Source of the DNA: Bacilli bacterium
Lineage (GTDB): Bacteria; Bacillota_I; Bacilli_A; RF39; UBA660
Direction of reading: 5' to 3'
Assembly (NCBI GenBank): GCA_017416535.1
Contig: JAFQCG010000003.1
Span: 132,911 to 196,910 of the forward strand
DNA length: 64,000 nucleotides
Shown: piece after piece, positions 1 through 64,000 of the stretch
How positions within the stretch are numbered: the first letter of the stretch is position 1
Layout of the letters: each line of letters opens with the position of its first letter
Position numbers and translations under genes: made by a program
The notes under the pieces: generated by a model
Database searches by the model: none
Told to the model about the DNA's origin: nothing
What the model saw: the letters and a program-made list of their open reading frames with translations, nothing else

Positions 1-1
1 T

Positions 2-343
2 GAAGCATATAGAGACGGTAAAGCTAAAAAACTTACTCAGCAAGCAAGAAAACTTTCTAGAGGAGAAATAAAAAGAACTAATATATCTGACTTATATGTA
101 TTTGATCAACATTCACATTTATTCTCTCCAGAAGAAGGTTCATTAACAGTAGAAAGATATTTCAATGAACCAAAACCAACATTAGAAACATTTGAACAAA
201 TTCTAAGTACTGTAAGACAAGCAGAGGGATATAAAACAGAAGAAGTAAATAAAGAAGTAGATAGAGTAGTACAACTACATCACATGTTAAAAGAACAAAA
301 TCCAGATGGGCAAGATCACTTCTTTAAATCAACTACTAAATAA
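2..343 (+). CDS. 3' end of an unidentified CDS (start lies outside the window)
   Basis: Open frame from the window edge to a TAA at 341-343, followed by an intrinsic terminator; no recognisable domain. Confidence 0.4.
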   Translation, partial: EAYRDGKAKKLTQQARKLSRGEIKRTNISDLYVFDQHSHLFSPEEGSLTVERYFNEPKPTLETFEQILSTVRQAEGYKTEEVNKEVDRVVQLHHMLKEQNPDGQDHFFKSTTK

Positions 344-367
344 AAGAACGAAAGTTCTTTTTTTATT
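344..367 (+). terminator. Rho-independent terminator
   Basis: Hairpin aagaac-gaaa-gttctt followed by a T-run. Confidence 0.6.
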
Positions 368-398
368 ATAAAAAAATATAATTATACTAGGTGATATA

Positions 399-1487
399 AT
401 GCATAGAAAACTAGATAAAGTATTATTATTCGCAGTAATTACATTATCAATATTTGGACTAATTATGATATATTCAGCTTCTAGTATCTGGTCAGAATAT
501 AAGTTCAATGATAGTTTTCACTATGTAAAATATCAAGGAATCTTCTTAATAGTTTCTATTATAATAATGATAATTATTTCGAAAATAAATTATAAAATTT
601 ATTATGAAAAATCTAATCAAATATTATTAATTTGTTTTGTTTTGCTAATACTTGTACTAATACCAGGAATTGGTAGTATTAGAAATGGTTCAAGATCTTG
701 GTTTGGAATTGGTTCCTTAGGAATACAACCTAGTGAATTTGCTAAACTTGGTTTAATTATTTTTACATCAAAATATTTATCTAATAGTAATAATCATATT
801 AAAAGTTTTAAAAATGGAGTACTTCCAATTCTTTTAATTACATTACTTTTCTTCGGACTAATAATGCTTCAACCAGATTTAGGTACAGGAGTAATACTAG
901 TAATGTCTATTATTTCATTATTATTTATTTCTGGTGTAAATATGAGATTTTTTATATTTGGTGGTCTTCTTGGAATAGTTGGAGTAATAATTTTAATAAT
1001 AATTGCTCCATATAGAATGGACAGAATAACATCATTTATTGATCCATGGAATGATCCTTTAGGTACAGGATTTCAAATAATTCAAAGTTTATATGCTATA
1101 GGTCCTGGAGGGCTTCTAGGAACAGGATATCTAAATTCAATACAAAAACATTTCTATTTACCAGAACCTCAAACAGACTTTATATTTTCTATTATTGCAG
1201 AAGAGTTTGGAGTAATGGGAGCAGTAATTGTAGTAGGTCTATTCTCTATAATTTTAATTAGAGGAATAAAAATATCAACTCATACAAAAGACTCCTTTTC
1301 AAAGTATTTATCATTTGGAATGCTCTTTCAAATGATGTTTCAAACTATTATGAATCTTATGGTAGTAATTGGTCTAATCCCGGTAACCGGTGTAACACTA
1401 CCATTTTTATCGTACGGAGGAAGTTCATTACTTATATCTATGATTAGTATAGGTATATTACTAAACATAAGTCGATATAATAGTTAA
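399..1487 (+). CDS. SEDS family peptidoglycan glycosyltransferase (FtsW/RodA)
   Basis: 362-aa polytopic membrane protein. The SEDS signature regions (PDLGT, GPGGLLGTGY, LPEPQTDFIFS) are readable in the translation. Confidence 0.85.
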   Translation: MHRKLDKVLLFAVITLSIFGLIMIYSASSIWSEYKFNDSFHYVKYQGIFLIVSIIIMIIISKINYKIYYEKSNQILLICFVLLILVLIPGIGSIRNGSRSWFGIGSLGIQPSEFAKLGLIIFTSKYLSNSNNHIKSFKNGVLPILLITLLFFGLIMLQPDLGTGVILVMSIISLLFISGVNMRFFIFGGLLGIVGVIILIIIAPYRMDRITSFIDPWNDPLGTGFQIIQSLYAIGPGGLLGTGYLNSIQKHFYLPEPQTDFIFSIIAEEFGVMGAVIVVGLFSIILIRGIKISTHTKDSFSKYLSFGMLFQMMFQTIMNLMVVIGLIPVTGVTLPFLSYGGSSLLISMISIGILLNISRYNS

Positions 1488-1508
1488 GTTATGTTATAAT
1501 AACTATAG

Positions 1509-2018
1509 GTGAATAATATGGATATACAATTAAAATCATTATTTCTTACAAGATACAACGAAGAAAAGCATAAAAGTTTAAAAGATGAATTTGAGACAGG
1601 TTTATCTCATTCTGAACATATACATCAAATAAGTGAAAGATTAGAAAATGCTAAAGACAATGACAGAAGCATTTATCAAAGTGCTTTTGTTGTTGAAGAT
1701 TTAGGTACCCCAGTTGGATATTTATTTATATCAAGTATGGTTCGTGACGAAGTATTTTTAGAATATGCAGTTCTAAAAGAATTTAGAGGTCAAGGATATG
1801 GAAGTGACATAGTAAAAGAAACAACAGACTATTTATTCCAAGAACACAATATAAGAAGTATTAGACTTGATATAGATCCAAGCAATCAAAATAGTATTAA
1901 TGTTGCTGAAGCTAATGGTTACACAGTAGATGAAGAAGAATTTGCATCACGTAATTTTCAAGGTAGAATGCAATTTATAAAAGAAAGTGATTGTTATATA
2001 TCAAAAAGAAGAAAATAA
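1509..2018 (+). CDS. GNAT family N-acetyltransferase
   Basis: 169 aa. Acetyl-CoA-binding-like RGQGYG motif; GNAT size and layout. Confidence 0.65.
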   Translation: MNNMDIQLKSLFLTRYNEEKHKSLKDEFETGLSHSEHIHQISERLENAKDNDRSIYQSAFVVEDLGTPVGYLFISSMVRDEVFLEYAVLKEFRGQGYGSDIVKETTDYLFQEHNIRSIRLDIDPSNQNSINVAEANGYTVDEEEFASRNFQGRMQFIKESDCYISKRRK

Positions 2019-2040
2019 GCAGGTAACTGCTTTTTTATTT
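2017..2040 (+). terminator. Rho-independent terminator
   Basis: aagcaggtaactgctt hairpin plus T6. Confidence 0.6.
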
Positions 2041-2088
2041 TGTCATAATATATATTACATCTAAATAAATTAATTACAAGGAGGTTAT

Positions 2089-2601
2089 ATGTACTTAAGC
2101 ATAATAGTAATTTCAATTTTAGGAACATTATTTCATTTTTTATATGATATATCTAATCATAATAAAATAGTAGGATTATTTGCTGCAGTAAATGAAAGTA
2201 CATGGGAACATATTAAAATAGCTTTAACCCCAACAATTATATGGAGTATATATGATGGATATATTTATGGAGCAAATCCTAACTACTTTACTGCAAAATT
2301 ATCAAGTTTAGTAATTTTAATAGTCTTTATACCAACTGTATTTTATTTATATAAATATTTTACAGATAAACCAATAATTATAGTAGATATATTAATTTTT
2401 TATATCGCAATTATCCTAAGTCAAATATCATTTTATAGCATTATAAAATTACAGCAAATAGAATTTACCATTAATTATTTATCTTGTATAGGAATATTTG
2501 TTATATTTGGCTTTTATATGGTCCTAACACTTTTACCAATAAAATCATTTATTTTTAAAGATCCTATTACAAATAAATATGGTTTTAAAGGACATTCTTA
2601 A
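2089..2601 (+). CDS. hypothetical polytopic membrane protein
   Basis: 170 aa, 4-5 hydrophobic helices, RBS aaggagg upstream. Confidence 0.4.
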   Translation: MYLSIIVISILGTLFHFLYDISNHNKIVGLFAAVNESTWEHIKIALTPTIIWSIYDGYIYGANPNYFTAKLSSLVILIVFIPTVFYLYKYFTDKPIIIVDILIFYIAIILSQISFYSIIKLQQIEFTINYLSCIGIFVIFGFYMVLTLLPIKSFIFKDPITNKYGFKGHS

Positions 2602-2682
2602 TATGTAAAGTATAACTTAATTTTTATTAATACTTAAATATTTATGATATACTTTAATTAATAATAGTAGAAGGAGTAAATT

Positions 2683-4044
2683 ATGTTAAACAAAATATTT
2701 AAGTTAAAACAAAATAAAACAACTGTTGCGACTGAACTACTAGCAGGATTAACTACATTTATGGCAATGTCTTATATCATTTTTATTAATCCTGCGATTC
2801 TATCAGAAACAGGTATGGATTATAATTCTGTTTATGTTGCGACAATACTTGCATCAATGATAGGAACATTTCTTTTAGGAGTAATTGCAAATGTTCCATA
2901 TGTTCAAAGTGCAGGTCTAGGACTTAATGCATTATTTACATATACAATATGTGGTGCTATGGGCTTTACATGGCAACAAGCTCTTGCAATGGTTTTCATA
3001 TGTGGTGTAATAAATGTATTAATAACTCTAACTAGTGTAAGAAAGAAAGTAATTAAAGCAATTCCGTCGTTTATGCAAGATGCAATAACAGTTGGAATTG
3101 GTTTGTTTATTACCTATATAGGAGTAAAAAGTGCAGGATTAATTGAATTTTCTGTATCTCTAGTAAATAATGGAATAGCCGCTGCTGCAGATGTTGTACC
3201 ACAACTTGCAACATTCTCTACAAAAGATATAATCCTTGCAGTAATAGGTATAGTAATAACTGCTATTCTTGTTTCCAAAAAAGTAAAAAATTCATACTTA
3301 CTATCAATAGTAATAACAACAATAATTGGTTTATTTATGGGAGTTGTTGATTTACCAAACTTTTCAAATTATTCATTTATCCCATCAATAAAACCTACAT
3401 TCTTACAATTAGATTTCCAAGGATTATTTACAGCAAAAGCTGGAATAATTGTAGTAATTATGACAATATTTACATTAGTAATATCTGATTTATTTGATAC
3501 AATTGGAACGTTTATTGGTACTGGTAAAGAATCAGGAATATTTAAAATAGATGATGACGGAAACATGCCAAAAAATTTAGAAAGGGCTCTTATCTGTGAT
3601 TCATCAACTACGATAGTTGGATCTCTTCTAGGTACAAGTAATGTAACAACATATGTAGAAAGTAGTGTAGGAATAGAAGCAGGAGGAAGAACTGGACTAA
3701 CTGCAGTATCAGCAGCAATCTGTTTTGGTCTATCAATCTTTCTAGCACCAATAGTTGCCTGTGTACCAATGGCAGCAATTGCTCCAATATTAATTTTTGT
3801 AGGATTATCTATGGTAGATAATATTGTAAATATAAATTGGAAAAATACCCTTATGGCAATACCAGCATTCTTTATAATTATAATGATGCCATTATCATAT
3901 TCAATCACAACAGGTATTCAATTTGGATTTATTCTTTATGCAATAGTTAATTTAGTTAATAAAAAAGGAAAAGAAGTATCTCCAATTATTTATATATTTG
4001 TAATATTATTCATAATTGATTTTATATATAAGGCAATAGGTTAA
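2683..4044 (+). CDS. NCS2 family nucleobase permease (AzgA/PbuG-like guanine/hypoxanthine permease)
   Basis: 453 aa. N-terminal LLAGLTTFMAMSYIIFINP and multiple TM segments typical of AzgA/PbuG. Confidence 0.8.
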   Translation: MLNKIFKLKQNKTTVATELLAGLTTFMAMSYIIFINPAILSETGMDYNSVYVATILASMIGTFLLGVIANVPYVQSAGLGLNALFTYTICGAMGFTWQQALAMVFICGVINVLITLTSVRKKVIKAIPSFMQDAITVGIGLFITYIGVKSAGLIEFSVSLVNNGIAAAADVVPQLATFSTKDIILAVIGIVITAILVSKKVKNSYLLSIVITTIIGLFMGVVDLPNFSNYSFIPSIKPTFLQLDFQGLFTAKAGIIVVIMTIFTLVISDLFDTIGTFIGTGKESGIFKIDDDGNMPKNLERALICDSSTTIVGSLLGTSNVTTYVESSVGIEAGGRTGLTAVSAAICFGLSIFLAPIVACVPMAAIAPILIFVGLSMVDNIVNINWKNTLMAIPAFFIIIMMPLSYSITTGIQFGFILYAIVNLVNKKGKEVSPIIYIFVILFIIDFIYKAIG

Positions 4045-4045
4045 A

Positions 4046-4071
4046 AAATATCAAGCAATTGATATTTTTTT
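4046..4071 (+). terminator. Rho-independent terminator
   Basis: aatatcaa-gc-ttgatatt hairpin plus T-run. Confidence 0.6.
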
Positions 4072-4105
4072 ATGTTATAATATCATCACCTTGTGAGGTG
4101 ATGAT

Positions 4106-4759
4106 ATGGAAAAAATAATTGATAATATACATATAAAAAGAATAGGTTATTTTAATTTATATTTAATTAAAGGAATTACCGGAGATATATTAATAGATAC
4201 AGGTTTTATTTGTATGAAGAAAAAAATAAAAAAATGGTTAGATAAACACAATGTAAAATTAATAATTCTAACTCATGCTCATATTGATCATATTTGGAAT
4301 ACAAATTATATTCAAAAAATGTATAATTGTGAAGTTGCTATATCAAAAATAGATATTAAAAATATTGATAATAAAAATATTAAAACAAAACCTCTAAATA
4401 AACTAACTAAATATTGGACTAATTTAATGTCTCTTGGTATGAACAAATTTAAAGCAAAACCATTTAATATTAATTACAAATTAAAAGATAAAGATGAAAT
4501 AAATAAGTATGGAATAAAACTAACAATCTATTCACTACCAGGTCATACCAATGGTTCAGTTGGAATAAAATATAAAAAATATTTATTTGTAGGAGACGCC
4601 CTTGTAAATAGATTTAAAGTAACAAGAGCATATCAAAATCAAAATCCTAAAGAAGCAAAAAGAACTGTCCAAAAAATTAAACACATAAATTCAGATATAA
4701 TATTTTTAGGGCATGATAAATACATTACAAGAGATAAACTTTTAAAAGATTTAAAATAA
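4106..4759 (+). CDS. MBL-fold metallo-hydrolase
   Basis: LTHAHIDH (HxHxDH) metal-binding motif, 217 aa. Confidence 0.7.
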   Translation: MEKIIDNIHIKRIGYFNLYLIKGITGDILIDTGFICMKKKIKKWLDKHNVKLIILTHAHIDHIWNTNYIQKMYNCEVAISKIDIKNIDNKNIKTKPLNKLTKYWTNLMSLGMNKFKAKPFNINYKLKDKDEINKYGIKLTIYSLPGHTNGSVGIKYKKYLFVGDALVNRFKVTRAYQNQNPKEAKRTVQKIKHINSDIIFLGHDKYITRDKLLKDLK

Positions 4760-4815
4760 TTAATTGACAAAAATAAAAAAGAATTATATTCTTAAATCAA
4801 TAAGGAGAGATTAAT

Positions 4816-4875
4816 ATGACTAATTATTCTATTAACTTAAGAAGACGTATACGACGACGCTTGGGTATGAAGTAA
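4816..4875 (+). CDS. putative leader peptide MTNYSINLRRRIRRRLGMK (19 aa)
   Basis: Strong RBS aaggagag 7 nt upstream of the ATG. Six Arg in seven codons, four of them rare CGN codons in an AGA-using genome. Immediately followed by alternative hairpins and a terminator. Confidence 0.35.
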   Translation: MTNYSINLRRRIRRRLGMK

Positions 4876-4885
4876 TAAACTTCAG

Positions 4886-4977
4886 ATACAAGCGTATTTA
4901 TAGTGCTTGTATCGTTATAGAATAATTAATTTAAATATAAATCTATAATCTATGCAAGCACATTGCATAGATTTTTT
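4886..4977 (+). promoter_or_regulatory. putative transcription attenuator (anti-antiterminator / antiterminator / terminator)
   Basis: Hairpin A: atacaagc (4886-4893) with gcttgtat (4905-4912). Terminator: ctatgcaa (4950-4957) with ttgcatag (4963-4970), then T6 (4972-4977). The 3' arm of A (gtgcttgtat) can instead pair with the terminator 5' arm (atgcaagcac), 10 bp with one G-U. Confidence 0.4.
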
Positions 4978-4998
4978 AATTAGAAAGAAGGAGAAACA

Positions 4999-6049
4999 AT
5001 GAAAGACAAAATATTAAATGAAATAGTAAATAATACAATTAAATTAATGAAATATAAAACAATAAAAAATGAATATAATGAATTTGATAAAGCTTATAAC
5101 TTTATAAAAAGTAAATTAGAAAAATACAATATAAATGAATATATTATAAATAATTATAAAAACTTAGTAATAAGTAACACTAATGATAAAAATTTAGATA
5201 TTATTTTCTGCGCTCATCTAGATGTAGTACCTGCAAATAATTATATGCCCCGATGTCTTAGATAACAAAATATATGGCAGAGGTGCAATAGACATGAAAG
5301 GGCAACTTTCAACAATAATATCACTTCTAAAAAACAATAAAACAAAAAAGAAAATAGCATTTATCATTACAAGCGATGAAGAAATAGGAGGTTATTGTTG
5401 TAAAGAAATATTAAAAGATTACACATCTAAATTAGCAGTAATTCCTGATGCATCATCTAATTTTAATTTAGTAGTAGAAGAAAAAGGACTACTACAATTA
5501 GAATTAACATCCTATGGAACAACAGCCCATGCCTCTGAACCTTATAAAGGAGATAATGCTATAATAAAATTAATTAATTTATATAATGAACTATTGAAAA
5601 TATATTCACCACCTACAGAAAAAGAATTTAAAACTACAATAAACTTATCTAAATTAATTGGTGGAGATGCAGTTAATATGGTACCAGGAACTGCAACAAT
5701 GACTTTAGATATAAGATTTGAAAAAAGTGATTCAATAGAATCTATACTAAATAATATAAATAAACTAAAAAAAGATATAAAAGTTAAAGTGTTAGACCAA
5801 GGACCAGTATTTCAAGTAGATGAAAATCTTCAAATCATAAAAGAATTTATAAGCAAGGCAGAATTAATATTAAAACACAAAGTAAAAATAGAAAAATGTG
5901 TCGCTACAAGTGATGCTATATATTTTAGTGAAAAAAATATTCCAACTATTCTTATGAATCCAAAAGGTGATAACTGGCATGGTCCAAATGAATATGTAGA
6001 AATAGAAAGTTTATATACTTTATATGAAATATTTAAGACATTACTATAA
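4999..6049 (+). pseudogene. M20 family peptidase (ArgE/DapE-like deacylase), interrupted by a +1 frameshift at a CCCC run near 5247-5251
   Basis: Frame 1 gives HLDVVPANNYMP then stops. Frame 2 continues PDVLDNKIYGRGAIDMKG (M20 signature). Removing one C restores a single approximately 340-aa ORF. Confidence 0.6.
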
Positions 6050-6079
6050 CAAAATGTTATAATTGTAATAGGTGATAAT

Positions 6080-6637
6080 ATGAATTACAAAGATATAAAA
6101 ACAAAAGAACAATTATCTGAATGGATGGACAAAATAACATATGGATATAAAGGTAAAACAAAATATCATACATATGAAGAAAATGATTTTAATGATGTTT
6201 GGTATAATGAGTATTTATTATCAGCACCAAACGATGTAATAAAATCAAAAATAGGTAATTGTTGGGATCAAACAGAATTAGAAAGATATTGGTTTAAATC
6301 AAAAAATTATGAGATAAAAACATTATATGAAATGGTAAAACTACCATATGAAAATCCTTATCCAACACATACGTTCTTAGTTTTTAAAGATAACAATAAA
6401 TGGTACTGGTTTGAAAATGCAGATTTTCAAAATAGAGGAATACATGAATTTAATACCATAGATGATTTAATAAACTATCAACAAGAAAAATACATAGAAT
6501 CATTAAAAACATTTTCGATAAAGGATGAAGAATTAAAAAATATAATTCTAAAAGAATATGAAAAACCTAAATCAAATATAAGTGCAAAAGAGTTTATAGA
6601 ACATGTTATAAACTCTAAAGATTATAAAGGAGAATAA
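6080..6637 (+). CDS. hypothetical protein, possible Cys/His hydrolase
   Basis: 185 aa. Conserved-looking GNCWD ... HTF; no firm family assignment. Confidence 0.35.
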   Translation: MNYKDIKTKEQLSEWMDKITYGYKGKTKYHTYEENDFNDVWYNEYLLSAPNDVIKSKIGNCWDQTELERYWFKSKNYEIKTLYEMVKLPYENPYPTHTFLVFKDNNKWYWFENADFQNRGIHEFNTIDDLINYQQEKYIESLKTFSIKDEELKNIILKEYEKPKSNISAKEFIEHVINSKDYKGE

Positions 6638-6638
6638 T

Positions 6639-7262
6639 ATGGAATTTATAGAAGAAATTAAAATATTAGAAAATACATTTAGAAGCAAAGAAACATATTT
6701 AACATACATAGGAAACACAGATGTACTACTTACTGCAGTACATACAATGGATCAACTAAAAGAAGATGGTACATTTAAATTTGAAGAATTCTATACAAAA
6801 GCAATTGCTAGATATGTTGCGGCAAAAACAGATTCATCTTATTTTGTAAAAATAAAAGACACAAATATAGATTCTAATTCACTAGTAACAGATGATTTTA
6901 AAGAACAACTGTTAAACTACATTGAAGAAAATAATATTAAGTTAATTATTGATATCCATGGTGCTAAAGAAGAAAGAGATTTTGATGTTGAACTTGGAAC
7001 ATTAAATAATATTTCTGCTGACTATTCATCAATAAAAGAACTTGAAGATGCATTTAAAGAAGTAGGAATTACTAAAGTACAATATAATAATCCATTTAAA
7101 GGAGGAGGAATTACCCAAACTATATTCGCAAATACCAATATAGATGTAATACAAATAGAAATAAATGGAAAATATCGTAATATTGATGAACCGGAGAAAA
7201 TAGAAAAAATTTGTAAAGCACTTATTAACTTTATAAAAATGTATAATAATATTGTAGACTAA
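6639..7262 (+). CDS. hypothetical protein (possible N-formylglutamate amidohydrolase-fold hydrolase)
   Basis: 207 aa, IDIHGA motif; weak assignment. Confidence 0.3.
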   Translation: MEFIEEIKILENTFRSKETYLTYIGNTDVLLTAVHTMDQLKEDGTFKFEEFYTKAIARYVAAKTDSSYFVKIKDTNIDSNSLVTDDFKEQLLNYIEENNIKLIIDIHGAKEERDFDVELGTLNNISADYSSIKELEDAFKEVGITKVQYNNPFKGGGITQTIFANTNIDVIQIEINGKYRNIDEPEKIEKICKALINFIKMYNNIVD

Positions 7263-7266
7263 TGGA

Positions 7267-8961
7267 GTGATAAAATTGATCCAAGATAAAATAAATAATT
7301 TAAAAATAACTGATACTAAAATAAGAAAAATAATAAAAAATATTGAAGAAAATATTATAAAATTATCAAAAGATACAAATAGAGATAATCAACTTAAAAT
7401 AATAGATATAATTTCAAATGAACGTAATAAATATTTAACATATTATTGGGCAAGTTATATTGGATATTTAAAAAATATAAAAGATGAAAAGTATCTTACA
7501 TCAGAAAAAATAATTGCTAAATACGAAGGTGACTATAATAATGCAGTATATAAGTTTTTTGAAACAATAGATAGTATAAAAGAAAAGGATCATATTATAA
7601 AAGTATATGGTAAACGATTTATAGATTTAGCTCATAATCAAAAACTATTATATTCAAACAGCACAGAACTATTTGAAGAAGAATTATCACTTCGCAAGGA
7701 ATATAGAAAGATACTTAATAATATAAGAATAAATTTTAACAATGAAGAAATATCTCTTGTGAAATTAAATAAATATCTTACAGATGATAATGAACAAATA
7801 AGAAAAGAAGCATATGACAAAAGATATGAAGCATTATTAAAAGTTAGTGATGAATTAGGTAATATATTTATAAAATTACTAAAAGTAAGAAAGAAAATCG
7901 CATTGTCAACTAACTTTAAAAATTATACAGACTATAGTTTTATTAAAATGAATAGAGTAGATTACAAAGAAAATGATTTAAGAATGTTTAAGGATATAAT
8001 TCTAACATTCTTTGTTCCATTAAAAGAAAAACTAAAAGAAACACAAACAAAAAGATTACATGAAAAGAAATTATCATATTATAATGCATCATATTTATTT
8101 AATGATGGAAATGCCAAAACAAAATATAATATTGAAGAAATTTGCAATAAATTAAATGATATATTCAAAAAATTAAATACTGAATTTAGTGAACTATTTA
8201 CAATGATGTTAGAAAATAACTTAATTGATTTAGAAGAAAGAGAAAATAAAAGTGCTGGTGGAATTACAACATTCCTACCAGATTTCCAAGTTCCAGTATT
8301 TATAAAAAGATATATGGATAATTCAAATAATTTTATTGCGATTACTCATGAATTTGGACACTCACTTCAATTATATTTAAATAGGAATAAAACACTTCAT
8401 GAAAACAGATGGCCAACATTTGATATATGTGAAATACATTCAACTACAATGGAATTATTAGTAAGTGATTATACAAATGAAATATATGAAGAAGACTATA
8501 AAAAACATTTAATTACTCACTATACAAATTTAATTGAAATATTAGTAAGAACAGCTGCTGTTGATGATTTTCAAAGTAAAATATATTCAGAAGATAACTT
8601 AACCATCGAAGATGTAAATAATATTTGGAAAGATATATATAAGCAGTATTATCCAACAAATAATTATGATTTAGATTATTTTAAAAAAGGTATTTTATGG
8701 CAAGCAGATATAAATAGAATAGATGATCCATTTTATGGTATAGATTATGCACTTGCGGAAATATATGCTTTATCATTTTATCAAAAGTACTCAAATAATA
8801 AAGAGAAGGGGATTAAAGACTTTATATCATTCTGTAAAGATGGCGGAGAAATATCATTTAAAGAAATATCTAAAAAGTATAATTTATTAAATCCATTTAC
8901 AGAAAAAGACTTAATATCTATAGCAAAATTCTTTGAAGAAAAACTAGAAAAAATTTTATAA
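7267..8961 (+). CDS. pepF: M3B oligoendopeptidase F
   Basis: 564 aa. HEFGHSLQ HEXXH zinc motif in a PepF-like context. Confidence 0.8.
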   Translation: MIKLIQDKINNLKITDTKIRKIIKNIEENIIKLSKDTNRDNQLKIIDIISNERNKYLTYYWASYIGYLKNIKDEKYLTSEKIIAKYEGDYNNAVYKFFETIDSIKEKDHIIKVYGKRFIDLAHNQKLLYSNSTELFEEELSLRKEYRKILNNIRINFNNEEISLVKLNKYLTDDNEQIRKEAYDKRYEALLKVSDELGNIFIKLLKVRKKIALSTNFKNYTDYSFIKMNRVDYKENDLRMFKDIILTFFVPLKEKLKETQTKRLHEKKLSYYNASYLFNDGNAKTKYNIEEICNKLNDIFKKLNTEFSELFTMMLENNLIDLEERENKSAGGITTFLPDFQVPVFIKRYMDNSNNFIAITHEFGHSLQLYLNRNKTLHENRWPTFDICEIHSTTMELLVSDYTNEIYEEDYKKHLITHYTNLIEILVRTAAVDDFQSKIYSEDNLTIEDVNNIWKDIYKQYYPTNNYDLDYFKKGILWQADINRIDDPFYGIDYALAEIYALSFYQKYSNNKEKGIKDFISFCKDGGEISFKEISKKYNLLNPFTEKDLISIAKFFEEKLEKIL

Positions 8962-8982
8962 TAAACTTTTGTTATTAACATA

Positions 8983-9011
8983 TTGACAAAAACACAAAAG
9001 TATAGTATAAT
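8983..9011 (+). promoter_or_regulatory. sigma-A promoter
   Basis: TTGACA (8983-8988), 17-nt spacer, TATAAT (9006-9011). Confidence 0.5.
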
Positions 9012-9017
9012 TATAAC

Positions 9018-9141
9018 CATGTTGAGAGGGAGTAGTCCTTAAATGTTATAGTACGTCATCGTGGAAATATAAACCCGTATTATAAAAAGTATTAAAAGTT
9101 TGGACGAGACTTTTACATTAATGTAAGAGTCTCGTTTTTTT
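9018..9141 (+). ncRNA. approximately 120-nt structured leader or small RNA ending in a strong intrinsic terminator
   Basis: Promoter directly upstream. Hairpin acgagacttttacattaatgtaagagtctcgt (9104-9135) plus T7. The downstream ORF starts 108 nt later with no obvious second promoter. Confidence 0.3.
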
Positions 9142-9248
9142 GTTTTTAGAAACACTTACAAATGTAAAATATTCCTCTCTGCAGCAAGTGTTATGAACAA
9201 AATGTAAAAAACAAATAATATTTTTTAAAACAAAGGGAGGAATATTTT

Positions 9249-9839
9249 ATGATGAAAGAAATAGTTTTAAAAAGTTGTAGACCAGAAGAATATGGAGATG
9301 AAGTAGTAACTTGTAGAGTTATTGAAAACAAAGATATCAACGCATATCTTGCAACAATACCTGAAGAAAAAAGAGTACGTGCAACAAAAGTAGCTCCAGT
9401 TGAAGCTAAGCCTGGTACAGTTGGAGAGGTAATTCACACAGTTTTATTAACTGAAAGAGATGGTAAAACTTACATTATTCACGAAGAAGATGGAACAGTT
9501 GGAGAACGTGAAATTGATGGACAAATGTATCCTGATGTAGTAGTTACAAACATTCACTCAACTTCAAACGAACAATATGTTGTTAAAGCCAACAAATTCG
9601 CAAATATGTATGTAATTAACGAAGATGGAACTTTCACACCACAACCAGATGAAAGAGAATTAGTACAAGTAGATGAAGATATTATTATCATGACAGCATG
9701 GGGATCAGAAGCAGTATGCTTAAAAGGATCATATATCGTAATCTATAATGCAGAAGAAAATGACTTCAACACAATTGAACAAGGTGCCATGAAATCTACA
9801 TATAAAGTGTCTACTCCAAAAACAAAAAAATTAAGCTAA
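9249..9839 (+). CDS. conserved hypothetical protein
   Basis: 196 aa, RBS aagggagg, higher GC than neighbours, no recognisable domain. Confidence 0.5.
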   Translation: MMKEIVLKSCRPEEYGDEVVTCRVIENKDINAYLATIPEEKRVRATKVAPVEAKPGTVGEVIHTVLLTERDGKTYIIHEEDGTVGEREIDGQMYPDVVVTNIHSTSNEQYVVKANKFANMYVINEDGTFTPQPDERELVQVDEDIIIMTAWGSEAVCLKGSYIVIYNAEENDFNTIEQGAMKSTYKVSTPKTKKLS

Positions 9840-9850
9840 CACTAATAAAA

Positions 9851-9880
9851 AAAGAGTATCAAATGATACTCTTTTTATAA
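9851..9880. terminator. bidirectional Rho-independent terminator between convergent genes
   Basis: aaagagtatc-aaat-gatactcttt hairpin flanked by A- and T-runs. Confidence 0.6.
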
Positions 9881-10696
9881 TTCAATTTTTACACTTACTT
9901 CTTCTTCTAACATTTCTGGATTTTGTAAGATATGACTAAGCATCTTAATTGACTTAGCAAAGTAAATTCCATCAGCAATTCTCTCATCTAAAGTAAATCC
10001 AATATCAACAAATGTCTTGCCATCTTCTTCATGCATAACTCCAACTGTTGCTACAATTGAATTAGTTCCATAATTATTTAAATGATGGTAACAACAATTA
10101 GCTTTAACGCTACCTAAATTAGAAAGCATTACAGTGGTAAAGTTAATATCTCCATCACTTAAAAAACTAGGAAGAATTCCATGATAATCTAACCATCTAA
10201 CTAAACTCATTACAAAATTTAGTAACCATCTTGGAAACTTAGTAACAATTCCTAAAATATCATTCATTCCATTTGAATTATCTTTTCTTGTTTTAGAAAC
10301 AATTTCTAATATTTTATTACTAATACTATTTAAATTCATTTCATTTTTTATATCTAAAATAATAAGTCTTTCTTCAGCATTATCCTCTAATTTATTCTTC
10401 GCAACAAAACCAAATAATATATTCTTTCTATCATAATATCTTTGTCCAGAAATATATCTATTAAGTAAAGGTCTATTATAAATGGTTTTTGCCAAAGCAG
10501 TAATAATCGCATGAAATAGAGTAGCCTTTTCATGTTTTTCCTTACCTTTATTAATCTTTTCTAAATACTTAAGTAAGTTTGTTACATCAACTTTTTCAAC
10601 ATAATAAACTTCTGCTTCAGTTCTTTTTTTCATTAAAAATGGCATAATACCATGAACTGAATCAACTTTTTTTACTCTCACACTATCTTTTCTCAT
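9875..10696 (-). CDS. CoA-dependent acyltransferase-fold protein (2-oxoacid dehydrogenase E2 catalytic-domain-like)
   Basis: 273 aa. LDERIADG aligns to the E2 DHRxxDG motif, but with His replaced by Glu. Confidence 0.4.
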   Translation of the reverse strand: MRKDSVRVKKVDSVHGIMPFLMKKRTEAEVYYVEKVDVTNLLKYLEKINKGKEKHEKATLFHAIITALAKTIYNRPLLNRYISGQRYYDRKNILFGFVAKNKLEDNAEERLIILDIKNEMNLNSISNKILEIVSKTRKDNSNGMNDILGIVTKFPRWLLNFVMSLVRWLDYHGILPSFLSDGDINFTTVMLSNLGSVKANCCYHHLNNYGTNSIVATVGVMHEEDGKTFVDIGFTLDERIADGIYFAKSIKMLSHILQNPEMLEEEVSVKIEL

Positions 10697-10853
10697 ATAT
10701 ACTCCTCATATACGTAAATTTTATCATTAAATTACGTTCGAAACAAGTGTAAAATAAAACGTAAATGTATTGTAAATTTTACATATTCATAAAAATTAGA
10801 TATAAAACTATGATAAACTATAATAGAAATAAAATAGAAGAGGAGTCTTAGTT

Positions 10854-11441
10854 ATGAGAATAGGAATCGACATAGATGATACAATTACAAACTCATATAA
10901 AGAGATTTTTGAACAAATAGGTAAATACTACAACGTAAATAGTTATTATTTAATTGAAGAAGGATATAAATACGAAGATGTATCAAAAGATGAAGTAAAC
11001 TTCCCAGGTTATAATAATTTCTGTAGAACAGTAGTAGAAAACTTACTTAAAACAGTTTCACTAAAACATGGTGCCAAAGAAATGATCAAAAAATTACAAG
11101 AAGAAGGCAATGAAATTATTTTAATTACCGCAAGAGACTATCAAGAATTTTCTTCTCCATATGACCTAACAAGACAATTCTTAAAAGAAAATGATATTCC
11201 ATATGATAAATTATATGTAGGAATAAAACAAAAAGGTAGATTCTGCAAAGAGAAAAATATAGATGTCTTAGTAGATGATAGTATTACTCATTGTAAATCT
11301 GCTAAAGAAAATAATATTCCACATTTACTTTTAGATAATACATTTAATAGAGATAATAAAGAATTAGATAGAGTATATGGTTGGTATGATGCCTATAATG
11401 CGCTACATAACTTAAAAGAAGTAAAAATGCAAGAATCCTAG
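10854..11441 (+). CDS. HAD-superfamily 5'(3')-deoxyribonucleotidase-like hydrolase
   Basis: N-terminal IGIDIDDTIT (DxDxT) HAD motif I, 195 aa. Confidence 0.5.
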   Translation: MRIGIDIDDTITNSYKEIFEQIGKYYNVNSYYLIEEGYKYEDVSKDEVNFPGYNNFCRTVVENLLKTVSLKHGAKEMIKKLQEEGNEIILITARDYQEFSSPYDLTRQFLKENDIPYDKLYVGIKQKGRFCKEKNIDVLVDDSITHCKSAKENNIPHLLLDNTFNRDNKELDRVYGWYDAYNALHNLKEVKMQES

Positions 11442-11455
11442 ATTCTTGTTTTTTA
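11430..11455 (+). terminator. Rho-independent terminator
   Basis: caagaatc-ctag-attcttg hairpin plus T6. Confidence 0.55.
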
Positions 11456-11502
11456 TATGAAAATAAGTTATAATATAGCACATTAAAGAAAGGGACTAAT
11501 CT

Positions 11503-12435
11503 ATGCCAATTATTGAAAAAGAAGAACTAGCAAGTAATTTAATAAATGGAAGATATATTCATTATACAGATTGTTATAGTTTTCAAAGACTATATCCTTT
11601 TTGCAATGAAAATGTATCTGGTTATCTAGATTTTTTAGATTTAGATGGTAAATCATTACTAACAGTTGGTTCATCTGCAGATCAAACAATTTGCGCAGTC
11701 ACAAGAGGATGTAGAGATATAACTGTACTAGATATTTGTCCTTTTACAGAAGAATACTTTTATTTGAAAAAATCAGGAATACTAACTTTACCTAAAGAAG
11801 ATTTTGAAAGAGTTCTATTTTACGATGACTACCCACGTACATTTAAACAAAATAAAGACCCTTTTGCCTTGGAAAAATATCCAAGACTACTTCAACAGTT
11901 AAAGAAAGAAAGCGAATCTTCTCATAATTTTTGGTTATCTTTAACAAAAAGTTACAGTGGAGAAATGATAAGAAAAAATCTATTTACAAATGACGAGGAA
12001 AATCCTAAAGTTACAAGATATCTTACGGACTATTTAAAAAGTGAAAGTGCATACTACGAAACAAGGAAAAAATTAAAAGATATAAGACCAACATTTATGA
12101 TTGAAAATATAACACATAGGATTCCTGTAGAAAGAAAATTTGATAACATTGTTCTTTCTAATCTAACAACTTATTTATCTCATGAACAAATAGCTGAATT
12201 ATTAAAAAATCTTATTCCTCATCTTGAAGAAGGAGGAAGGATTATTCTTGGATATATGTATAGAACAAATGAATTTTCTATTTATTGCAAAGAATGGGAT
12301 GATATATATAATATCGAAAGAATAAAATCAATTGACCCAAATATTGAACTAAAAACATTTAGGGGAGTAAAAGGTGTCTTACACGACATGGACAGTATGA
12401 AAGATGCTGTATATGTTTATCAAAAGAAAAAATAA
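11503..12435 (+). CDS. hypothetical protein, class I SAM-methyltransferase-like fold (DUF3419/BtaA-like?)
   Basis: 310 aa. LLTVGSSADQ ... VLDICP ... FDNIVLSNL ... GGRIILGY resemble MTase motifs I, II, IV. Confidence 0.3.
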   Translation: MPIIEKEELASNLINGRYIHYTDCYSFQRLYPFCNENVSGYLDFLDLDGKSLLTVGSSADQTICAVTRGCRDITVLDICPFTEEYFYLKKSGILTLPKEDFERVLFYDDYPRTFKQNKDPFALEKYPRLLQQLKKESESSHNFWLSLTKSYSGEMIRKNLFTNDEENPKVTRYLTDYLKSESAYYETRKKLKDIRPTFMIENITHRIPVERKFDNIVLSNLTTYLSHEQIAELLKNLIPHLEEGGRIILGYMYRTNEFSIYCKEWDDIYNIERIKSIDPNIELKTFRGVKGVLHDMDSMKDAVYVYQKKK

Positions 12436-12467
12436 TTTATGATATAATACATAATAGAGGTGATTAT

Positions 12468-13682
12468 ATGAAACATATAGTAATAGTAGGTGGAGGAGCA
12501 TCTGGATTAATTTCTGCAATACATGCTAAAACTTCAAATAATAAAGTTACAGTTTTAGAAAGAAATTCTTCTTGTGGTAAGAAAATTCTTGCAACAGGAA
12601 ATGGAAAGTGTAATTATTGGAATATAGATCAAAATATAAAACATTATCATAGTAACAATGAAGAATTATTAGAACAAATAATCACTAAAGAAATGCAAGA
12701 TAAAGTAATTAATTTCTTTAATAGTCTTGGAATAGTACCAAAAATAAAAAATGGTTATTATTATCCATTTTCAAATCAAGCAACAACAATAAAAAATGCT
12801 TTACTAAATGAAGTAAAGAAAAAAGATATTGAAATAAGACAAGACTTTTTAGTAGAAAGTATTGAAAAAGAAGATAATCACTTTATAATTAAAAGTTCAA
12901 ATGAAATTATAAAAGCTGACAAAGTAATTATCGCAACAGGATCTTGTGCATCACCAAAAACAGGATCAGATGGAATTGGATATAAACTATTAAAAAGATT
13001 ATCTCATACAGTAATTGAACCTAAACCAGCATTAGTTCAATTAAAAACAACAGGTAATTTCTTAAAAGAATGGGCAGGAATAAGAACTGATGTAAAAGTA
13101 TCATTATATGAAAATGATAAATTAATAAAAGAAGAATCTGGAGAAATTCAATTAACTGATTATGGAATAAGTGGTATATGTGTATTTAATTTAAGTAGAT
13201 ATGTATCAATTGGATTAGAAAAAAATTTAAATGAAGAAGTAATGATTAACTTCCTACCATTTATAGAAAAAAATCCATATGAATATCTAACAAATTTATT
13301 AAAAAATAATTATTCAGTAAAAACACAATTGGAAAACATATTAAATAATAAATTAGTAACAGTTATCTTAAATAAAACTAATATTGATGAAAACAAATCA
13401 TTTAATAATCTAAGAGAAGATGAAAAAGTAAGATTAATAAATAACTTAATCTCTTTTAAAGTAAAAGTAATTGGAACAAACTCTTTTGATCAAGCTCAAG
13501 TATGTTCTGGAGGTATACCTCTAACTGAAATAGATCTAACTACAATGGAATCTAAACTTGTTAAAGGTTTATATATAGTTGGAGAATTACTTGATGTAGA
13601 TGGTGATTGTGGTGGTTATAACTTAGGTTTTGCATGGATGAGCGGTATTAAAGCAGGAATTGGATGTAGTGAAAATGATTAG
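12468..13682 (+). CDS. BaiN/HI0933-family NAD(P)/FAD-dependent oxidoreductase
   Basis: N-terminal IVIVGGGASGL Rossmann motif; 404 aa HI0933-like architecture. Confidence 0.75.
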   Translation: MKHIVIVGGGASGLISAIHAKTSNNKVTVLERNSSCGKKILATGNGKCNYWNIDQNIKHYHSNNEELLEQIITKEMQDKVINFFNSLGIVPKIKNGYYYPFSNQATTIKNALLNEVKKKDIEIRQDFLVESIEKEDNHFIIKSSNEIIKADKVIIATGSCASPKTGSDGIGYKLLKRLSHTVIEPKPALVQLKTTGNFLKEWAGIRTDVKVSLYENDKLIKEESGEIQLTDYGISGICVFNLSRYVSIGLEKNLNEEVMINFLPFIEKNPYEYLTNLLKNNYSVKTQLENILNNKLVTVILNKTNIDENKSFNNLREDEKVRLINNLISFKVKVIGTNSFDQAQVCSGGIPLTEIDLTTMESKLVKGLYIVGELLDVDGDCGGYNLGFAWMSGIKAGIGCSEND

Positions 13683-15243
13683 AATAAGACAAATAAAAAT
13701 ACCAATATTAAATGAACAAACACTACATGATAAAATAGCAAAACAATTAAAAGTAAATAAACAAGATATAAAAAATATAACTATAATCAAAAAATCACTT
13801 GATGCAAGAAAAAAAGATAATTTATTTTATGTTTTTGAAGTTGATGTAGATATAAAAAATGAAGAACAAATTTTAAAAAACAATAAATCAACTGATATAT
13901 TTAAAACACCAAATGAAGAATATATTTTTCCTAAAGTAAAAAAAGATATTAAACCAATAATTGTAGGAACAGGTCCAGCAGGATTATTCGCTGCCTATAT
14001 TCTTGCAGAAAATGGTATTAAACCTTTAGTAATTGAAAGAGGAGAAAAAGTAGAAGAAAGAGTAAAAACAATTGAAACATTTTGGGAAACAGGAAAACTA
14101 AATCCAGAATCAAATGTCCAATTTGGTGAAGGAGGAGCAGGAACATTTTCTGATGGAAAATTAAATACTCTTGTTAAAGATAAAGCATTTAGAGGTAAAA
14201 AAATATTTGAAATATTTGTAGAAAATGGCGCACCAAAAGAAATAATGTATGAGAATAAACCTCATATAGGAACAGATATATTAAGAAAAGTTATTGTTAA
14301 TATGAGAAATAAAATTATTTCTATGGGTGGAGAAATCCTATATAATACAAAACTAACTAATATTAATATCCAAGATAATAAACTTGTAAGTATAGAAGTA
14401 AACGACACCCAGACAATACCATGTAATGACTTAATACTTGCAATAGGTCATAGTGCTAGAGATACATTTAAAATGTTATATGAAAAAAATGTATCTATGT
14501 CAGCTAAATCATTCGCCGTAGGAGTTAGAATAGAACATCCTCAAGAAATGATAAACATAAGTCAATACGGAGAAAAGTATTATAAATATTTACCACCAGC
14601 AAGTTACAAATTAACATATACAACAAAAGAAAATAGAGGAGTATATTCATTTTGTATGTGCCCCGGAGGATATGTAGTAAATGCTTCATCTGAAGAAAAT
14701 AGATTAGTAGTAAATGGAATGAGTAATTACAAACGTGATACTAAAAATGCTAATAGTGCTTTAGTTGTCACAATATCACCAAAAGACTTTGGAGAACATC
14801 CTCTTTCAGGAATAGAATTTCAAAGAAAATTAGAAGAATTAGCCTATATAAATGGTAATGGAAAAATTCCTCTACAATTATATGAAGACTATAAATTAAA
14901 TAAAGCAACTGAAAAATTAGGAACATTTACTCCAGTGACAAAAGGTAATTATAAATTTTCAAATTTAAATGAAATATTTCCAGAGTACATAAATAATTCT
15001 CTAAAAGAAGCAATTGAATATTTTGGAAATAAAATATCAGGATATAATAGAAATGATGCAATTCTTCTTGGAGTAGAAAGTAGAACATCATCACCAGTCC
15101 AAATAAAAAGAGATGAAAATGGACTATCAAATATTGAGGGTTTATATCCATGTGGCGAAGGGGCTGGATACGCTGGAGGAATTACGACAGCTGCAATGGA
15201 TGGCCTAAAAACAGCTGAAAATATAGTGAATAAGTATATATAA
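13660..15243 (+). CDS. FAD-dependent dehydrogenase (COG2509-like)
   Basis: 527 aa, IIVGTGPAGLFAA FAD motif; overlaps the upstream gene by 23 nt. Confidence 0.7.
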   Translation: MDVVKMIRIRQIKIPILNEQTLHDKIAKQLKVNKQDIKNITIIKKSLDARKKDNLFYVFEVDVDIKNEEQILKNNKSTDIFKTPNEEYIFPKVKKDIKPIIVGTGPAGLFAAYILAENGIKPLVIERGEKVEERVKTIETFWETGKLNPESNVQFGEGGAGTFSDGKLNTLVKDKAFRGKKIFEIFVENGAPKEIMYENKPHIGTDILRKVIVNMRNKIISMGGEILYNTKLTNINIQDNKLVSIEVNDTQTIPCNDLILAIGHSARDTFKMLYEKNVSMSAKSFAVGVRIEHPQEMINISQYGEKYYKYLPPASYKLTYTTKENRGVYSFCMCPGGYVVNASSEENRLVVNGMSNYKRDTKNANSALVVTISPKDFGEHPLSGIEFQRKLEELAYINGNGKIPLQLYEDYKLNKATEKLGTFTPVTKGNYKFSNLNEIFPEYINNSLKEAIEYFGNKISGYNRNDAILLGVESRTSSPVQIKRDENGLSNIEGLYPCGEGAGYAGGITTAAMDGLKTAENIVNKYI

Positions 15244-15247
15244 TAAG

Positions 15248-15277
15248 GGAACTTGGAACTACTCAAGTTCTTTTTTA
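15248..15277 (+). terminator. Rho-independent terminator
   Basis: ggaacttg...caagttc hairpin plus T6. Confidence 0.55.
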
Positions 15278-15280
15278 TTT

Positions 15281-15309
15281 GACAAAATCGAACATTTGTG
15301 GTATAATGT
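15281..15309 (+). promoter_or_regulatory. sigma-A promoter with extended -10
   Basis: TTGACA, 17-nt spacer, tgg TATAAT. Confidence 0.5.
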
Positions 15310-15339
15310 GTACACTCATATGGATAGGGGGTAGGTAGT

Positions 15340-17133
15340 ATGAGTAAACTAAGATTAAATAAACAAGGATTAATAGCTTTATTATTAGCAGGAACAATGA
15401 CAGTGTCAGGTTTAATATTTCTTTTACAAAAAGATGATACACCTGAAGTAACTATTGAAAACGGAATTGGATATACAGATATAAACCCACTTTATAACTG
15501 GAATGTAAATCCAGAAGATTTCGTATTATTAGATATTGGAGATCACAATTCAGTTGAAACACACTTCCAAGATAAGAAAATGAAGATGTGTAATGAACAA
15601 GATATTTCATTAGGTGTTATTATTTCAAGTGATGCATCTGATGAAGCTAGTATCTATGATGACGTTGAATATGTTAAAAGTATCGTAAGAGATTATGATG
15701 TTGACTTTCCTGTTTACTTAAATATCGATAGCATTGTTACAAATGATGATTTAAACAATGAAATGAAAACAAAGCTTATTAAAGACTTCTTAGAAAAATG
15801 TTCTGCCAATAATATTTATGTTGGAATACATGGTACTGATACTAACCTATGCCGTGTAAAACAATATTGTAATATTACTGGTTATGATGCATTAGTAGTT
15901 AAAGAAAAAGAAACAATTGACTATGATGGACCATATAATGTATATCAAGAGTTAGATGGTACATTAGTTGCTAAAGAAAATATTGCAGAAGTAATTAACA
16001 AAAAAGATTTAAATGATTCTAAAGGTTTTGCTAGTGATGGTTCATATACAATTTCTTCTGAATCAGAACTTACTGATGTTGCATTACGTTATGGAATGAG
16101 TGTAAATGAAATATTAGAGTTCAATGGAATGAAGAAAAAAGATATTGTAGAAAACACAGTATTAAGAATTCCATCATTAATTGATACAACTGTACCAAAA
16201 GGAGATGTAACATATGAACAATTATCAACTCCAATTAGAGGTTGTGATATGTCATATGCTCAAGGTACAGATATTAAATGGGAAGTAATGCCAGATTATT
16301 TCGATTTCTTAATTTTAAGAAGTAATATAGGTTTAACAGAAGATGACTGTTTTGCAACAAATGCAAAACAAGCTGCTTTAGCAAACATACCAATGGGAGC
16401 TTATTGTTATAATTCATTTAGTTCTGATGACTTTGATAGTAGTGAAGAATTTATTAAAAAACAAGAACAACAAGCAGATTATACAATTTCAGTGTTAAAG
16501 AATAAAAAAGTAGAATTCCCAGTATATTTAGATGTTGAAGGAAAAGTAGATTCTACAACTTATAAAAAAGAAGATGTTCAAGCTATGCTTGATGTATGGG
16601 TAAATAAAATGACTACTTCTGGATATATTCCAGGATTATATTGTAACCAATCTACATTTAGATACTTACAAAGTTGTGTAGATTATGATCTATCTGAAAG
16701 ATTAGAAATTTGGGTAGCAGGTGGAGTTAAATATTCATCAACTGAAGGAGATTGTTCTAAACATAACCATGTTGATATTGAAAATGTATCAGCAAACGAA
16801 GTTATGGATAGCTTATCAGTTAAAGCCCCAATTGTTCAATATACAAATATAGCTAAAGTAACAACAACAGAAAATGGAGAAAAAACAGTTGTTGCAGGTG
16901 ACTCAAGAGACCACTTAGATATTAATTATAGTACAGTTGACTATTCTAGCCAAGAATATACATCAGATGCAAAAAATACATTTGATATTAAAGACTTTGA
17001 TAGAATTGATGGAGAACTATGGTTATATGGTTTACTTGGAGCAGGAGCTGTAGTTGGAGGAACAGTTATTGCTGCTAATATAATTGGTGCTAAAAAAAGA
17101 AAACAAACACCAAAAGTAAAATCCAAAAGATAA
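15340..17133 (+). CDS. cell-wall hydrolase-like protein: N-terminal signal anchor, LysM domain, GH25 muramidase domain, C-terminal TM helix with basic tail
   Basis: LysM: YTISSESELTDVALRYGMSVNEILEFNG. GH25: GCDMSYAQGTDIKWEV ... GAYCYNSF. C-terminus: GLLGAGAVVGGTVIAANIIGAKKRKQTPKVKSKR. Confidence 0.6.
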   Translation: MSKLRLNKQGLIALLLAGTMTVSGLIFLLQKDDTPEVTIENGIGYTDINPLYNWNVNPEDFVLLDIGDHNSVETHFQDKKMKMCNEQDISLGVIISSDASDEASIYDDVEYVKSIVRDYDVDFPVYLNIDSIVTNDDLNNEMKTKLIKDFLEKCSANNIYVGIHGTDTNLCRVKQYCNITGYDALVVKEKETIDYDGPYNVYQELDGTLVAKENIAEVINKKDLNDSKGFASDGSYTISSESELTDVALRYGMSVNEILEFNGMKKKDIVENTVLRIPSLIDTTVPKGDVTYEQLSTPIRGCDMSYAQGTDIKWEVMPDYFDFLILRSNIGLTEDDCFATNAKQAALANIPMGAYCYNSFSSDDFDSSEEFIKKQEQQADYTISVLKNKKVEFPVYLDVEGKVDSTTYKKEDVQAMLDVWVNKMTTSGYIPGLYCNQSTFRYLQSCVDYDLSERLEIWVAGGVKYSSTEGDCSKHNHVDIENVSANEVMDSLSVKAPIVQYTNIAKVTTTENGEKTVVAGDSRDHLDINYSTVDYSSQEYTSDAKNTFDIKDFDRIDGELWLYGLLGAGAVVGGTVIAANIIGAKKRKQTPKVKSKR

Positions 17134-17140
17134 TCTTGAA

Positions 17141-17166
17141 AACTATTCGAAAGAATAGTTTTTTTG
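17141..17166 (+). terminator. Rho-independent terminator
   Basis: aactattc-gaaa-gaatagtt hairpin plus T5. Confidence 0.6.
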
Positions 17167-17196
17167 TGTTACAATTATAAAAGAAAGAGGTGGACT

Positions 17197-18138
17197 ATGG
17201 AATTAGTAAAAGATATATATGAAGCAAACTGTATAACTCATAGTGGTACAATGCATGCAGATGACATATTCTCAACAGCATTTTTAGATTTATATTTAGG
17301 AAATGTTAAAGTCTTTAGAACAACAAATATTCCACTGGATATAGATAAAAATGTAATTATATATGATCTTGGAAGAGGTAAGTTTGATCATCATCAAGAT
17401 GACGCCCTTAAAAGAGATAACGGAATTACATATTGTGGATTTGGACTATTATGGAAAGAATTTGGAAGAGACTTCCTAGAAAAAAGAAATATTGAAAAAG
17501 TCGAAGAAGTATTTAATGCCTTTGATAAAGATTTCATAGAAGCAATAGATGCTGATGATAATGGAGTGTTTCCTAAAATAGATGCACCATATAAAGTGAA
17601 AACACTAAGTGAAGTATTTAAATTATTTAATCCAGGGTATAAAAGTGGTCAAAATGAAAATGATCAATTTAAAAAAGCAGTGTCTTTTGCAAAAGCAATT
17701 ATTGAAGAAGAACTATTAAGTGTAATAGGAAAAGTTATTGCAAAAGAACAAGTTTTAAAAGCATTAGAAAAAAAAGAAAATCATGCTTTATTTTTAGATG
17801 AATATATGCCATATGAACAAACTGTTCTGCAAGAAGAATCAGCAAATGATGTATATTTTGCAGTATATCCTTCAAATAGAGGAGGGTATGGAATAAAAAC
17901 AATTCCTATATCACAAGAAGATCATACAAAAAGATTAGACTTTCCAGCTAGTTGGGCAGGATTAGTCGATCAAGAACTAGAAAATGTGTCTGGAATAAAA
18001 GGATTAAGATTTTGTCATGCAACAAGATTTTTAGCAACATGTGATACATTAGAAACAGCTAAACTTGTAATAGAAAAAACATTAAATGAGTCAAATGACT
18101 GTCCACAAAGTGAAAATTCACTTGATAATCTAATATAA
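17197..18138 (+). CDS. MYG1 family (UPF0160) metal-dependent hydrolase
   Basis: HSGTMHADDIFSTAF N-terminal motif. Start placed at the ATG at 17197, after RBS aagaaagaggtgg. Confidence 0.7.
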   Translation: MELVKDIYEANCITHSGTMHADDIFSTAFLDLYLGNVKVFRTTNIPLDIDKNVIIYDLGRGKFDHHQDDALKRDNGITYCGFGLLWKEFGRDFLEKRNIEKVEEVFNAFDKDFIEAIDADDNGVFPKIDAPYKVKTLSEVFKLFNPGYKSGQNENDQFKKAVSFAKAIIEEELLSVIGKVIAKEQVLKALEKKENHALFLDEYMPYEQTVLQEESANDVYFAVYPSNRGGYGIKTIPISQEDHTKRLDFPASWAGLVDQELENVSGIKGLRFCHATRFLATCDTLETAKLVIEKTLNESNDCPQSENSLDNLI

Positions 18139-18195
18139 AAAATATATAATTTAGTACGTAAGCAAACAGAACAACTTGCAAGAAAAACAGAAGAG

Positions 18196-18789
18196 GTGTA
18201 TTCATTAATGTATTATAAGAATTTATATAGAAAAGAAATGATTAAAAACTTTATAATAATAGGAATTATTTTATTTGTTGCAGTATTCTCAACATATCAT
18301 ATATATTATGCATTTAGTAATACTGAGGAAATTGATTATAGTTCAACTTCTTTAGATATTACATTTCATGAAGAAACAGGAGAAGAATTAGATATAACAA
18401 AAATAACTCCATTAACAGACTCTGTAGGATTATCATCAAAAGGACACTCTATTACAATAACAAATAATCTAACAGAAGAAGTTAATTATAAGATAAAAAT
18501 AGTTGATAACGAAAAGAAAATGCAAGAACAAAATTGTGTAGGAATAACAATTCCACGTGAAGAAATCAGAGTATCAATTAAACAGTCTGGAGAAGAAACA
18601 GAAGTGTACAAATTATCTGATTTAGAAGATGGTGTAATTCTTTCGACAAGAGCAAAAGCTTTAGAAGAAGAAAAGTACACAATTAGAATATGGGTAAATA
18701 ATGAAACATCTCTACCAAGTGGAAGTAAACATCATTACCATGGACTAATTCAAGTTGTTGAAAATGATACAACTGTAGCAGTTAGATAG
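18196..18789 (+). CDS. hypothetical N-terminally membrane-anchored protein
   Basis: 197 aa, one N-terminal TM helix; the start may be the internal Met (MIKNF). Confidence 0.35.
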   Translation: MYSLMYYKNLYRKEMIKNFIIIGIILFVAVFSTYHIYYAFSNTEEIDYSSTSLDITFHEETGEELDITKITPLTDSVGLSSKGHSITITNNLTEEVNYKIKIVDNEKKMQEQNCVGITIPREEIRVSIKQSGEETEVYKLSDLEDGVILSTRAKALEEEKYTIRIWVNNETSLPSGSKHHYHGLIQVVENDTTVAVR

Positions 18790-18800
18790 GAAGGTGCAAT

Positions 18801-19286
18801 ATGGATATAGATTTAAGTTTATTACATAGTGGTACAATTCCAGAAATAGATATAACAAATACTTATACCCTTACAAAAGAGTATTATGAAAATACTGGAG
18901 TATTAGAATTAAAAGATATAGAAGTTGAAGGAAAAATATATCGTGGTGCAGCGGAAGACGAAATAGACGAATTCCAAGATTACATTAATTGTAAAATAAC
19001 AGGAACAATGATTATTGAAGATTCTATATCATTAGAACCAGTAGAATACCCATTTTCAGCAGAATATGATGATATTCTTGAAGAAAATTGCAAAAAAAAC
19101 GAAAATACACTTGATATATTCCAGTTTTTGTGGGAAAATATTGTACTAGAGATCCCCTTACAGTTTACTAAGGTTAAAGATCTCAGTAAATTTCATGGGG
19201 ATGGATGGAAACTAATTAGAGAAGATGAGTTAACAAATTCTAATAATCCATTTAGTGATTTATTAAAAGATTTTAAAGAGGAGTGA
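18801..19286 (+). CDS. yceD: YceD/DUF177 family protein (large-subunit ribosome accumulation protein)
   Basis: 161 aa, acidic, immediately upstream of rpmF as in other Firmicutes. Confidence 0.65.
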
Positions 19287-19290
19287 TAAT

Positions 19291-19500
19291 ATGATGAAAT
19301 TAGACATTCAATTATTCGCAGTTCCTTTCCGTAAGGTTTCAAAAACAAGAAAGAGAATGAGAAGAAGTCACAATGCTATGGAAGTTCCTGGTATGGCAAA
19401 ATGTCCTAGTTGTGGTGAAATGGTAAAACCACATAGAGTTTGTCCAAAATGTGGAAACTACAAAGGAAATAAAGTAGTAGAAGTAAAAGAAGCAGAATAA
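19291..19500 (+). CDS. rpmF: 50S ribosomal protein L32 with a 9-residue N-terminal propeptide ([15 protein letters not shown])
   Basis: [20 protein letters not shown] ... CPSCGE ... CPKCG is canonical L32. RBS aaagaggag 7 nt before the first ATG; no alternative start downstream. Confidence 0.85.
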
Positions 19501-19513
19501 TGCTTCTTTTTTT
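19487..19513 (+). terminator. Rho-independent terminator
   Basis: aagaagcag-aataa-tgcttctt plus T-run. Confidence 0.6.
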
Positions 19514-19583
19514 GTTATATTCTAGACAACAAATTAATAAAATGATAAACTTAAATAGATAGTATAAAAGATAGGTGAAGTAA

Positions 19584-21782
19584 ATGAAAACCAGAAAAAA
19601 TCAAAAAGGATTTACCTTAGTAGAATTGTTAGTTGCTATATCAATATTAGGTCTTATTATGGTAATCGCAATACCTCAAATAAGTAATATTCAAACAAGT
19701 AACAAAAATACTAAATATAAGAAATATGCAGAGTCAATGATAACGAGTGCCAAACTATATACAGATTCATATACTCAAGATATGTTTGGAAATAATCAAA
19801 GCGGATGTGTAGATATTCCATATGAAGATATGAAAGACAAAGACTTACTAAAGGATTTTAAACTAGAAGGTTCAACTTGTAACCATCCAGGTAAGACTTT
19901 TATTCGTGTAAGAAAAGCCAACGACCACTATCTATATCAATCATCAATTTATTGTACAGATAAATCCGGAAAAGTTGTTTATGATAAACAATTATCTGCA
20001 ACAGGATGTGATGATAAACCAGATACAAAAGGCCCTACAATGACAATAGATGCTGCACCAACTGCATGGTCTAAAGGTGTAGGTGTAAAAGCAACAGTAA
20101 GAATTTGGGACGAATACGGAATGCTTGAAAATATAAAAATCAAACTTGTTTGGACAAAAGAAGGAGCAGAAGTAGGTACACCAGTAGAATATAATTTTAA
20201 AAATAAAAGATATGCAGCATCAACTTCATCAACTGCATTAACATATTCAATAGAAGTGCCTCAAAATGCAACAGGTCAATATATTTTAAAAGCAATACCA
20301 GTAGATGTCAGAGATTCAGTTGGAAATTATCAAAAGAATACTGTTCAATCAGGAGCATTTAAATTAGATAATACAAAACCAAGAGTAACAGGAACAACAA
20401 ATGACAGTAATAGTCAATGGACAAATAAAGATGTAACTATTACAGCAACAGGTGCAGATGATCATTCTGGAGTAAAACAAATTTATTATTACTATTCTGC
20501 AGATAATAAACTAAAAGATTGGAATGAAGATAATAAAGAATCAGTTAAAGGAATTTGGTCAGCTCAAAGAAATAATGAAGCGTTTATAATTGTAGAAGAT
20601 GCAGTAGGAAATTTCTCAGAACCAGTATCTGCAGGACATATAAAAATCGACAAAACAAAACCAACTGTAGGTACAGTTACAAATGATAGTGATAGTAAAT
20701 GGGTAAATAGAAATGTAGTTATTACAGCAACAGCCTCAGATACAGGTGGATCTAAGTTAGAAGGAATATATTATTACTATAATGATGATTCAACAAATAG
20801 AAATGACTGGGACTCAGGTAGTACAATATCTTCTGTAACCGGAACATGGGGAGCAGAAAGAAACAATACAGTATCAATTATTGCTAAAGATAATGCTGGT
20901 AATGTATCAGATGCAGCATCAGCTGGTTCAGTTAAAATAGATAAAACAAAACCGGTAATTAGTAGCATTTCAAATCCAAAAAACAATACTCCTACAGTTC
21001 CAGGGCTAAAAGTAACTTTAACTGGAGGAGATTCAGGAACATACCAATCAGGAATTGCTAAATGGAGATATCATTATCCAAATCAAGACTGGTCTGATAT
21101 AAGTAATTCAAACTATTCTCCATATGTAGATACATTTACAGCGCTAAGATCGGCAACAACAACATATTACAGTTTATGTGATATAGCGGGAAATTGTTCA
21201 GATGCATCAACAACAATTGTACACATTGTATCAGCATGTTCTTCAACTACAACAACTTGGTCAGGAACATGGACAACATGTACAAAAAAATGTGGAACTG
21301 GAACGCAAACTCAATCAGGTACAAAATATAGTACTTACACAGGTGAAAATTGTGGAACAACAAGTAAATCACAAAATTGTGAAACACAAGAATGTTGTAG
21401 TAAAGTAACGTATACGGATGGAGATAAATGTAGTGCTGATTGTGGTGGAGGAACAAAAAACAGACTAGCTTATTCATATTATGATGGTTCAAGATGTTCT
21501 TCCAAAGACACTGATACAGGAGGAGCTGCATGTAATACCCACACTTGTGGACCTCCATCACATACACATAAAACATCATTATTAGGAGATGTTTTACATA
21601 AGTGTGGACATCATTTATCATGTGGTACAACTCACTCAACAGCACACTGGGGATATTGTGGAGTATGTTATAACTATGGTAAAGTTTATCGTTCTGACAC
21701 GTACTCGCATTGTCCAGGAAAGAACCTAGATGGATGTAAATGGTGGAATACTTCATATCCAACATCTGTAAAAGGTTATTAA
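19584..21782 (+). CDS. giant type IV pilin-like protein (ComGC-type class III signal peptide) with Ig-like repeats and a C-terminal TSP1-like Cys/His-rich region
   Basis: MKTRKNQKG|FTLVELLVAISILGLIMVIAIP (G|F cleavage site, Glu+5). Two tandem approximately 100-aa repeats marked by KIDKTKP / KLDNTKP. C-terminal TWSGTWTTCTKKCGTGTQTQ. Confidence 0.65.
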   Translation: MKTRKNQKGFTLVELLVAISILGLIMVIAIPQISNIQTSNKNTKYKKYAESMITSAKLYTDSYTQDMFGNNQSGCVDIPYEDMKDKDLLKDFKLEGSTCNHPGKTFIRVRKANDHYLYQSSIYCTDKSGKVVYDKQLSATGCDDKPDTKGPTMTIDAAPTAWSKGVGVKATVRIWDEYGMLENIKIKLVWTKEGAEVGTPVEYNFKNKRYAASTSSTALTYSIEVPQNATGQYILKAIPVDVRDSVGNYQKNTVQSGAFKLDNTKPRVTGTTNDSNSQWTNKDVTITATGADDHSGVKQIYYYYSADNKLKDWNEDNKESVKGIWSAQRNNEAFIIVEDAVGNFSEPVSAGHIKIDKTKPTVGTVTNDSDSKWVNRNVVITATASDTGGSKLEGIYYYYNDDSTNRNDWDSGSTISSVTGTWGAERNNTVSIIAKDNAGNVSDAASAGSVKIDKTKPVISSISNPKNNTPTVPGLKVTLTGGDSGTYQSGIAKWRYHYPNQDWSDISNSNYSPYVDTFTALRSATTTYYSLCDIAGNCSDASTTIVHIVSACSSTTTTWSGTWTTCTKKCGTGTQTQSGTKYSTYTGENCGTTSKSQNCETQECCSKVTYTDGDKCSADCGGGTKNRLAYSYYDGSRCSSKDTDTGGAACNTHTCGPPSHTHKTSLLGDVLHKCGHHLSCGTTHSTAHWGYCGVCYNYGKVYRSDTYSHCPGKNLDGCKWWNTSYPTSVKGY

Positions 21783-21797
21783 AAGAGGTGAATACAT

Positions 21798-22262
21798 ATG
21801 AAAAAAGCAAATATATTTGTAATAATTGTATTAATTCTAGGTATTGGATTAATCGCAGCTGGAATGTTTGTAAAAGTAGATAAAAAAGGAGAAGAAAGAG
21901 ATCCCCTAGAAAATAAAGAAGGATATATCTATGGAGATAAATATATTGATGATTATAAAGAAATTGGTTCTAAAGCTCTAACTAAAGATCAAATATTTGA
22001 TAAAATTAAGTACACACAAAATCACTTATCAACTACATCAGATGAATTCGCAACATTTACTTCAGTAATTTATAACCAAACAGGAGAAAATATAAAATTA
22101 CAAAAATTAGAAATTGACTTCTACGATGCAGAAAAAAAACTAATCGCAACAATGCCAAGTGAAATAGAAAATCTTTCCCCAGATGCAAGCACTGTAATAT
22201 TTGGAATAGTTGAAAAAAATCTTACAAAAGCAGATTCATTTATCGTAAGACAAGTACAATAA
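21798..22262 (+). CDS. small N-terminally membrane-anchored protein, partner of the pilin-like gene
   Basis: 154 aa, single N-terminal TM. Starts 13 nt after the pilin stop and is followed by a terminator. Confidence 0.4.
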   Translation: MKKANIFVIIVLILGIGLIAAGMFVKVDKKGEERDPLENKEGYIYGDKYIDDYKEIGSKALTKDQIFDKIKYTQNHLSTTSDEFATFTSVIYNQTGENIKLQKLEIDFYDAEKKLIATMPSEIENLSPDASTVIFGIVEKNLTKADSFIVRQVQ

Positions 22263-22287
22263 AAGAGTGAATTATCACTCTTTTTTA
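22262..22287 (+). terminator. Rho-independent terminator
   Basis: aaagagtga-atta-tcactcttt plus T6. Confidence 0.6.
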
Positions 22288-22344
22288 ATGCTTAAAAACT
22301 TGCTACCAAAACTAATAAATTATATAATAAAAGAAGGTGATATA

Positions 22345-24672
22345 ATGAACGAATATATTAAAGATAACTTACTTATAATTTGTCCAAATGAAGAAAAAAT
22401 AAAGATACTAGATAACTTAAATAAAGAAGATAAATTATATGATATAAAATTTATGACAAAAGAAGAATTTAAAAATAATTATTATTTTTCATATAATGAA
22501 AAAACTTTATATTATCTTTTAACTAAATATAATTTAAATTTAGATGTTGCTAAAGTATATTTAAAGAACCTTTATGTAATTGATATTTCAAAAGATTATT
22601 CTTCTCCTAAATTAAAATTCTTACAAAATATAAAGAAAGAATTATTAGAAAATAATTTATTAGAAGAAAATAAAAACTTTAAAAAATACATAAGTACTAA
22701 AAACATTCTAGTAAAATCTTATTATAATTTAGATAAATATGAAGAAGAAATGTTAAATGCAAAATTAGAACTTCCTGCATCAACTTTAAATAATAAAGTA
22801 GTAGAATGTAATACACTAGAAGAAGAAGTTAATTATGTCTGTCTAAAAATATTAGATTTATTAAAAGAAGGAATTGATATAAATAAAATTTATCTTACAA
22901 ATATATCAAATGATTACTTATATACTATTAATAAGTTATTCAAATACTATAATATTCCAATTAACCTAGATATGAACAATTCAATTTACGGTACTAAAGT
23001 AGTAAAAGATTATTTAGAAACAAAAACACTAGATTTAGATAATAAAGACAAATTGCCAATTAATCGTAAATTAGTAAATATATTATCATCATTATCATCT
23101 CTAGATGAAAAAACAAAAGAATATGAAACTATTCTAATTGATAAACTAAAAAGTACTAAGTTACCAACAAAGAAAAAACAAAACGCCATTAATATTAAAG
23201 ATATATACAAAGAATCCTTTTCAAGTGATGAGTATGTATTTGTTCTTGGTTTCAATCAAGATGTTCTTCCTAAGATGGAAAAAGATATTTCTTATATTAA
23301 TGATTCCATTAAAGACGAAGTGTCTCTTTATAAAACATCATACCTAAATAAAAGAAACAAACAAGCTCTTGTATATATATTAAGTAATATTAAAAATTTA
23401 TATTTATCATACAAACTATCATCACCATTTAGTAGTTTTTATAAATCAAGTTTAATAACTGATTTAAATTTAGAAGTTATTAAACCAGATCAAGATAATT
23501 TAAATAAATCAAATTTATATAATAAAATTCGTTTAGCAGAAAAACTTGATTTATATAATTTATATGGCGAAAAAGATGAAACATTAACAAAATTATTTAC
23601 CCATTACAACATTCCATATAATACATATTCAAATAAATTTAGTGGAATAAATAACGATACATATTTAACGAACTTACCATATCCATTAAAGTTATCATAC
23701 ACATCCCTTAATTCATATAATGAGTGTGCCTTTAAATACTACATTAAGTACGTATTAAAATTAGATAAATATGAAGATACATTCGCAGCATTTATTGGAT
23801 CTTTATATCACAATATTTTAGAGTTGTATCAAAAAACTAATTTCGACTTTGAAACTGAATATAGAAAATATTTAGAAAAAAGAGAATTAAATCTAAAAGA
23901 AAAATTACTATTAATCAGAATAAAGAAAGATTTAATTCACTTAATCGATACACTAAAACAACAACAACTTTTAACAGGATATGATGAAACTTTATTTGAG
24001 AAAAAAGTAGAAGTTGAATTAGATAAAAATGTTTCAGTAGTATTTACGGGAACAATCGATAAAATTATGTATTATAAAAAAATAGAAGATACATATTTCA
24101 CATTAGTTGATTATAAGACTGGATTTATTGATACACATATTGAACCAATGAAATATGGACTTCATATGCAACTGCCAGTTTACTTATATTTAATTCACTA
24201 TTCTAAAGTATTTGCTAATCCAATATTTACAGGAATTTATTATCAAAATATAATGTTTAACTATCCAACATGGAATGGTAAAAAAGATAGTGAACAAATA
24301 TACAAAGAAAATTTAATGCTTCAAGGATACTCAACCGAAGATACATCCATTTTAGCCAGATTCGATTCAACATACGAAAAAAGTGAGTATATAAAAAGTA
24401 TGTCATATACAGAAGAAAAAGGCTTTGGTACATATGCTAAAACCATAAATGACGAAACTTTATATGATTTAGTACAATATACAAAGAATCATATATCTAA
24501 AAAAACAGATGAAATTTTAGCATCAAAATTTGATATCAATCCAAAAGTATATGCTGGAAAAAATATCGCTTGCGAATTCTGTAAGTTTAAAGATTTATGC
24601 TTTATGAAAGAAAATGATCAAAAGTATTTAGATAAAGTAGATGACTTATCATTTTTAGGAGGTGAAGAATAA
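22345..24672 (+). CDS. addB: helicase-nuclease complex subunit AddB/RexB
   Basis: Sits upstream of addA and overlaps it by 1 nt. C-terminal PD-(D/E)xK (TLVDYKTG) and Cys cluster CEFCKFKDLC. Start chosen at the ATG at 22345 after RBS aagaaggtga. Confidence 0.7.
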   Translation: MNEYIKDNLLIICPNEEKIKILDNLNKEDKLYDIKFMTKEEFKNNYYFSYNEKTLYYLLTKYNLNLDVAKVYLKNLYVIDISKDYSSPKLKFLQNIKKELLENNLLEENKNFKKYISTKNILVKSYYNLDKYEEEMLNAKLELPASTLNNKVVECNTLEEEVNYVCLKILDLLKEGIDINKIYLTNISNDYLYTINKLFKYYNIPINLDMNNSIYGTKVVKDYLETKTLDLDNKDKLPINRKLVNILSSLSSLDEKTKEYETILIDKLKSTKLPTKKKQNAINIKDIYKESFSSDEYVFVLGFNQDVLPKMEKDISYINDSIKDEVSLYKTSYLNKRNKQALVYILSNIKNLYLSYKLSSPFSSFYKSSLITDLNLEVIKPDQDNLNKSNLYNKIRLAEKLDLYNLYGEKDETLTKLFTHYNIPYNTYSNKFSGINNDTYLTNLPYPLKLSYTSLNSYNECAFKYYIKYVLKLDKYEDTFAAFIGSLYHNILELYQKTNFDFETEYRKYLEKRELNLKEKLLLIRIKKDLIHLIDTLKQQQLLTGYDETLFEKKVEVELDKNVSVVFTGTIDKIMYYKKIEDTYFTLVDYKTGFIDTHIEPMKYGLHMQLPVYLYLIHYSKVFANPIFTGIYYQNIMFNYPTWNGKKDSEQIYKENLMLQGYSTEDTSILARFDSTYEKSEYIKSMSYTEEKGFGTYAKTINDETLYDLVQYTKNHISKKTDEILASKFDINPKVYAGKNIACEFCKFKDLCFMKENDQKYLDKVDDLSFLGGEE

Positions 24673-27600
24673 TGCCAAGTTGGACACCAGAGCAACAAGA
24701 TGCCATAAACTTAGAAGGTAAAAATATAATAGTCTCAGCTGGAGCAGGTTCTGGAAAAACAGCAGTCCTTACCGAACGTGTTCTTCGCAAACTAAAAAGT
24801 GGTATTCATATTAATGAACTACTAGTTTTAACATTCACCAATGCAGCCGCAGCAGAAATGAAAGAAAGAATTAGAAAAGCTATTAATAAAACACCTGGCT
24901 TAGAAGAAGAGGCTAATTTAATTGATGGAGCCTATATCACAACATTCGATTCTTTCTCATTATCAATTGTTAAAAAATATCATACAAAACTAAATGTAAC
25001 TAGTAATATTAAAATTACTGATGAAGTGGTAATAGATATAGAAAAAAATAGAATTCTAGATGAAATAATGGAGAGAAATTATTTATCTCCAAAAGAAGAT
25101 TTCACAAAACTAATTCAAAATTTCTGTTTAAAAGATGACAAAGAACTAAAAGGATATATTTTAAATACATACAAAAAAATAGAATTAAAATATGATAAAG
25201 AAAAGTATTTAGAAAATTACTTCAACGAAGAATTTACTGATGAAAAAATAAATAGTTATATTAATGAATATATTAAATTAATTGATTCCAATCGTAAAAA
25301 CATTTCTAATTTATTAATTGAATTGAACGATTACTTTGATGGCGATTATGTAGTAGCAGTAGAAGACCAATTACATAAATTAATGAATGCAAAAACATAT
25401 GAAGAAATCTATAATTCATTAGATTTTAAATCAATAAAAGCAGTACCTAAAGGTAGTGATGAAAGAGGAAAAAGAGTAAAAGAAGCCATCTCTGATTTAA
25501 CAAAAGAAATTAAAGCGCTTGCTATTTATGAAACAACAGATGAAATGAAAGAAGAAATTTTATCTACTAAATCAAGTGTAAAAGTAATAATTGATATTTT
25601 AAAAGAACTTGATAAAGAATTAACAAATTACAAACAAGTTCATGAATTATATAATTTCACAGATATCGCAAGACTGGCAATTAAAGTAGTTGATGAATAT
25701 CCTGATATAAAAGAAGAACTAACAAACTCATTTAATGAAATATTAGTTGATGAATATCAAGATACATCTGACACTCAAGAAAAATTTATTTCACTTATTT
25801 CTAATAATAATGTTTATATGGTTGGAGATATCAAACAATCTATTTATCGTTTTAGAAATGCCAATCCATATATCTTTAAAAATAAATATGATTTATATCG
25901 TGATACAGATGCCGGTATAAAAATAGATTTAGTAAAAAACTTTAGATCAAGAAAAGAAGTATTAGAAAATATAAATCTCTTATTTGATTTATTTATGGAT
26001 GATGAAATAGGCGGAGCAGACTATAAAGCATCACACAGAATGGTCTTTGGAAACAATTCTTATCTTGAACAAGGATATACTGAACAAAACTATAATTTAG
26101 ATGTTTTAACTTATAAAGAAGTTCCAAAACCATTTACTAAAGATGAACAAGAAGCTTTTATTATAGGAACAGATATAATTGAAAAAATAACTAATAAATT
26201 CCAAGTGTTTGATAAAGATACAGGAGTGCTTAGAAATATTGAATATAAAGACTTTGTAATATTACTAGATAAAAGTAAAAACTTTGATTTATACAAAAAA
26301 ATATTTGAGTACTTACATATTCCACTAACAATATTAAAAGATGAATCTCTTCGTAAAGACCAAGATGTTTTAGTCTTAAAAAATCTAATTAATTTACTAA
26401 TATGTATAAAAGAAAAAAGATTTGATGAAGACTTTAAATATAGTTTTACTTCAATTTCTCGTAGTTACTTATTCAAAATAACAGATGAAGAATTATATGA
26501 CATTCATATATCTAATAAATACCAAGAAACAGATCTTTATAAATTATGTTTAGAAGTAATTAATGAAATAGATACAATGTCTCCATCAGCATTCTTAAAC
26601 TATGTTTTAGAAAAATTTAATTATGATGAAAAACTATTAACTATAGGAAATGTTAAATCATTTAGAATACGTTCTGAATATTTCTATAACTTAGTAAAAA
26701 ACTTTGAAGAAAATGGAAATACAATTTATGATTTTTCTGCATATTTAGATCAAATATTTGATAATGATTATGACTTAAAATTCTCTGTTAATACATCATC
26801 ATCAAATAGTTGTAAGATAATGACAATTCATAAATCAAAAGGACTAGAATTCCCAATTTGTTATTTCGCAGGTTTCTCTGGTAAATTTAATACTCAAGAA
26901 TTAAAAGAAAGAATAATCTATGACAACAAGTATGGTTTAGTTGTTCAAAAAGTAGATGAATATTATAAAGATACTATTCTTAAAACACTACTTAAAAATT
27001 CAACTAAGAAAGAAGAAATATCAGAAAAAATAAGACTTTTATATGTTGCTGTAACACGTGCTAAAGAAAAAATGATTATAGTTATGCCAGAGACTGATGA
27101 AGAGTCTGAAACATTAGAAATAGTACCAGTCTATGAAAGAAATAAATATAATAGTTTCTTATCAATTGTAAAAAGTATATTTTCTGTACTTCTACCATTT
27201 GAAATAAAAAAAGAAATAGAAGTAAATAGAAAATATCAAATAACAGAAGATACATCTAGTGAAGAAGAATTAAAAGAAAATATCGATAACTTAGAAGTAA
27301 AAGAAAATGAATATGAAGAAACAATTTTAGAGGAACAACACTATTCAAAAGAATCACTTCACATCATTTCTAAGGAAGAACAAGAAGTAATGGACTTTGG
27401 TACAAAAGTTCATGAAGTTTTAGAACAAATGGATTTTAAAAATAGTGAAGAATATTTAAATAATATTGATAAAAATATAAAAGAAAAAATAAAAATATTC
27501 TTAGAAACTCCAATTATAAAAGAAAATATAAATAATAAAATGTATAAAGAATATGAATTCACATATCTTGAGGAAAACTCTATCTCACATGGAATTATTG

Positions 27601-27785
27601 ACTTACTAATTGAAAGAGATGACAAAATGATTATTATAGATTATAAGTTAAAAAATACATCTGATGAAGCCTACGATAAACAATTAAATGGTTATCGTAA
27701 AGTAATTAAGGAAAAGACAAATAAAGATGTAGAATGTTACTTATACTCAATAATAAATAGTGAATTTAGAAAAGTAGAAGAATAA
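24672..27785 (+). CDS. addA: ATP-dependent helicase/nuclease subunit AddA (UvrD-like helicase plus RecB-family nuclease)
   Basis: Walker A VSAGAGSGKTAVLTERV; helicase motifs; C-terminal nuclease IIDLLIERDDKMIIIDYKL. Confidence 0.85.
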   Translation: MPSWTPEQQDAINLEGKNIIVSAGAGSGKTAVLTERVLRKLKSGIHINELLVLTFTNAAAAEMKERIRKAINKTPGLEEEANLIDGAYITTFDSFSLSIVKKYHTKLNVTSNIKITDEVVIDIEKNRILDEIMERNYLSPKEDFTKLIQNFCLKDDKELKGYILNTYKKIELKYDKEKYLENYFNEEFTDEKINSYINEYIKLIDSNRKNISNLLIELNDYFDGDYVVAVEDQLHKLMNAKTYEEIYNSLDFKSIKAVPKGSDERGKRVKEAISDLTKEIKALAIYETTDEMKEEILSTKSSVKVIIDILKELDKELTNYKQVHELYNFTDIARLAIKVVDEYPDIKEELTNSFNEILVDEYQDTSDTQEKFISLISNNNVYMVGDIKQSIYRFRNANPYIFKNKYDLYRDTDAGIKIDLVKNFRSRKEVLENINLLFDLFMDDEIGGADYKASHRMVFGNNSYLEQGYTEQNYNLDVLTYKEVPKPFTKDEQEAFIIGTDIIEKITNKFQVFDKDTGVLRNIEYKDFVILLDKSKNFDLYKKIFEYLHIPLTILKDESLRKDQDVLVLKNLINLLICIKEKRFDEDFKYSFTSISRSYLFKITDEELYDIHISNKYQETDLYKLCLEVINEIDTMSPSAFLNYVLEKFNYDEKLLTIGNVKSFRIRSEYFYNLVKNFEENGNTIYDFSAYLDQIFDNDYDLKFSVNTSSSNSCKIMTIHKSKGLEFPICYFAGFSGKFNTQELKERIIYDNKYGLVVQKVDEYYKDTILKTLLKNSTKKEEISEKIRLLYVAVTRAKEKMIIVMPETDEESETLEIVPVYERNKYNSFLSIVKSIFSVLLPFEIKKEIEVNRKYQITEDTSSEEELKENIDNLEVKENEYEETILEEQHYSKESLHIISKEEQEVMDFGTKVHEVLEQMDFKNSEEYLNNIDKNIKEKIKIFLETPIIKENINNKMYKEYEFTYLEENSISHGIIDLLIERDDKMIIIDYKLKNTSDEAYDKQLNGYRKVIKEKTNKDVECYLYSIINSEFRKVEE

Positions 27786-27787
27786 AA

Positions 27788-27822
27788 CAAACTCGTATTG
27801 ACTGTACAATGCGAGTTTTATA
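27788..27822 (+). terminator. probable intrinsic terminator
   Basis: aaactcgtattg...caatgcgagttt hairpin, weak U-tract. Confidence 0.4.
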
Positions 27823-27873
27823 ATTGTAATAAAGAAAAAAATAAACTATAATTTAAATATAGTAGGTGATTAT

Positions 27874-29100
27874 ATGGAACATAATAGAAAACAAAAATTA
27901 TTAATGATTATTGCATTGGTAGTAGGAATTGCATCTTTATCTGTAGGTTTCGCAGCATTTTCAACAACACTAAATATTTCATCAAGTGCAAGTGTAACAC
28001 CAAGTAGTGCGGATTTTGCAGTAAAGTTTTCAACTAGTCAAACTAGTTTAGTAACAGATGCAGTAGTACATTCAAGTAAAACAACCGGTATAACTACAAC
28101 AAATGGAACAATAGTAAATAGTGTTTCACCAACTCTTTCAAATTTATCAGCAAGTTTTACTAGTCCAGGACAATATGTAGAATATACTGTATATGCAAGA
28201 AATGAAGGAGAGTATACTGCTTACTTAAATAATATTAATTATATAGGAGATAAAACATGTATTACATCATCTGGTACAACAGAATCTTTAGTTCAAAGTG
28301 CATGTAATTCAATAAATATAACAGTAACAATTGAAAATACAACATATGATGATACAACACCAATTTCTTCTCATGCCTTAGCAAAAGGAGCAAGTGAAAC
28401 AATAAAGGTAAGATTAGAATATGCAGAAAATGGAACAGCAGTAGATGGATCATTTAAAATAACATTCCCAAGCATTTCACTAGTTTACTCAACAATAGAT
28501 AATTCATCAATGGATGGAAAAGTAGTAAGAGTAGTAAGTGGAGATATAAATACACCTGGTAGTGTAGTTGCGATAGGAAATGAGCAATTCTATGTATTTG
28601 ACAAAGAAAATGGAAATGTAAAATTACTTTCTATGTATAATCTAAGAGTTGGAAACAGTGTAGACGAAGAATGGAACGTAACACCACTAACAAACACAAC
28701 TGGAATACAAGATAGTGAAGCAAGAGGATATGTAGATGGAGAATTTCCATTTATAGGAACAACAGCATTTTCAAATACAAATTCAACTTACTCGGGAAGT
28801 ATAGTAGAGGGATACGTAAATAACTATAAAACATATTTAACAAACATGGGAGTAGATATCTCATCAGCAAGATTAATAAAAAAGGCAGAACTTGAAAAAT
28901 TAGGATGCAACGAAGACGATTATAGTTGCAGTGACGCTCCAAGTTGGGTTTACTCAACTTCATATTGGTCGGGGTCGGCCCGTGATGCTGACTTTGTGTG
29001 GAGTGTGATTAGTTATGCGGGCTTTGTCGACAGCGACTCTAACCGTGATGACGACGTCGGCGTGCGTCCAGTTATAGAAATCTCTGAATCTATTTTCTAG
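27874..29100 (+). CDS. secreted protein with a TasA/SipW-cognate-like signal peptide and a C-terminal DUF1566 (Lcl C-terminal)-like module
   Basis: N-terminus LSVGFAAFSTTLNISS. C-terminus YWSGSARDADFVWSVISYAGFVD ... GVRPVIEI. The C-terminal 130 nt are markedly GC-rich. Confidence 0.45.
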   Translation: MEHNRKQKLLMIIALVVGIASLSVGFAAFSTTLNISSSASVTPSSADFAVKFSTSQTSLVTDAVVHSSKTTGITTTNGTIVNSVSPTLSNLSASFTSPGQYVEYTVYARNEGEYTAYLNNINYIGDKTCITSSGTTESLVQSACNSINITVTIENTTYDDTTPISSHALAKGASETIKVRLEYAENGTAVDGSFKITFPSISLVYSTIDNSSMDGKVVRVVSGDINTPGSVVAIGNEQFYVFDKENGNVKLLSMYNLRVGNSVDEEWNVTPLTNTTGIQDSEARGYVDGEFPFIGTTAFSNTNSTYSGSIVEGYVNNYKTYLTNMGVDISSARLIKKAELEKLGCNEDDYSCSDAPSWVYSTSYWSGSARDADFVWSVISYAGFVDSDSNRDDDVGVRPVIEISESIF

Positions 29101-29370
29101 AAATTTCAGATTTCTTACAGGTACAATTTGTGGAACAAATTAGTACCTGGCCTAACAAGCCGAAAGCTTGCTTGTAGGCGGTATTGTATTACAAAATATA
29201 TAAAGAAATAAAAAAATAAAATACCGACTTACGAAAGTAAGTCGGAGGTTTAAATTTACTCATTCACTTATTAAGTGAATGAGTAATTATTTTGGTATTA
29301 TTTATTGATATAGATAATATTGGGATAAATCTGTTAAGTTCGAGCCCTTTTGTTATTATCCTCGCTTTGA

Positions 29371-29511
29371 GATTGGTCGGGGTCGGCCAATGATACTAAC
29401 AATGTATGGAATGTAAATAGTAATACAAACTTTGACAACAACAACTATCACGGTGATAATGCTTACGGCGTGCGTCCAGTTATAGAAATCCCAATCTCAG
29501 AATTTGAATAA
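29371..29511 (+). pseudogene. orphan 3' gene fragment encoding a second DUF1566-like C-terminal module, with no start codon
   Basis: Translation DWSGSANDTNNVWNVNSNTNFDNNNYHGDNAYGVRPVIEIPISEFE begins right after a TGA. The DNA motifs ggtcggggtcggcc and ggcgtgcgtccagttatagaaatc are shared with 28968-29085. Confidence 0.5.
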
Positions 29512-29540
29512 AAAAATGACAAGAAATTGTCATTTTTTTA
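29512..29540 (+). terminator. Rho-independent terminator
   Basis: atgacaa-gaaa-ttgtcat flanked by an A-run and a T-run (bidirectional). Confidence 0.6.
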
Positions 29541-29634
29541 TTTAAGAAAAATTAATAAAAATACTAATAATAAATTGAATATGATTTTTCTATTTGATAT
29601 ACTTTAATTATAAAATAATAGGAGGAAGTACTTA

Positions 29635-31677
29635 ATGGAAAAGAAGTATGAAGCATTGTTTACTCCAATGCAAGTAGGTGGAGTGACAATCAAAAACAGA
29701 TTCGTGCATGCCCCTATGGAAGGAACAGCACCAATCGAATGGATGACAGGATATAAATTCAACAAACATACTAGACAATATTTAGTAGATAGAGCAAAAA
29801 ATGAAGTTGGCCTAATCATCCCAGGAATTGTTACAGTTAAAAGTGTAATTGGAGGAAAATGGTTATACAAATCAAAAAACAAATTCTTTAATGAACTAAA
29901 AGAATTAATGGACGAAGTTCATAGTTATGACTCAAAAATGTTCGTTCAATTAGGAGCTGGATTTGGTCGTGTAATGTTAATGGCTGATATGCTAACAGGA
30001 CTACTTGATAAACCATTCTTAGCTAAACTATTAAAAGTAGATAGAATTACAGCATCACCATCTGAACTACCAAATGTTTGGGAACCAAGTCGTAAATGTC
30101 CTGAAATAACAGTTGAGGAAATTGAAGATATAGTAGAAGGATACGCTAAAGGCGCAGCTGTATTAAAAGAAGCTGGAGTAGATGGTGTAGAAATTCATGC
30201 TATTCATGAAGGTTATTTACTAGACCAATTTACAATTAAAAATACAAATCATCGTACAGATAAATATGGTGGTTCTTTAGAAAATAGAGCACGTTTTGTT
30301 ACTGATATTATTAAAGCAATTAAAAAAGAATGTGGTAAAGACTTCCCAGTAATTGTAAGATATTCAGTTACAAGTAAAATGAGAGGATTCAACAAAGGTG
30401 CAATTCCTGGAGAAAAATATGAAGAATTTGGTCGTGACTACGATGAAAGTATCAAGTTAGCTAAAATTCTAGAAGAAGCTGGAGCAGATGCACTAGATGC
30501 AGATAACGGAAGTTATGATGCTTGGTTCTGGGCACACCCACCAATGTATATGCCACTAGCTTGTAACCTAGAAGATGCTAAATTTATTAAAAAACATGTA
30601 AATATTCCGGTATTCTGTGCTGGACGTATGGAAGATCCAAATACATCAGTAAAAGTAATTGAAAAAGAAGAAATCGATGGTATAACAGTTGGACGCCAAT
30701 TCTTAGCTGATCCAGAATATGTAACTAAAGTAAAAGAAGGAAAACTAGAAGATATTAAACCATGTCTTGCTTGTCATAATGGATGCTTTGCTAATGGACA
30801 AAAACCAGATATGGATGGAGCAACAATGGCACCATGGGGTAATGGAAAATGTGCAATTACACCATACACACTAAATGAACATGCAAGAGTTTTAAAACCA
30901 CTTGCTAAAAAGAAAAAGATTGCTGTAATCGGTGCAGGTATTGCAGGAATGGAATTTGCTCGTATCGCAACACTTCGTGGACATGATGTAACAATCTATG
31001 AAAAATCTAATGAACTAGGTGGAGTATTTATCGCAGCAGCAGCACCTAAATTTAAAGAAAAAGATAAAATGTTACTAAAATGGTATGCTAAACAAATGAA
31101 AGATTTAAATATTAAAATTGAATTTAATCATGAAGTAACAGAAGAAGAATTAAATAACTTAGAAGTAGATGAAATCATTTATGCAACAGGAGCAAGTGCT
31201 CGTACATTAAAAGTTGAAGGTGGAGAAAAAGCAATTGATGCAATTGACTACCTAAGAGAAACAACTTTAATTGGAGATAATGTTGTAATTATTGGTGGAG
31301 GATTAACTGGATGTGAAATTGCTTATGATGCAGCGCTAAACAAGAGAAAACCAGTTATAATTGAAGCTCAAAAACATATTTTAAATATGCCACTATTATG
31401 TGCAGCAAATTCAAATATGTTAAGAGAAATAATTCGTTTCTATGAAATTCCAGTATATACAAATGCTAAAGTAGTAAAAATTACAGATAAAGATGTAACT
31501 ATTGAAGTTGATGATGAAGAAAAAACTATTAAAGCTGATACAGTTGTTAAATCTATTGGATATAACGCTAGTGGAGTAGAAAGTAGTAAAAACTTCCACG
31601 TAATTGGAGATGCAGAAAAAGTAGGTAACTTAAAAGATGTTATCTGGACTGCATACGATTTAGCGAATAAACTATAA
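29635..31677 (+). CDS. Old Yellow Enzyme-family NADH:flavin oxidoreductase fused to an FAD/NAD(P)-binding domain (2,4-dienoyl-CoA reductase / BaiH-like)
   Basis: TIM-barrel FMN domain (PMQVGGVTIKNRFVHAPME), C-terminal Rossmann GAGIAGME, 680 aa. Confidence 0.8.
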   Translation: MEKKYEALFTPMQVGGVTIKNRFVHAPMEGTAPIEWMTGYKFNKHTRQYLVDRAKNEVGLIIPGIVTVKSVIGGKWLYKSKNKFFNELKELMDEVHSYDSKMFVQLGAGFGRVMLMADMLTGLLDKPFLAKLLKVDRITASPSELPNVWEPSRKCPEITVEEIEDIVEGYAKGAAVLKEAGVDGVEIHAIHEGYLLDQFTIKNTNHRTDKYGGSLENRARFVTDIIKAIKKECGKDFPVIVRYSVTSKMRGFNKGAIPGEKYEEFGRDYDESIKLAKILEEAGADALDADNGSYDAWFWAHPPMYMPLACNLEDAKFIKKHVNIPVFCAGRMEDPNTSVKVIEKEEIDGITVGRQFLADPEYVTKVKEGKLEDIKPCLACHNGCFANGQKPDMDGATMAPWGNGKCAITPYTLNEHARVLKPLAKKKKIAVIGAGIAGMEFARIATLRGHDVTIYEKSNELGGVFIAAAAPKFKEKDKMLLKWYAKQMKDLNIKIEFNHEVTEEELNNLEVDEIIYATGASARTLKVEGGEKAIDAIDYLRETTLIGDNVVIIGGGLTGCEIAYDAALNKRKPVIIEAQKHILNMPLLCAANSNMLREIIRFYEIPVYTNAKVVKITDKDVTIEVDDEEKTIKADTVVKSIGYNASGVESSKNFHVIGDAEKVGNLKDVIWTAYDLANKL

Positions 31678-31681
31678 TAAA

Positions 31682-31708
31682 ATAGCGAGTAATTCGCTAT
31701 TTTACTTT
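31682..31708 (+). terminator. Rho-independent terminator
   Basis: tagcga-gtaat-tcgcta hairpin plus T-run. Confidence 0.55.
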
Positions 31709-31719
31709 AAGGAGAACAT

Positions 31720-32160
31720 ATGATAAAAATATGCTTTGTCTGCCTAGGAAATATTTGTCGTTCTCCTATGGCAGAATATATAATGAAAAAGAAACTAAAA
31801 GATCTAAATCTAGAAAATGAATATCACATAGTATCACGTGCAACATCATATGAAGAACAAGGAAATGATATATATCCTCCTGCTAAAAGAAAACTAACAG
31901 AAGCAAACATTCCATTTAGTAATCATACCGCCACAAGATTAGAAAAAGATGACTATGATAAATATGATTGTTTCATTTGTATGGAACAAAGAAATATAAC
32001 AAATACTCTACGTATATTTGAAAGTGATCCAAGTAACAAAATATTTACTTTATTAGATAAAGATATTGCTGATCCTTGGTATACAGGAAACTTTGATGAT
32101 ACATATAATGATTTAGACTATGGTTTAGATAATCTTATAAAAGAACTTGAAAAGAAGTAG
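31720..32160 (+). CDS. low-molecular-weight protein tyrosine phosphatase
   Basis: CLGNICRSPMAE (CX5R P-loop) near the N-terminus, DPWY motif near the C-terminus, 146 aa. Confidence 0.8.
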   Translation: MIKICFVCLGNICRSPMAEYIMKKKLKDLNLENEYHIVSRATSYEEQGNDIYPPAKRKLTEANIPFSNHTATRLEKDDYDKYDCFICMEQRNITNTLRIFESDPSNKIFTLLDKDIADPWYTGNFDDTYNDLDYGLDNLIKELEKK

Positions 32161-32178
32161 AAATACTTCTTTTTTGTT
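32148..32178 (+). terminator. Rho-independent terminator
   Basis: agaagta-gaaa-tacttct plus T6. Confidence 0.55.
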
Positions 32179-32196
32179 GCTATATAAGGGTAAAAC

Positions 32197-32225
32197 TTGC
32201 ATTTTTACCCATTTTATGATATAAT
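32197..32225 (+). promoter_or_regulatory. sigma-A promoter of the two-gene operon
   Basis: TTGCAT, 17-nt spacer, tga TATAAT (extended -10). RBS aaaggggga before the ATG at 32255. Confidence 0.55.
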
Positions 32226-32254
32226 ATCCCCACATATTGAAAAGGGGGATAAAA

Positions 32255-33229
32255 ATGGAGTTTATTGTACTAGATTTAACAACAGCAACCGAAGAACAAA
32301 TAAAAGCTGCAATTGACTGTAACAATAGAACATCTCGTTTAATGCAATCAGAAATCGATAAATTACGTCGTGTAGCTGAAACTGTCAAAAAAAGTAAAAA
32401 ACCAATTATTATTCAAGTAGAACCTCAAGAAGAAAAGAAAGAAACAGAAATAATTGATGAAGACTTTGAAAATGAGGTTGAATATTATTTATCACAACTA
32501 AAAGAATTAAAAAATTCTAATATTGATGATGAGTTTGAAACATCAATACCATCTCGTATGCACTATCAGTATGAAAGAATCTTGACTCGTTTAAAACTAG
32601 AATCAATAAGACTTATTAAAGAAATTAAAGATTTGTTAGCTGAGGAAGGCTTATCTTTAGAAGATATGAATGCTTTTAAAGAAGAATTAGATTTAGAACT
32701 AAAGAAAATCGAACTAATTAATAAAGCATTAGAACCAGTAAAAGAAGAAGAGCAAGCCTCTACTAAAAAAGATAATAAATTAATATTTGTACCAACATCA
32801 GGTGGAGATATAAGAGTACTAGATGAAATTGATTCTATACCATACGAATATTACGATCGTTTCCTAGGACTATTCCAATCAATAAAAGATGGTACATTTA
32901 AAAATGTTCAAAGATTCACAGGTAATAATGAACTTAATGGTTTATGTGAAGTAAAAGACTTTAAAGTACGTGTAATTTTTGTAAGATTAACAAAAGATTC
33001 TTATGCAATAATATCAGCGTTTACTAAAAAGTCTGATAATGATAAAGCTTATCGTGCTGCAGTAATAAAAAAATATAATGACTTCCAGATAGCAGAATCA
33101 TCATTAAGAAAAAATATACAAAATGAAGAATTCTTAGAACTACATAAGACATATGAAACAGAATTATTTGAAAAGTTATCACCTACAACTAAAACACCTG
33201 TTTTAAAGAAGAAAGGTGGTGAAGTATAA
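32255..33229 (+). CDS. coiled-coil/acidic N-terminal region fused to a C-terminal Gp49/HigB-like (RelE/ParE superfamily) toxin domain
   Basis: C-terminal TFKNVQRFTGNNELNGLCEVKDFKVRVIFVRLTKDSYAIISAFTKKSDNDKAYRAAVIKKYNDF matches the Gp49 pattern L.G..LWELR...YRV.Y.....IVLLHAF.KK. TAATG overlap with the next gene. Confidence 0.45.
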   Translation: MEFIVLDLTTATEEQIKAAIDCNNRTSRLMQSEIDKLRRVAETVKKSKKPIIIQVEPQEEKKETEIIDEDFENEVEYYLSQLKELKNSNIDDEFETSIPSRMHYQYERILTRLKLESIRLIKEIKDLLAEEGLSLEDMNAFKEELDLELKKIELINKALEPVKEEEQASTKKDNKLIFVPTSGGDIRVLDEIDSIPYEYYDRFLGLFQSIKDGTFKNVQRFTGNNELNGLCEVKDFKVRVIFVRLTKDSYAIISAFTKKSDNDKAYRAAVIKKYNDFQIAESSLRKNIQNEEFLELHKTYETELFEKLSPTTKTPVLKKKGGEV

Positions 33230-35133
33230 TGATAAATATCTTAAGAATGATAAATAAAGAAAAAATAAGAATTGATCAAGAACTATTAGAAGAAGATGAA
33301 AGATTTGAATTTTATCAAGAATTTTTCAAAAAAAATAAAACATCAACATTAACTGATGTAATAAATTTAAATCATTCTGATTTAGCACTTGCAATTATCA
33401 TTAATATGGACCCAGAACTTTCGGTTGAAGAAGTTAAAGAAGTAGTTTATGGTAACAGAGATATTTTTGAAAATTTAAACTTCGATTCTATAAGTGAACT
33501 AGTAAGATTAATAGATGGTCTAGCTAATGACCCAGAACTTTATTGTGATATTAAAAAAGCTGCTATAACTAAAGCGGATAAGAAATTTACAGCTAGATTC
33601 AAAAAAGAAAGTCAAATGGCGAGTATGATTCGTATTCTTACAGATTCAATGGACACAACTCCAGAAATGTTCTTTGATTTTGTAGATATGTTTATTGAAC
33701 ACAGTGAAGGATTTGTAATTGCCTTATCAACAGTTGCAACATTAAAAGATATCAAAGAAGAAAAAGAATTCCATTATCAAATGATTCAAGATATCTGTGA
33801 AGAAGAAGGTGCAAAAGTTAAACGAAAAGTTCAAGATAAATGGGTATCAGAAATGGTAAGAGATGATTATAAAATTGCTAATTTATTAAAACCAGTAAAT
33901 GATGCAAGAAATGAATATCATCATCTAGATCAAGAACAAAGAAATAGAAAAAGAAATTTATCTAAAACAAAAGTTGTTTATGAATCATTAGAAACAAACC
34001 TTTATAAAGCCATTCAATCAGGGGAAATAAGAAATGTTGAAACATTACTAAAAAAAGTACCTAATGATGAAATTAGAATTGCTATATTAAAACTTGTATA
34101 TACACACAATCAAAAAATATACAAAAACTTATCTGAAGAATATAAAATATTAGCTGCTAATGATGCTTCTCACTATCGAGTTCTACTTGCAAAATATGGT
34201 ATATCTCCAGAAGATTATGAAGTAGGAACTGTAATGGAAAATTCAATTGAAGATTTAGAAAATATATTAAAATTACTAACTAAACTTTCAATAACTAATC
34301 CAACAGAAATTCTTAGTATTATTCAAAATACAAATTTAGAAACAATTACTAATATTCAAGGATTAACTGAACGAGGTATAATAACATCTCAATTATTAGT
34401 AGAACATCAAAGTATTCTAAATCCAAATTCAAAAGAATATGAAGACTTCATGAGAAATTTAAGTTTAATTAATAAAAAGAAATTAAATCCACATCATTTT
34501 ACAACAACAGAAGATGTATTAATAACAAATCATGAAGTATTAACAAATAGTTTAAGCACACTAGAAGATTACGACTTATTATCTAATATAAAATCAAAAA
34601 TGAATTTAACTTTCTTAAAAAACATAGATTTAAAAGAATCAATTGATCTATTATTAGAATTAGGTTATGAATCAAATTTAGAAGAATGTTTAGACTTATT
34701 AAACTATAAAGATAAATTTGATAGATTAAAAGTCTTAAAAGAATTAAATATACCTATAGGAAGCACACAAGAATTAATAGGAATATTAACAACAGATAAA
34801 TTCTATGTACCAGATAAAGATATATCTAAGTATGTATATAATGCATCTAACTATAATTTGCCTAGAGGAATTGTAGAAGTAGAAGAACCAAAGAAAAAAG
34901 TATCAGATGTATCAAGGTTATCAGAATTTTCAAATACATCTCGTACATATAGTTTTGATGGAGTATTAATTTCCAAAAATAGAGTACATAGAAATTTATC
35001 TCATATACTAGCAACAGGAAAACCAACAGATAGATTAGTATATGCAATATTAAAAGGAGCAACATTAAATGATGAAGAAGTATCAAAAGTAAAAACATCA
35101 CTTGCTTCACAAAAACAAATAATAAAAAAATAA
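33229..35133 (+). CDS. large (634 aa) uncharacterised, predicted all-alpha protein, translationally coupled to the upstream gene
   Basis: Start ATG shares a nucleotide with the upstream TAA. No recognisable catalytic or HTH motif. Confidence 0.45.
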   Translation: MINILRMINKEKIRIDQELLEEDERFEFYQEFFKKNKTSTLTDVINLNHSDLALAIIINMDPELSVEEVKEVVYGNRDIFENLNFDSISELVRLIDGLANDPELYCDIKKAAITKADKKFTARFKKESQMASMIRILTDSMDTTPEMFFDFVDMFIEHSEGFVIALSTVATLKDIKEEKEFHYQMIQDICEEEGAKVKRKVQDKWVSEMVRDDYKIANLLKPVNDARNEYHHLDQEQRNRKRNLSKTKVVYESLETNLYKAIQSGEIRNVETLLKKVPNDEIRIAILKLVYTHNQKIYKNLSEEYKILAANDASHYRVLLAKYGISPEDYEVGTVMENSIEDLENILKLLTKLSITNPTEILSIIQNTNLETITNIQGLTERGIITSQLLVEHQSILNPNSKEYEDFMRNLSLINKKKLNPHHFTTTEDVLITNHEVLTNSLSTLEDYDLLSNIKSKMNLTFLKNIDLKESIDLLLELGYESNLEECLDLLNYKDKFDRLKVLKELNIPIGSTQELIGILTTDKFYVPDKDISKYVYNASNYNLPRGIVEVEEPKKKVSDVSRLSEFSNTSRTYSFDGVLISKNRVHRNLSHILATGKPTDRLVYAILKGATLNDEEVSKVKTSLASQKQIIKK

Positions 35134-35203
35134 TCCAAGTATCTTAAGAATAGAAAAGAAGTCTGTCATGTCACACACCGGACTTCTTTTCGTTTATAAA
35201 ACG

Positions 35204-35232
35204 TTGACAAATAAGTCTCTACGTGCTATAAT
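35204..35232 (+). promoter_or_regulatory. sigma-A promoter of the rplU-prp-rpmA operon
   Basis: TTGACA (35204-35209), 17-nt spacer, TATAAT (35227-35232). Confidence 0.55.
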
Positions 35233-35238
35233 CTAACT

Positions 35239-35334
35239 GTTTGACGCCTCATGCTCAAACCGCATTGAACAGGTAAAAACGTGTAATACGTACCTCGAGA
35301 GCGAGTCTTAAGTTTAAAAAAGGAGGTATATTTA
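35239..35334 (+). promoter_or_regulatory. structured 5' leader of rplU (candidate L21-leader autoregulatory element)
   Basis: Approximately 95-nt untranslated leader with several short stems (ctgtt/aacag, ggtacgt/acgtacc). L21 leader elements are known in low-GC Gram-positives. Confidence 0.3.
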
Positions 35335-35637
35335 ATGAACGCTGTAGTTAAAGTTGGTGGAAAGCAATATTATGTTACTGAAGGTTCTGAAATTTTTGTT
35401 GAAAAACTAAATGCAGAAGCTGGTGACAAAGTTAGCTTCGATCAAGTATTAATGCTTGATAGTAAAGTAGGAAGTCCTTATCTTACTAATGTTACTGTTG
35501 AAGGTGAAGTAATCAAAAACGGTAAACAAAAGAAAATTAGAGTTTTCAAATATAAAAGTAAAGATAGATCTAACCGTAAGACTCAAGGACATAGACAACC
35601 TTATACAAAAATCAAAATTACTAAAATTAATGGTTAA
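35335..35637 (+). CDS. rplU: 50S ribosomal protein L21
   Basis: MNAVVKVGGKQYYVTEGSEI ... canonical L21, 100 aa. Confidence 0.9.
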   Translation: MNAVVKVGGKQYYVTEGSEIFVEKLNAEAGDKVSFDQVLMLDSKVGSPYLTNVTVEGEVIKNGKQKKIRVFKYKSKDRSNRKTQGHRQPYTKIKITKING

Positions 35638-35640
35638 TTT

Positions 35641-35943
35641 ATGATTAAAGTTAAAGTAGAAAAAGAAAATTCTATTTATAAAAAAATATCTATTCTAGGT
35701 CATGCTATGTATGATGAATATGGAAAAGATATTGTATGTAGTGCTGCTAGCAGTATTGCAACAACAACAATAAATGGAATCTTAACTTTAGATGAAGGTA
35801 GTCTAAGTTACCAAGTTAATAAGGAAGGTCTTATAATTGAGAATATTTCAGATAATGAAACAACTCAAAAATTACTTGGAAACATGGTTAATCTTTTAGA
35901 ACAGTTGGAAGAACAATATCCAACAAATATTGAAGTAAAGTAA
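35641..35943 (+). CDS. prp: ribosomal-processing cysteine protease Prp
   Basis: Located between rplU and rpm[19 protein letters not shown]is/Cys dyad signature. Confidence 0.8.
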
Positions 35944-35954
35944 GGAGGAGAATT

Positions 35955-36245
35955 ATGAAACAATTATTATTAGATATTCAATTATTTGCTCACCATAAAG
36001 GGCAAGGATCAACATCTAATGGTCGTGATTCTGCAGGACGTAGACTTGGAGCTAAAGCAGCTGACGGTGAATTCATAACAGCTGGTTCTATTATATATCG
36101 TCAACGTGGAACAAAAATTTTCCCAGGAACTAACGTTCGTCGTGGAAATGATGATACTCTATATTCTACAGTTGATGGAATCGTTAAGTTTGAACACTTA
36201 GGAAGAACTAAGAAACAAGCTTCAGTATATCCAGTAGGAGAATAA
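35955..36245 (+). CDS. rpmA: 50S ribosomal protein L27 with N-terminal propeptide ([16 protein letters not shown])
   Basis: [23 protein letters not shown] ... canonical L27 after an 11-residue extension. Confidence 0.9.
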
Positions 36246-36253
36246 TAGAAGTA

Positions 36254-36278
36254 AAGAGCCATTATGGCTCTTTTTTTA
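36254..36278 (+). terminator. Rho-independent terminator
   Basis: aaagagccattatggctcttt plus T7. Confidence 0.65.
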
Positions 36279-36357
36279 ACCAATAATAGCAAGTGATTAT
36301 CTAGACAAAAAAATATATATTTGTTATACTAAAATCACTTTGAAAGGGGATGAAATA

Positions 36358-37632
36358 ATGTTTGTAGATGAGGTTGAAATTAAAGTTGAAGCCGGAGATG
36401 GTGGAGACGGATGTACTGCCTTTCGTCGTGAAAAATATATCGAAATGGGAGGACCATTCGGAGGTAATGGTGGACGTGGAGCAGACATAATCTTCAAAGT
36501 AGATGAAGGATTACACACATTATTAGATTTACGTTATCAAAAAACAATTAAAGGACAAAAAGGTGAAAATGGACGTGGTAAAAACCAACATGGTGCCGGA
36601 GCTGAGAACTTAATTGTTAAAGTACCACAAGGTACAGTAGTAACTGATTTAGATACAGGATTTATTATTGCCGATTTATCAAAAAAAGACCAACAAGAAG
36701 TAATTGCAAAAGGTGGACGTGGAGGCAGAGGAAATACTGCCTTCAAAACACAAACTAATACAGCTCCAGACTACTCTGAAAAAGGAGAAGAAGGAGAAAA
36801 GAAAACATTAAAAGTAGAAGTTAAAATGTTAGCTGATGTTGGATTAGTAGGATTACCAAGTGTTGGAAAATCAACAATAATTTCAATGATTTCAAGATCT
36901 AAACCCAAAATAGCCGCTTATCACTTTACAACACTTACTCCAAACTTAGGTGTAGTACGAGCAAGTGAAGGAAGAAGTTACGTAGTAGCAGATCTTCCAG
37001 GTCTAATTGAAGGAGCATCACAAGGAGAAGGATTAGGAGATAAATTCTTACGCCACATTGAAAGAACAAGAGTAATAGCTCATGTAATTGATATGAGTGG
37101 AAGCGAAATGAGAGATCCATATGAAGATTATCTTTTAATTAATAAAGAATTAAAAGAATTCAATGAAAAATTACTAGAAAAACCACAAATAGTAATTGCT
37201 AATAAAATGGATATTCCAGGAGCAAAAGAAAATTTAGAAGAATTTAAAAAGAAAGTTGACGTAGAAATATATGAAATTTCAGCAGCAACAAATCAAGGAT
37301 TAGATAAGGTAATAAATAGATTAGCTGACTTATTAGATGAAATTCCATCTAATCCACTATACGATGAAAGTCAAATTGAAAGTCATGTTCTATATAAATT
37401 CAAGAAAGAAGAACCATTTACTATTGGAAGAGATGACGATGGTACATGGGTAATTGAAGGAAAAGAAGTTGAAAGAATATTCAAAATGACAAAATTCTCA
37501 AGTGAAGAAGCAATTTATCGTTTCTCTAAAAAACTACGTCGTATGGGAATTGATGATAAATTACAAGAATTAGGAGCAGAAGAAGGAGACCAAGTTAGAA
37601 TTCTAGACTTCTACTTCGATTATAAAGACTAA
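36358..37632 (+). CDS. obg: GTPase Obg
   Basis: MFVDEVEIKVEAGDGGDGC ... Obg fold, G motifs GLPSVGKST, C-terminal TGS-like domain. Start at 36358 after RBS aaagggga. Confidence 0.9.
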   Translation: MFVDEVEIKVEAGDGGDGCTAFRREKYIEMGGPFGGNGGRGADIIFKVDEGLHTLLDLRYQKTIKGQKGENGRGKNQHGAGAENLIVKVPQGTVVTDLDTGFIIADLSKKDQQEVIAKGGRGGRGNTAFKTQTNTAPDYSEKGEEGEKKTLKVEVKMLADVGLVGLPSVGKSTIISMISRSKPKIAAYHFTTLTPNLGVVRASEGRSYVVADLPGLIEGASQGEGLGDKFLRHIERTRVIAHVIDMSGSEMRDPYEDYLLINKELKEFNEKLLEKPQIVIANKMDIPGAKENLEEFKKKVDVEIYEISAATNQGLDKVINRLADLLDEIPSNPLYDESQIESHVLYKFKKEEPFTIGRDDDGTWVIEGKEVERIFKMTKFSSEEAIYRFSKKLRRMGIDDKLQELGAEEGDQVRILDFYFDYKD

Positions 37633-37651
37633 TTATTAGGTGGGGTTCAAT

Positions 37652-38338
37652 ATGACATTAACAGAATTAAAAACAAAAACAGAAAATTTAACAAATAGAA
37701 TTGATGGAATTAATACATGGATAAAAAGTAATCCAGAAGTAACAGAACCAAATGTGTACGAGATAATGGATTGCAATGTTCAATATGCAGAATTAGTGGC
37801 AGAATATGTAACTTACTATAATGAAAGTGGTTGGCCATTTATTGAAGAAGATATGATGCTTAAAAAAAATTTGCCAAGAAGTGCCAGAACAACCGATTTA
37901 CCATTTCTACATCCTGAACTTGCAAATTGCTTTTTAGGGCTATGTACAATGGAAACTCTAAGAGAATTTCCAATGCATCCATTTATAAAAACACCTGAAG
38001 CATATGATATGTATGCAACACTTAGAATGAGACAATTATGTGGAGCATACACTTTAGGACCAACAGAAGAAGATAGACGAATAAAAAGAGAATTAATTAC
38101 TAAATCTATGAGTGTTTTATACTATATCTGGCAAGTAAAACAACAAGAACCAGATTATGAGTACGACAACATATCTGAATTTATCGCATTAAAAGATATG
38201 GCTAGTTTATATGAAGCATCAGAAGAACCATGTCAATATAAAGTACAAATAGATAATATACTATCAAAGATAGAAGAAAGTTATAAATATAAAGAAACTA
38301 AAACAGGACAAAAAGCACCACAAAAGAAAAAAGACTAA
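37652..38338 (+). CDS. hypothetical protein
   Basis: 228 aa from the ATG at 37652 (RBS ttaggtgggg). No recognisable domain. Confidence 0.4.
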   Translation: MTLTELKTKTENLTNRIDGINTWIKSNPEVTEPNVYEIMDCNVQYAELVAEYVTYYNESGWPFIEEDMMLKKNLPRSARTTDLPFLHPELANCFLGLCTMETLREFPMHPFIKTPEAYDMYATLRMRQLCGAYTLGPTEEDRRIKRELITKSMSVLYYIWQVKQQEPDYEYDNISEFIALKDMASLYEASEEPCQYKVQIDNILSKIEESYKYKETKTGQKAPQKKKD

Positions 38339-38376
38339 TATTTGTGTGCTATTAAGGAAAGGAGCATATATCAAAT

Positions 38377-39069
38377 ATGCCAAAAATTACAAAAGAAGAA
38401 TATGCTCGTAGAGCCTTAAAATTTGTGGAAGCACACAAAGAAAGCTATACACAAAGAGAATATGAGTATATTCGTGGAAATATCACTTGGGGAATGGATA
38501 AACTGTTTGTATCTGATTTATTAAGACAAGTATATGATGAAGCTGGAATTACAGATCCAAAAACAAATATGTACGAAGGATTTGTAAAATTATTAGAAGA
38601 AAACTTTGACATAGAAAGAGATATTATTGAAATAGGTGGAGGTGTTGTTCCTTCTCTCGCAAAAAAAATAGCTCTACGTCAAAAAAAAGGAACTATTACA
38701 GTTTACGATCCAAGATTAATAACAGATATAAATCACCCAGATAATTTAATTCTAAAAAAAGAAAAATTTAACAAAGATACACCAATAGGTAATGCTCAAA
38801 TGATTATTGGTTTTATGCCTTGTGAAGCAACTAATCTACTTATTGAAACAGCATGTGCTAATAATGTTGATTTCATGATAGCATTATGTGAAGGTGGAAC
38901 ACGAGAAGGTTATGGTTGGTTAGAAGAAGATGATGAATGGATAGGTTTTGTAAAATACTGTGCAAGTCGTGGTATAGAAGATGCAAATCTAGGTACGTTA
39001 GAAGAAAGATCTTTAGAACAATATGATAATCCATATCCAGTTATATACAATAAACGAAGAAAATCTTAA
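38377..39069 (+). CDS. hypothetical protein
   Basis: 230 aa, RBS aaggaaaggag; no recognisable domain. Confidence 0.4.
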   Translation: MPKITKEEYARRALKFVEAHKESYTQREYEYIRGNITWGMDKLFVSDLLRQVYDEAGITDPKTNMYEGFVKLLEENFDIERDIIEIGGGVVPSLAKKIALRQKKGTITVYDPRLITDINHPDNLILKKEKFNKDTPIGNAQMIIGFMPCEATNLLIETACANNVDFMIALCEGGTREGYGWLEEDDEWIGFVKYCASRGIEDANLGTLEERSLEQYDNPYPVIYNKRRKS

Positions 39070-39148
39070 TTATTTAAGATTTTTTTGTTTTCTATAAAAA
39101 AGTTATGTTATAATAAACTTAAGATAGAATAATATGAGGTGAAGCAAT

Positions 39149-39958
39149 ATGAAGAGTCCTGAATTTTTAAGTTCAAAAGGAGTAGACTTACAAAAGAGTT
39201 TAGAACTATTTGGAAATATAGAAACATATAATGATACAGTTGGAGAGTTTATTGTAGGAACTGCAGGTAAAGCAAATAAGTTAAAAGAATATATGACTGC
39301 AAAGGATTTAACTAACTATGCAATATATGTTCATTCATTAAAAAGTGATGCAAAGTATTTTGGATTTACCAAACTATCAGAAAAAGCATACGAACATGAA
39401 ATGAAGAGTAAAGCAGGAGACTTATATTATATATATGAAAACTTTAATGATTTAGTAGCTGCTGTAAACGAAACTATTGCAATTGTTAAAGAATATTTAT
39501 CAGATGCTCCTGAACAACCAGCAGAAAAACCTGCAGAAGTTGTTCCAGAAGAAGAAACTGATGCTTATACAGAAAAAACAATCTTAGTAGTAGATGACTC
39601 AAATATTATTAGAAACTTTACTAAAAGAATCTTTGATGGTAAATATGGAGTAGGTACTGCTAAAAATGGTCAAGAAGCAATTGATATAATTAATGCTAAT
39701 AAAGATAATGAAAATATAATTGCTATTCTACTAGATTTAAATATGCCTAAAGTAGATGGATTTGCAGTATTAAAATATATGGAAGAAAATGATTTCTTTG
39801 AACAAATACCAGTATCAATTATTTCAGGAGATTCATCAAAAGAAACAATTGATAAAGCATATCAATATCCAATTGTTGATATGTTAGGAAAACCGTTCAA
39901 TGAAAACGATGTAAAAAGAGTAGTAGAAAAAACTATTATGTATAAGGAATTATCATAA
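39149..39958 (+). CDS. Hpt-domain / response-regulator receiver fusion protein (phosphorelay component with no output domain)
   Basis: Hpt: YVHSLKSDAKYFGF with the phospho-His. Pro/Glu linker. REC: ILVVDDSNIIRN ... LLDLNMPKVDG ... K. Confidence 0.6.
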   Translation: MKSPEFLSSKGVDLQKSLELFGNIETYNDTVGEFIVGTAGKANKLKEYMTAKDLTNYAIYVHSLKSDAKYFGFTKLSEKAYEHEMKSKAGDLYYIYENFNDLVAAVNETIAIVKEYLSDAPEQPAEKPAEVVPEEETDAYTEKTILVVDDSNIIRNFTKRIFDGKYGVGTAKNGQEAIDIINANKDNENIIAILLDLNMPKVDGFAVLKYMEENDFFEQIPVSIISGDSSKETIDKAYQYPIVDMLGKPFNENDVKRVVEKTIMYKELS

Positions 39959-39960
39959 TA

Positions 39961-39988
39961 AAAGAGACTGATTATTCAGTCTCTTTTT
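39961..39988. terminator. bidirectional Rho-independent terminator
   Basis: aaagagactgattattcagtctcttt plus T-run; serves convergent genes. Confidence 0.6.
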
Positions 39989-40361
39989 TACTTTTCTTTT
40001 TATTTTTTAATTCTTCGCGTCTTTCTTCGTCTTCTTTTTCAACTACAAGTTTTAATGTATCTCCAACTTTTAAATCTTTAACAGTTTCTCTAGGTACAAA
40101 ATATATATTAGAAACATTCTTTTTTCTTCTAACTTTCTTTTCAGTTCCAAGACATTCAATTAAATATAAAATCTTTTCATCGCTATCAGTAAGAATAACA
40201 TCTATCTTTTCAAATAAGAAATTAGTATTTGCAGACTTTTTATTTGGAAATCTAACTCCATATGTTAATGGACCAAGAACAAATTTAAGTCCTTTTAATC
40301 TTTCCCAAAATGTATTTGCTTCTACTAATTTAACTTTTCTATTTTTAACTTTTATATACAT
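39972..40361 (-). CDS. DUF192 domain protein
   Basis: 129 aa. ANTFWERLKGLKF ... matches the DUF192 (COG1430) N-terminal pattern. Lys/Glu-rich tail. Confidence 0.45.
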   Translation of the reverse strand: MYIKVKNRKVKLVEANTFWERLKGLKFVLGPLTYGVRFPNKKSANTNFLFEKIDVILTDSDEKILYLIECLGTEKKVRRKKNVSNIYFVPRETVKDLKVGDTLKLVVEKEDEERREELKNKKKSKKETE

Positions 40362-40454
40362 AAAATCACCACTTACAGATTATATTATAACATAAATTTC
40401 TTTTACAATTAATAAAAGTATGGTATCATAAAGAAGAAAAGAGGAGGTATTATT

Positions 40455-41177
40455 ATGAGTGGACATTCAAAATGGGCTACAATTCACAGAAAAAAAGGTT
40501 TATTAGATGCAGCGCGTGGTAAAGTATTCCAAAAACTTGCAAAAGAAATTATGGTTGCTGCAAAAGGTGGAAGTCCCGATCCACAGACTAATGCCGCATT
40601 AAGATTAGCAGTTGATAAGGCAAAAGCACAAAATATGCCAAAAGAAAATATTCAAAAAGCAATTGAAAAAGCAACAGGAACAACAGACGGAGCAAACTAT
40701 GAAAATGTACGTTATGAAGGTTATGGTCCAAATGGAGTTGCTTTCATGGTTGATTGCTTAACTGATAATAGAAATAGAACAGCATCACAAGTAAGAAGTT
40801 CATTTACTAAAGCTGGAGGTAACTTAGGAACAGATGGTTCAGTAAGTTATATGTTTGAACGTCGTGGTTCAATTGTTATTCCAGGTGAATATGATGAAGA
40901 AGAAATGATGATGACTTCCCTTGATGCAGGAGCATTAGATTTCGAAGCAGTAGATAATACATATATAATTACAACTGCTCAAGATACTTTTACAGCAGTA
41001 AAAGAAGCATTAGAAAATGCTAATGTAAAAGAATTCCTAGAATGTGAATTAACATATATTCCAAATATGGAAGTAGAACTAGATGAAGAATCAAGTGAAA
41101 AAGTACATAACTTAGTTGAAACACTTGAAGACTTAGATGATGTACAAGATGTATATTATAATTTAAAAGAAGATTAA
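40455..41177 (+). CDS. YebC/PmpR family DNA-binding transcriptional regulator
   Basis: MSGHSKWATIHRKKG ... canonical YebC N-terminus, 240 aa. Confidence 0.9.
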   Translation: MSGHSKWATIHRKKGLLDAARGKVFQKLAKEIMVAAKGGSPDPQTNAALRLAVDKAKAQNMPKENIQKAIEKATGTTDGANYENVRYEGYGPNGVAFMVDCLTDNRNRTASQVRSSFTKAGGNLGTDGSVSYMFERRGSIVIPGEYDEEEMMMTSLDAGALDFEAVDNTYIITTAQDTFTAVKEALENANVKEFLECELTYIPNMEVELDEESSEKVHNLVETLEDLDDVQDVYYNLKED

Positions 41178-41187
41178 GAGGTATAAT

Positions 41188-41709
41188 ATGGCTAACTTAC
41201 GTCAAATAAATAATGAATTAAAAACATACATTAATGAAGCAACATTTATTTCAAATAAGTGTCGTAATAAATTACTAAAATATTTAGGTGAAACATTCAA
41301 CGTAGAGTTACCACTTGAGAATTTTGCTAAAATAGATGCTGAAATAACAGAAGAAGGAAATATCATAATGAGAGGTGATGAATATAAAACATCATCTCCA
41401 GTAAAAACAGAAGAAGAATTAGAAGAAAAATATAATGTATTTAAAGAAAAAGCAGAAATTCTTCTAAAGAAAAAAGAAGTAAATTATTACACAAAAAATA
41501 ATATAAATAATACATTAAATATATTTATAGTAATAGCACTTTCAATTATCTATGTAATAGTGTTAATCTTTGCAATAAGAGAAGTGTTAAGTCTAAATTT
41601 ATTTACTGCAAGTATATTATTTGCAATTCTTTCTTCAAGCTTAATTCCAAATATAAAAGCAAGATTTGAACAAGCAAAAAATTTCCTAAAGAGGAAATTT
41701 AAAAAATAG
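41188..41709 (+). CDS. hypothetical protein with C-terminal TM helices
   Basis: 173 aa, two C-terminal hydrophobic segments. Confidence 0.35.
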   Translation: MANLRQINNELKTYINEATFISNKCRNKLLKYLGETFNVELPLENFAKIDAEITEEGNIIMRGDEYKTSSPVKTEEELEEKYNVFKEKAEILLKKKEVNYYTKNNINNTLNIFIVIALSIIYVIVLIFAIREVLSLNLFTASILFAILSSSLIPNIKARFEQAKNFLKRKFKK

Positions 41710-41825
41710 TTTTATAACTATTTTTTTATTTGTTTATTTTGACAAACAAGTGTTCGTGTTGTATAATTAATATTAGTTTGAAAGTATATAATATTTAGTT
41801 TATAATGAATATGGAGTGATAATAA

Positions 41826-42389
41826 ATGTATGACTATATAAAAGGTACAATTACATGTTTAAAAAATAATGCAATCGTTTTAGATAATAATGGTATTGGA
41901 TATTTAATATATGTATCAAATCCATATTCTTTTGAAGTTGGAAAAGAATATAAGGTATTTGTATATCAAAAAATAGCTGAAGATGAAAATAGTTTATATG
42001 GTTTTAAGACAATAGAAGAAAAAGATTTATTCTTAAAATTAATTAGTGTAAAAGGTTTAGGTTGTAAAATGGCCTTACCAATCTTAGCAGTAGGATCAAT
42101 AAATGGAATAATGGATGCCATTGAAAGAGAAAATGTTTTATATCTAAAGAAATTCCCAAAGATAGGAGATAAACTTGCAAAACAAATAGTTTTAGACTTA
42201 AAAGGAAAACTTGAATTTATAGGTATCGGAATTTCTGAAGATGAAGTTAATACAGAAAATGAACTTAAAGAAGTATTAATTGGATTAGGATATAAAGAAA
42301 AAGAATTAAAACCAGTTTTAGCTAAAGTTGATACATCATTAGCAATAGAAGACCAAGTAAAAGATGCATTAAAATTATTATTAAGATAA
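41826..42389 (+). CDS. ruvA: Holliday junction branch migration protein RuvA
   Basis: MYDYIKGTI ... HhH motifs (GLGCKMA), upstream of ruvB. Confidence 0.85.
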   Translation: MYDYIKGTITCLKNNAIVLDNNGIGYLIYVSNPYSFEVGKEYKVFVYQKIAEDENSLYGFKTIEEKDLFLKLISVKGLGCKMALPILAVGSINGIMDAIERENVLYLKKFPKIGDKLAKQIVLDLKGKLEFIGIGISEDEVNTENELKEVLIGLGYKEKELKPVLAKVDTSLAIEDQVKDALKLLLR

Positions 42390-42406
42390 ATTAAGGAGGA
42401 CATATA

Positions 42407-43405
42407 ATGGAAAATGAAAGTGTTATAAAAACATACAATTTATTAGATGATAATACAATTGATAATACTATTCGTCCAGAAAGTATTGAAGAATATGTAG
42501 GACAAACAGACGTAAAAGAAAATATTAAAGTCTTTGTTGAAGCTGCTAAAATGCGTAATGAACCATTAGATCATGTTCTATTATACGGTCCACCAGGATT
42601 AGGTAAAACAACATTGGCCTTTATTATAGCAAATGAACTAGGTACACATATCAAAACAGCAAGCGGACCAAGTATTGAAAAAACCGGAGACTTAGCAGCA
42701 ATACTTTCATCCCTTGAACCAGGAGATGTATTATTTATTGATGAAATACATCGTATGCCAAGATATATTGAAGAAATTCTATATCCAGCTATGGAAGATT
42801 TTTCATTAGACATAATTGTAGGTAGTGAAGGAAATAGTAGAAACATTAAAATTGACTTACCTCCCTTTACACTAGTAGGAGCAACAACAAGAGCAGGAGA
42901 TTTATCTTCGCCACTAAGAGATCGTTTTGGAATAACTTCAAAATTACAATTTTATACAATTGAAGAGCTAAGAGATATTATAAAAAGAACAGCTAGAGTA
43001 CTAGATATTGAAATTGAAGATGATGCTGCAGTAGAACTTGCTAAAAGAAGTAGAGGCACACCAAGAATTGCAAACAGATTATTTAAAAGAGTTAGAGACT
43101 TTGCACAAGTTAAAGGAAATGGTATAATAAACATCGCAATTACTGAAGAAGCACTTAATCGTTTAAAAGTAGATAGTATTGGATTAGATAATACTGACCA
43201 TGATTTATTATTAGCAATCATTAATAAATTTAATGGAGGCCCAGTAGGTGTAGAAGCAATTGCCTCATCAATTGGAGAAGAAGTAACGACAATTGAAGAT
43301 GTATATGAACCATATTTATTACAAATGGGATTATTAAAAAGAACATCACGTGGTCGTATAGCAACAGATAAAGCATACGAAGTATTAGGAATAAACAAGA
43401 AATAA
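42407..43405 (+). CDS. ruvB: Holliday junction ATP-dependent DNA helicase RuvB
   Basis: Walker [12 protein letters not shown], Walker B LFIDEIHR, 332 aa. Confidence 0.9.
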
Positions 43406-43409
43406 AAAG

Positions 43410-44015
43410 GTGATTAAAATGGGAAGGACAACCGCTAAAGCGTTTACTGAAGTTGAAACATTCGATGACTTTAAACAAGAAATTCAAAACAGTATTAATT
43501 ATTTAACTTCAGGATATTTTCACCCACAAGGTGCAGAACTATCAATTAAAAGTTTAAACGACATGGATGAAAAAACACAAAAGCAATTACTACGCTTTAT
43601 GCGTCATGTCGATAGAAAATTATCAACTGGAGGAGCTGCTAAAGGAAATAGATTTCATAAAATACCAACAGTAATGGCAGGATGTATTTATTTAACATAT
43701 TATAATGATCAAATAAAAGATTTATCTATGGATGAATTTATGTTATTGTCAAAATTCTCAATTGTAGAACCGCCAGAATTCTATCAAGGAGCAGTAGATT
43801 ATTTAGGGAAAGATTTATTAACTGCTGTTACAGAAAAACATTTTGATTACATGTTTCAAACAGGATTTTTAAACTTTGCCGAAGATAAGATTAGAAATGG
43901 TGAAGATAAAGATGACGTTGCAACATTTGTAAGAGAAACACCACTAGAGGAATTGTCACAACAAACATTTGAATATGAAAGAAATTTATTATTGGAAGTA
44001 GGAAAATATTTATGA
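43410..44015 (+). CDS. hypothetical protein
   Basis: 201 aa, lies between ruvB and queA (overlaps queA by 4 nt); no recognisable domain. Confidence 0.4.
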
Positions 44016-45037
44016 AAGTAGAAGATTTTAATTATAACTTACCTGAAGAATTAATTGCTCAAACACCACTAGAAAAAAGAGATTCTTCTAGATTATTAGT
44101 ATTAGATAAACAAACAGGAGAAATAGAACACAAACATTTCACTGACATAATTAATTATCTAAATGAAGGAGATACATTAGTACTAAATGATACAAAAGTA
44201 CTACCTGCAAGACTAATTGGTGTTAAAGAAGAAACTAATGCTGTTATCGAAATTCTATTACTAAAAAATACAGAAGGAGATAACTGGGAATGTTTAGTTA
44301 AACCGGCAAGAAGAATAAAAGTAGGCACAATAGTAACATTTGGAGATGGCAAATTAAAAGCAGAATGTATTTCTGAAGGAGAAGATGGTATAAGACATTT
44401 TAAATTATTATACAAAGGAATCCTATTAGAAATATTAGAAGAATTAGGAACAATGCCACTTCCACCATATATACATGAAAAATTAGAAGATCAATCAAGA
44501 TACCAAACTGTTTATGCTAAAGAAGTAGGTAGTGCCGCTGCTCCGACAGCAGGATTACACTTTACTAAAGAATTATTAAAAGATATAGAAAATAAAGGTG
44601 TAAATATTGCTTATGTAACACTTCATGTAGGACTTGGTACATTTAGACCAGTAAGTGTAGATACAATTGAAGAACATGAAATGCATAGTGAATATTATTC
44701 AATGACAAAAGAAGTTGCAGAACTTTTAAATAAAACTAAAGAAAATGGAAAAAGAATTATCGCAGTAGGTACAACAAGTACAAGAACATTAGAAACAATT
44801 GCCTCAAAATATGATGGATTTAAAGAATGTAGTGGTTGGACAAATATTTTTATATACCCAGGGTATAAATTTAAAGCAATTGACTCACTATCAACAAACT
44901 TCCATTTACCAAAGTCAACTCTAGTAATGTTAGTATCAGCTTTAGCTGGAAGAGAAAATATACTTAACGCTTATAATGAAGCAGTAAAAGAAAAATATCG
45001 TTTCTTCTCCTTTGGAGATGCAATGTTTATTAAATAA
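44012..45037 (+). CDS. queA: S-adenosylmethionine:tRNA ribosyltransferase-isomerase
   Basis: [31 protein letters not shown] ... canonical QueA. Confidence 0.9.
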
Positions 45038-45142
45038 TATTTTATTTAAAAATAAATTATTTTAAAATAAAAATGATGAAGGAAACTTCATAAAAAAGGA
45101 TATATCTAATTTCGGTTAGGTACACTCCAAATATTTTTTGTA

Positions 45143-45178
45143 TGCACGCTAGCGAATTTGTTAGTGTGCTTTTTCTCT
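45143..45178 (+). terminator. probable intrinsic terminator
   Basis: gcacgcta-gcgaatttgt-tagtgtgc hairpin plus T5. Confidence 0.35.
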
Positions 45179-45265
45179 ATTTAAATAGTATTACAAATAC
45201 TAAAATAAACAGGAGGATAATTATTCTTGAAAAAGTATCTAAATTAAAGTATAATTATAACGTAA

Positions 45266-46417
<1,152 letters not shown>

Positions 46418-46430
46418 TTATTGTTCTTTT

Positions 46431-46709
46431 TTAAATATAAAAAATTGGTTTATTTTCAACATTGGCTTTTGTATTTGATATTTGAACATCATTAAAACTA
46501 GTATCAGGTTGTTTCATTACATCAGCAATTTTAAACATAGTCTTTGCATTTGTTAATATAGGTTTTACTTGATATACGATAGGAATAGCTTGATTAATAA
46601 TACCTAAAGTTTTTTGTGTACCATCTAAAAGATTACTCCAATTTATACCTTTTGCGGCACTTAAACTCTTACTAAATAAATTGGGTTTAACAAATTGATT
46701 TGGAAACAT
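46431..46709 (-). CDS. hypothetical small protein (92 aa)
   Basis: Only minus-strand ORF in a gap between + genes. RBS agaggtgg 3 nt before the ATG. No recognisable domain. Confidence 0.35.
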   Translation of the reverse strand: MFPNQFVKPNLFSKSLSAAKGINWSNLLDGTQKTLGIINQAIPIVYQVKPILTNAKTMFKIADVMKQPDTSFNDVQISNTKANVENKPIFYI

Positions 46710-46822
46710 AATCCACCTCTATAATAAATATATGTAAAAATAATAAAAAAGTTAATTTACTCATTTTCAAAAAAAAAATACTATGATACAATAAAATAGA
46801 ATAATAAGAGGAGGCTAGACAT

Positions 46823-48361
46823 ATGAAATTTATCTTGATGCCGTTTATAGCAGTTTACCATGTTGTCAGTGCAATTATGTCTGCTCCTGGAAAACTTTTA
46901 CAAAAAGCGGAGGATAAAGCCTTTGAATCCAAAGACAAAAAACAAAAACAAAAAGAAGAAAAAGAATTAGCAGCATTAAATGCATCTAATTCACAATTAG
47001 CTCAAACCAATGCATCAGTAGCAGTTGCTCAACCAGAACAATCACAAGCAGTAGCGGCACAACAGGAAGCGGCTGCAGGAGCAACAACAGAAGGTGACGT
47101 AAAACTAAGTGATATGGCTTCTCAAGATGAAGCACAAGCAAAGAAAGAACGTCCAATGAAATCATATCGTTATACGATATTAAACTCTTTTGGAAAAAAA
47201 GAAGTTGGAACATTTGATGCAGAAGAAGAACAAGACGTTAGAAATTATTTATTAGCACAAGATTATAAGATACTAGAAGTAAAAGAACGTAGTAAATATG
47301 ATATTGATTTAAATATTGGTAATAAGATTAGTGCAGAAGATTTAGCTTTCTCACTTACTCAATTATCAACTTATATTAAATCAGGTATCCCACTAGTAGA
47401 TGGTGTTAAAATCCTTGCAAAACAAACAAAGAAAGCAGTTCTAAAAAAGAGTTTTAACCAATTAGTATATGAATTACTACGAGGAGAAAGTTTCTCAAAT
47501 GCCATGATGGCTCAAGGAGAAGTATATCCAAAACTTTTAATAAACATGGTAAAAACAGCAGAAATGACTGGAGACTTACCATCAATACTAGATGACATGT
47601 CTGAATATTATACATCTATGGAAAGAACAAAAAAACAAATGAAATCAGCGATGACATATCCAATAGTTGTATTAACAATTGCCTTTGCGGTATTAATATT
47701 CATGTTAGTATACTTAGTTCCACAATTCTCTGGAATGTATGCCGATAATGATGCAACAATGCCAGCACTAACATTAGCTATTCTTGATATTAGTTCATTC
47801 ATTCAAACGAACTGGTTAATATTAATACTATGCGCAGTAGCATTAGTTGTAACATTTATGTATCTATTTAAACATGTTATAGGATTTAAAACTGCAGTAC
47901 AAACATTCCTAATGCACGTACCTGTAGTAAAAGATATTATCATCTATAATGAAATTGCAAACTTTACAAAAACATTTGCATCACTAATAAACCATGGTGT
48001 ATTCATTACAGATAGTATGGAAATCCTATCAAAAATTACAGACAATGAAATTTATAAGAAAATAATTAATAAAACATTAGTCAACCTAGGTAAAGGAGAT
48101 ACAATCTCTATGGCCTTTAAAGGTGAGTGGGCAATTCCAATTGTTGCTTATGAAATGTTAGTTACAGGTGAAACAACAGGTCAATTAGGATTAATGATGG
48201 AAAAAGTTGCAGACCACTTCCAAAATCTACACAAAAGTGTTATTGATCAAATGAAGAGTTTACTAGAACCAATTCTTATTTGTTTCTTAGCAGTAATAGT
48301 TGGTATTATCTTAATCTCTATCATTCAACCAATGTTTGGTATTTACCAATCAGTACAATAA
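46823..48361 (+). CDS. type II secretion/type IV pilus platform protein (GspF/PilC/ComGB-like) with a 111-aa N-terminal extension
   Basis: Duplicated GspF domains, three TM segments. The canonical N-terminus MKSYRYTIL begins at 47156, but the strong RBS (aagaggagg) serves the ATG at 46823. Confidence 0.75.
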   Translation: MKFILMPFIAVYHVVSAIMSAPGKLLQKAEDKAFESKDKKQKQKEEKELAALNASNSQLAQTNASVAVAQPEQSQAVAAQQEAAAGATTEGDVKLSDMASQDEAQAKKERPMKSYRYTILNSFGKKEVGTFDAEEEQDVRNYLLAQDYKILEVKERSKYDIDLNIGNKISAEDLAFSLTQLSTYIKSGIPLVDGVKILAKQTKKAVLKKSFNQLVYELLRGESFSNAMMAQGEVYPKLLINMVKTAEMTGDLPSILDDMSEYYTSMERTKKQMKSAMTYPIVVLTIAFAVLIFMLVYLVPQFSGMYADNDATMPALTLAILDISSFIQTNWLILILCAVALVVTFMYLFKHVIGFKTAVQTFLMHVPVVKDIIIYNEIANFTKTFASLINHGVFITDSMEILSKITDNEIYKKIINKTLVNLGKGDTISMAFKGEWAIPIVAYEMLVTGETTGQLGLMMEKVADHFQNLHKSVIDQMKSLLEPILICFLAVIVGIILISIIQPMFGIYQSVQ

Positions 48362-48380
48362 GAATATAAGGAGGATAATT

Positions 48381-49148
48381 ATGAATATACTATATTTAAT
48401 TATCTTTTTTATTTTAGGATTACATATTGGATCATTTCTTACAGTAATTGGTCTACGTCTTCCTAAAAAAGAAAATTTTACAACAACAAGATCACATTGC
48501 GATTCCTGCGGTCATATATTAGGGGCAACAGAAATGATTCCAATTTTATCATATATACTTCAAAAAGGTCGTTGTCGTCATTGCGGAGCAAAAGTAGATG
48601 TATTATCAACATATGTAGAATTCTTTACAGGAGCACTATTCGCAGTTGCATTCTATGCTTTTGGATTCTCATATGAATTACTAATTGCCTTAGGCATTGT
48701 GTCATTACTTATGATTGTTGTAGTAAGTGATATAACATATTTAATAATACCAGATGAAGTATTAGCATTTTTCTCAGTATACTTCCTAATAATTCAAATA
48801 CTAAATTTAGGATTACTAGGTGCAGGAAAGCAACTTTTATCAGGTTTATTCCTATTTGGAGTAATGTATCTAATTATGATATTAGGTAATAAGATGTTGA
48901 AAAAAGAAAGTCTAGGTGGAGGAGATATAAAAATGATGTTTGTCTTCGGCTTAGTATTAGATCCACTACTTGGAGCCTTATCAATCTTTTTAGCAAGTGT
49001 AATTGCCTTACCAATTTCATTAATATTATTAAAACACCAAAGAGAAAGAGTTATTCCTTTTGGACCATTCCTACTAATTGCATTAACATTTATATATTTT
49101 GCTGGAATAACTACACCATTAGTTTTAAGTTGGTTACAAATAAAGTAA
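48381..49148 (+). CDS. prepilin peptidase (A24 family, PilD/ComC-like)
   Basis: Tetracysteine CDSCGH ... CRHCG, 8 TM segments. Start at 48381 after RBS aaggagg. Confidence 0.8.
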   Translation: MNILYLIIFFILGLHIGSFLTVIGLRLPKKENFTTTRSHCDSCGHILGATEMIPILSYILQKGRCRHCGAKVDVLSTYVEFFTGALFAVAFYAFGFSYELLIALGIVSLLMIVVVSDITYLIIPDEVLAFFSVYFLIIQILNLGLLGAGKQLLSGLFLFGVMYLIMILGNKMLKKESLGGGDIKMMFVFGLVLDPLLGALSIFLASVIALPISLILLKHQRERVIPFGPFLLIALTFIYFAGITTPLVLSWLQIK

Positions 49149-49149
49149 A

Positions 49150-49185
49150 AAGAAGGGTAAAAACCTTTCTTTTTTTTTCTAATTA
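49150..49185 (+). terminator. probable intrinsic terminator
   Basis: agaaggg-taaaaa-cctttct plus T9. Confidence 0.45.
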
Positions 49186-49202
49186 TTGTACTATATAAGC
49201 AG

Positions 49203-50528
49203 GTGGTGATGATGATGAAAAATATATCTATTTTACCTGCTGACACATACTCAGTAATTAATAAAACTGTAATAAATGATACTGATCGAAAAATAGTTTC
49301 GATGCTATATCAACCAATTATTGGATTTACGGCAGCATCATTGTATTTTACCTTATTAGATGACTTAGATAAATCGTCTTTAATGTCTGAAGATCAAACT
49401 CATCATCATTTAATGGCTACAATGCAATTAAAATTAGAAGATATAGTAATTGCAAGAGAAAAATTAGAAGGAGTAGGATTAATTAAAACATACCTAAAAA
49501 AGGGTACAATTAATAATTATGTTTATTTAGTATTCTCCCCAATTTCAGCAAGTGATTTTTTCAATCATCCAATATTAAATATTGTTCTATATAATAATCT
49601 TGGAAAAAAAGAGTATGAAAAATTACTTAATTACTATAAAATACCACGTATTAACCTAAAAGATTATGAAGAAATAACATGTAATTTTGATGATGTATTC
49701 ACTTCTGTTAGGGGAAATGTCATTGAAATGAACGAAGATATTACAAAAAGAGATTCAAATAACATTCAAATTAATAAGAGTGTAGATTTTAATCTATTAA
49801 TATCATCAATCCCAGAAAACATGATAAATGAAAAAACATTTAATAAAGATACAAGAGAACTTATTAATGCCTTAAGTTTTACATATAACTTAACTACATT
49901 AGATATGCAAAATCTAATTAGAAATTCCTTAAATGAAAAAGGTATGATAGACAAAACACTTCTTAGAAAAAGTTGCCGAGATTATTATCAATTTGATAAT
50001 AATGGTAATTTACCAACACTTATCTATAATAAACAACCAGATCATTTAAAGAAACCAACAGGTGATTCATCTAAATGGGGAAGAATGGTTTATGCCTTTG
50101 AAAATCTAACTCCATACCAGTTCTTAAAAGCTAAATATAAGGGAGCAGAACCTACAGATAGAGATAAACGATTAATAGAAAGTTTACTTGTAGATCAAAA
50201 AATGAATCCCGGTGTTGTTAATGTATTAATTGCCTATGTTTTAAAAATAAACAATGAACAATTAAAAAAGAGTTATGTAGAAACAATTGCAGGTCAATGG
50301 AAAAGATTAAACATTGAAACAGTAGAAGAAGCGATGCGTTCAACAGAAAAAGAACACAAAAAATTAAAGAAAAAATTATCAGAAAGCAAGCAAACAGCAC
50401 CAAGAAAAACAAAAACAGAAAATTCTGTACCAGCATGGTTTGATAAAGAGCAAAATGCAGAGACTCCATCAGAAACAGATAGAGTAGCATTTGATGAATT
50501 AGATAAAATATTAGAAGAACTTGTCTAA
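49203..50528 (+). CDS. replication initiation and membrane attachment protein (DnaB/DnaD family)
   Basis: N-terminal DnaB_2-like region. C-terminal DDBH2 motif YVETIAGQWKR. Confidence 0.55.
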   Translation: MVMMMKNISILPADTYSVINKTVINDTDRKIVSMLYQPIIGFTAASLYFTLLDDLDKSSLMSEDQTHHHLMATMQLKLEDIVIAREKLEGVGLIKTYLKKGTINNYVYLVFSPISASDFFNHPILNIVLYNNLGKKEYEKLLNYYKIPRINLKDYEEITCNFDDVFTSVRGNVIEMNEDITKRDSNNIQINKSVDFNLLISSIPENMINEKTFNKDTRELINALSFTYNLTTLDMQNLIRNSLNEKGMIDKTLLRKSCRDYYQFDNNGNLPTLIYNKQPDHLKKPTGDSSKWGRMVYAFENLTPYQFLKAKYKGAEPTDRDKRLIESLLVDQKMNPGVVNVLIAYVLKINNEQLKKSYVETIAGQWKRLNIETVEEAMRSTEKEHKKLKKKLSESKQTAPRKTKTENSVPAWFDKEQNAETPSETDRVAFDELDKILEELV

Positions 50529-50668
50529 TAAAACTATATATGATATACTACGCCTTACTTGCTGTAAACAAGAAATTAATACCTCAAATAATCTTGAAAT
50601 ATAATAACAATTTATGTTATCATTATAAGGTAGAATTTGTGTACAAAAACAAGTAAAGGAAGAAAAAA

Positions 50669-51169
50669 ATGAATAAATATAAAAATAGTGAGTTTCATAG
50701 AATTGTTAAACCTCTTTTAGACAACTGTCCATTTGAAGAAACAAAGAAAAGTAAACATCATGGTATAACAAGATATGAACATTCTATGAGAGTAGCATAC
50801 TTTTCATATATAGTTACAAAATTATTAAGATTAGATTATAAAGAAACAACAGAAGCAGCTTTACTTCATGATTTCTTTACTGACGAAGTAAAAGAAAAAA
50901 ATGGAATAGCTAGATTAAGACAACATCCATCTTGCGCAGTAGAAAATGCCAAAAAATATTTTGAATTAAGCGATAAACAAGAAGATATAATTAAAACACA
51001 TATGTTCCCAGTAACATTTACTCCACCAAAATATTTAGAAAGTTGGATAGTTGATTTAGTTGATGACGTTGCTTCTATTTATGAACGCGGAAAAACAATG
51101 AAACATGAAATTAAAACAGCAGTATCATTTGCCTTTGTTTTTCTAATTAACTATATAAAAATGCATTAA
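50669..51169 (+). CDS. HD-domain phosphohydrolase
   Basis: H..HS..VA ... LLHD metal-binding motifs, 166 aa. Confidence 0.65.
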   Translation: MNKYKNSEFHRIVKPLLDNCPFEETKKSKHHGITRYEHSMRVAYFSYIVTKLLRLDYKETTEAALLHDFFTDEVKEKNGIARLRQHPSCAVENAKKYFELSDKQEDIIKTHMFPVTFTPPKYLESWIVDLVDDVASIYERGKTMKHEIKTAVSFAFVFLINYIKMH

Positions 51170-51177
51170 AAGGAGCA

Positions 51178-51208
51178 AAGCTACATTGCTCCTTTTTTAG
51201 AACAAAAG
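51178..51208 (+). terminator. Rho-independent terminator
   Basis: aaaggagcaa-agctaca-ttgctccttt plus T6. Confidence 0.6.
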
Positions 51209-51222
51209 AAAGGACTGATAAA

Positions 51223-52842
51223 ATGAAAAAGACATTTATTTTCGGACACAAAAAACCTGATACAGATTCAGTTATGTCAGCAATTGCCTTATCACATTTA
51301 AAAAATGAGTTAGGTGATATAACAGAACCAAGAATATTAGGTGCTATTAATAAAGAAACAGAATATGCCTTAAATTATTTTGATTTAAAAACACCACAAT
51401 ATTTAAATGATGTAAAATTACAATTAAAAGATGTTAATTTTCATAAAGGTTTCTTAATAAAAGAAACAGATTCTATTTATAACGGGTATCAATATATGTT
51501 AAGAGAAGGCCTTACTGGACTTCCTGTAGTAAAAGAAAATGGTGAATTTAAAGGACTAATTACCATTAAAGATTTATCTCATACAATGATTAATGAAAAT
51601 GTAGACGATCTATATACATCATATAATAATTTATTAGAAGTATTAAAAGCAGAAGAAATATTAAGATTTAATGATGAAATTGTTGGTAAAACATTAGTTG
51701 CATCATATAGAAGTACAACATTTATGGAAAATGTTAAACTAGAAAAGAATATGATTCTAATAGTAGGAGACAGACATAGTATTATCGAATATGCAGTTGA
51801 GTCAGGAATTAAATTACTAATAATCTCAAGTGATGCAGAAATTAAAGAAAAACATATTGAAATTGCAAGACAAAACAAAGTAAATATTATGCGTACTGCA
51901 TATGATACATATCACATAGCTAAACTTCTTACGTTAACAAACTACATAAAAACAATGATTAGAAGTTATAATCCAACAAAATTTGAAAATACAGAATTTG
52001 TAGATACAGTTATTGAAATAAATAATAAATTAAAACATACAAACTATCCAATAGTAGATAAGAAAAATAAATGTTTAGGTTTATTACGAATTACAGATTT
52101 AAATGAAAAAAATCCAAAGAAAGTAATATTAGTTGACCATAATGAAAAGCTTCAAAGTGTAGAAGGAATTGATGAAGCTGAAATTCTAGAAATAATTGAT
52201 CATCATAACTTAGGAAGTATTACAACAAATACACCAATTAACTTTAGAAACATGGCTGTTGGTTCAACATGTACAATTGTATATACCTTATTTAAAGAAC
52301 GTGAAATAAAGATACCAAAACATATTGCCGGTGCTTTATTATCAGGAATCTTATCAGATACCTTAATATTAAAAAGTCCAACAGCAACAACAAAAGATAT
52401 AGCCGCTGTACAAGAACTAGCGATTCTTGCAGATGTAGATTATGTTGATTATGGTATGTCTATGTTAAAAGCAGGAACATCTCTAGCTGGTATGTCCAAA
52501 GAAGATGTATTATATAACGACTTTAAACTATATACAGTAAATGAAAAAACATTTGCAGTAGGACAATTCTTTACAATGAACTTTGAGGAAATTGAAAAAG
52601 AAATAGATCAATATATCCATGTATTAGATGAAGTTGCTGAAGCAAACAACTATAAATTAGTAACGCTATTTGTAACAGATATTATTAATAATGGTAGTTA
52701 TGTAATTTATAATACAAAAGGACAAGATATTATATCTTTAGCCTATGAAAAAGAAAATATTAAACAAGGACAATTCATTAGAAATTGTGTATCACGTAAA
52801 AAACATGTTGTACCAATGATTATGGATGTTCTAGAAGGATAG
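51223..52842 (+). CDS. ppaC: CBS-domain-containing family II (DHH/DHHA2) inorganic pyrophosphatase
   Basis: IFGHKKPDTDSVMSAIA DHH motif; inserted CBS pair; C-terminal DHHA2. Confidence 0.75.
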   Translation: MKKTFIFGHKKPDTDSVMSAIALSHLKNELGDITEPRILGAINKETEYALNYFDLKTPQYLNDVKLQLKDVNFHKGFLIKETDSIYNGYQYMLREGLTGLPVVKENGEFKGLITIKDLSHTMINENVDDLYTSYNNLLEVLKAEEILRFNDEIVGKTLVASYRSTTFMENVKLEKNMILIVGDRHSIIEYAVESGIKLLIISSDAEIKEKHIEIARQNKVNIMRTAYDTYHIAKLLTLTNYIKTMIRSYNPTKFENTEFVDTVIEINNKLKHTNYPIVDKKNKCLGLLRITDLNEKNPKKVILVDHNEKLQSVEGIDEAEILEIIDHHNLGSITTNTPINFRNMAVGSTCTIVYTLFKEREIKIPKHIAGALLSGILSDTLILKSPTATTKDIAAVQELAILADVDYVDYGMSMLKAGTSLAGMSKEDVLYNDFKLYTVNEKTFAVGQFFTMNFEEIEKEIDQYIHVLDEVAEANNYKLVTLFVTDIINNGSYVIYNTKGQDIISLAYEKENIKQGQFIRNCVSRKKHVVPMIMDVLEG

Positions 52843-52850
52843 GTGAAATT

Positions 52851-53690
52851 ATGAAAAATAATATTATTTTAATAATAAAAGGATTTCTTTTAGGAATAGC
52901 AAATATTATTCCAGGTGTAAGTGGTGGAACACTTGCTATGACATTAGGAATCTATCAAGATTTAATAGGAGCAATTTCTCATTTCTTTAAAAAACTAAAG
53001 AAAAACTTAAAACTATTAATTCCACTAGGAATTGGAATGGTAGCAGCAATTTTATTAGGAAGTAAAGTTATTACATATTGTTTAGATAAATTCCCATTCC
53101 CAACAACATTATTCTTTATAGGGTTAATAGTAGGTGGTATTCCACTTCTTACAAAAAGAGTAAAAGGTAAAAAACTAAAACCAATAAATATTGCCTCATT
53201 CTTATTACCATTTAGTATTGTAATGATAATGACACTTTTAAATCCTGGAAACAACATTGTTGATTTATCAACAATTAATGTAATAAAATTCTTATTACTA
53301 ATAGTAATTGGTATGATAGCAGCAGCTACAATGGTTATTCCAGGAGTAAGTGGATCATTTGTATTAATGCTACTTGGATTTTACAAACCAATAGTTGGAA
53401 CAATTGGTAATTTAACTGATTTTTCACAATTAGGACATAATTTCTTAGTACTTGCACCATTTGGAATAGGAGTCTTAATAGGAATTGTTCTAATAGCTAA
53501 ATTAATTGAATACTTATTAGAAAAACATGAAATTCCAACATACTTTGCAATTATCGGATTTGTTACAGCAAGTGTGCTAGGATTAGGAATTGGTTTAGCA
53601 AGTGAAGTAACAACAACACTACAAATACTAGTAGGAATAGTATTATTTATAATTTCATTCATAATAGGTTATAAGTTAGGAGATGAGTAG
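52851..53690 (+). CDS. DUF368 family membrane protein (PopT-like putative undecaprenyl-phosphate translocase)
   Basis: Two internal repeats each with a PGVSG(G/S) motif; 279 aa polytopic; adjacent to uppP. Confidence 0.55.
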   Translation: MKNNIILIIKGFLLGIANIIPGVSGGTLAMTLGIYQDLIGAISHFFKKLKKNLKLLIPLGIGMVAAILLGSKVITYCLDKFPFPTTLFFIGLIVGGIPLLTKRVKGKKLKPINIASFLLPFSIVMIMTLLNPGNNIVDLSTINVIKFLLLIVIGMIAAATMVIPGVSGSFVLMLLGFYKPIVGTIGNLTDFSQLGHNFLVLAPFGIGVLIGIVLIAKLIEYLLEKHEIPTYFAIIGFVTASVLGLGIGLASEVTTTLQILVGIVLFIISFIIGYKLGDE

Positions 53691-54503
53691 ATGAGCATAT
53701 TAGAAATTATTATTTTAGGATTAGTACAAGGAATAGCAGAATTCCTCCCAATTTCATCATCTGCTCATTTAATTATATTTAGAGATTTATTTGGTATTGG
53801 AGCATCAATGCCAAAAGATATGGCTCTATCATTTGATATAGCTCTTCATTTTGGTACATTACTTGCAATTGGAATTTATTTCTTTAAAGACTTTATTGAC
53901 ATGATAATAAAAGGTTTTACAAAAGGAGTTAAAGATGACCAAGGTAAAATACTATGGTATTTAGTAGCTGCCACAATACCAGCTGCAATAGCAGGATTAT
54001 TATTTGAAGATGTAATTGAAAAATTAATTAGAAACAACTTCTATATAATTGCAGCCGCTTTAGCAATCATGGGAGTACTAATTTATCTAGCTGATAAATA
54101 TTGCAAAAATAATAGAAAAATAAAAGATTTAAAATTAAAGGATGCACTTATTATTGGATGTTCCCAAGTACTTGCATTAATACCAGGATTTTCTCGTAGT
54201 GGAACAACAATCGCAGCTGCAAGAACATTAGGTATTGAAAGAGAAAATGCCGCAAAATTCTCATTCTTCTTATCAGCTCCTGTAGTATGCGGGGCAGTAG
54301 TATTAGAATTACTTGATAAAGCAACATGGGCAGTTATAATAGCTGAACCACTTACATTTATTCTAGGAATATTTATTTCCTTTATAATTGGACTACTATG
54401 TATTAAGTATTTACTAAAATACTTACAAAAACACAACTTTAAAGTGTTTATGATCTATAGAATAGTCATGGCAATAATTGTATTATTATGCACAATATTT
54501 TAG
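53691..54503 (+). CDS. uppP: undecaprenyl-diphosphate phosphatase
   Basis: LPISSSAHL and PGFSRSGTT signature motifs, 270 aa. Confidence 0.85.
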   Translation: MSILEIIILGLVQGIAEFLPISSSAHLIIFRDLFGIGASMPKDMALSFDIALHFGTLLAIGIYFFKDFIDMIIKGFTKGVKDDQGKILWYLVAATIPAAIAGLLFEDVIEKLIRNNFYIIAAALAIMGVLIYLADKYCKNNRKIKDLKLKDALIIGCSQVLALIPGFSRSGTTIAAARTLGIERENAAKFSFFLSAPVVCGAVVLELLDKATWAVIIAEPLTFILGIFISFIIGLLCIKYLLKYLQKHNFKVFMIYRIVMAIIVLLCTIF

Positions 54504-54512
54504 GAGGATAAT

Positions 54513-55271
54513 ATGGATAGCGCAAAATTAGGATTACTAACAACATTATTATTAGGTGTATTTATTATAATAGGAGCCCTAGTAGCTTTCTTAATTAAAA
54601 GAAAAGAACGTGTAGTAGACTTTTCATTAGGACTTGCTTTTGGTGTAATTGTAATGTTAATACTTACACATATGTTACCAGAAACAATTGAACTACTTGG
54701 ACTTAAATATATCTTTATATTCTTAATATTTACAATTCTTGGATATATGATATTAAGATTACTTGATAATTTTATTCCTGATCATGATGATGATGGAAAA
54801 GGAATGGATAAAGAAGAATTAAAAGAAAACCTAATTCATATTGGTGTAATTACATCAATAGCTTTAGTTCTTCATAATGTAATTGAAGGAATGGCAGTAT
54901 ATTCAACAGTACTATCTGATGCTTCATTAGGGTTAGCTGTTACACTAGGTATAGGATTCCATAACATTCCACTAGGAATGGTTATTGCAGGAACATTCTA
55001 TCAAAGTAATGAAAACATTTATAAATCTATATTAAGTATTTTATTTGTCTCTCTATCAACTTTTGCTGGAGGACTAATAATGTTCTTCTTAGGATTAAGT
55101 TCAATATCTCCAATAATTTCAGGAATACTATTATCAGTAACATTAGGTATGTTAATATTTATCTCAATGACTGAATTACTTCCAAGAATAAAAAATACTA
55201 AAAACAAAAAAGTAACATATCTTGGAATTACAATAGGAGTTATTATTCAATTAATCGCCTTATTTATATAG
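54513..55271 (+). CDS. ZIP family metal (zinc) transporter
   Basis: HNVIEGMAV and GFHNIPLG ZIP signatures; His/Asp-rich loop. Confidence 0.75.
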   Translation: MDSAKLGLLTTLLLGVFIIIGALVAFLIKRKERVVDFSLGLAFGVIVMLILTHMLPETIELLGLKYIFIFLIFTILGYMILRLLDNFIPDHDDDGKGMDKEELKENLIHIGVITSIALVLHNVIEGMAVYSTVLSDASLGLAVTLGIGFHNIPLGMVIAGTFYQSNENIYKSILSILFVSLSTFAGGLIMFFLGLSSISPIISGILLSVTLGMLIFISMTELLPRIKNTKNKKVTYLGITIGVIIQLIALFI

Positions 55272-55330
55272 TTATTTGACAAACATAATTTAACTAGATA
55301 AAATAAGAATGAAGAATAAGAGGAGTTACT

Positions 55331-55480
55331 ATGAAAAAAGGAAAAGTAAAACCAAACTTAGCAGGAATATTATTAATAGTACTAGGAGTTATTATAATAG
55401 TATTAGCAATACTATTCTTCGCAGTAGACCCAACTAAAAACAATCAAAGTATAAGCTTTGAACAACGTCTAGCAATCTAA
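55331..55480 (+). CDS. small (49 aa) single-TM protein
   Basis: RBS agaggag 5 nt before the ATG; one hydrophobic helix; own terminator at 55479-55503. Confidence 0.3.
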   Translation: MKKGKVKPNLAGILLIVLGVIIIVLAILFFAVDPTKNNQSISFEQRLAI

Positions 55481-55503
55481 GATATCGCAAGATATCTTTT
55501 TTT
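55479..55503 (+). terminator. Rho-independent terminator
   Basis: agatatc-gca-agatatct hairpin plus T7. Confidence 0.55.
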
Positions 55504-55578
55504 GTGTAAACCAAATATAAAACATCGTGCTTATTATAAATAAATATGTTATCATTATAGTATATAATAGGAGGAAAT

Positions 55579-56952
55579 ATGAGAATAAAAGAGGATATAA
55601 ATACTAATATATTCAGGGGTTATGACATAAGAGGTCTTGTACCAGAAGAATTAGATATGGATACAGCTTATACCATAGGATTAGGTTTTGGTACATATAT
55701 TAAACAATTAGGTAAAACAACATGTATAGTAGGATATGATAATAGATTAAGCAGTCCTGAATTAAGTAGTGCCTTAATGACTGGTATTAAAGAAACAGGA
55801 ATAAATATTATTTCCTTAGGACTAGTAACAACACCGATGTATTATTATGCGTGTATAAAATTAAAAATATATAGTGGAGTAATGGTAACTGCTTCACATA
55901 ATCCAAAAGATGATAATGGATTTAAATTTGCATTTGATGAGAGCGGGAATTGTAAAGGACAAGAAATTCAAGATTTCTTAGCTTTTATTCAAAAGAAAGA
56001 ATTCGCAAAAGGTAATGGTACAATCACTAGATATGACATTAGAGAAGATTATCTAGAATTATTTAGAACTAATCTAAAATTTGGTGATAGAAAAGTAAAA
56101 GTTGTAATTGATCCAGGAAACGGAACAACATCAGTAATAGCAAAAGAATTATATGAAATGTTCCCAATTGAACTAATCACAATTAATGATGACAGTGATG
56201 GAACATTCCCAAATCACCATCCAGATCCATGTATTGAAGATAACTTAGAAATGCTAAAGAAAAAGGTTATAGAAACAAATGCTGATCTAGGATTAGGATT
56301 TGATGGAGACGGAGATCGTATGGGATTAATTTCAAATTCAACAAAATTCATCCCAACAGATTATTATATGATTATAATAATCAGAGATATTATTAATAAG
56401 GTAGAAAATAAAAAATTCTTATTTGATGTCAAATGTTCAAAATCATTAAGTGATGAAATAGAAAAACTGGGCGGAGAATCAATGTGCTATAGAACAGGGA
56501 ACTCTTACACAAAAGCAGCAGTAAGAGATAATAATCTTCCATTTGGTGGAGAATTATCTGGACATGTATACTATAGAGATAGATTCCCAGGATTTGATTC
56601 AGGATTATATGCAGGACTACGTCTATTAGAAATCTTATCTCATACTGATAAAACAGTTGATGAACTATTAGAAGGTATCACAACATACCATTCAACAGAT
56701 GAGTTAAAATTCAAAAGCCCTGATGATATTAAATTTAAAGTAATTGAAAAAACAGAAGAATATGCAAAAGAAAAAAATTACAAATATCTAAATATTGATG
56801 GAGTAAAAGTTCTATTTGATGATGGATGGGCTCTTGTTAGAGCATCAAATACTGGACCAAATGTTACAGCTAGATTTGAAGCTAGAACAGAAGAAAGACT
56901 AGAAGAAATTCAAAATGAATTTATAAGTTTAATAGAAAAATTAAATAATTAA
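55579..56952 (+). CDS. alpha-D-phosphohexomutase (phosphoglucomutase/phosphomannomutase)
   Basis: TASHNPKDDNGFKF active-site serine loop; GFDGDGDR metal loop. Confidence 0.8.
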   Translation: MRIKEDINTNIFRGYDIRGLVPEELDMDTAYTIGLGFGTYIKQLGKTTCIVGYDNRLSSPELSSALMTGIKETGINIISLGLVTTPMYYYACIKLKIYSGVMVTASHNPKDDNGFKFAFDESGNCKGQEIQDFLAFIQKKEFAKGNGTITRYDIREDYLELFRTNLKFGDRKVKVVIDPGNGTTSVIAKELYEMFPIELITINDDSDGTFPNHHPDPCIEDNLEMLKKKVIETNADLGLGFDGDGDRMGLISNSTKFIPTDYYMIIIIRDIINKVENKKFLFDVKCSKSLSDEIEKLGGESMCYRTGNSYTKAAVRDNNLPFGGELSGHVYYRDRFPGFDSGLYAGLRLLEILSHTDKTVDELLEGITTYHSTDELKFKSPDDIKFKVIEKTEEYAKEKNYKYLNIDGVKVLFDDGWALVRASNTGPNVTARFEARTEERLEEIQNEFISLIEKLNN

Positions 56953-57096
56953 AAATAAAACTTGCGCCACATAAAAAACTATGTTATATTGATTAGGACG
57001 TTTTCTTGAAAAAATTATACATTACAACAAGTCCTGCATAATATAAATGTAGTTTTTTTGCTTGCTTAGTTTTAAATGAAAAATAAGGAGGTAAAT

Positions 57097-59130
57097 ATGG
57101 CAATTAGTGAAGTAGAATTCCAAAAAGAAAAAAAGATCTTGAAGAAAGTACAAAAGTTATTAGGAGAAACATTATCAGAATTAGGTGATGATGTATACCA
57201 AGATGAAGAAAACTTGCTAGAATTTAAAAAAATGATGTGGGAGAACTCCACAAGTTTTGACGAAGCAGAAATGCGACAAGTAATGGCAGCAACATCATTA
57301 GAGGCAGAAAAAGCCCTACAAAAACAACGCCGTTTCAAAAAACTTTGTCAAATTAAAAATAAACCTTATTTCGCATCAATTGTTTTTAAAGATGATGAAT
57401 CAGGAAAATTATTTAATATATATATTTCTCTAACATATCTTAAAGACAAAGAATTAAATAATATTTTATATGACTGGAGAAGTCCAATATGTAGTTTGTT
57501 TTATGACTATGAAACTGGTCCATGTGAATATAAAGCGCCAGGTGGTATATACACAGGTGAATTAAAAAGAAAAAGACAATATAAAATAGAAAACAATCAA
57601 TTAGTTGGAGTATTTGATAACTCACTAAACATTGATGATGAAGTATTACAAGAAGTTCTAGCAAACGAATCAAGTGATAAAATGAAAAATGTTGTTAATA
57701 CAATTCAACAAGAACAAAACAAAGTAATTCGTAACTTAGAAGATAATAACTTAATAGTTCAAGGAATTGCTGGTTCTGGAAAAACAACAGTTGCTCTACA
57801 TAGAATAGCATTTCTTCTATATCAATTAGAAAGACTTTCGAGTAATAACATACTTATCTTTTCACCAAACAATGTCTTTACAGAATATATTTCAGACGTA
57901 TTACCATCCTTAGGAGAAGCAAATACACTACAAACAACATTTGCTGATTATATGTCAGCATTCATAAAAGAATATAAAGATGTAGAAACATTTACAGACT
58001 TTGTATCAAGATATTATACATATCAAGAAACATACCCAGAACTTGTAAAATATAAACAAAGTGATGAAATAATAAAAGACTTAGATGCTTACCTAGAAGA
58101 TTACATAAAAAATTGTAAATACATATCATCATTTACAGAAAATGAAATAAACCACGTAGATAAAGATGAACTAAATGAAATGTTACATTATAAATATGAT
58201 CGACTACCATTATTTGAAAGAACAGAAGAAATTGCAAAAAAATTATCATCTAATTTTTATAAAGGTAGTGGCAAGAAAAATAAGACATTTGGTAAATTAC
58301 TAAGAGAAAATTCAAACTTTGTAAAAGATTATAAAGAAATATACAAAAACTTCTGGAAAAGTGAATTCACTAAAATGCCTCTTCCAGACACAATAATAAA
58401 AAGTTTTGTAAATAAAGATATAATTAATTATGAAGATGCACTTTTATTTGCATATATAAAAGGAAATCTAGAAGGATTCATTTATGAAGCAAATATAAAA
58501 CAAGTTATTATTGATGAAGCACAAGACTATAATAGACTTCAATATATAATTATATCTAAAATATTCCAAAGAGCAGACTTCACAATACTTGGAGATATTA
58601 ATCAAAATATTAATCCATATTATGCATATAATTCTTTAGAAGATCTACAGGATTTATTTAAAGGAGAAACAAAATACCTAGAGTTATTAAAAACATATCG
58701 TTCCTCTCCAGAAATAATTAATTATACAAATAAGATATTAAATTTAAAACATGTAAATGCAATTAGACGTGATAATAATAAACCAGTTGTTATAAGAAAA
58801 GGAATTAAGGATTTAAAAGAATCATTATTAAAAGATGTTAAAACACTACAAGAAACATATAAGTCTACAGCAATTATTACTAAAGATAATGTAGAAGCAG
58901 AAAAGTTATATAACTTATTAAAAGATGATTTAAATATTTCATTAGTAGAAGCGACATCTAAAAAATTCCATAAAGAATTAATTATTATTCCAGCATATAC
59001 AGCTAAAGGATTAGAGTTTGATAGTGTAATAATTTATAATGATAGAAATAATTCATATAAAGCAAACGAAAAAAATCTACTATATGTAGCATGTACAAGA
59101 TGTCAACATGAACTATATATTTACAATTAA
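57097..59130 (+). CDS. helD: UvrD-like helicase, HelD (helicase IV) family
   Basis: Walker A GIAGSGKTTVALHRIAFL, Walker B IIDEAQD. Start at 57097 after RBS aaggaggt. Confidence 0.65.
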   Translation: MAISEVEFQKEKKILKKVQKLLGETLSELGDDVYQDEENLLEFKKMMWENSTSFDEAEMRQVMAATSLEAEKALQKQRRFKKLCQIKNKPYFASIVFKDDESGKLFNIYISLTYLKDKELNNILYDWRSPICSLFYDYETGPCEYKAPGGIYTGELKRKRQYKIENNQLVGVFDNSLNIDDEVLQEVLANESSDKMKNVVNTIQQEQNKVIRNLEDNNLIVQGIAGSGKTTVALHRIAFLLYQLERLSSNNILIFSPNNVFTEYISDVLPSLGEANTLQTTFADYMSAFIKEYKDVETFTDFVSRYYTYQETYPELVKYKQSDEIIKDLDAYLEDYIKNCKYISSFTENEINHVDKDELNEMLHYKYDRLPLFERTEEIAKKLSSNFYKGSGKKNKTFGKLLRENSNFVKDYKEIYKNFWKSEFTKMPLPDTIIKSFVNKDIINYEDALLFAYIKGNLEGFIYEANIKQVIIDEAQDYNRLQYIIISKIFQRADFTILGDINQNINPYYAYNSLEDLQDLFKGETKYLELLKTYRSSPEIINYTNKILNLKHVNAIRRDNNKPVVIRKGIKDLKESLLKDVKTLQETYKSTAIITKDNVEAEKLYNLLKDDLNISLVEATSKKFHKELIIIPAYTAKGLEFDSVIIYNDRNNSYKANEKNLLYVACTRCQHELYIYN

Positions 59131-59152
59131 AGGAGTTATCTCCTTTTTTTTA
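59129..59152 (+). terminator. Rho-independent terminator
   Basis: aaaggagttatctccttt plus T8. Confidence 0.6.
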
Positions 59153-59209
59153 TTTCCAATAAAAATAAAATATGTTACAATATTAAAAGAATAGAAGAAG
59201 GTGACATAT

Positions 59210-64000: not shown

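Follow-up and report, generated by a model that had tools for sequence, protein, structure and literature searches.

A probable arginine-specific, ribosome-mediated transcription attenuator upstream of an M20 deacylase gene in uncultured Bacilli

Results

The locus lies in a 64-kb stretch of DNA which was analysed as a whole (hereafter the window). It comprises a promoter, a short leader with a small open reading frame (ORF) and overlapping RNA helices, and a gene for an ArgE/DapE-family M20 deacylase, which in the window is followed by three further genes. The following features were assigned, all of them on the forward (+) strand.

4764–4792, +: sigma-70-type promoter (TTGACA 4764–4769, 17-nt spacer, TATTCT 4787–4792; motif score 10/12)
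4802–4809, +: Shine-Dalgarno (SD) site AAGGAGAG of the leader ORF (from sequence)
4816–4878, +: leader ORF of 19 codons, MTNYSINLRRRIRRRLGMK (ORF 4816–4875 and a second stop codon 4876–4878; homologous ORFs in 27 M20 loci)
4840–4848, +: Arg cluster 1 (AGA AGA CGT), the proposed sensing codons, at distances of 18, 15 and 12 nt from the segment 1 core on its 5′ side (register kept across lineages)
4852–4860, +: Arg cluster 2 (CGA CGA CGC), overlapping segment 1 and specific to the clade of the window (comparison with relatives)
4857–4873, +: segment 1, the 5′ strand of helix H12, inside the ORF; core CGCUUG 4858–4863 (core pair covaries)
4879–4895, +: segment 2, the 3′ strand of H12; 4885–4894 doubles as the 5′ arm of hairpin A (H23) (folding and alignment)
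4903–4913, +: segment 3, the 3′ arm of hairpin A (4904–4913) or the 5′ strand of the antiterminator H34 (4903–4912) (pairing in the alignment)
4947–4977, +: intrinsic terminator H45, 4947–4957 with 4963–4973 (11 bp), loop 4958–4962, T6 4972–4977 (terminator scan and alignment)
4999–6049, +: putatively regulated gene, ArgE/DapE-family M20 deacylase; frame 0 4999–5250, frame +1 5252–6049 (ORFs, homology)
5248–5254, +: candidate programmed +1 frameshift site CCC_CGA_U; frame 0 stop codon 5263–5265 (conservation)
6080–6637, +: DUF553/transglutaminase-like gene, in the operon only in the clade of the window (homology)
6639–7262, +: FGase-like amidohydrolase gene, in the operon only in the clade of the window (homology)
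7267–8961, +: M3 oligoendopeptidase gene, in the operon only in the clade of the window (homology)
9102–9137, +: strong terminator, probably the end of the operon (16-bp stem and T-run)

Six of seven consecutive codons of the leader ORF encode arginine, as had been noticed in an earlier sequence-only reading of this DNA, and with arginine accounting for 2.8% of codons the probability of such a run is about 3e-9 per position. All features which that reading had listed are present, at the positions given for them or within 1–3 nt. Its statement that four of the arginine codons are rare CGN codons holds for CGA, CGA and CGC, but not for CGT, which makes up 19% of the arginine codons in the long ORFs of the window (AGA 73%, CGA 3%, CGC 1.5%, CGG 0%). 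Similarly, the hairpin A that it described exists, but the 8 bp are only the core of a full helix of 10 bp (4885–4894 with 4904–4913). The three RNA elements that it named downstream of the ORF are all present, among them the alternative pairing H34 of 4903–4912 with 4952–4961 (10 bp including one G-U pair), but the layout was incomplete, since segment 1, which forms H12 by pairing of 4857–4873 with 4879–4895, had been missed. The leader thereby consists of five RNA segments which can adopt two exclusive folds, an antiterminator state (ON) of H12 and H34 and a terminator state (OFF) of H23 and H45. In the window leader these two states are predicted to be nearly iso-energetic (−27.4 versus −29.7 kcal/mol). 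The leader fold has a z-score of −5.45 relative to dinucleotide shuffles, none of 200 shuffles folding as well, and the region 4000–9500 contains five terminator-like sites versus 0.7 expected. No second copy of the scaffold was found within the window. An additional upstream pairing (4834–4840 with 4860–4866), which is part of the minimum free energy (MFE) structure of the window leader and was considered as a default-OFF layer ('segment 0'), was rejected for lack of conservation, L148 being one example.

A short ORF with an SD site and an arginine run was found in 24 of the 26 M20 loci first examined and in three loci added later, with SD, ATG and arginine run being located upstream of M20 orthologues of 45–85% identity. 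Altogether 27 distinct arginine leaders from M20 loci were obtained, and the alignment contains 29 leaders. An SD-like GGAG precedes the leader ATG in nearly all of these 29 sequences (it is missing in a few), and TTGACA occurs at the same place in relatives. Four further copies were detected by a covariance model outside of its training set; these are located 5′ of a GNAT gene preceding the M20 gene. The conserved part of the leader peptide, which has a length of 11–19 aa, is the arginine run alone, and the arginine codons swap synonymously between AGA, CGA, CGC and CGT. This run comprises two to four codons in all 23 distinct arginine peptides (three or four in nearly all of them), each of which includes both AGR and CGN codons, and the CGN share of arginine codons in these peptides is 53%, versus 24% in the ORFs of the window. 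Indels in the N-terminal part of the leader ORF are multiples of three, so that the frame is kept. In almost every lineage arginine codons start 21, 18, 15 and 12 nt 5′ of the segment 1 core, the exceptions being L148, with only two arginine codons in this register, and four leaders in which the codons are located 2 nt further out. The leader stop codon either precedes the segment 1 core by 1–8 nt (mostly by 6 nt) or lies 6–15 nt past the start of the core. An arginine codon just before the stop codon in L014, L015 and L022 was considered as a late regulatory codon and rejected, because it forms part of the RNA motif TACG[AG], which also occurs, untranslated, in L009 and L019.

Covariation of the hairpin arms and arginine codon runs in homologous loci, named earlier as a means of checking the attenuator, was looked for and found in both alternative folds, and all four predicted helices are supported by covariation. 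The core pair of H12 is GC in 14, AU in 11 and GU in four of 29 sequences and is unpaired in none of them. H23 is 97.9–100% paired with four double changes, H34 is 84–88% paired, and H45 is 95.5% paired with eight pairs changed on both sides, the terminator of L006 lacking the T-run. Taken as a whole, the OFF fold is paired in 96.7% of cells and contains 12 pairs changed on both sides; none of 500 shuffles was as good, and the same fold was predicted independently by RNAalifold. The ON fold is paired to 89%. When folding was calculated with segment 1 free and the 3′ arm of the terminator not yet made, H12 and H34 were formed in 26 of 28 leaders, and with segment 1 masked the terminator was formed in 26 of 28. 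In the full-length MFE structures with segment 1 free, the terminator was still kept in 12 of 28 relatives, in which read-through must therefore depend on folding kinetics.

In four relatives (L009, L014, L015 and L022) an Arg-specifier T-box (98–121 bits; specifier CGC or CGU) is located in tandem just upstream, with the T-box terminator being directly followed by the SD site of the leader. An Rfam search of positions 4000–6000 of the window yielded no T-box. As a T-box is ON with uncharged tRNA-Arg and both elements share a transcript, the operon in these relatives would be expressible only if the leader, too, reads through when this tRNA is uncharged. The tandem arrangement argues for the M20 gene being part of an arginine starvation regulon. 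Other variants of the scaffold carry CAT CAT (CAT) in the arginine register, with histidine codons at 15 and 12 nt. The histidine version precedes hisS in L047 and the hisS orthologues of L151–L154, and one more copy exists in L137. These variants show the scaffold to be modular, with its amino acid specificity apparently re-aimed by codon substitution. A metagenome scan with the pattern ATACAAGYG-N5-14-GCTTGTAT yielded at least 120 loci, most of which are chance matches; of the matches listed, just three (L094, L047 and L137) stood up to the covariance model. L053 (31.9 bits) was rejected as a scaffold copy, being a plain terminator after a gene.

Downstream of the leader, the M20 ArgE/DapE-family gene predicted by the sequence-only reading is present, although it is split over two frames (ORFs 4999–5265 and 5294–6049) and needs a +1 frameshift, which had escaped that reading. 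This gene is the sole conserved target of the leader, whereas synteny of the peptide-salvage genes named along with it is confined to the closest clade. A search of NCBIfam and PDB sequences gave no name for the enzyme, all matches being below the curated NCBIfam cut-offs. An assembly error or a decaying pseudogene was rejected as a cause of the split: it is found identically on nine independent contigs and occurs in at least 17 protein clusters and six diverged lineages, and both halves are under purifying selection (dN/dS 0.12–0.35 for the N part and 0.08–0.18 for the C part, at pS 0.21–0.62). Transcriptional slippage is also an unlikely cause, given that the run has just four C. Over its entire length, the fused product can be aligned with orthologues encoded in a single frame. 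At the break, CCC_CGA (CCC_CGU in L002) is present in six distinct lineages while the flanking codons vary. CCC (1.4% of proline codons) and CGA (3% of arginine codons) are among the rarest codons here, and no other in-frame CCC-CGN pair was found in 17,872 codons.

Discussion

A transcription attenuator mediated by the ribosome is probably encoded, together with its promoter, at positions 4764–4977 of the window; its specificity would be set by arginine codons, and it would allow read-through upon shortage of Arg-tRNA. The suggestion of an arginine-keyed attenuator of this type, made from the window alone, is supported by the conserved ORF with its arginine run, the covarying folds, the tandem Arg T-box and the histidine version. 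With scarce Arg-tRNA, the leader ribosome is expected to stall at cluster 1 (4840–4848), 12–18 nt 5′ of the segment 1 core, where it would leave segment 1 uncovered, so that H12 could form. Segment 3 would then be free to sequester the 5′ arm of the terminator in H34, and RNA polymerase would enter the M20 operon. With plentiful Arg-tRNA, the ribosome would cross segment 1 and reach the stop codon, which lies in the H12 loop; with segment 1 covered, segment 2 would pair with segment 3 once this is made, and the terminator would form, ending the transcript near 4977. A leader which is not translated at all is predicted to read through by default. The direction of regulation, held by the sequence-only reading not to be deducible from sequence, becomes accessible once segment 1 is included: as a stall at cluster 1 leaves segment 1 free for read-through and an advancing or terminating ribosome covers it for termination, we infer an ON state under arginine limitation, along with the ribosome footprint geometry and the kinetics on which it depends. 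The footprint used here is the generally accepted one for a ribosome. To our knowledge, the tight coupling of ribosome and polymerase assumed by classical attenuation is not established for Bacilli. As a conjecture, the rare and slow codons CGA CGA CGC of cluster 2 might act as a brake which holds non-starved ribosomes on segment 1 and thereby commits the leader to termination.

The same cluster also raises the question of whether the attenuator might work with opposite polarity, i.e., whether an arginine-starved ribosome stalls on or near segment 1 at CGA CGA CGC, leading to H23 and the terminator and to an operon which is ON only with ample arginine. By the same geometry, a stall at cluster 2 (4852–4860) would indeed cover segment 1 and favour termination, the opposite of a stall at cluster 1, because the distances of its codons to the segment 1 core are 6, 3 and 0 nt and a ribosome stalled there must cover this segment. 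Moreover, cluster 2 is kept as arginine within the clade, including one synonymous change (AGA CGA CGC in L148). A starved ribosome would, however, reach cluster 1 first, and in all other lineages the arginine run is located 9–21 nt 5′ of segment 1. Opposite polarity would also leave the operon inexpressible where a tandem Arg T-box, ON with uncharged tRNA, precedes the leader, and it does not fit with the histidine version controlling hisS, whose induction would be expected under histidine limitation. We consider such a reversed switch unlikely.

It is quite improbable that the leader peptide acts as an arrest peptide, with the nascent chain instead of tRNA charging sensing a ligand or drug (either free arginine or ornithine, in the manner of SpeFL, TnaC and the fungal arginine attenuator peptide, AAP, or a macrolide at a +x+ motif such as RRR). 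RRR does match the R/K-x-R/K stalling motif of antibiotic leaders (PMC8632094), and SpeFL contains a conserved arginine pair (PMC6386406). Beyond the arginine run, however, the peptide varies freely in sequence as well as in length (11–19 aa), the exchange of RRR for HH(H) at an unchanged register coincides with hisS as the target, an Arg T-box stands in tandem, and the downstream genes include no resistance gene. An RNA-only switch, i.e., a riboswitch or protein-binding leader in which the short ORF is incidental and AGAAGACG is an RNA element, appears very improbable. The helices are strongly conserved and AGAAGACG is the commonest form of the arginine run, which would fit with this idea, but the run also occurs as AGACGACGCAGA, CGCAGACGT, AGACGAAGA and CGAAGAAGACGT, which have only arginine coding in common. 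In addition, SD and ATG are kept in nearly every copy together with frame-preserving indels, a conserved unpaired core resembling a ligand pocket is not visible, and a match in Rfam is absent.

The attenuator keyed to arginine codons would use a classical mechanism. Like trpL, hisL, leuL, thrL, pheL and ilvL of E. coli and Salmonella, it has a short translated leader with a run of sensed codons, antiterminator and terminator hairpins which exclude each other, and an intrinsic terminator ahead of the first structural gene, the position of the ribosome being decisive. Unlike in this set, the sensed amino acid would be arginine, which is absent from the textbook leader-peptide attenuators, making this locus a well-supported arginine example. 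The leader further differs by having five segments and four helices instead of four segments and three helices, and by its sensing codons being located 5′ of the first segment, so that a stall would free this segment, whereas the classical stall covers it. Also in contrast to classical attenuators, read-through is predicted without translation, the target is a deacylase and not a recognised biosynthetic operon, and the hosts are uncultured low-GC Bacilli known from metagenome-assembled genomes (MAGs). No family of Rfam 15 matched the window leader or the histidine variant even at E ≤ 10 (His_leader, Trp_leader, Leu_leader, Thr_leader, Phe_leader and others), and no Arg-specific terminator-type attenuator was found in a literature search. 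With the arginine version found neither in Rfam 15 nor in the literature searched, it is most likely new.

The earlier view that arginine attenuators are essentially undescribed in bacteria is nevertheless too strong, as two systems are known to sense arginine codons. In the Salmonella speF leader, consecutive arginine codons of orf34 (SpeFL) tie ribosome progress to arginine and, as proposed here, select between alternative mRNA structures (PMC6386406). There, however, the output is Rho-dependent termination, unfolding of the ribosome binding site (RBS) and RNase G sensitivity instead of an intrinsic terminator, and the SpeFL peptide has a conserved domain, whereas only the arginine run is conserved in the present leader (PMC6386406). 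In S. aureus, rare arginine codons in the leader ORF rbfL sense arginine limitation by ribosome pausing; this leader blocks access to the rbf RBS, an effect on translation, and is repressive under arginine limitation, in contrast to the transcription termination and presumed activation described here (PMC13009471). Neither of the two works via an intrinsic terminator. The Arg-specifier T-box (RF00230) resembles the present leader in reading out tRNA-Arg charging as termination versus antitermination, but it binds uncharged tRNA directly and without translation. T-boxes usually do this job in the lineage studied here, and the genomes in which the leader shares a transcript with an Arg T-box would check this one signal twice. 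The fungal AAP of arg-2/CPA1 is likewise encoded by a uORF with arginine-dependent control of an arginine-linked gene. It is a conserved peptide which makes the ribosome stall in response to free arginine, with effects on translation and mRNA decay. In the leader described here, conservation is limited to the codons, and the logic would be that of tRNA charging. An RNA chassis which is re-aimed by codon substitution would be useful for studies of attenuator evolution and for the engineering of amino acid sensors. The locus also points to an arginine starvation regulon in abundant uncultured gut bacteria, consisting of the M20 deacylase, often together with a GNAT acetyltransferase.

The conserved CCC_CGA break is a concrete candidate for regulated hungry-codon frameshifting, i.e., for a programmed +1 shift which depends on the arginine supply. 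An SD-like stimulator was not seen upstream of the CCC_CGA site. Compared with known hungry- or slow-codon +1 sites, such as CUU_AGG_C of Ty1, CUU_UGA_C of prfB and CCC_UGA of a Listeria phage (PMC5009743), it differs by the sense arginine codon in the A site and by its location in a bacterial chromosomal gene under putative arginine control. We tentatively extend the model to a second supply readout, in which the mRNA of the window's clade would read arginine twice, by the leader and by the +1 shift at CCC_CGA, full-length M20 would mainly be made when tRNA-Arg(ICG) is poorly charged, and the scaffold would have been retargeted from arginine to histidine by a codon swap at −18/−15/−12. The frameshifting literature mentions the use of starvation-dependent recoding for regulation as an open idea (PMC5009743), and the double arginine readout would, if true, be a natural case of it. 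The junction peptide predicted for the trans-frame product is ...NNYMP-DVLDNK....

Leader architecture in the window

The layout that a sequence-only reading had assigned to the region upstream of the M20 gene (a short ORF, hairpins, a terminator and an alternative pairing) is present in the window:

4764-4769 and 4787-4792: promoter (TTGACA, 17-nt spacer, TATTCT)
4802-4809: Shine-Dalgarno site, AAGGAGAG
4816-4875: leader ORF, second stop at 4876-4878, product MTNYSINLRRRIRRRLGMK
4885-4894 with 4904-4913: hairpin A, 10 bp
4947-4957 with 4963-4973: terminator, 11 bp, then T6 at 4972-4977
4903-4912 with 4952-4961: alternative pairing, 10 bp

Six Arg in seven codons are expected by chance at about 3e-9 per position, and the fold of 4795-4998 is much better than that of dinucleotide shuffles (z = -5.45). 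In the long ORFs of the window Arg is encoded by AGA (73%), CGT (19%), CGA (3%), CGC (1.5%) and CGG (0%). Therefore, CGA, CGA and CGC, half of the six Arg codons in the leader, are really rare, whereas CGT had been called rare without good reason. CGG is unused among 526 Arg codons of these ORFs, in which CCC and CCG together make up <4% of the Pro codons, and this bacterium may avoid CGG or leave it unassigned. No tRNA genes lie within the 64-kb window. No family of Rfam 15 matched the leader, even at E <= 10. A tandem duplication of AATCTAT (4940-4946 and 4947-4953) is located just at the terminator's 5′ arm; it is specific for the window's clade and gives the 3′ arm a second register.

Two mutually exclusive folds

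Comparison of the upstream regions of relatives revealed that C[GA]CTTG is conserved where the leader ORF ends or shortly past that point (window: 4858-4863, within the ORF). Its partner is CAAG[CT]G in the 5′ arm of hairpin A. The C[GA]CTTG element belongs to a fifth segment, segment 1, which had previously been overlooked. Helix H12, named like the other helices after the segments it joins, is formed by 4857-4873 with 4879-4895 (14 standard pairs in the 16 positions 4858-4873, plus A4857-U4895), and its AAUAA loop contains the stop codons. The leader therefore comprises five segments and two exclusive folds, of which H12 with H34 is the predicted antiterminator (ON) and H23 (hairpin A) with H45 the predicted terminator (OFF). 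Modelling of the alternative structures, as the sequence-only reading had proposed, yields both folds as nearly iso-energetic in the window (ON -27.4 vs OFF -29.7 kcal/mol).

Pairing was counted on 29 aligned leaders. The OFF fold is 96.7% paired with 12 pairs changed on both sides, none of 500 shuffles was as good, and RNAalifold arrives at this fold independently. The ON fold (H12 core plus H34) is 89% paired, its key H12 pair being G-C in 14, A-U in 11, G-U in 4 and unpaired in none of the leaders. The covariation sought in the hairpin arms is thus borne out, and for both folds the signal was lost once the partners were slid by 1-3 columns. In silico, 26 of 28 leaders fold into H12 and H34 while segment 1 is available and the 3′ arm of the terminator is not yet transcribed. 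Removal of segment 1, which mimics its coverage by a ribosome, lets the full-length RNA form the terminator, again in 26 of 28; if segment 1 is kept, 16 of 28 full-length MFE structures are free of the terminator.

Distribution and conservation

M20 orthologues were found in 22 species-level genomes and on further contigs, all hosts being uncultured gut "Bacilli/Erysipelotrichaceae/Tenericutes" MAGs. A short ORF with an Arg run lies immediately upstream in 17 of the 22 genome loci, and a covariance model of the leader (R1) added four leaders outside its training set (loci L010, L011, L013 and L016), which precede a GNAT acetyltransferase gene, itself upstream of M20. Among the M20 loci examined, only L018 and L021 lack the leader. 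The Arg attenuator is a real element and occurs widely among uncultured gut Bacilli.

The Arg run is the sole feature common to the leader peptides (e.g., MNKYSVNRRRRY, MVKYSMNIRRRF, MKYNINNRRRYKLIHL, MIKLIIINRRRRLIHLTLR, MKLFLQNNRRRYR and MKYFIIRRRYN). As proposed earlier for homologous loci, the runs are kept while their codons vary (AGA AGA CGT; CGA AGA AGA CGC; AGA CGA CGC AGA; CGC AGA CGT; AGA CGA AGA). AGR and CGN codons are mixed in all 23 distinct Arg peptides, with a CGN share of 53% vs 24% in the background (window long ORFs), and N-terminal indels of the ORFs are multiples of three. Because the spelling varies, Arg alone is shared and indels keep the frame, selection acts on translated Arg codons and not on an RNA word.

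Some relatives carry a second tiny ORF between leader terminator and M20, which is absent from the window. In L003 (~4930-4990), L005 (~3300-3350), L006 (~4940-4990) and L007 (~4930-4985) it ends in ...H-stop, the stop overlapping the M20 Shine-Dalgarno site (e.g., MKNKVIKKLLKIIMSIH, MKINFKKLLKIIMSVH, MINFNKLLVILLNTH, MKLMKIINKIFFLVH); that of L012 and L017 is different (MNNLVRYNLRFFILRYFV / MKNLMRREVRFLVLRYLVQDY). Between leader terminator and GNAT gene, L010 (~495-560), L011 (~4245-4310), L013 (~4195-4260) and L016 (~4190-4255) have two extra terminator-like hairpins with T-runs, so that three such hairpins stand in series.

Polarity and alternative readings

In almost every lineage the segment 1 core follows the starts of the Arg-run codons at distances of 21, 18, 15 and 12 nt; exceptions are L148, with only two Arg there, and L011, L013 and L016, where the codons lie 2 nt further out. 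The leader stop codon lies 1-8 nt upstream of the core (mostly 6 nt) or 6-15 nt past its start. Ribosomes cover roughly 9-13 nt past the first A-site base, as known from toeprints and the ribosomal helicase. A ribosome awaiting Arg-tRNA within the run would leave segment 1 uncovered, while an advancing or terminating one would cover it. From spacing and footprint it would follow that a shortage of Arg-tRNA favours H12 and H34 and thereby read-through.

Four loci carry a bona fide T-box (98-121 bits) directly upstream of the Arg leader ORF:

L009, 4624-4806: T-box
L014, 4637-4816: T-box
L015, 3260-3439: T-box
L022, 4629-4808: T-box

An Arg codon stands in the specifier loop (GAA-CGC/CGU-purine), and the T-box terminator runs straight into the leader Shine-Dalgarno site, so that two elements for Arg, first the T-box and then the leader-peptide attenuator, stand in tandem on one transcript. 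Uncharged tRNA turns a T-box ON, so the leader on the shared transcript must then be ON as well, since otherwise expression of the operon would be impossible.

The same segment 1-5 scaffold occurs with His codons:

L047, 8870-9023 (-): His-codon scaffold
L137, 8394-8559 (-): His-codon scaffold
L151-L153, ~1018-1170: His-codon scaffold
L154, ~1036-1175: His-codon scaffold

L047 and L137 (leaders MNTFKFIKMYYHHKIMHLLIRH and MFNYYMVDHHNSLHLFNRH) were recovered among the matches listed in a metagenome scan and then with the covariance model. Their CAT CAT, 15 and 12 nt before segment 1, occupies the alignment columns of the Arg codons. A histidyl-tRNA synthetase gene (hisS) lies downstream of the L047 leader, and hisS orthologues from other samples (L151-L154, 83-93% identity) have the same leader with HHH. 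Rfam holds no family for this variant. The hisS loci (L047, L151-L154) belong to an abundant human-gut lineage. The scaffold family thus appears to be modular, with the codons setting its specificity, which argues strongly against an arrest peptide sensing a ligand or antibiotic and against an RNA-only switch.

The sequence-only reading had regarded the direction of regulation as not deducible from sequence. Yet, ON under Arg limitation can be inferred from the geometry of segment 1 and from two independent observations, the Arg T-box tandem and the His-codon scaffold at hisS, and we consider an Arg-codon attenuator of this polarity quite probable. The same attenuator with opposite polarity appears improbable, although the window's clade (the window's own leader, L002, L004, L023, L024, L026, L147-L149) provides an argument for it. 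There, the ancestral "...RRR-Y-stop" is replaced and the ORF extends across segment 1 as far as the H12 loop, gaining CGA CGA CGC (cluster 2, 4852-4860; AGA CGA CGC in L148) 6, 3 and 0 nt from the segment 1 core. Unlike a stall at the upstream AGA AGA CGT (cluster 1, 4840-4848), a stall at cluster 2 would hide segment 1 and so promote termination. However, a starved ribosome reaches cluster 1 first, and with opposite polarity the tandem T-box operon could never be expressed. With ON under limitation, the very rare CGA and CGC codons may slow non-starved ribosomes on segment 1, which would replace the role of the stop codon in short leaders. This brake is conjecture, and it is here that the mechanism is weakest for the window.

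Transcription attenuation by leader peptides is a classical mechanism class. The claim that bacterial Arg attenuators are essentially undescribed was too broad, as Arg-codon-sensing leader ORFs are known from speF orf34 (PMC6386406) and rbfL (PMC13009471). These act via Rho/RNase G or via RBS occlusion, whereas the window element has an intrinsic terminator; for this Arg-specific type, as for the five-segment scaffold, literature and Rfam searches yielded nothing. The element stands out by its layout of five segments, by the T-box in tandem, by paralogues whose codons are swapped for His, and by the candidate frameshift in its target.

Probable target genes and a candidate frameshift

The downstream gene encodes an M20 ArgE/DapE-family deacylase, as stated before, and is the only conserved target of the leader. 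The supposed peptide-salvage genes behind it (DUF553-like, FGase-like and M3 oligoendopeptidase, 6080-8961) are syntenic in the closest clade only. As the protein scores under every curated NCBIfam cut-off and its best relative in the PDB, an M20 peptidase, is uncharacterised, an identity as ArgE cannot be claimed.

The M20 gene is broken into two reading frames, 4999-5265 (88 aa) and 5294-6049 (251 aa). A +1 shift at ATG CCC|C GAT (5245-5254) would join the frames into a product of 349 aa that is colinear with orthologues encoded in a single frame:

5248-5253: candidate shift site CCC_CGA, within 5245-5265

The break recurs at xxx-CCC-CG[AU] with variable flanking codons in six diverged lineages (L002, L004, L023, L024/L025, L026, L150), and at least 17 clusters of products 251 aa long show it too; an identical version is found on 9 independent contigs. 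Purifying selection acts on both halves (dN/dS 0.12-0.35 and 0.08-0.18 at pS 0.21-0.62). CCC (1.4% of Pro codons) and CGA (3% of Arg codons) are two of the rarest codons in the window, and no second in-frame CCC-CGN pair exists among its 17,872 codons. The nearest single-frame relatives (L147-L149) have ...Y-E-[AP]-... at this position. The anatomy matches slow-codon +1 sites such as CUU_AGG_C of Ty1 and CCC_UGA of a Listeria phage (PMC5009743). CCC_CGA is hence a candidate for programmed frameshifting at a hungry Arg codon, on which synthesis of the full-length enzyme would then depend; alternatively, the halves may form a split two-polypeptide enzyme.

In other clades the partner gene encodes a GNAT acetyltransferase. 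In the L009-L022 clades it is the usual M20 neighbour, before or after M20, under the Arg leader:

L014, 6067-6612: GNAT gene
L013, 4274-4972: GNAT gene
L017, 6031-6780: GNAT gene

Although no other arg genes are adjacent, this pair of acetyltransferase and deacylase is reminiscent of ArgA/ArgE.

Follow-up and report, generated by a model that had tools for sequence, protein, structure and literature searches.

Modular pilins explain how simple filaments gain many functions, and few of them have been studied. The locus described here raises the question of why a 732-aa protein that begins as a type IV prepilin continues into a long modular arm with a polymorphic tip, and why its gene is followed directly by that of a small membrane-anchored protein. 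Both genes lie in the window, by which we mean the whole 64-kb stretch of DNA analyzed, and together they are a self-contained operon, the W1 cassette, with the following features.

19485..19510, plus strand: intrinsic terminator of the upstream yceD-rpmF unit (10-bp stem, T-run), the 5' boundary of the cassette
19523..19551, plus strand: promoter-like site TAGACA-17-TAAACT with extended TG (consensus match only)
19584..21782, plus strand: giant modular type IV prepilin gene W1, 732 aa (ORF, profile matches, AF2 model)
19584..19610, plus strand: class III leader peptide MKTRKNQKG, residues 1-9 (Pfam N_methyl and TIGR02532 above cut-off)
19611..19769, plus strand: alpha1 helix of the pilin module, residues 10-62 (AF2 helix 12-62; PDB profile matches)
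19770..20027, plus strand: small beta-sheet head of the pilin module, residues 63-148 (AF2 strands, Cys conservation)
20028..21233, plus strand: four tandem Ig-like beta-sandwich modules, residues ~149-264, 265-357, 358-454 and 455-550 (AF2, Foldseek)
21234..21548, plus strand: two thrombospondin type-1 repeats, residues ~551-604 and 605-655 (family repeat profile against the PDB)
21549..21779, plus strand: type-A Cys/His-rich tail, the polymorphic tip, residues 656-732 (composition, database search)
21798..22262, plus strand: cognate partner, 154 aa, with a TM anchor, a disordered linker and a seven-strand beta-sandwich ectodomain
22261..22290, plus strand: hairpin with T-run directly at the partner stop codon, terminator of the two-gene cassette

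A GGTGA Shine-Dalgarno sequence stands ~8 nt 5' of the W1 ATG, and the hairpin with T-run at 22261-22290 confirms the terminator that an earlier note on this DNA had placed after the 154-aa gene. The same note described the 154-aa product as N-anchored and encoded 13 nt downstream of W1; the anchor stands, as an N-terminal TM helix modeled at residues 4-24, and the spacing from the W1 stop codon is corrected to 15 nt. The partner has no significant Pfam match and, in NCBIfam, only a sub-threshold match to an FxLYD domain (18.7 bits vs 23), and in three of three look-ups its homologs adjoin giant pilins on the downstream side.

The N-terminus of W1 reads MKTRKNQKG followed by FTLVELLVAISILGLIMVIAIP: the leader is short and basic and has Gly as its last residue, a hydrophobic tract of ~21 residues with Phe at +1 and Glu at +5 comes next, and PilD cleavage is predicted after Gly9. 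Described earlier as a textbook class III prepilin signal, it bears out that description by exceeding the cut-offs of both Pfam N_methyl (PF07963; 38.4 bits vs 21.2, E=7e-10) and TIGR02532 (30.1 bits vs 16.3). Across a family alignment of 89 sequences F+1, T+2, L+3 and E+5 are invariant (F10 and E14 in precursor numbering), and G-1, G14 and P22 are kept in at least 90% (G9, G23 and P31 in precursor numbering); the W1 alpha1 helix itself bears F1, E5, G14 and P22 in mature numbering. The AF2 model of W1 (mean pLDDT 82.8) shows a helix, a head of four strands, then four beta-sandwiches and two further small modules, and its predicted pilin part comprises helix 12-62 and strands 73-79, 106-112, 115-125 and 131-135 (pLDDT 71-90 over helix and strands together, 81-90 for the strands), with four conserved Cys in the head (C75, C99, C124 and C142). 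When the first 150 aa are compared with the PDB as a profile, the matches are all type IV pilins or pseudopilins (T4a pilins, MshA, PilE1, GspG), with sequence similarity that reaches only through alpha1. Judged by these profiles the N-terminus is generic type IV, and its earlier designation as "ComGC-type" is unsupported.

Beyond the pilin module, AlphaFold modeling of the downstream region resolves the claimed Ig-like tandem repeats into four beta-sandwiches of pLDDT 90-97, located between residues ~150 and 548. Foldseek with the full-length W1 model returned only Ig/FN3/MG arrays (complement C3, contactin, GhpA) and nothing informative for head or tip, and the Ig-like region also gives a weak OmpL47-type match. 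The two modules that follow, modeled at a pLDDT of ~80, are on profile evidence genuine thrombospondin type-1 repeats (TSRs), homologous to eukaryotic TSRs: a profile of 25 family repeats, W1 unit 1 among them, matches human thrombospondin-1 in the PDB with E=7.7e-17 over positions 2-49 of 52, and its other matches are nearly all TSR proteins (F-spondin, properdin, MIC2, CSP, ADAMTS). W1 alone scores 18.3 bits against Pfam TSP1_spondin, below the cut-off of 41, and relatives of W1 carry precomputed PF00090/PF19028/PF19030 matches. Like the repeats of eukaryotic TSR adhesins (thrombospondin-1, F-spondin, properdin, apicomplexan TRAP/MIC2/CSP), those of W1 have six Cys and a CSxxCGxG core and align over the full repeat; unlike them they are bacterial and sit on a pilin, their Trp/Arg ladder is partly degenerate (WSGTW...GTQTQ), and they come without an O-fucosylation/C-mannosylation context. 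In animals and in apicomplexans, TSRs serve as modules for adhesion (PMC3417536). The TSP1 identity of these repeats is absent from the earlier note.

The protein ends, as had been claimed, in a Cys/His-rich tail, with 7 Cys and 9 His in the final 80 residues. Among 1.84 billion representatives this tail finds just four matches at E<1e-10, all of them at the C-termini of 620-820-aa proteins and all within the giant-pilin family, to which the tail is confined as far as database matches tell. The AF2 model has a pLDDT of ~30 in this region, and no known ligand-binding family was recognized in the tip.

With an N_methyl signal, four Ig-like modules and two TSP1 repeats, W1 is a modular pilin in the sense of Raynaud 2021 (PMC8179133), a widespread described class of >1,200 proteins in 264 architectures, so that calling such extensions "uncommon", as was done earlier, does not hold; the combination N_methyl+TSP1+TSP1 (IPR012902-IPR000884-IPR000884) is listed once in Dataset S1 of that study. 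As in Streptococcus sanguinis PilB (vWA) and PilC (lectin), an N-terminal IPR012902 and a small pilin module carry modules foreign to pili (PMC8179133), in a monoderm host and with adhesion as the predicted role. Unlike the modular pilins of that survey, W1 is much longer, with seven added modules rather than one; the genes of its family lie outside a pilus operon, as several paralogs per genome and in tandem arrays; and the polymorphic tip is co-inherited with a dedicated membrane protein, a feature absent from PMC8179133. A membrane-anchored partner for each tip type was not found described for pilins in the literature searched.

If W1 is indeed a pilin, a peptidase to process it and a platform to assemble it are called for, and the window encodes both.

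46823..48361, plus strand: PilC/GspF-type platform protein, 512 aa, with an N-terminal extension of ~110 aa (Pfam T2SSF, two matches)
48336..49148, plus strand: prepilin peptidase with an A24 domain and an A24 N-terminal domain (PF06750, PF01478)

These genes lie downstream, at the distance of 25 kb that the earlier note had given. The platform protein matches TIGR02120 (GspF) end to end with 279 bits, vs 129 bits for ComGB (cut-off 240); T2SSF_N is present in its relatives, and PilC identity remains 65-87% among more distant ones. The PilC and PilD genes are conserved as a pair in relatives, and the pair is isolated in every relative seen. The earlier statement that the window holds no assembly ATPase is upheld, Pfam and NCBIfam searches of every ORF of at least 300 aa in the 64 kb having found no T2SSE/PilB-type ATPase; a six-frame Walker-A scan of all loci found no assembly ATPase either, and its positive control (L007) worked. 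Neither a PilB/GspE-type ATPase nor PilM/N/O nor a small major pilin was found in the window and ~20 kb of flank (L098, L011; +-10 kb), or beside any family member or PilC homolog examined. The ATPase search covered ~84 kb, or ~6% of a genome of ~1.39 Mb. Because no ATPase, PilM/N/O or small pilin was found nearby, filament assembly of W1 is only putative.

The same absences, in ~84 kb and at every related locus, lend themselves to a second reading in which the class III signal would provide a PilD-processed membrane anchor only and the Ig-like/TSR arm would be a cell-bound stalk passing through the wall, with no pilus involved. Archaeal class III-signal sugar-binding proteins are an example of such a processed but unpolymerized anchor. 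The isolation of the PilC-PilD pair speaks for a stalk, as does the placement of the giant pilin genes, which are scattered, always amid housekeeping genes and never inside pilus operons; four Ig modules and two TSRs would, by our estimate, be long enough for a Gram-positive wall, and loss of machinery is plausible in so small a genome. Against it stand the residues of filament packing and subunit extraction, since E5, G14 and P22 are invariant or nearly so in the 89 sequences and an invariant E5 is expected of subunits that dock into a filament, not of a mere anchor; a well-conserved, full-length PilC is moreover hard to explain if nothing is assembled, and the genome inspected for machinery amounts to only ~6%. 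We consider a wall-spanning stalk possible but doubtful.

The W1 cassette has a paralog in the window.

59210..61465, plus strand: second giant prepilin, W2, 751 aa, 49% identical to W1 over 483 alignment columns
61478..62281, plus strand: partner of W2, 267 aa, N-anchored, unrelated in sequence to the 154-aa partner

Identity between W2 and W1 is ~63% across the first 270 aa, and the C-terminus of W2, which is without TSP1 repeats, is unlike that of W1; an orthologous counterpart of W2 and its partner is found in L011. A FliL-like assignment of the 267-aa partner was dismissed, the similarity being to the N-terminal TM segment only. The cassette at 59210..62281 is absent from the earlier note. 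More widely, the giant-pilin genes form a recombining multigene family of >360 members, most of which come from gut metagenomes. They often make up tandem arrays, of up to four or more cassettes, at one and the same site (rpmF-addB), and there are two to four or more paralogs per genome carrying adhesin modules. A scan of metagenome contigs with the family alignment was swamped by generic pilins that match the N-terminal helix only. Neither this family nor the strict pairing of tail and partner within it is in the earlier note.

Tails of ~65-85 aa fall into at least eight unrelated types, and across 12 cassettes tail type and partner type co-vary perfectly and independently of the N-terminal carrier, tail class equaling partner class in all 9 related pairs and in none of the 57 unrelated ones. 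The association is categorical only: graded tail similarity does not follow partner similarity significantly (Mantel, Spearman; rho 0.17, p=0.15), and unrelated tail/partner pairs show no graded co-divergence. Part of it reflects positional orthology, as W1 and two of the other cassettes (L092a, L093a) all follow rpmF, and with only 15 nt between the two genes physical linkage alone could explain part of the co-inheritance. Mosaic breakpoints split the carrier from the distal part and partner, the N-terminal carrier being homogenized within genomes and the distal part and partner being common to different genomes; this is sequence evidence for separate evolution of the pilin carrier and the distal effector.

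The same layout is seen in polymorphic toxin systems such as CdiA-CT/CdiI, Rhs and LXG: the N-terminal part serves trafficking and is conserved, a stalk of repeats follows, and the C-terminus varies sharply, together with a small cognate gene next to it, in tandem cassettes that recombine between lineages. It prompts a third reading, in which a type IV pilin would be the platform for a swappable intoxicating or recognizing tip, the tip being an antibacterial or recognition effector and the partner its co-inherited immunity factor or self-receptor. Consistent with this, the membrane protein immediately downstream tracks the tail class, one orphan partner-like gene and one decayed cassette were seen, and in a distant member (L099) the downstream gene encodes a small polytopic membrane protein, a type of protein typical of bacteriocin-type immunity. 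A comparable arrangement is found in the VARTIG modules of Thermococcales, where a large secreted multi-Ig protein with a hypervariable, recombining C-terminus is encoded by the first gene of an operon and followed by small transmembrane proteins (PMC8416519), and which were compared by their authors to polymorphic toxin systems and proposed to act in conflict or self/non-self recognition (Makarova et al. 2021, PMC8416519). The likeness is one of layout, as VARTIG proteins are archaeal, have Sec-type signal peptides in place of a class III pilin signal, vary in the C-terminal Ig domain and are followed by several genes. Unlike polymorphic toxin systems, the giant pilins show no recognizable toxin domain and no PT-VENN, PT-HINT or PT-TG pre-toxin motif (Pfam and NCBIfam, E<=0.1), their tails are tiny, Cys/His-rich and confined to the family, their partners are extracytoplasmic and membrane-anchored, and their carrier is a pilin. 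Thrombospondin repeats and Ig stalks are features of adhesins, the arrays consist of whole genes with no orphan tail-only cassettes found, and the literature searched yielded no precedent for pilin-borne polymorphic toxins. On balance we judge a tip effector with an immunity partner to be improbable, and a pilin platform for intoxication or recognition in general to be equally so.

Last and very improbable is a competence (ComG) pseudopilus pilin of ComGC type with an acquired extension, which the short leader, F+1, E+5, the top NCBIfam N-terminal match (ComGE, 37.4 bits vs a cut-off of 49) and the Bacilli-class monoderm host might suggest, and against which stand Com-family scores all far below cut-off and covering residues 5-59 only, a window with no comGA/comGB operon context, a platform protein of GspF/PilC rather than ComGB type, PDB profile matches that include no ComGC, and multiple adhesin-bearing paralogs per genome. 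Against the ComGC equivalog itself W1 scores 25.5 bits, below the cut-off of 75 and over residues 7-59 only, and its 732 aa compare with ~100 aa for such pilins.

The best reading, to which we give about an even chance, is that of a polymorphic adhesin presented on a pilus and aided by a membrane helper specific to its tip; put structurally, W1 would be a modular type IV pilin whose pilin module carries a long binding arm, with the downstream partner serving its tip, a proposal about as probable as not. The prepilin peptidase encoded at 48336-49148 would cleave W1 after Gly9, and the alpha1 helix would then take the protein into a type IV filament, or else a short pseudopilus, with the PilC-like protein as its platform, probably as a low-abundance or tip subunit. 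The four Ig-like modules form a stalk, and an arm of ~25 nm by our estimate may project past the cell wall, where the TSRs and tip could bind a host, food-particle or microbial ligand. A precedent exists in S. sanguinis PilB, a modular pilin shown to present an adhesive module on T4P (PMC8179133). The carrier stays uniform within each genome, presumably so as to suit the machinery there, and the distal part travels between genomes together with the downstream gene. The 154-aa protein would be the tip-specific helper, anchored on the outer side of the membrane, its beta-sandwich binding and then holding or folding the cognate tip before assembly in the way SadB serves SadA, and this role is the least certain step. 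[quoted passage not shown] It differs from the partner in being a trimeric diderm lipoprotein that assists a type Vc adhesin and is encoded upstream of it (PMC3953254); with 6% identity and a high rmsd between the two proteins, the likeness is a fold-level analogy only.

Almost all members of this family come from uncultured gut Bacilli/Firmicutes with small genomes. To our knowledge, a pilin is not a known trafficking mode for polymorphic toxin systems. Should the effector reading be true, polymorphic toxin-like or kin-recognition systems of Gram-positive gut bacteria would have a trafficking mode not described before, and the archaeal VARTIG modules would have a counterpart in bacteria; with an immunity factor or receptor as the partner, type IV pili of monoderms would become carriers of polymorphic systems for conflict or recognition. 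If the partner is instead a helper, very large pilins would have a new accessory step in their biogenesis. Animal-type thrombospondin repeats on a pilin of an uncultured ruminant-gut symbiont point to host- or eukaryote-directed adhesion.

W1, the giant prepilin gene, and the gene of its membrane-anchored partner form a cassette that, judged by the signals flanking it, is predicted to be an independent transcription unit, with Shine-Dalgarno sequences preceding both genes:

Features of the cassette
19485-19510: rpmF terminator, 5' of the cassette
19523-19551: promoter-like site 5' of W1
19584..21782, + strand: W1 giant prepilin, 732 aa, N-terminus MKTRKNQKG/FTLVELLVAISILGLIMVIAIP
21798..22262, + strand: partner, 154 aa
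22261-22290: hairpin with T-run, 3' end of the cassette

The earlier note had described a class III prepilin signal on the 732-aa protein and, 13 nt downstream, a 154-aa protein followed by a terminator; the partner ORF and hairpin stand, with a gap of 15 nt, and the signal is borne out by W1 scores above curated thresholds for Pfam N_methyl (38.4 bits, cut-off 21.2) and TIGR02532 (30.1 bits, cut-off 16.3). Residues F1, E5, G14 and P22 (mature numbering) follow the canonical type IV pilin pattern, and in an 89-sequence family alignment F1, T2, L3 and E5 are invariant while G-1, G14 and P22 are kept in at least 90% of sequences. Upstream of the cassette, a 597-aa LysM and GH25 muramidase protein with hydrophobic segments at both ends (15340-17133) is kept in all close relatives, and yceD-rpmF is immediately preceded (18196-18789) by the gene of a 197-aa N-anchored protein that matches Ig-like families weakly (MSP, Kre9_KNH), its 193-194-aa counterpart occupying the equivalent position in related loci L001, L004 and L092.

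An AlphaFold2 model of W1 built on the family alignment (mean pLDDT 82.8) features an α1 helix (residues 12-62) and a four-strand β head (73-135; pLDDT 71-90 for both), followed by four β-sandwich modules (~150-548; 90-97), in agreement with the long extension of tandem Ig-like modules previously described, two small modules (555-655; ~80) and an unmodelled tail (656-732; ~30). The head holds four conserved cysteines (C75, C99, C124 and C142), and when the first 150 residues were searched as a profile against the PDB, the 20 matches at E<0.05 were without exception type IV pilins or pseudopilins (including Geobacter PilA-N, MshA, S. sanguinis PilE1, Thermus PilA4/5, PAK and gonococcal pilins, GspG and PpdD). 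By profile comparison the two small modules are genuine thrombospondin type-1 repeats (TSRs): W1 alone gives a Pfam thrombospondin-repeat match below threshold, and a profile of 25 repeat units from family members matches human thrombospondin-1 over the entire repeat (E=7.7e-17), then F-spondin, properdin, MIC2, CSP, ADAMTS and C6, nearly all other matches also being TSR proteins. Of 121 large family members, 58 contain TSR units, at most seven per protein. The tail is Cys/His-rich as reported, with 7 Cys and 9 His in the last 80 residues, and only four of 1.84 billion representative proteins match it at E<1e-10, each match lying at the C-terminus of a 620-820-aa protein.

The modelled partner (mean pLDDT 84) consists of a TM helix (residues 4-24), a disordered linker (25-48) and a seven-strand β-sandwich (52-154; pLDDT >90); it has no cysteine, so an oxidoreductase role was rejected. 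It has 23 homologues of ~150 aa with no Pfam domain, and in all three looked up a giant pilin lies 11-12 nt upstream; the unit is the whole cassette. The window holds a second, absent from the earlier note:

59210..61465: W2 giant prepilin, 751 aa, leader MKKINKKG/F

W2 is 49% identical to W1 (483-column alignment; ~63% over the first 270 residues), has a different C-terminus, unrelated to that of W1 and without TSRs, and is followed after 12 nt by a 267-aa N-anchored protein with no sequence relationship to the 154-aa partner. This cassette (59210-62281) has a UvrD-like helicase on one side and, on the other, a convergent MurJ/Polysacc_synt-type flippase, and its pair is orthologous to one in the right flank (L011). 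The rpmF-addB site carries one cassette here, two in L004, two in L093 and at least four in L092 (771+150, 793+152, 818+158 and 1042+? aa), where the four stand in tandem (7133-19748), one pilin reaching 1042 aa, with an orphan 142-aa N-anchored gene 5' of the first. L094 has two cassettes at another site, after polC, and a pilin N-terminus remnant (13508-13808; 51% identity to W1 residues 5-43) followed by a 53-aa ORF resembling the partner C-terminal part, apparently the decayed remains of a third cassette. In more distant members, too, a small membrane protein comes immediately 3' of the pilin (N-anchored in the case of L096, polytopic in that of L099), and in L008 and L009 none lies directly downstream. 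The L099 member (821 aa; 10001-12795) belongs to a spore-former and sits between spoIVB-like and spoIIGA/sigE-like genes, its polytopic protein (104 aa, not the N-anchored type) beginning 14 nt after the pilin.

Across the family, at least eight Cys-rich tail types with no relation to one another can be told apart, and the pairing of tails with partners is independent of the N-terminal module. Among 12 cassettes from six loci, tails were related (E<1e-20) in nine pairs and partner ectodomains in all nine of these (E<1e-29), tail and partner being physically adjacent and some compared pairs positional orthologues; none of the 57 other pairs reached either level, and no graded tail-partner correlation was found among unrelated pairs (Mantel rho 0.17, p=0.15).

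Tail, partner and N-terminal similarity in three cassette pairs (letters mark cassettes within a locus)
W1 / L094a: tail 123 bits; partner 128 bits; N-terminal identity 35%
L004a / L094b: tail 141 bits; partner 170 bits; N-terminal identity 27%
L092b / L092c: tail unrelated; partner unrelated; N-terminal identity 94%

Sliding-window identity is 90-100% over residues 1-240 between L092b and L092c and 65-82% over residues 1-620 between L094a and L094b, and the distal part (from ~residue 420 in W1) is shared, along with the partner, between genomes; the N-terminal carrier is thus homogenised within a genome. Close strain variants depart from W1 chiefly in Ig4, TSR1 and TSR2 (P0001; 15-30% of residues, ≤3% elsewhere) or in Ig2 and Ig3 (P0002; 26-28%), and are nearly identical outside these patches, tail included, which points to segmental recombination in a pattern typical of gene conversion.

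The exact W1 protein is present on metagenome contigs, one exceeding 1 Mb (of three listed, two come from SRR125290xx runs), and the exact PilC on a 1,386,041-bp contig; related species representatives, labelled 'MAG: Bacilli bacterium', come from the colon of goat and water deer. More than 360 W1 homologues (E<1e-3) are metagenomic almost throughout, many with precomputed TSP1-family Pfam matches. With ~27% G+C and genes for peptidoglycan functions (FtsW, GH25/LysM, BacA) in the window, the organism is a walled monoderm of small genome size. Three ORFs of 408, 330 and 634 aa (27874-29100, 32237-33229, 33229-35133) belong to no family in Pfam or NCBIfam; that of 330 aa gives a weak Gp49/HigB-like match (E=6e-4). 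An M20 peptidase ORF (5294-6049; also 14601-15651 in the left flank, L098) starts at profile position 36, the related contig has a separate 88-aa gene just upstream of it, and the gene may be split or frameshifted.

Modular pilins are a described class, with >1,200 proteins in 264 architectures catalogued, N_methyl-TSP1-TSP1 once, and S. sanguinis PilB presents on its pilus a vWA module grafted on a pilin module (PMC8179133); W1 fits that definition. We favour, as an even call, a model where PilD would process the prepilin to a minor or tip pilin whose Ig-like/TSR arm would present a polymorphic tip for adhesion, the partner being a membrane-tethered helper specific to its tip. The candidate machinery lies elsewhere in the window:

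46823..48361: PilC/GspF-like gene
48336..49148: prepilin peptidase gene

These genes overlap by 26 nt and form a pair on their own, flanked by tgt/yqfQ and a DnaB_2 replication gene. The tgt-yqfQ-pilC-pilD-dnaB order is kept in relatives down to 67-68% PilC identity, with no ATPase adjoining pilC-pilD there or here, and equal contig sizes (122,937; 128,541; 67,755; 16,131 bp) place PilC homologues and giant pilins on the same contigs in several relatives. As previously noted, both genes are in the window and an assembly ATPase is not, no T2SSE-type ATPase being found within the 64 kb; the flanks carry PBP, MraY and FtsW genes (left) and housekeeping genes (right), and neither the window nor any family locus holds a small conventional prepilin. 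That W1 is instead a processed but unpolymerised stalk anchored in the membrane is a tentative, clearly less probable alternative. Rather less likely still is that the pilin carries a polymorphic effector/immunity or recognition system: the cassette is built like such a system, and so is the archaeal VARTIG module (PMC8416519), but neither a toxin domain nor a pre-toxin motif was detected. The 'ComGC-type' label of the earlier note does not hold, a ComG pilin being very improbable: ComGC, ComGE and ComGF matches are far below cut-offs and confined to residues 5-59, none of the 20 PDB matches is ComGC, and the platform protein, with an N-terminal extension of ~110 aa (T2SSF_N in relatives), aligns end-to-end with GspF/PilC (279 bits, versus 129 for ComGB), so the N-terminus is a generic type IV signal.

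Overall, the finding is real and richer in detail than first described. Its basic kind, the modular pilin, is already known; what is new is the family's size and its confinement to uncultured gut Firmicutes, pilins that carry genuine TSRs, amplification in tandem at a fixed site on the chromosome, the carrier/effector split, and a cognate partner gene beside the giant pilin.

Follow-up and report, generated by a model that had tools for sequence, protein, structure and literature searches.

Type IV pili are thought to acquire functions through modules grafted onto their pilins, and thrombospondin type-1 repeats (TSRs) serve adhesion in the matrix proteins of animals, in complement properdin and in the invasion proteins of malaria parasites. 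Modular pilins such as Streptococcus sanguinis PilB serve as adhesins (PMC8179133); PilB consists of a pilin module and a vWA domain, and PilC of the same species consists of a pilin module and a lectin domain (Raynaud et al. 2021, PMC8179133). In ETEC CofB, a pilin is followed by a beta-repeat and a beta-sandwich, and the protein forms a trimer at the tip (PMC8179133). A pilin joined to TSRs has been catalogued once before and never studied: Dataset S1 of PMC8179133 holds one protein annotated IPR012902-IPR000884-IPR000884, that is, a pilin with two TSP1 repeats, and a search of the searchable literature returned no TSR-pilin that had been characterised or discussed. The architecture belongs to the known modular-pilin kind.

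Here, we describe a protein of this architecture from a low-GC gut bacterium, as yet uncultured, that belongs to the class Bacilli. Its gene lies between rpmF and addB, amid housekeeping genes, in a stretch of 64,000 nucleotides (64 kb) that was analysed as a whole and is hereafter called the window. The features to which the text refers are as follows.

19485-19510, + strand: terminator-like hairpin 3' of rpmF (pattern match; consensus scan and direct reading)
19523-19551, + strand: promoter-like site (pattern match; consensus scan and direct reading)
19573-19578, + strand: AGGTGA ribosome-binding site, 5 nt before the ATG (pattern match; consensus scan and direct reading)
19584-21782, + strand: open reading frame of the modular type IV pilin-like protein, 732 aa, stop codon included (ORF with Pfam and NCBIfam matches)
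19593-19673, + strand: aa 4-30, comprising a class III (prepilin) signal peptide and the hydrophobic helix alpha1-N (Pfam N_methyl, NCBIfam TIGR02532)
19674-20033, + strand: aa 31-150, the pilin head module, conserved in about 120 relatives; its four cysteines are at 75, 99, 124 and 142
20034-21221, + strand: stalk of four beta-sandwich/Ig-like modules in tandem, each about 95-110 aa long (internal BLAST)
21237-21395, + strand: TSR unit 1, aa 552-604 (family repeat HMM, 48 bits, E about 1e-14)
21396-21548, + strand: TSR unit 2, aa 605-655 (family repeat HMM, 47 bits, E about 1e-14)
21549-21779, + strand: His/Cys-rich cap, aa 656-732, 77 aa (alignments A2 and A4)
21798-22262, + strand: N-terminally membrane-anchored protein, 154 aa, 15 nt downstream of the pilin-like ORF
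46823-48361, + strand: platform protein of type IV filaments, T2SSF/PilC-like, 512 aa (matched in two stretches by Pfam T2SSF, E=9.6e-48)
48336-49148, + strand: prepilin peptidase (A24_N_bact and Peptidase_A24; Pfam 7.9e-29 and 4.9e-11)
59210-61465, + strand: paralogous modular pilin-like gene, 751 aa

The pilin-like character of the protein, already proposed in the initial annotation, is borne out by two profiles that both exceed their cut-offs: Pfam N_methyl (PF07963; 38.4 bits against 21.2) and NCBIfam TIGR02532 (30.1 against 16.3). The N-terminus reads MKTRKNQKG/FTLVELLVAISILGLIMVIAIP, a basic leader that ends in Gly at -1 and is followed by Phe at +1, Glu at +5 and about 20 hydrophobic residues, as in a class III signal peptide. 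With N_methyl, Ig-like modules and two TSRs, the protein falls within the modular pilin definition of Raynaud et al. (2021). As in PilB and PilC, an N-terminal IPR012902/N_methyl module precedes the non-pilus part, which in those two proteins the filament displays for adhesion, and the host is a monoderm; unlike in PilB and PilC, four Ig-like modules part the pilin head from the cargo, the cargo consists of TSRs and an undescribed cap, and the gene stands outside any pilus operon. CofB, too, is a bulky minor pilin in which additional beta-rich domains project from the head at the filament tip (PMC8179133), but it has neither TSRs nor a His/Cys cap and comes from a type IVb system of diderms; the likeness drawn here is one of architecture.

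The stalk modules span aa 151-262, 263-357, 358-453 and 454-546, with K[IL]D[KN]TKP motifs at their boundaries. Internal BLAST aligned modules B and C at 48% identity (E=2.6e-25) and matched both of them to module D at about 1e-4. NCBIfam gave a weak OmpL47-type match in the stalk region, and the proteins of relatives carry Big_3_3, Big_13 and PF24893.

The region beyond the stalk had been described from three peptides as a TSR-like repeat with a second, degenerate copy and a His/Cys-rich tail. All three are found in the plus-strand ORF 19584-21782: CSSTTTTWSGTWTTCTKKCGTGTQTQSGT corresponds to aa 552-580, CSADCGGGTKNRLAYSYYDGSRCSS to aa 616-640 and the His/Cys tail, as quoted, to aa 653-696; nucleotides 21230-21782 encode aa 549 to the stop codon. 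Residues 546-732 hold 18 of the 24 Cys and 10 of the 15 His of the protein. In unit 1, the cysteines are at 552, 566, 570, 590, 599 and 604, with W559, W563 and a CTKKCGTG motif; when the 64 kb window was translated in all six frames, a regular expression for this six-Cys framework found unit 1 as its single match. The degenerate copy is real, as its HMM score indicates, and has cysteines at 605, 616, 620, 638, 650 and 655 and the motif CSADCG; it represents a Trp-less 'Y-x-D-G' subtype that recurs in many relatives.

The claim that the first repeat follows the TSR consensus almost exactly needs to be divided. The six-Cys framework with its C-S/T-x-x-C-G motif is present in both units, whereas the Trp motif is not as claimed, reading W-S-G-T-W (W-x-x-x-W) instead of W-S-x-W. 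The Trp ladder (W-x-x-W(-x-x-W)) interleaved with an R-x-R Arg ladder is degenerate in both units: in unit 1, W563 alone occupies a canonical Trp-layer position, and the Arg positions are taken by Q577 and G579; unit 2 has no Trp anywhere, Y610 and G613 standing where the Trp residues would be, while R627 fills the Arg-layer position. Eukaryotic TSRs tolerate Gln and Lys substitutions in the ladder (PMC2173040). In a gapless alignment to F-spondin TSR4, the strand-B Cys is absent and there is an extra N-terminal Cys; judged by sequence, the cysteine framework of both units is of the F-spondin type, which PMC2173040 defines as "group 2". The disulfides would be expected to follow that pattern, with predicted pairs 552-590, 566-599 and 570-604 in unit 1 and 605-638, 616-650 and 620-655 in unit 2, although their formation is not a given in an anaerobic gut Firmicute.

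The Pfam TSP_1 search proposed in the initial annotation failed on the protein's own sequence, which scored 10.2 bits against a cut-off of 21.6. Its units also remained below threshold for TSP1_spondin (18.3-21.4 bits, cut-off 41; unit 1 E=3e-4) and for TSP1_ADAMTS (10-17.7 bits, cut-off 23.8, a weak match over aa 614-655). Sister repeats are recognised far better: among 61 units of the family, 43 match Pfam TSP1_spondin and 38 match TSP_1, with 43 of 61 at E<=0.01 and a best value of 2.6e-12, and relatives carry precomputed PF00090/PF19028 matches. A family profile of these 61 repeat units, both query units included, was compared with a library of solved structures. Its 55 matches were TSR proteins without exception, among them the TSRs of human thrombospondin-1 (E=2.2e-15) and F-spondin (5.4e-7). 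The five-unit array of the relative P0068 matches metazoan TSR proteins, such as a ctenophore coadhesin-like protein (E=6e-35). A single-unit profile (A1) found no match in a collection of 5.8 billion proteins because the domain is too short for so large a database.

The predicted fold agrees with these matches. In AlphaFold2 (AF2) models, unit 1 forms three strands at pLDDT 91-95, and unit 2 reaches pLDDT 87-97. The top Foldseek matches of the model were properdin (6rus_A, 4.5e-5), thrombospondin-1 TSR2-3 (1lsl, 7.9e-4) and the TSRs of semaphorin-5A; the two-TSR tandem of thrombospondin-1 was aligned over about 118 columns, and single TSRs could be superposed to about 3 A across some 50 residues, BAI1 (7r84_D, TM 0.70) being one example. 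The modelling is clearly positive for the elongated three-stranded antiparallel TSR fold that had been put forward as a check, so that the two-part refutation set by the initial annotation comes out split, with Pfam scores under threshold and the expected fold. The family-profile matches to solved structures, the Pfam matches of sister repeats and the predicted fold together establish both units as true TSR homologues.

Compared with the repeats of F-spondin and thrombospondin-1 (PF19028, PF00090; 1vex, 1szl, 1lsl), the units share the length of about 53 aa, the CSxxCG motif, six Cys and the three-stranded elongated fold, which is predicted here, and, with F-spondin in particular, the N-terminal strand-A Cys and the absence of a strand-B Cys. 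They differ in being bacterial, in a Trp ladder cut down to a single in-register residue in unit 1 and to nothing in unit 2, in the Gln that replaces the main Arg of unit 1, in not being basic and in falling below the Pfam thresholds. No C-mannosylation or O-fucosylation systems are known that would decorate them, and these compact repeats are open to study without eukaryotic glycosylation. The apicomplexan proteins TRAP, CSP and MIC2, which the family profile also matched, are a further parallel, as they place microbial surface TSRs on an apparatus for motility or attachment and use them in adhesion; they differ as eukaryotic, glideosome-linked type I membrane proteins that have a single TSR beside a vWA domain and no relation to pilins. 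The statement that TSRs are rare in bacteria holds only in part, since within this pilin family they are common, 60 of 121 proteins bearing one to seven units, and since a pilin with two TSP1 repeats had already been catalogued.

The C-terminal 77 residues form a small His/Cys-rich domain that has not been described before. It is fused to the last TSR cysteine without a linker (C655-GPP-x-H-x-H), and H660, H684, C692, C695, C710 and C718 are invariant, C692-x-x-C695 being a CxxC pair. Position 662 is His in 14 of 15 aligned caps and Cys in one; a His/Cys swap is typical of metal ligands. The description of this region as a His/Cys-dense tail that could bind metal needs qualifying, in that conservation extends to only three of its eight His (H660, H662, H684), and the remaining five are lineage-specific. 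With those three and four invariant Cys, metal binding by the cap is plausible. Among 1.84 billion representative proteins, the cap occurs only at the C-terminus of pilin+TSR proteins, always straight after a TSR. Three of the ten matches of the cap search (P0123, P0126 and P0127) were repetitive or of low complexity, with short 'GYCGICY/AGYAYFGT'-like strings, and were discarded by eye. The cap has no match in Pfam, and its profile retrieved nothing significant from PDB sequences, where it reached E=0.27 for a CCHC zinc finger (1fu9) and 1.5 for a shark VNAR. AF2 modelled it as a long beta-hairpin with a short helix at CGVCY, with only moderate confidence (pLDDT 78 when folded alone, 45-83 inside a longer model). 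Its fold had no match in PDB or BFVD, and a likeness of the HxH motif to the HxH repeats with which phage tail-fibre tips bind metal was dropped for want of a viral fold match.

On balance, we favour the interpretation that the protein is a modular minor pilin or adhesin whose TSR-plus-cap end is distal and faces a ligand. The alpha1-N helix would serve as its anchor, either in the membrane or inside a type IV filament core; in a filament, a bulky minor pilin would most plausibly sit at the tip. A rod of four Ig-like modules would project from the pilin head and carry two Cys-stapled TSR modules and then the cap, held by its His and Cys residues. The TSRs may act as stiff, elongated spacers or as binding modules; the cap may itself be the tip that binds, or else a terminator stabilised by metal or by disulfides. 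With the TSR-plus-cap end distal and ligand-facing, the protein would most likely work as an adhesin; the pilus-tip location and the binding to host glycosaminoglycan, collagen or mucin that the initial annotation raised are hypotheses.

How the work is divided between TSRs and cap can be read differently. The TSRs could be rigid spacers only, with the cap as the sole ligand- or metal-binding element, a reading that we consider less likely than not. All modules are under purifying selection, and the cap is the most constrained (dN/dS 0.04-0.09, against 0.15-0.28 for the TSRs); this constraint, the variation of TSR copy number from one to seven among relatives, the invariably terminal position of the cap directly on the last TSR Cys and the loss of most of the Trp/Arg ladder from TSRs that are not basic would all fit a spacer. 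However, selection also maintains the TSRs, many TSR-bearing relatives end in other tails, unrelated or only weakly similar, and TSRs bind in every characterised eukaryotic protein (PMC2173040).

Two components of a type IV filament machinery are encoded elsewhere in the window. The prepilin peptidase shows CxxC...CxxC and, from its sequence, is the enzyme expected to cleave the pilin leader; the platform protein is extended at its N-terminus by about 110 aa of low complexity. The 751-aa paralog shares the signal peptide and head, has different Ig-type repeats, lacks TSRs and ends in another Cys-rich C-terminal region. Neither a T2SSE assembly ATPase nor a small major pilin was found within the 64 kb, and this, with the housekeeping surroundings, leaves incorporation into a filament an inference. 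Rather unlikely, in our estimate, is that the protein is no filament subunit at all but a surface display protein whose signal peptide only exports it and anchors it in the membrane, the Ig-like modules and TSRs forming a stalk of about 25-30 nm that takes the cap through the Gram-positive wall. This would suit a gene that stands alone among housekeeping genes, at two conserved chromosomal sites, with no ATPase or major pilin nearby; it would also suit the very large part beyond the pilin head (about 580 aa) and the presence of several paralogs per genome with different ends. Yet the N-terminus is that of a canonical polymerisation-competent pilin, with Glu5 and a full alpha1-N helix, the window encodes the platform protein and the prepilin peptidase, and comparably bulky minor pilins, PilB and CofB, do enter filaments (PMC8179133).

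Current ideas are not overturned by these findings; a known modular-pilin principle is extended into new territory. The locus adds a diversified family of herbivore-gut Bacilli with one to seven TSRs grafted on pilins, and, since TSRs are adhesion modules elsewhere, this family supplies candidate adhesins for never-cultured organisms as well as a small orphan His/Cys domain. A bolder proposal, which we regard as improbable, is that TSR arrays and cap constitute an unrecognised bacterial adhesion system: TSRs carried on pili would bind to receptors or glycans, either of the animal host or of eukaryotes in the gut, and the cap would be a new extracellular metal-binding recognition domain. If that were true, pilus-borne TSRs would work as TSRs do in animals and apicomplexan parasites, and the bacterial pool of group 2 TSRs would reopen the question of their origin, whether as a eukaryotic invention transferred to bacteria or the reverse.

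Very unlikely is outright host mimicry, in which the TSRs would engage CD36, TGF-beta latency complexes or, in the manner of properdin, complement C3b. The relatives do come from colon MAGs of goat and water deer, and the homology to thrombospondin-1 and properdin TSRs is clear in both sequence and fold; nevertheless, the residues that mediate such interactions (basic groove, WSxW/RxR ladder) are mostly replaced, our literature search found no supporting publication, and codon usage is fully host-like, so that there is no sign of recent transfer. The pI values of 7.8 for the first TSR and 6.7 for the second are near neutral; the TSRs are therefore not basic, a heparin-type basic groove is not indicated, and classic heparin/GAG-type binding is unsupported by their charge.

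The genomic setting bears on the authenticity of the sequence. GC in the TSR/cap region is 33-39%, against a window mean of 27.7%; GC3 of the gene is host-like (7-17%) and equals that of housekeeping genes, so the raised GC of the region reflects amino-acid composition. The identical 732-aa protein occurs on nine public contigs with unchanged neighbouring genes, and synteny around the gene is kept in the goat and water-deer colon MAGs; on GC3 and synteny, recent horizontal transfer and contamination are rejected. The view that the TSR resemblance arose by chance in a low-complexity tail rich in Cys, Thr and Gly, or that the region is a eukaryotic contaminant or an assembly chimera, for which the sub-threshold Pfam scores and the elevated GC might speak, is effectively refuted by a profile E-value of 2e-15 with TSR proteins alone matched, a confidently predicted TSR fold, a single unbroken ORF that opens with a bacterial prepilin signal, the same bacterial neighbours on all nine contigs and the GC3.

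The 154-aa anchored protein encoded just downstream, for which Pfam gave no match, is probably co-transcribed with the pilin-like gene. It is found at the same position beside the alleles P0001 and P0002, with 98% nucleotide identity, whereas the small anchored proteins at the equivalent place in relatives are unrelated to it; a single family for all such proteins downstream of pilin-like genes was rejected, the one match being weak (E=2e-4).

The same two alleles reveal how the modules vary. Against P0001, dS is about 0.9 from Ig-like module D to TSR unit 2 and about 0.05 elsewhere; against P0002, the pattern is the opposite. The alleles are domain-wise mosaics with cassette-like recombination between them, and their ends are swapped as cassettes, as expected of surface structures under ecological pressure.

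The protein encoded by the TSR-pilin gene is best read as a modular type IV pilin, as Raynaud et al. 2021 (PMC8179133) use the term. The encoded peptidase would process its pilin module, which would bear an Ig-like stalk, with the distal end, made up of two thrombospondin type-1 repeats (TSRs) and a His/Cys-rich cap, serving for attachment. The features on which this reading draws are as follows.

19584-21782, + strand: TSR-pilin ORF, 732 aa
21798-22262, + strand: 154-aa membrane protein gene, downstream of the TSR-pilin
46823-48361, + strand: T2SSF platform protein (E=9.6e-48)
48336-49148, + strand: prepilin peptidase, with CxxC...CxxC motifs
59210-61465, + strand: paralogous modular pilin-like gene, 751 aa

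All three peptides singled out in the initial annotation lie within the first of these ORFs, and the segment 21230-21782 that it described runs from aa 549 to the stop codon; 18 of the 24 Cys and 10 of the 15 His of the protein fall within aa 546-732. The gene appears to be genuine and independent: a terminator-like hairpin 3' of rpmF is followed by a promoter-like site, an AGGTGA ribosome-binding site lies 5 nt ahead of the ATG, and the identical protein occurs with the same gene neighbours on nine public contigs, of which one exceeds 1 Mb. The neighbours are housekeeping genes, and the order MYG1, 197-aa membrane protein, yceD, rpmF, TSR-pilin, 154-aa membrane protein, addB, addA is kept in 'Bacilli bacterium' MAGs from goat colon and water-deer colon and in another metagenomic contig. 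The 197-aa protein (18196-18789, +) is anchored in the membrane at its N-terminus and matches no Pfam family; its counterpart in comparison locus L006 is 54% identical and lies at the same place upstream of yceD-rpmF-pilin, and it is also present in L001, L002 and L004. Small proteins (~150-290 aa, anchored N-terminally, with no known domain) trail every pilin-like gene of the family, for example at 21798-22262 in the window and at 12185-12811 and 15299-15931 in L006; their sequences are mostly unrelated from locus to locus, and a partner or accessory role is conceivable. Elsewhere in the window, large ORFs at 7267-8961, 27874-29100 and 32237-35133 (+; 564, 408, 330 and 634 aa) have no significant Pfam family, the 330-aa ORF giving a weak Gp49-like match (E=6e-4).

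The TSR-like stretch spans aa 552-580 and its second copy aa 616-640, and when the six reading frames of the window were scanned with a regular expression of the six-Cys TSR framework, the first unit was the only match. By its own sequence the protein stays below the Pfam cut-offs, both for TSP1_spondin (cut-off 41 bits; 18.3 at full length, 21.4 for the unit on its own) and for TSP_1 (10.2 against 21.6). Despite this failure, the family context settles the question in favour of TSRs. Many of the 120 proteins listed among 363 homologues carry precomputed TSP_1, TSP1_spondin, TSP1_ADAMTS or TSP1_CCN matches, and a family HMM iterated from the obvious repeats found 150 units in 60 of 121 proteins (1-7 units each), the two query units scoring 48 and 47 bits. 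A profile of 61 distinct units, both query units among them, retrieved TSR proteins only from all PDB sequences: thrombospondin-1 (E=2.2e-15), F-spondin (5.4e-7), circumsporozoite protein, BAI1, semaphorin-5A, properdin, ADAMTS, C6, CCN3, TRAP and UNC5; taken individually, 43 of the 61 units match TSP1_spondin and 38 match TSP_1. A five-unit array in the related protein P0068 matches metazoan TSR proteins, such as a ctenophore coadhesin-like protein (E=6e-35). In the AlphaFold2 model of aa 547-732, both units have the expected strands at pLDDT 91-97, single TSRs superpose on it at ~3 A across ~50 residues, and Foldseek ranks properdin (4.5e-5), thrombospondin-1 TSR2-3 (7.9e-4) and semaphorin-5A TSR3-4 highest among PDB structures. 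The TSP_1 check proposed in the initial annotation thus failed on the protein's own score while the fold check came out TSR-like, and since only the two failures together, no HMM match and an unrelated fold, would refute the repeats, the claim of TSR-like C-terminal repeats holds, carried by the family profile and the predicted fold.

The bacterial units align with F-spondin TSR4 without gaps; in both, the Cys that would end strand B is missing and an extra one stands at the start of strand A, a pattern that defines 'group 2' of Tan et al. 2002 (PMC2173040). By homology, the disulfides of unit 1 would be 552-590, 566-599 and 570-604, and those of unit 2 the corresponding pairs. Both units have a degenerate Trp/Arg ladder: the W-S-x-W read previously was one residue off, the real motif of unit 1 being W-S-G-T-W, with Gln at the main Arg position, and unit 2 belongs to a recurrent Trp-less subtype, 'Y-x-D-G ... 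NR-x-AYS ... SGG-x-x-CNT'.

The tail (aa 656-732) adjoins the last TSR Cys with zero linker. The His/Cys density attributed to it is present, at aa 653-696, but among 15 related tails five of the His (672, 676, 677, 688, 709) are lineage-specific and H660 and H684 are invariant, as are P657, P658, G668, Y691, C692, C695, Y698, G699, C710, C718 and V729; position 662 is His in 14 of them and Cys in the remaining one. Neither a Pfam family nor a significant PDB sequence match was obtained for the tail, and fold searches of the PDB and BFVD matched nothing. Searched exhaustively with an HMM, 1.84 billion representative proteins gave ten matches, three of which were dismissed as repeat artefacts; the seven genuine ones are all prepilin-type proteins that carry the tail behind a TSR, at their very C-terminus. 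In a few other family tails only the motif's first half recurs (P0058, E=5e-7; weakly in P0004, P0112, P0047 and P0025). The AlphaFold2 model of the tail (pLDDT 78) pairs aa 664-677 with 683-692 in a long beta-hairpin and starts a short helix at C692-G-V-C695. As modelled, the CxxC at the helix N-terminus and the HxH at the hairpin base, together with the His-to-Cys swap at 662, would be typical of a small metal-stabilised domain; alternatively, the six Cys could all be oxidised to disulfides.

The two closest alleles, P0001 and P0002, are mosaic relative to the query. Against P0001, dS is low (0.03-0.07) in the head, in modules A-C of the stalk and in the tail, and reaches 0.93 in module D, 0.37 in TSR1 and 0.93 in TSR2; against P0002, it is 0.43-1.1 from the head through module D and 0.03-0.13 in TSR1, TSR2 and the tail. 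Such abutting blocks of ~0.9 and ~0.05 indicate cassette-like recombination inside the gene. Throughout, dN/dS is below 0.35 (TSRs 0.15-0.28, tail 0.04-0.09); the modules are thus functional, constrained and swapped as cassettes. That the TSRs are mere spacers and the cap is the sole active part, a view that overlaps with the modular-pilin reading, is possible though doubtful. The mosaic alleles (146-2347 in L008 and 157-2355 in L009, compared with 19584-21782 in the window) come from other samples, and the downstream 154-aa gene is ~98% identical in both.

Residues 4-30 form a canonical class III prepilin signal, KG|FTLVE and then a hydrophobic helix (Pfam N_methyl 38.4 bits, cut-off 21.2; TIGR02532 30.1, cut-off 16.3), followed by a head of ~120 aa with four Cys and four tandem beta-rich modules of ~95-110 aa, of which B and C share 48% identity (E=2.6e-25); Big_3_3, Big_13 and PF24893 are annotated in relatives. 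The platform and peptidase genes overlap, are flanked by tgt and a DnaB_2-domain gene, and have no ATPase or pilin genes adjoining, an unusual split layout of type IV filament genes (46823-49148, +); the platform protein has a low-complexity N-terminal extension of ~110 aa. Neither a T2SSE ATPase nor a small major pilin was found among the window ORFs scanned, and a non-polymerising, membrane-anchored display protein is an unlikely alternative, though less so than those considered below.

The attachment end of the modular pilin could target host mucus, plant fibre or other microbes, because relatives come from herbivore colon samples; rumen Firmicutes appear in PMC3672088 as a precedent for fibre adhesion via pili. 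A heparin-type basic groove is not indicated, since both TSR units are near neutral (pI 7.8 and 6.7). Mimicry of host TSR proteins is very improbable. Chance match or contamination deserves hardly any credence: GC3 in the TSRs and tail, 7-17%, equals the 10-14% of housekeeping genes, so that amino-acid composition, and not recent transfer or contamination, accounts for the raised overall GC of this region.

In their Dataset S1, Raynaud et al. catalogue a single IPR012902-IPR000884-IPR000884 protein, a pilin with two TSP1 repeats, which their main text does not mention (PMC8179133), and our full-text literature searches found no paper on TSR-bearing pilins; the fusion is thus catalogued but uncharacterised. 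We rate the TSR-pilin as belonging to the known modular-pilin kind. This analysis adds how large and varied the family is (1-7 TSRs in each protein), and further describes the Trp-less subtype, the group-2 cysteine framework, an orphan domain at the cap and cassette recombination among alleles.

Relatives have two or three pilin-like genes at the same two chromosomal sites. The paralog at 59210-61465 resembles the TSR-pilin in head and signal peptide, differs in its Cys-containing Ig-type (Big_3_3) repeats, and has no TSR and a different Cys-rich C-terminal end (...ILGRACTTKGVCAECRMYQ). It is followed by a 267-aa membrane-anchored protein of no known family (61478-62281), and its locus (Zip, PGM, UvrD-like helicase, pilin, MurJ-like) is syntenic with L007, which has three such genes. 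TSP_1 repeats also occur in other metagenomic proteins, in P0191 with a Flg_new/TIGR02543 repeat and in P0200 and P0205 with a polysaccharide deacetylase (PgdA/CDA1) domain; possibly they are additional TSR proteins of bacteria, separate from the pilin family.

Follow-up and report, generated by a model that had tools for sequence, protein, structure and literature searches.

Two genes, hereafter gene 1 and gene 2, constitute one self-contained operon at positions 32255 to 35133 on the forward strand of the window (the whole 64,000-nucleotide stretch of DNA that was analysed). The genes, their expression signals and the regions discerned in gene 1 are listed in Table 1. The two genes overlap by one base at the junction TAATG, which is composed of the stop codon TAA of gene 1 (33227–33229) and the ATG of gene 2 (33229–33231). 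The first-pass annotation had described a two-gene operon with this overlap, and its reading frames were confirmed. The open reading frame of gene 1 as listed opens at TTG 32237, upstream of the ATG at 32255 that we favour as the probable start; every homologue begins with MEF or MEY. The C-terminal KGGE of gene 1, the codons of which hold the Shine-Dalgarno (SD) sequence of gene 2, is kept among close-clade homologues. Chance does not account for either reading frame, given their length at a GC content of 26%, homologue counts that exceed 160 and 600, and a dN/dS of approximately 0.12.

Table 1. Coordinates of the operon and its features in the window
Feature	Position	Strand	Description
Terminator hairpin of the upstream phosphatase gene	32150–32175	+	10-bp A/U-rich stem, GAAA loop, U run
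Promoter	32197–32225	+	−35 TTGCAT (32197–32202), 17-nt spacer, extended −10 TGATATAAT (32217–32225)
SD sequence of gene 1	32242–32248	+	AAGGGGG, 6 nt 5' of the ATG; G run kept in nearly all cassettes
Gene 1	32255–33229	+	324 aa; acidic helical N-terminal region, predicted RelE/HigB (Gp49-type) domain, C-terminal helices
Gene 1, residues 1–170	32255–32764	+	Acidic (pI 4.65), helical; from AF2 secondary structure, conservation and charge
Gene 1, predicted RelE/HigB-fold domain (residues ~174–290)	32774–33124	+	From Pfam Gp49 match, Foldseek and conservation
SD sequence of gene 2	33212–33222	+	AAAGGTGGTGA, within the final gene 1 codons (K-G-G-E)
Gene 2	33229–35133	+	634 aa, all-alpha
Terminator hairpin 3' of gene 2	35148–35198	+	RNAfold −18.1 kcal/mol, z −4.3

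The promoter and the flanking terminators that had been proposed for the operon were also borne out. The extended −10 sequence (TGaTATAAT) is perfect and the −35 sequence agrees at three of six positions; the promoter went unlisted by a consensus scan because of this partial −35 match. Its elements are invariant among seven aligned orthologous upstream regions. In addition, 18 of 20 homologous cassettes across lineages carry TGnTAnAAT together with a G-rich SD sequence 36 to 53 nt 5' of gene 1, among them the second copies of tandem duplicates, in which the upstream context differs. The hairpin preceding the promoter (RNAfold −8.9 kcal/mol, z −2.6) has an equivalent 5' of the cassette in relatives, and none of 200 shuffled sequences was as stable as the hairpin following gene 2. 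An RNA hairpin that would sequester the SD sequence was set aside, because its 5' arm falls within the promoter, upstream of the probable transcription start. An Rfam scan gave no match within the operon.

Gene 1 and its predicted RelE/HigB-fold domain

The AF2 model of the gene 1 product (pLDDT 83, pTM 0.69) is helical over the N-terminal 170 residues, the acidic character of which had been recognised in the first reading, and contains a disordered acidic linker at residues 47–64. This region carries the conserved motifs IDxDFExEVEYY and LPSRKHYQYERIL; searches of Pfam, NCBIfam, PADLOC and PHROGs and a PDB profile search assigned it to no family. It is followed by a basic domain, so that the pI within the protein changes from 4.65 to 9.3. 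The basic domain consists of β1, two helices, a four-stranded sheet and a C-terminal helix in the model, and is the best conserved block of gene 1.

Comparison with the Pfam profile Gp49 (PF05973) gave a match at E 5.8e-4 and 20.3 bits, below the gathering score of 23.9 bits, which spans residues 190–269 and profile positions 1–81 of 90. Matches at E ≤ 0.01 were obtained with 22 of 36 gene 1 homologues (best E 1e-5), and a precomputed PF05973 hit is present on three homologues. When the AF2 model was compared with the PDB by Foldseek, the 11 best matches were without exception to HigB or RelE toxins (E 1e-3 to 0.1; probability 0.96–1.0, and 0.98–1.0 for the ten best; target TM 0.51–0.75), with S. 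pneumoniae HigB (6af3/6af4) among the leading ones. On the strength of the model and these matches, the domain is predicted to be of the RelE/ParE superfamily (BECR fold), Gp49/HigB type. The assignment made in the first-pass annotation thus stood; the placement of the domain in the last 80 or so residues did not, as it occupies residues ~175–270. From residue ~270, beyond the Gp49-like part, there follow approximately 55 residues that form two helices and a disordered tail.

Mutagenesis of S. pneumoniae HigB marks E66, R68, R73, F90 and K92 as functionally important (PMC7984235). E232, K/R234, R239, F256 and K258 of gene 1 are invariant or conservatively substituted, including in members that are only 26–35% identical. 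The spacing of E232, K234, R239, F256 and K258 (+2, +5, +17, +2) is that of the five HigB residues, as matched by numbering and not by alignment; by this numbering, the catalytic residue set of HigB appears to be retained in gene 1.

Sequence searches of the PDB with the domain profile recovered no HigB or RelE chain, and single-sequence PDB searches from two gene 1 homologues likewise did not reach HigB. When the domain profile was used to look for further homologues, the matches were fragments or split copies from its own family, and canonical Gp49 proteins were not among them. The PDB profile matches obtained with gene 1, its domain and gene 2 (mS26, ZapB, haemoglobin and Gogy) were at chance level. 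The lack of a sequence match to solved RelE or HigB structures, the Gp49 score below threshold and long coiled-coil-like helices suggestive of a scaffold would be explained if the RelE-like domain had no catalytic activity and served in structure or binding, the pair having a function other than RNA cleavage. However, the positions that match those of HigB by numbering are invariant down to 26–35% identity and no part of gene 1 is better conserved than the domain, which argues for selection on a HigB-like active surface. We regard an inert domain as improbable.

Gene 2 and its pairing with gene 1

The gene 2 product comprises a variable N-terminal third (residues ~80–240, a fast-evolving segment), a conserved helical-repeat region (~280–545) and a basic C-terminal domain (546–634; pI 9.9) with a beta hairpin. 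No HTH was found in it, no family was matched in Pfam, NCBIfam, PADLOC, PHROGs or the PDB, and neither an NTPase nor another known sensor motif was detected. Pfam searches with 10 distant relatives gave no match, and a cluster look-up of the family returned no named members. The atypical architecture noted in the first-pass annotation, namely a long N-terminal extension on gene 1 and an all-alpha partner lacking an HTH or a family match, therefore holds.

Only one likeness recurs for gene 2, to the helical repeats of mTERF proteins, and it is weak (Foldseek E 0.44). No match to mTERF (PF02536) was obtained among 10 family members even at E ≤ 10, and hhalign self-comparison detected no internal repeat. 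Compared with MTERF3 (3M66) and MTERF4 (4FZV/7O9K), gene 2 has neither a sequence signal nor detectable repeats, far exceeds them in size and contains further domains, and the fold scores lie within the generic range of helical bundles. Membership in the mTERF family was rejected on the lack of a Pfam signal and of repeats, and the likeness is kept as a weak analogy.

Gene 1 lies directly 5' of gene 2 at every locus with sufficient sequence (more than 20 pairs), the two overlapping or being 1–2 nt apart; the co-occurrence across genomes that had been proposed as a check thus proved to be strict linkage. The trees of the two genes are congruent, and their pairwise identities are correlated (r = 0.94). 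Gene 2 diverges faster than gene 1, and antitoxins usually evolve faster than their toxins. Cassettes duplicate as entire units, each copy with its own promoter. An ancient tandem duplication gave rise to two paralogous lineages, the A- and B-type copies, which have been lost differentially, with at least one copy retained in every case.

Whole-gene dN/dS was approximately 0.12 to 0.16 in unsaturated comparisons, similar to the values of neighbouring non-ribosomal genes. The gene pair is under purifying selection, and its inheritance is vertical. An arms-race reading (positive selection) is unsupported by these whole-gene values.

Distribution and genomic context

The operon is situated, as first described, between a phosphatase gene and the rplU operon. 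The 5' neighbour is a low-molecular-weight phosphatase gene (PF01451 was seen in a 94%-identical orthologue), and the 3' neighbours are rplU-prp-rpmA-obg, which have their own promoter (12/12) and a sub-threshold L21 leader. The pair was found at the same locus in all 10 genomes sampled via their L21 gene and in all other relatives examined. Three different contexts were seen, in each of which its neighbours are translation or RNA genes (rplU-rpmA-obg; tgt and rnc; nusB), and in distant lineages it again lies among housekeeping genes. The family amounts to at least 630 clusters at 50% identity, whose members come solely from metagenomes and uncultured gut Bacilli; a metagenome scan added few further loci. 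The locus in relatives also takes up other variable genes without known function. Searches of viral, phage and plasmid collections (IMG/VR, INPHARED, PLSDB) did not find the pair, and no mobile-element genes neighbour it. Across the lineage as sampled, the pair is thus fixed in the chromosome and does not behave as a mobile toxin-antitoxin (TA) or defence gene would.

The first-pass annotation had proposed a toxin-immunity or phage-defence module. In an anti-phage abortive-infection system, gene 2 would sense infection via its variable N-terminal third and gene 1 would be a RelE-type effector that is freed on infection. Such a system would accord with the toxin-type effector domain of gene 1, the fast evolution of gene 2 residues ~80–240, the deep tandem paralogues and the uptake of other variable genes at the locus in relatives. 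Cami1, a regulated multidomain RelE protein listed among the Foldseek matches of gene 1, offers a precedent. Fused or multidomain RelE/ParE-superfamily toxins do have links to defence, as do Gp49-type HigB proteins in TAC modules (PMC11980606). On the other hand, the pair is syntenic, shows no presence/absence polymorphism, being in every sampled relative, and lies apart from mobile elements, phages and plasmids; its dN/dS is well under 1 and ordinary for its neighbourhood, and gene 2 has no recognised sensor motif. A search of PADLOC-DB 2.0 matched neither of the two genes at E ≤ 1, and none of the variable neighbours. The defence proposal was thereby undercut, and we consider it unlikely.

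Among findings that would speak against its proposal, the same annotation had named a core, syntenic occurrence in all relatives together with a match of gene 2 to a housekeeping family. The former was observed in all sampled relatives and the latter was not. The pair might be a housekeeping complex that processes RNA or associates with the ribosome. In it, the domesticated RelE-fold domain would act constitutively and without toxicity, as an endoribonuclease or an A-site/RNA-binding module, and gene 2 would be a helical-repeat (mTERF-like) adaptor that directs the domain to an RNA or to the ribosome. The core, syntenic occurrence of the pair, the retention of at least one paralogous copy despite differential A/B loss, purifying selection (dN/dS ~0.12), a conserved constitutive-looking promoter with a strong SD sequence and the basic C-terminal domain of gene 2 all argue for such a complex. 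The translation and RNA gene neighbours in three different contexts do so weakly, because small genomes are rich in translation genes. Against it stand the weak likeness to mTERF described above and the far faster evolution of the pair than of true housekeeping neighbours, gene 2 being 54% identical in relatives in which Obg and L21 are 97% and 100% identical. No Gp49-type protein is known to us in a housekeeping role, and we regard a complex of this kind as rather doubtful. Much the same standing is given to the proposal that a RelE/HigB-fold nuclease was domesticated into a core factor that the whole lineage needs, acting with the helical-repeat gene 2 product in RNA processing or on the ribosome, its A and B paralogues being interchangeable.

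Proposed origin and comparison with known systems

We tentatively prefer, with a probability of roughly 0.45, the reading that the unit is a chromosomally fixed, HigBA-derived (Gp49 family) regulated ribonuclease module. The ancestor of the operon would be a HigBA-type TA system of the Gp49 family. The RelE/HigB-fold domain would most likely be an endoribonuclease that cleaves mRNA at the A site of the ribosome and thereby halts translation; we infer both this nuclease activity and its dependence on the ribosome. Fused to the basic nuclease domain would be the helical N-terminal region, which is partly disordered and, being acidic, resembles an antitoxin in charge, and translational coupling would cause gene 1 to be made alongside its obligate, co-evolving helical partner. 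The gene 2 protein, possibly with the N-terminal region of gene 1, would presumably form a physical complex with the nuclease and neutralise, restrain or direct it, and some signal would free the nuclease activity.

The HigBA-derived reading is favoured because of the Gp49 match, the HigB/RelE fold, the conserved residues, the toxin-first gene order and the contrast of acidic and basic regions, together with the strict pairing, the co-divergence, the faster divergence of gene 2 and the duplication of whole cassettes. The size of gene 2, approximately six times that of any canonical HigA, its lack of an HTH and its dissimilarity to any antitoxin or immunity family count against it, as do the sub-threshold Gp49 score and the lack of a PDB HigB/RelE match in sequence searches. 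Universality, synteny, absence from phages, plasmids and viral contigs and ordinary dN/dS count against it too, and also fit a housekeeping role.

RelE/HigB toxins are known from textbooks as small, patchy, mobile addiction or defence genes. The present unit departs from this picture in its larger host protein, its large partner without a known fold and its fixed locus across a clade of reduced genomes. If the partner is a new type of antitoxin or regulator, it would widen the set of controllers of RelE-type nucleases. A housekeeping role of the pair as an RNase complex would instead exemplify the domestication of a toxin, its fold having become that of a housekeeping enzyme across uncultured gut Bacilli (former 'Tenericutes'-like lineages). 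On either reading, two unannotated protein families are defined for a common group of gut bacteria.

Canonical type II HigBA consists of a stand-alone toxin of approximately 100 aa followed by a small HTH (XRE) antitoxin, a size and architecture that neither gene 1 nor gene 2 has. Like Gp49-type HigB/HigA (S. pneumoniae HigBA, 6AF3/6AF4; Tad-Ata), the unit has a predicted RelE/ParE-superfamily domain, to which such toxins gave the best Foldseek matches, Pfam Gp49 matches from below to at threshold across the gene 1 family, an apparently retained E/R/R/F/K active-site set, and a toxin-type gene that comes first and is translationally coupled to its partner. The C-terminal helix beyond the sheet is shared with pneumococcal HigB. 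The differences from these systems are that the domain forms part of a 324-aa protein whose first 170 residues are an acidic helical region, that the 634-aa partner has no HTH/XRE domain, and that the unit is clade-universal at one chromosomal locus without the patchy, mobile distribution of accessory defence/TA modules. In the Gp49 family, the toxin gene precedes the antitoxin gene (PMC11980606).

Multidomain RelE/ParE-superfamily toxins include gp49-HTH fusions, PtuXYZ and ToxM (Gerdes 2025; PMC11980606). Gene 1 resembles them and Cami1 (CARF-RelE, PDB 8PHB) in the fusion of its RelE-fold domain to a regulatory or accessory region. In contrast to them, the pair has no HTH, CARF, transmembrane or PtuA-like partner, the operon lies outside any CRISPR or defence-island context, and the gene 1 N-terminal region and gene 2 fit no described architecture.

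The mazEF (ndoAI/ndoA) locus 5' of the sigB operon in Bacillus and Staphylococcus is a chromosomally fixed type II TA locus. It differs from the present operon in its toxin superfamily, its small canonical antitoxin and its lack of tandem paralogues. In both cases, a toxin-type RNase module, putative in the present operon, is core, syntenic and vertically inherited over a large clade of Bacillota.

Organization and expression signals of the two-gene unit

Two long ORFs on a common strand of the window encode a 324-aa protein with a RelE/HigB (Gp49-type) domain (gene 1) and a 634-aa helical partner (gene 2), and the stop codon of gene 1 overlaps the start codon of gene 2 by one base (TAATG). 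A TTG at 32237 also appeared in the ORF listing as the start of gene 1; the ATG was adopted because homologues all begin with MEF or MEY at ATG. The extended −10 sequence of the gene 1 promoter is perfect, and an AAGGGGG Shine-Dalgarno (SD) sequence follows; the −35 sequence fits the consensus at just 3 of 6 positions, which explains the absence of this promoter from a consensus scan. The promoter elements are unchanged across the upstream regions of orthologues. Among 20 cassettes of various lineages, 18 have an equivalent TGnTAnAAT and a G-rich SD sequence ahead of gene 1; these include second copies in tandem duplicates, despite unrelated upstream DNA. Since hairpins with U tracts bracket the pair and rplU downstream has its own promoter (12/12 match), the pair is a transcription unit of its own. 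The two-gene unit with promoter, flanking hairpins, and TAATG overlap described in the first-pass annotation was confirmed in the sequence.

Features of the two-gene unit and neighboring loci (window positions unless a homologous locus is named)
Feature	Position	Strand	Details
Gene 1	32255-33229	+	ATG start, 324 aa
Gene 2	33229-35133	+	634 aa
Gene 1 promoter	32197-32202 (−35); 32217-32225 (−10)	+	TTGCAT, 17-nt spacer, TGATATAAT; from sequence
Hairpin with U tract, 5' side	32150-32175		−8.9 kcal/mol, z −2.6
Hairpin with U tract, 3' side	35148-35198		−18.1 kcal/mol, z −4.3
Promoter inverted repeats	32188-32210; 32221-32238
K-G-G-E codons of gene 1	33212-33222		AAAGGTGGTGA
TTGACA-17-TGnTATAAT promoter	35204-35232		perfect
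L21 leader match (RF00559)	35248-35318	+	28.6 bits (gathering 36), E 0.007
rplU start	35335
Gene 3' of obg	37640-38338		232 aa
Gene 3' of obg	38377-39069		230 aa
Anchored protein	27874-29100	+	408 aa
Split gene 1, L016	5553-6525		two ORFs
Split gene 1, L017	5386-6402		two ORFs
Lineage-variable gene, L001	6640-7899	−
Lineage-variable gene, L025	5636-6778
Lineage-variable gene, L016	4200-5342
Lineage-variable gene, L033	2345-4375
Lineage-variable genes, L003	5663-7850

Short inverted repeats overlap the cassette promoter in the window and in the upstream regions of homologous loci from relatives (L027, L001, L003, L010, and L011). Those over the −35 sequence are GGGTAAAA-N7-TTTTACCC in the window and AGGAAAAA-N6-TTTTTCCT in L027; those over the −10 sequence and the likely transcription start are AATAT-N6-ATATT (window), ATATGT-CCC-ACATAT (L001), and TAATAT-GCG-ATATTA (L003). 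They could be autoregulation operators, a weak reading because the DNA is very AT-rich and the repeats are missing in some lineages. At its C-terminus, gene 1 has a conserved K-G-G-E whose codons double as the SD sequence of gene 2; therefore, the conservation of this peptide may be due to an RNA signal. The L21 leader match, full-length yet sub-threshold, sits exactly between the TTGACA-17-TGnTATAAT promoter and the rplU start.

The RelE/HigB domain and its helical partner

The only meaningful Pfam match of gene 1 was Gp49 (PF05973), aligned at residues 190-269 with profile positions 1-81 of 90 (E 5.8e-4; 20.3 bits, under the 23.9-bit cut-off), and 22 of 36 diverse homologues matched it at E <= 0.01 (best, 1e-5). 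An AF2 model built from the family alignment was confident (pLDDT 83, pTM 0.69), with long N-terminal helices (13-45, 69-97, and 106-159), a disordered acidic linker (47-64), a beta-alpha-alpha-beta4 unit (175-257), and C-terminal helices within 263-308. The top Foldseek PDB match was HigB of Streptococcus pneumoniae (6AF3/6AF4; E 1e-3, probability 1.0), followed by M. tuberculosis RelE1 and RelE2, M. jannaschii RelE, and, lower, the CARF-RelE protein Cami1; sequence searches from the gene 1 family reached no solved HigB. The Gp49/HigB domain proposed at first pass is therefore supported, at residues ~175-270 and not in the last 80 as had been stated.

In pneumococcal HigB, mutagenesis indicated that R68, R73, and F90 matter for activity and toxicity and that K92 contributes less, and E66 is also among the putative active-site residues (PMC7984235). 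E232, K234, R239, F256, and K258 of gene 1 have the identical spacing (+2, +5, +17, +2) and, judging from this numbering rather than from an inspected alignment, are probably equivalent to the HigB set. Position 234 is K or R across the family, and down to members of just 26-35% identity all five positions show either no change or conservative substitution. An inert RelE-like scaffold is very unlikely, given the invariance of the putative active-surface residues. The best conserved block of the protein is this RelE/HigB domain, which is basic (pI 9.3). The first 170 residues are acidic (pI 4.65), so that charge is distributed as in an antitoxin-toxin fusion.

Gene 2 had no match in Pfam, NCBIfam, PADLOC, or PHROGs, its profile found nothing among PDB sequences, and no P-loop was found. 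Its AF2 model was confident (pLDDT 87) and nearly all helical, with a small beta hairpin close to the C-terminus. The N-terminal third (~80-240) varies, conservation is good over residues 280-620, and the C-terminal 90 residues are basic. Foldseek gave a weak likeness to 3M66 (mTERF; E 0.44, probability 0.85); as there was no mTERF sequence signal even at E 10 and no detectable internal repeat, membership was rejected and mTERF kept as an analogy.

Distribution and evolution of the pair

A word-index search yielded 168 gene 1 homologues, all of 320-336 aa, and 45 gene 2 homologues; for gene 2, a full HMMER scan raised the count to 630 representatives of 50%-identity clusters, of which 297 reached E <= 1e-30, and almost all of the 630 were 580-690 aa long. 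All came from metagenomes or MAGs labeled Bacilli bacterium, Tenericutes bacterium, or uncultured Mycoplasma sp., and none was a named protein. Wherever the sequence sufficed (>20 pairs), gene 1 directly preceded gene 2 with an overlap or a 1-2 nt gap. In the window's clade the pair invariably lies between a LMW phosphatase gene and rplU-prp-rpmA-obg; distant contexts are also housekeeping (between tgt and rnc-yebC-mutL, and after nusB-xseA-xseB). In a pair-independent sample of loci, obtained by looking up an identical L21 protein, the pair occupied 10 of 10 places, two with two tandem copies. No integrases, transposases, or phage genes were located nearby, and IMG/VR, INPHARED phages, and PLSDB plasmids gave no match. 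The unit is no accessory element; it is inherited vertically and is apparently universal in its lineage. Membership of a known defence system was rejected (no PADLOC match, no fitting context), and a dedicated abortive-infection system, which would lack any usual signature, is unlikely. Slightly less unlikely, and the main rival to the reading favored below, is a genuine housekeeping complex, RNase or ribosome-associated, that includes an mTERF-like adaptor; it accounts for the universality and the constant retention of at least one copy.

Between L001 and the window, identity was 100% for L21, 97% for Obg, and 85% for AddA, whereas gene 1 reached 68% and gene 2 54%; paralogy is part of this gap between the much more conserved flanks and the pair. 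Trees built from gene 1 and from gene 2 are congruent (r = 0.94 between pairwise identities), and both contain an old tandem duplication into A and B types, of which L001 retains both, the window B, and L009, L010, and L012 A. In unsaturated comparisons, the two genes had dN/dS values of 0.118 and 0.115 where identity was 97%, and of 0.118 and 0.157 where it was 85-88%, resembling the adjacent oxidoreductase and phosphatase genes (0.15-0.33) and exceeding Obg (0.04). These low values indicate that both genes are functional and under purifying selection. They are fast-evolving, yet no faster than other unannotated genes nearby.

In L016 and L017, a copy of gene 1 is broken into two ORFs beside an intact gene 2; the cause could be genuine decay on the toxin side or a frameshift introduced by assembly. 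Relatives also carry other lineage-variable genes (419 aa, 380 aa, 676 aa, and 306 + 310 aa) between the conserved flanks, and neither Pfam nor PADLOC matched any of them. The two unannotated genes after obg likewise matched neither database; the 232-aa gene is absent from close relatives L024 and L033, and the 230-aa gene is kept down to about 36-54% identity. The 408-aa protein matched no family; it has a hydrophobic anchor at its N-terminus and a Ser/Thr-rich region. Among relatives, it was found in L030 and L031 and missing in L032. Across ~31720-43405, synonymous divergence from L024 was 0.02-0.13 from the phosphatase gene to rpmA and stepped up to 0.24-0.39 for the majority of genes starting with obg (yebC was an exception at 0.11), suggesting a recombination boundary near obg.

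Proposed function and relation to known systems

Our favored reading, at a probability of roughly 0.45, is a regulated ribonuclease module that descends from HigBA and is fixed in the chromosome. Gene 1 would be a ribosome-dependent mRNA endonuclease, and both its acidic N-terminal region and the gene 2 protein, co-translated and co-evolving with it, would hold it back or direct it. The gene order, charge pattern, faster-evolving partner, and unit-wise duplication fit this reading. Core, fixed toxin-type modules occur in Bacillota, as exemplified by mazEF upstream of sigB. Although the pair comes from uncultured organisms, it is directly testable through heterologous expression.

The closest known system is Gp49-type HigBA, which shares the fold, the gene order, and, by numbering, probably the residues. 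The pair is not a canonical type II TA system: it differs in distribution and in partner, having no small HTH antitoxin. The unusual architecture recognized at first pass holds. Gerdes's survey of multidomain RelE/ParE toxins, which includes gp49-HTH fusions, PtuXYZ, and ToxM, describes none that resembles the architecture of the pair; by its own statement, it omitted many multidomain proteins (PMC11980606). Compared with these systems, the new features here are two families that lack annotation, a partner of a type new to RelE-fold nucleases, and fixation to an unusual degree.
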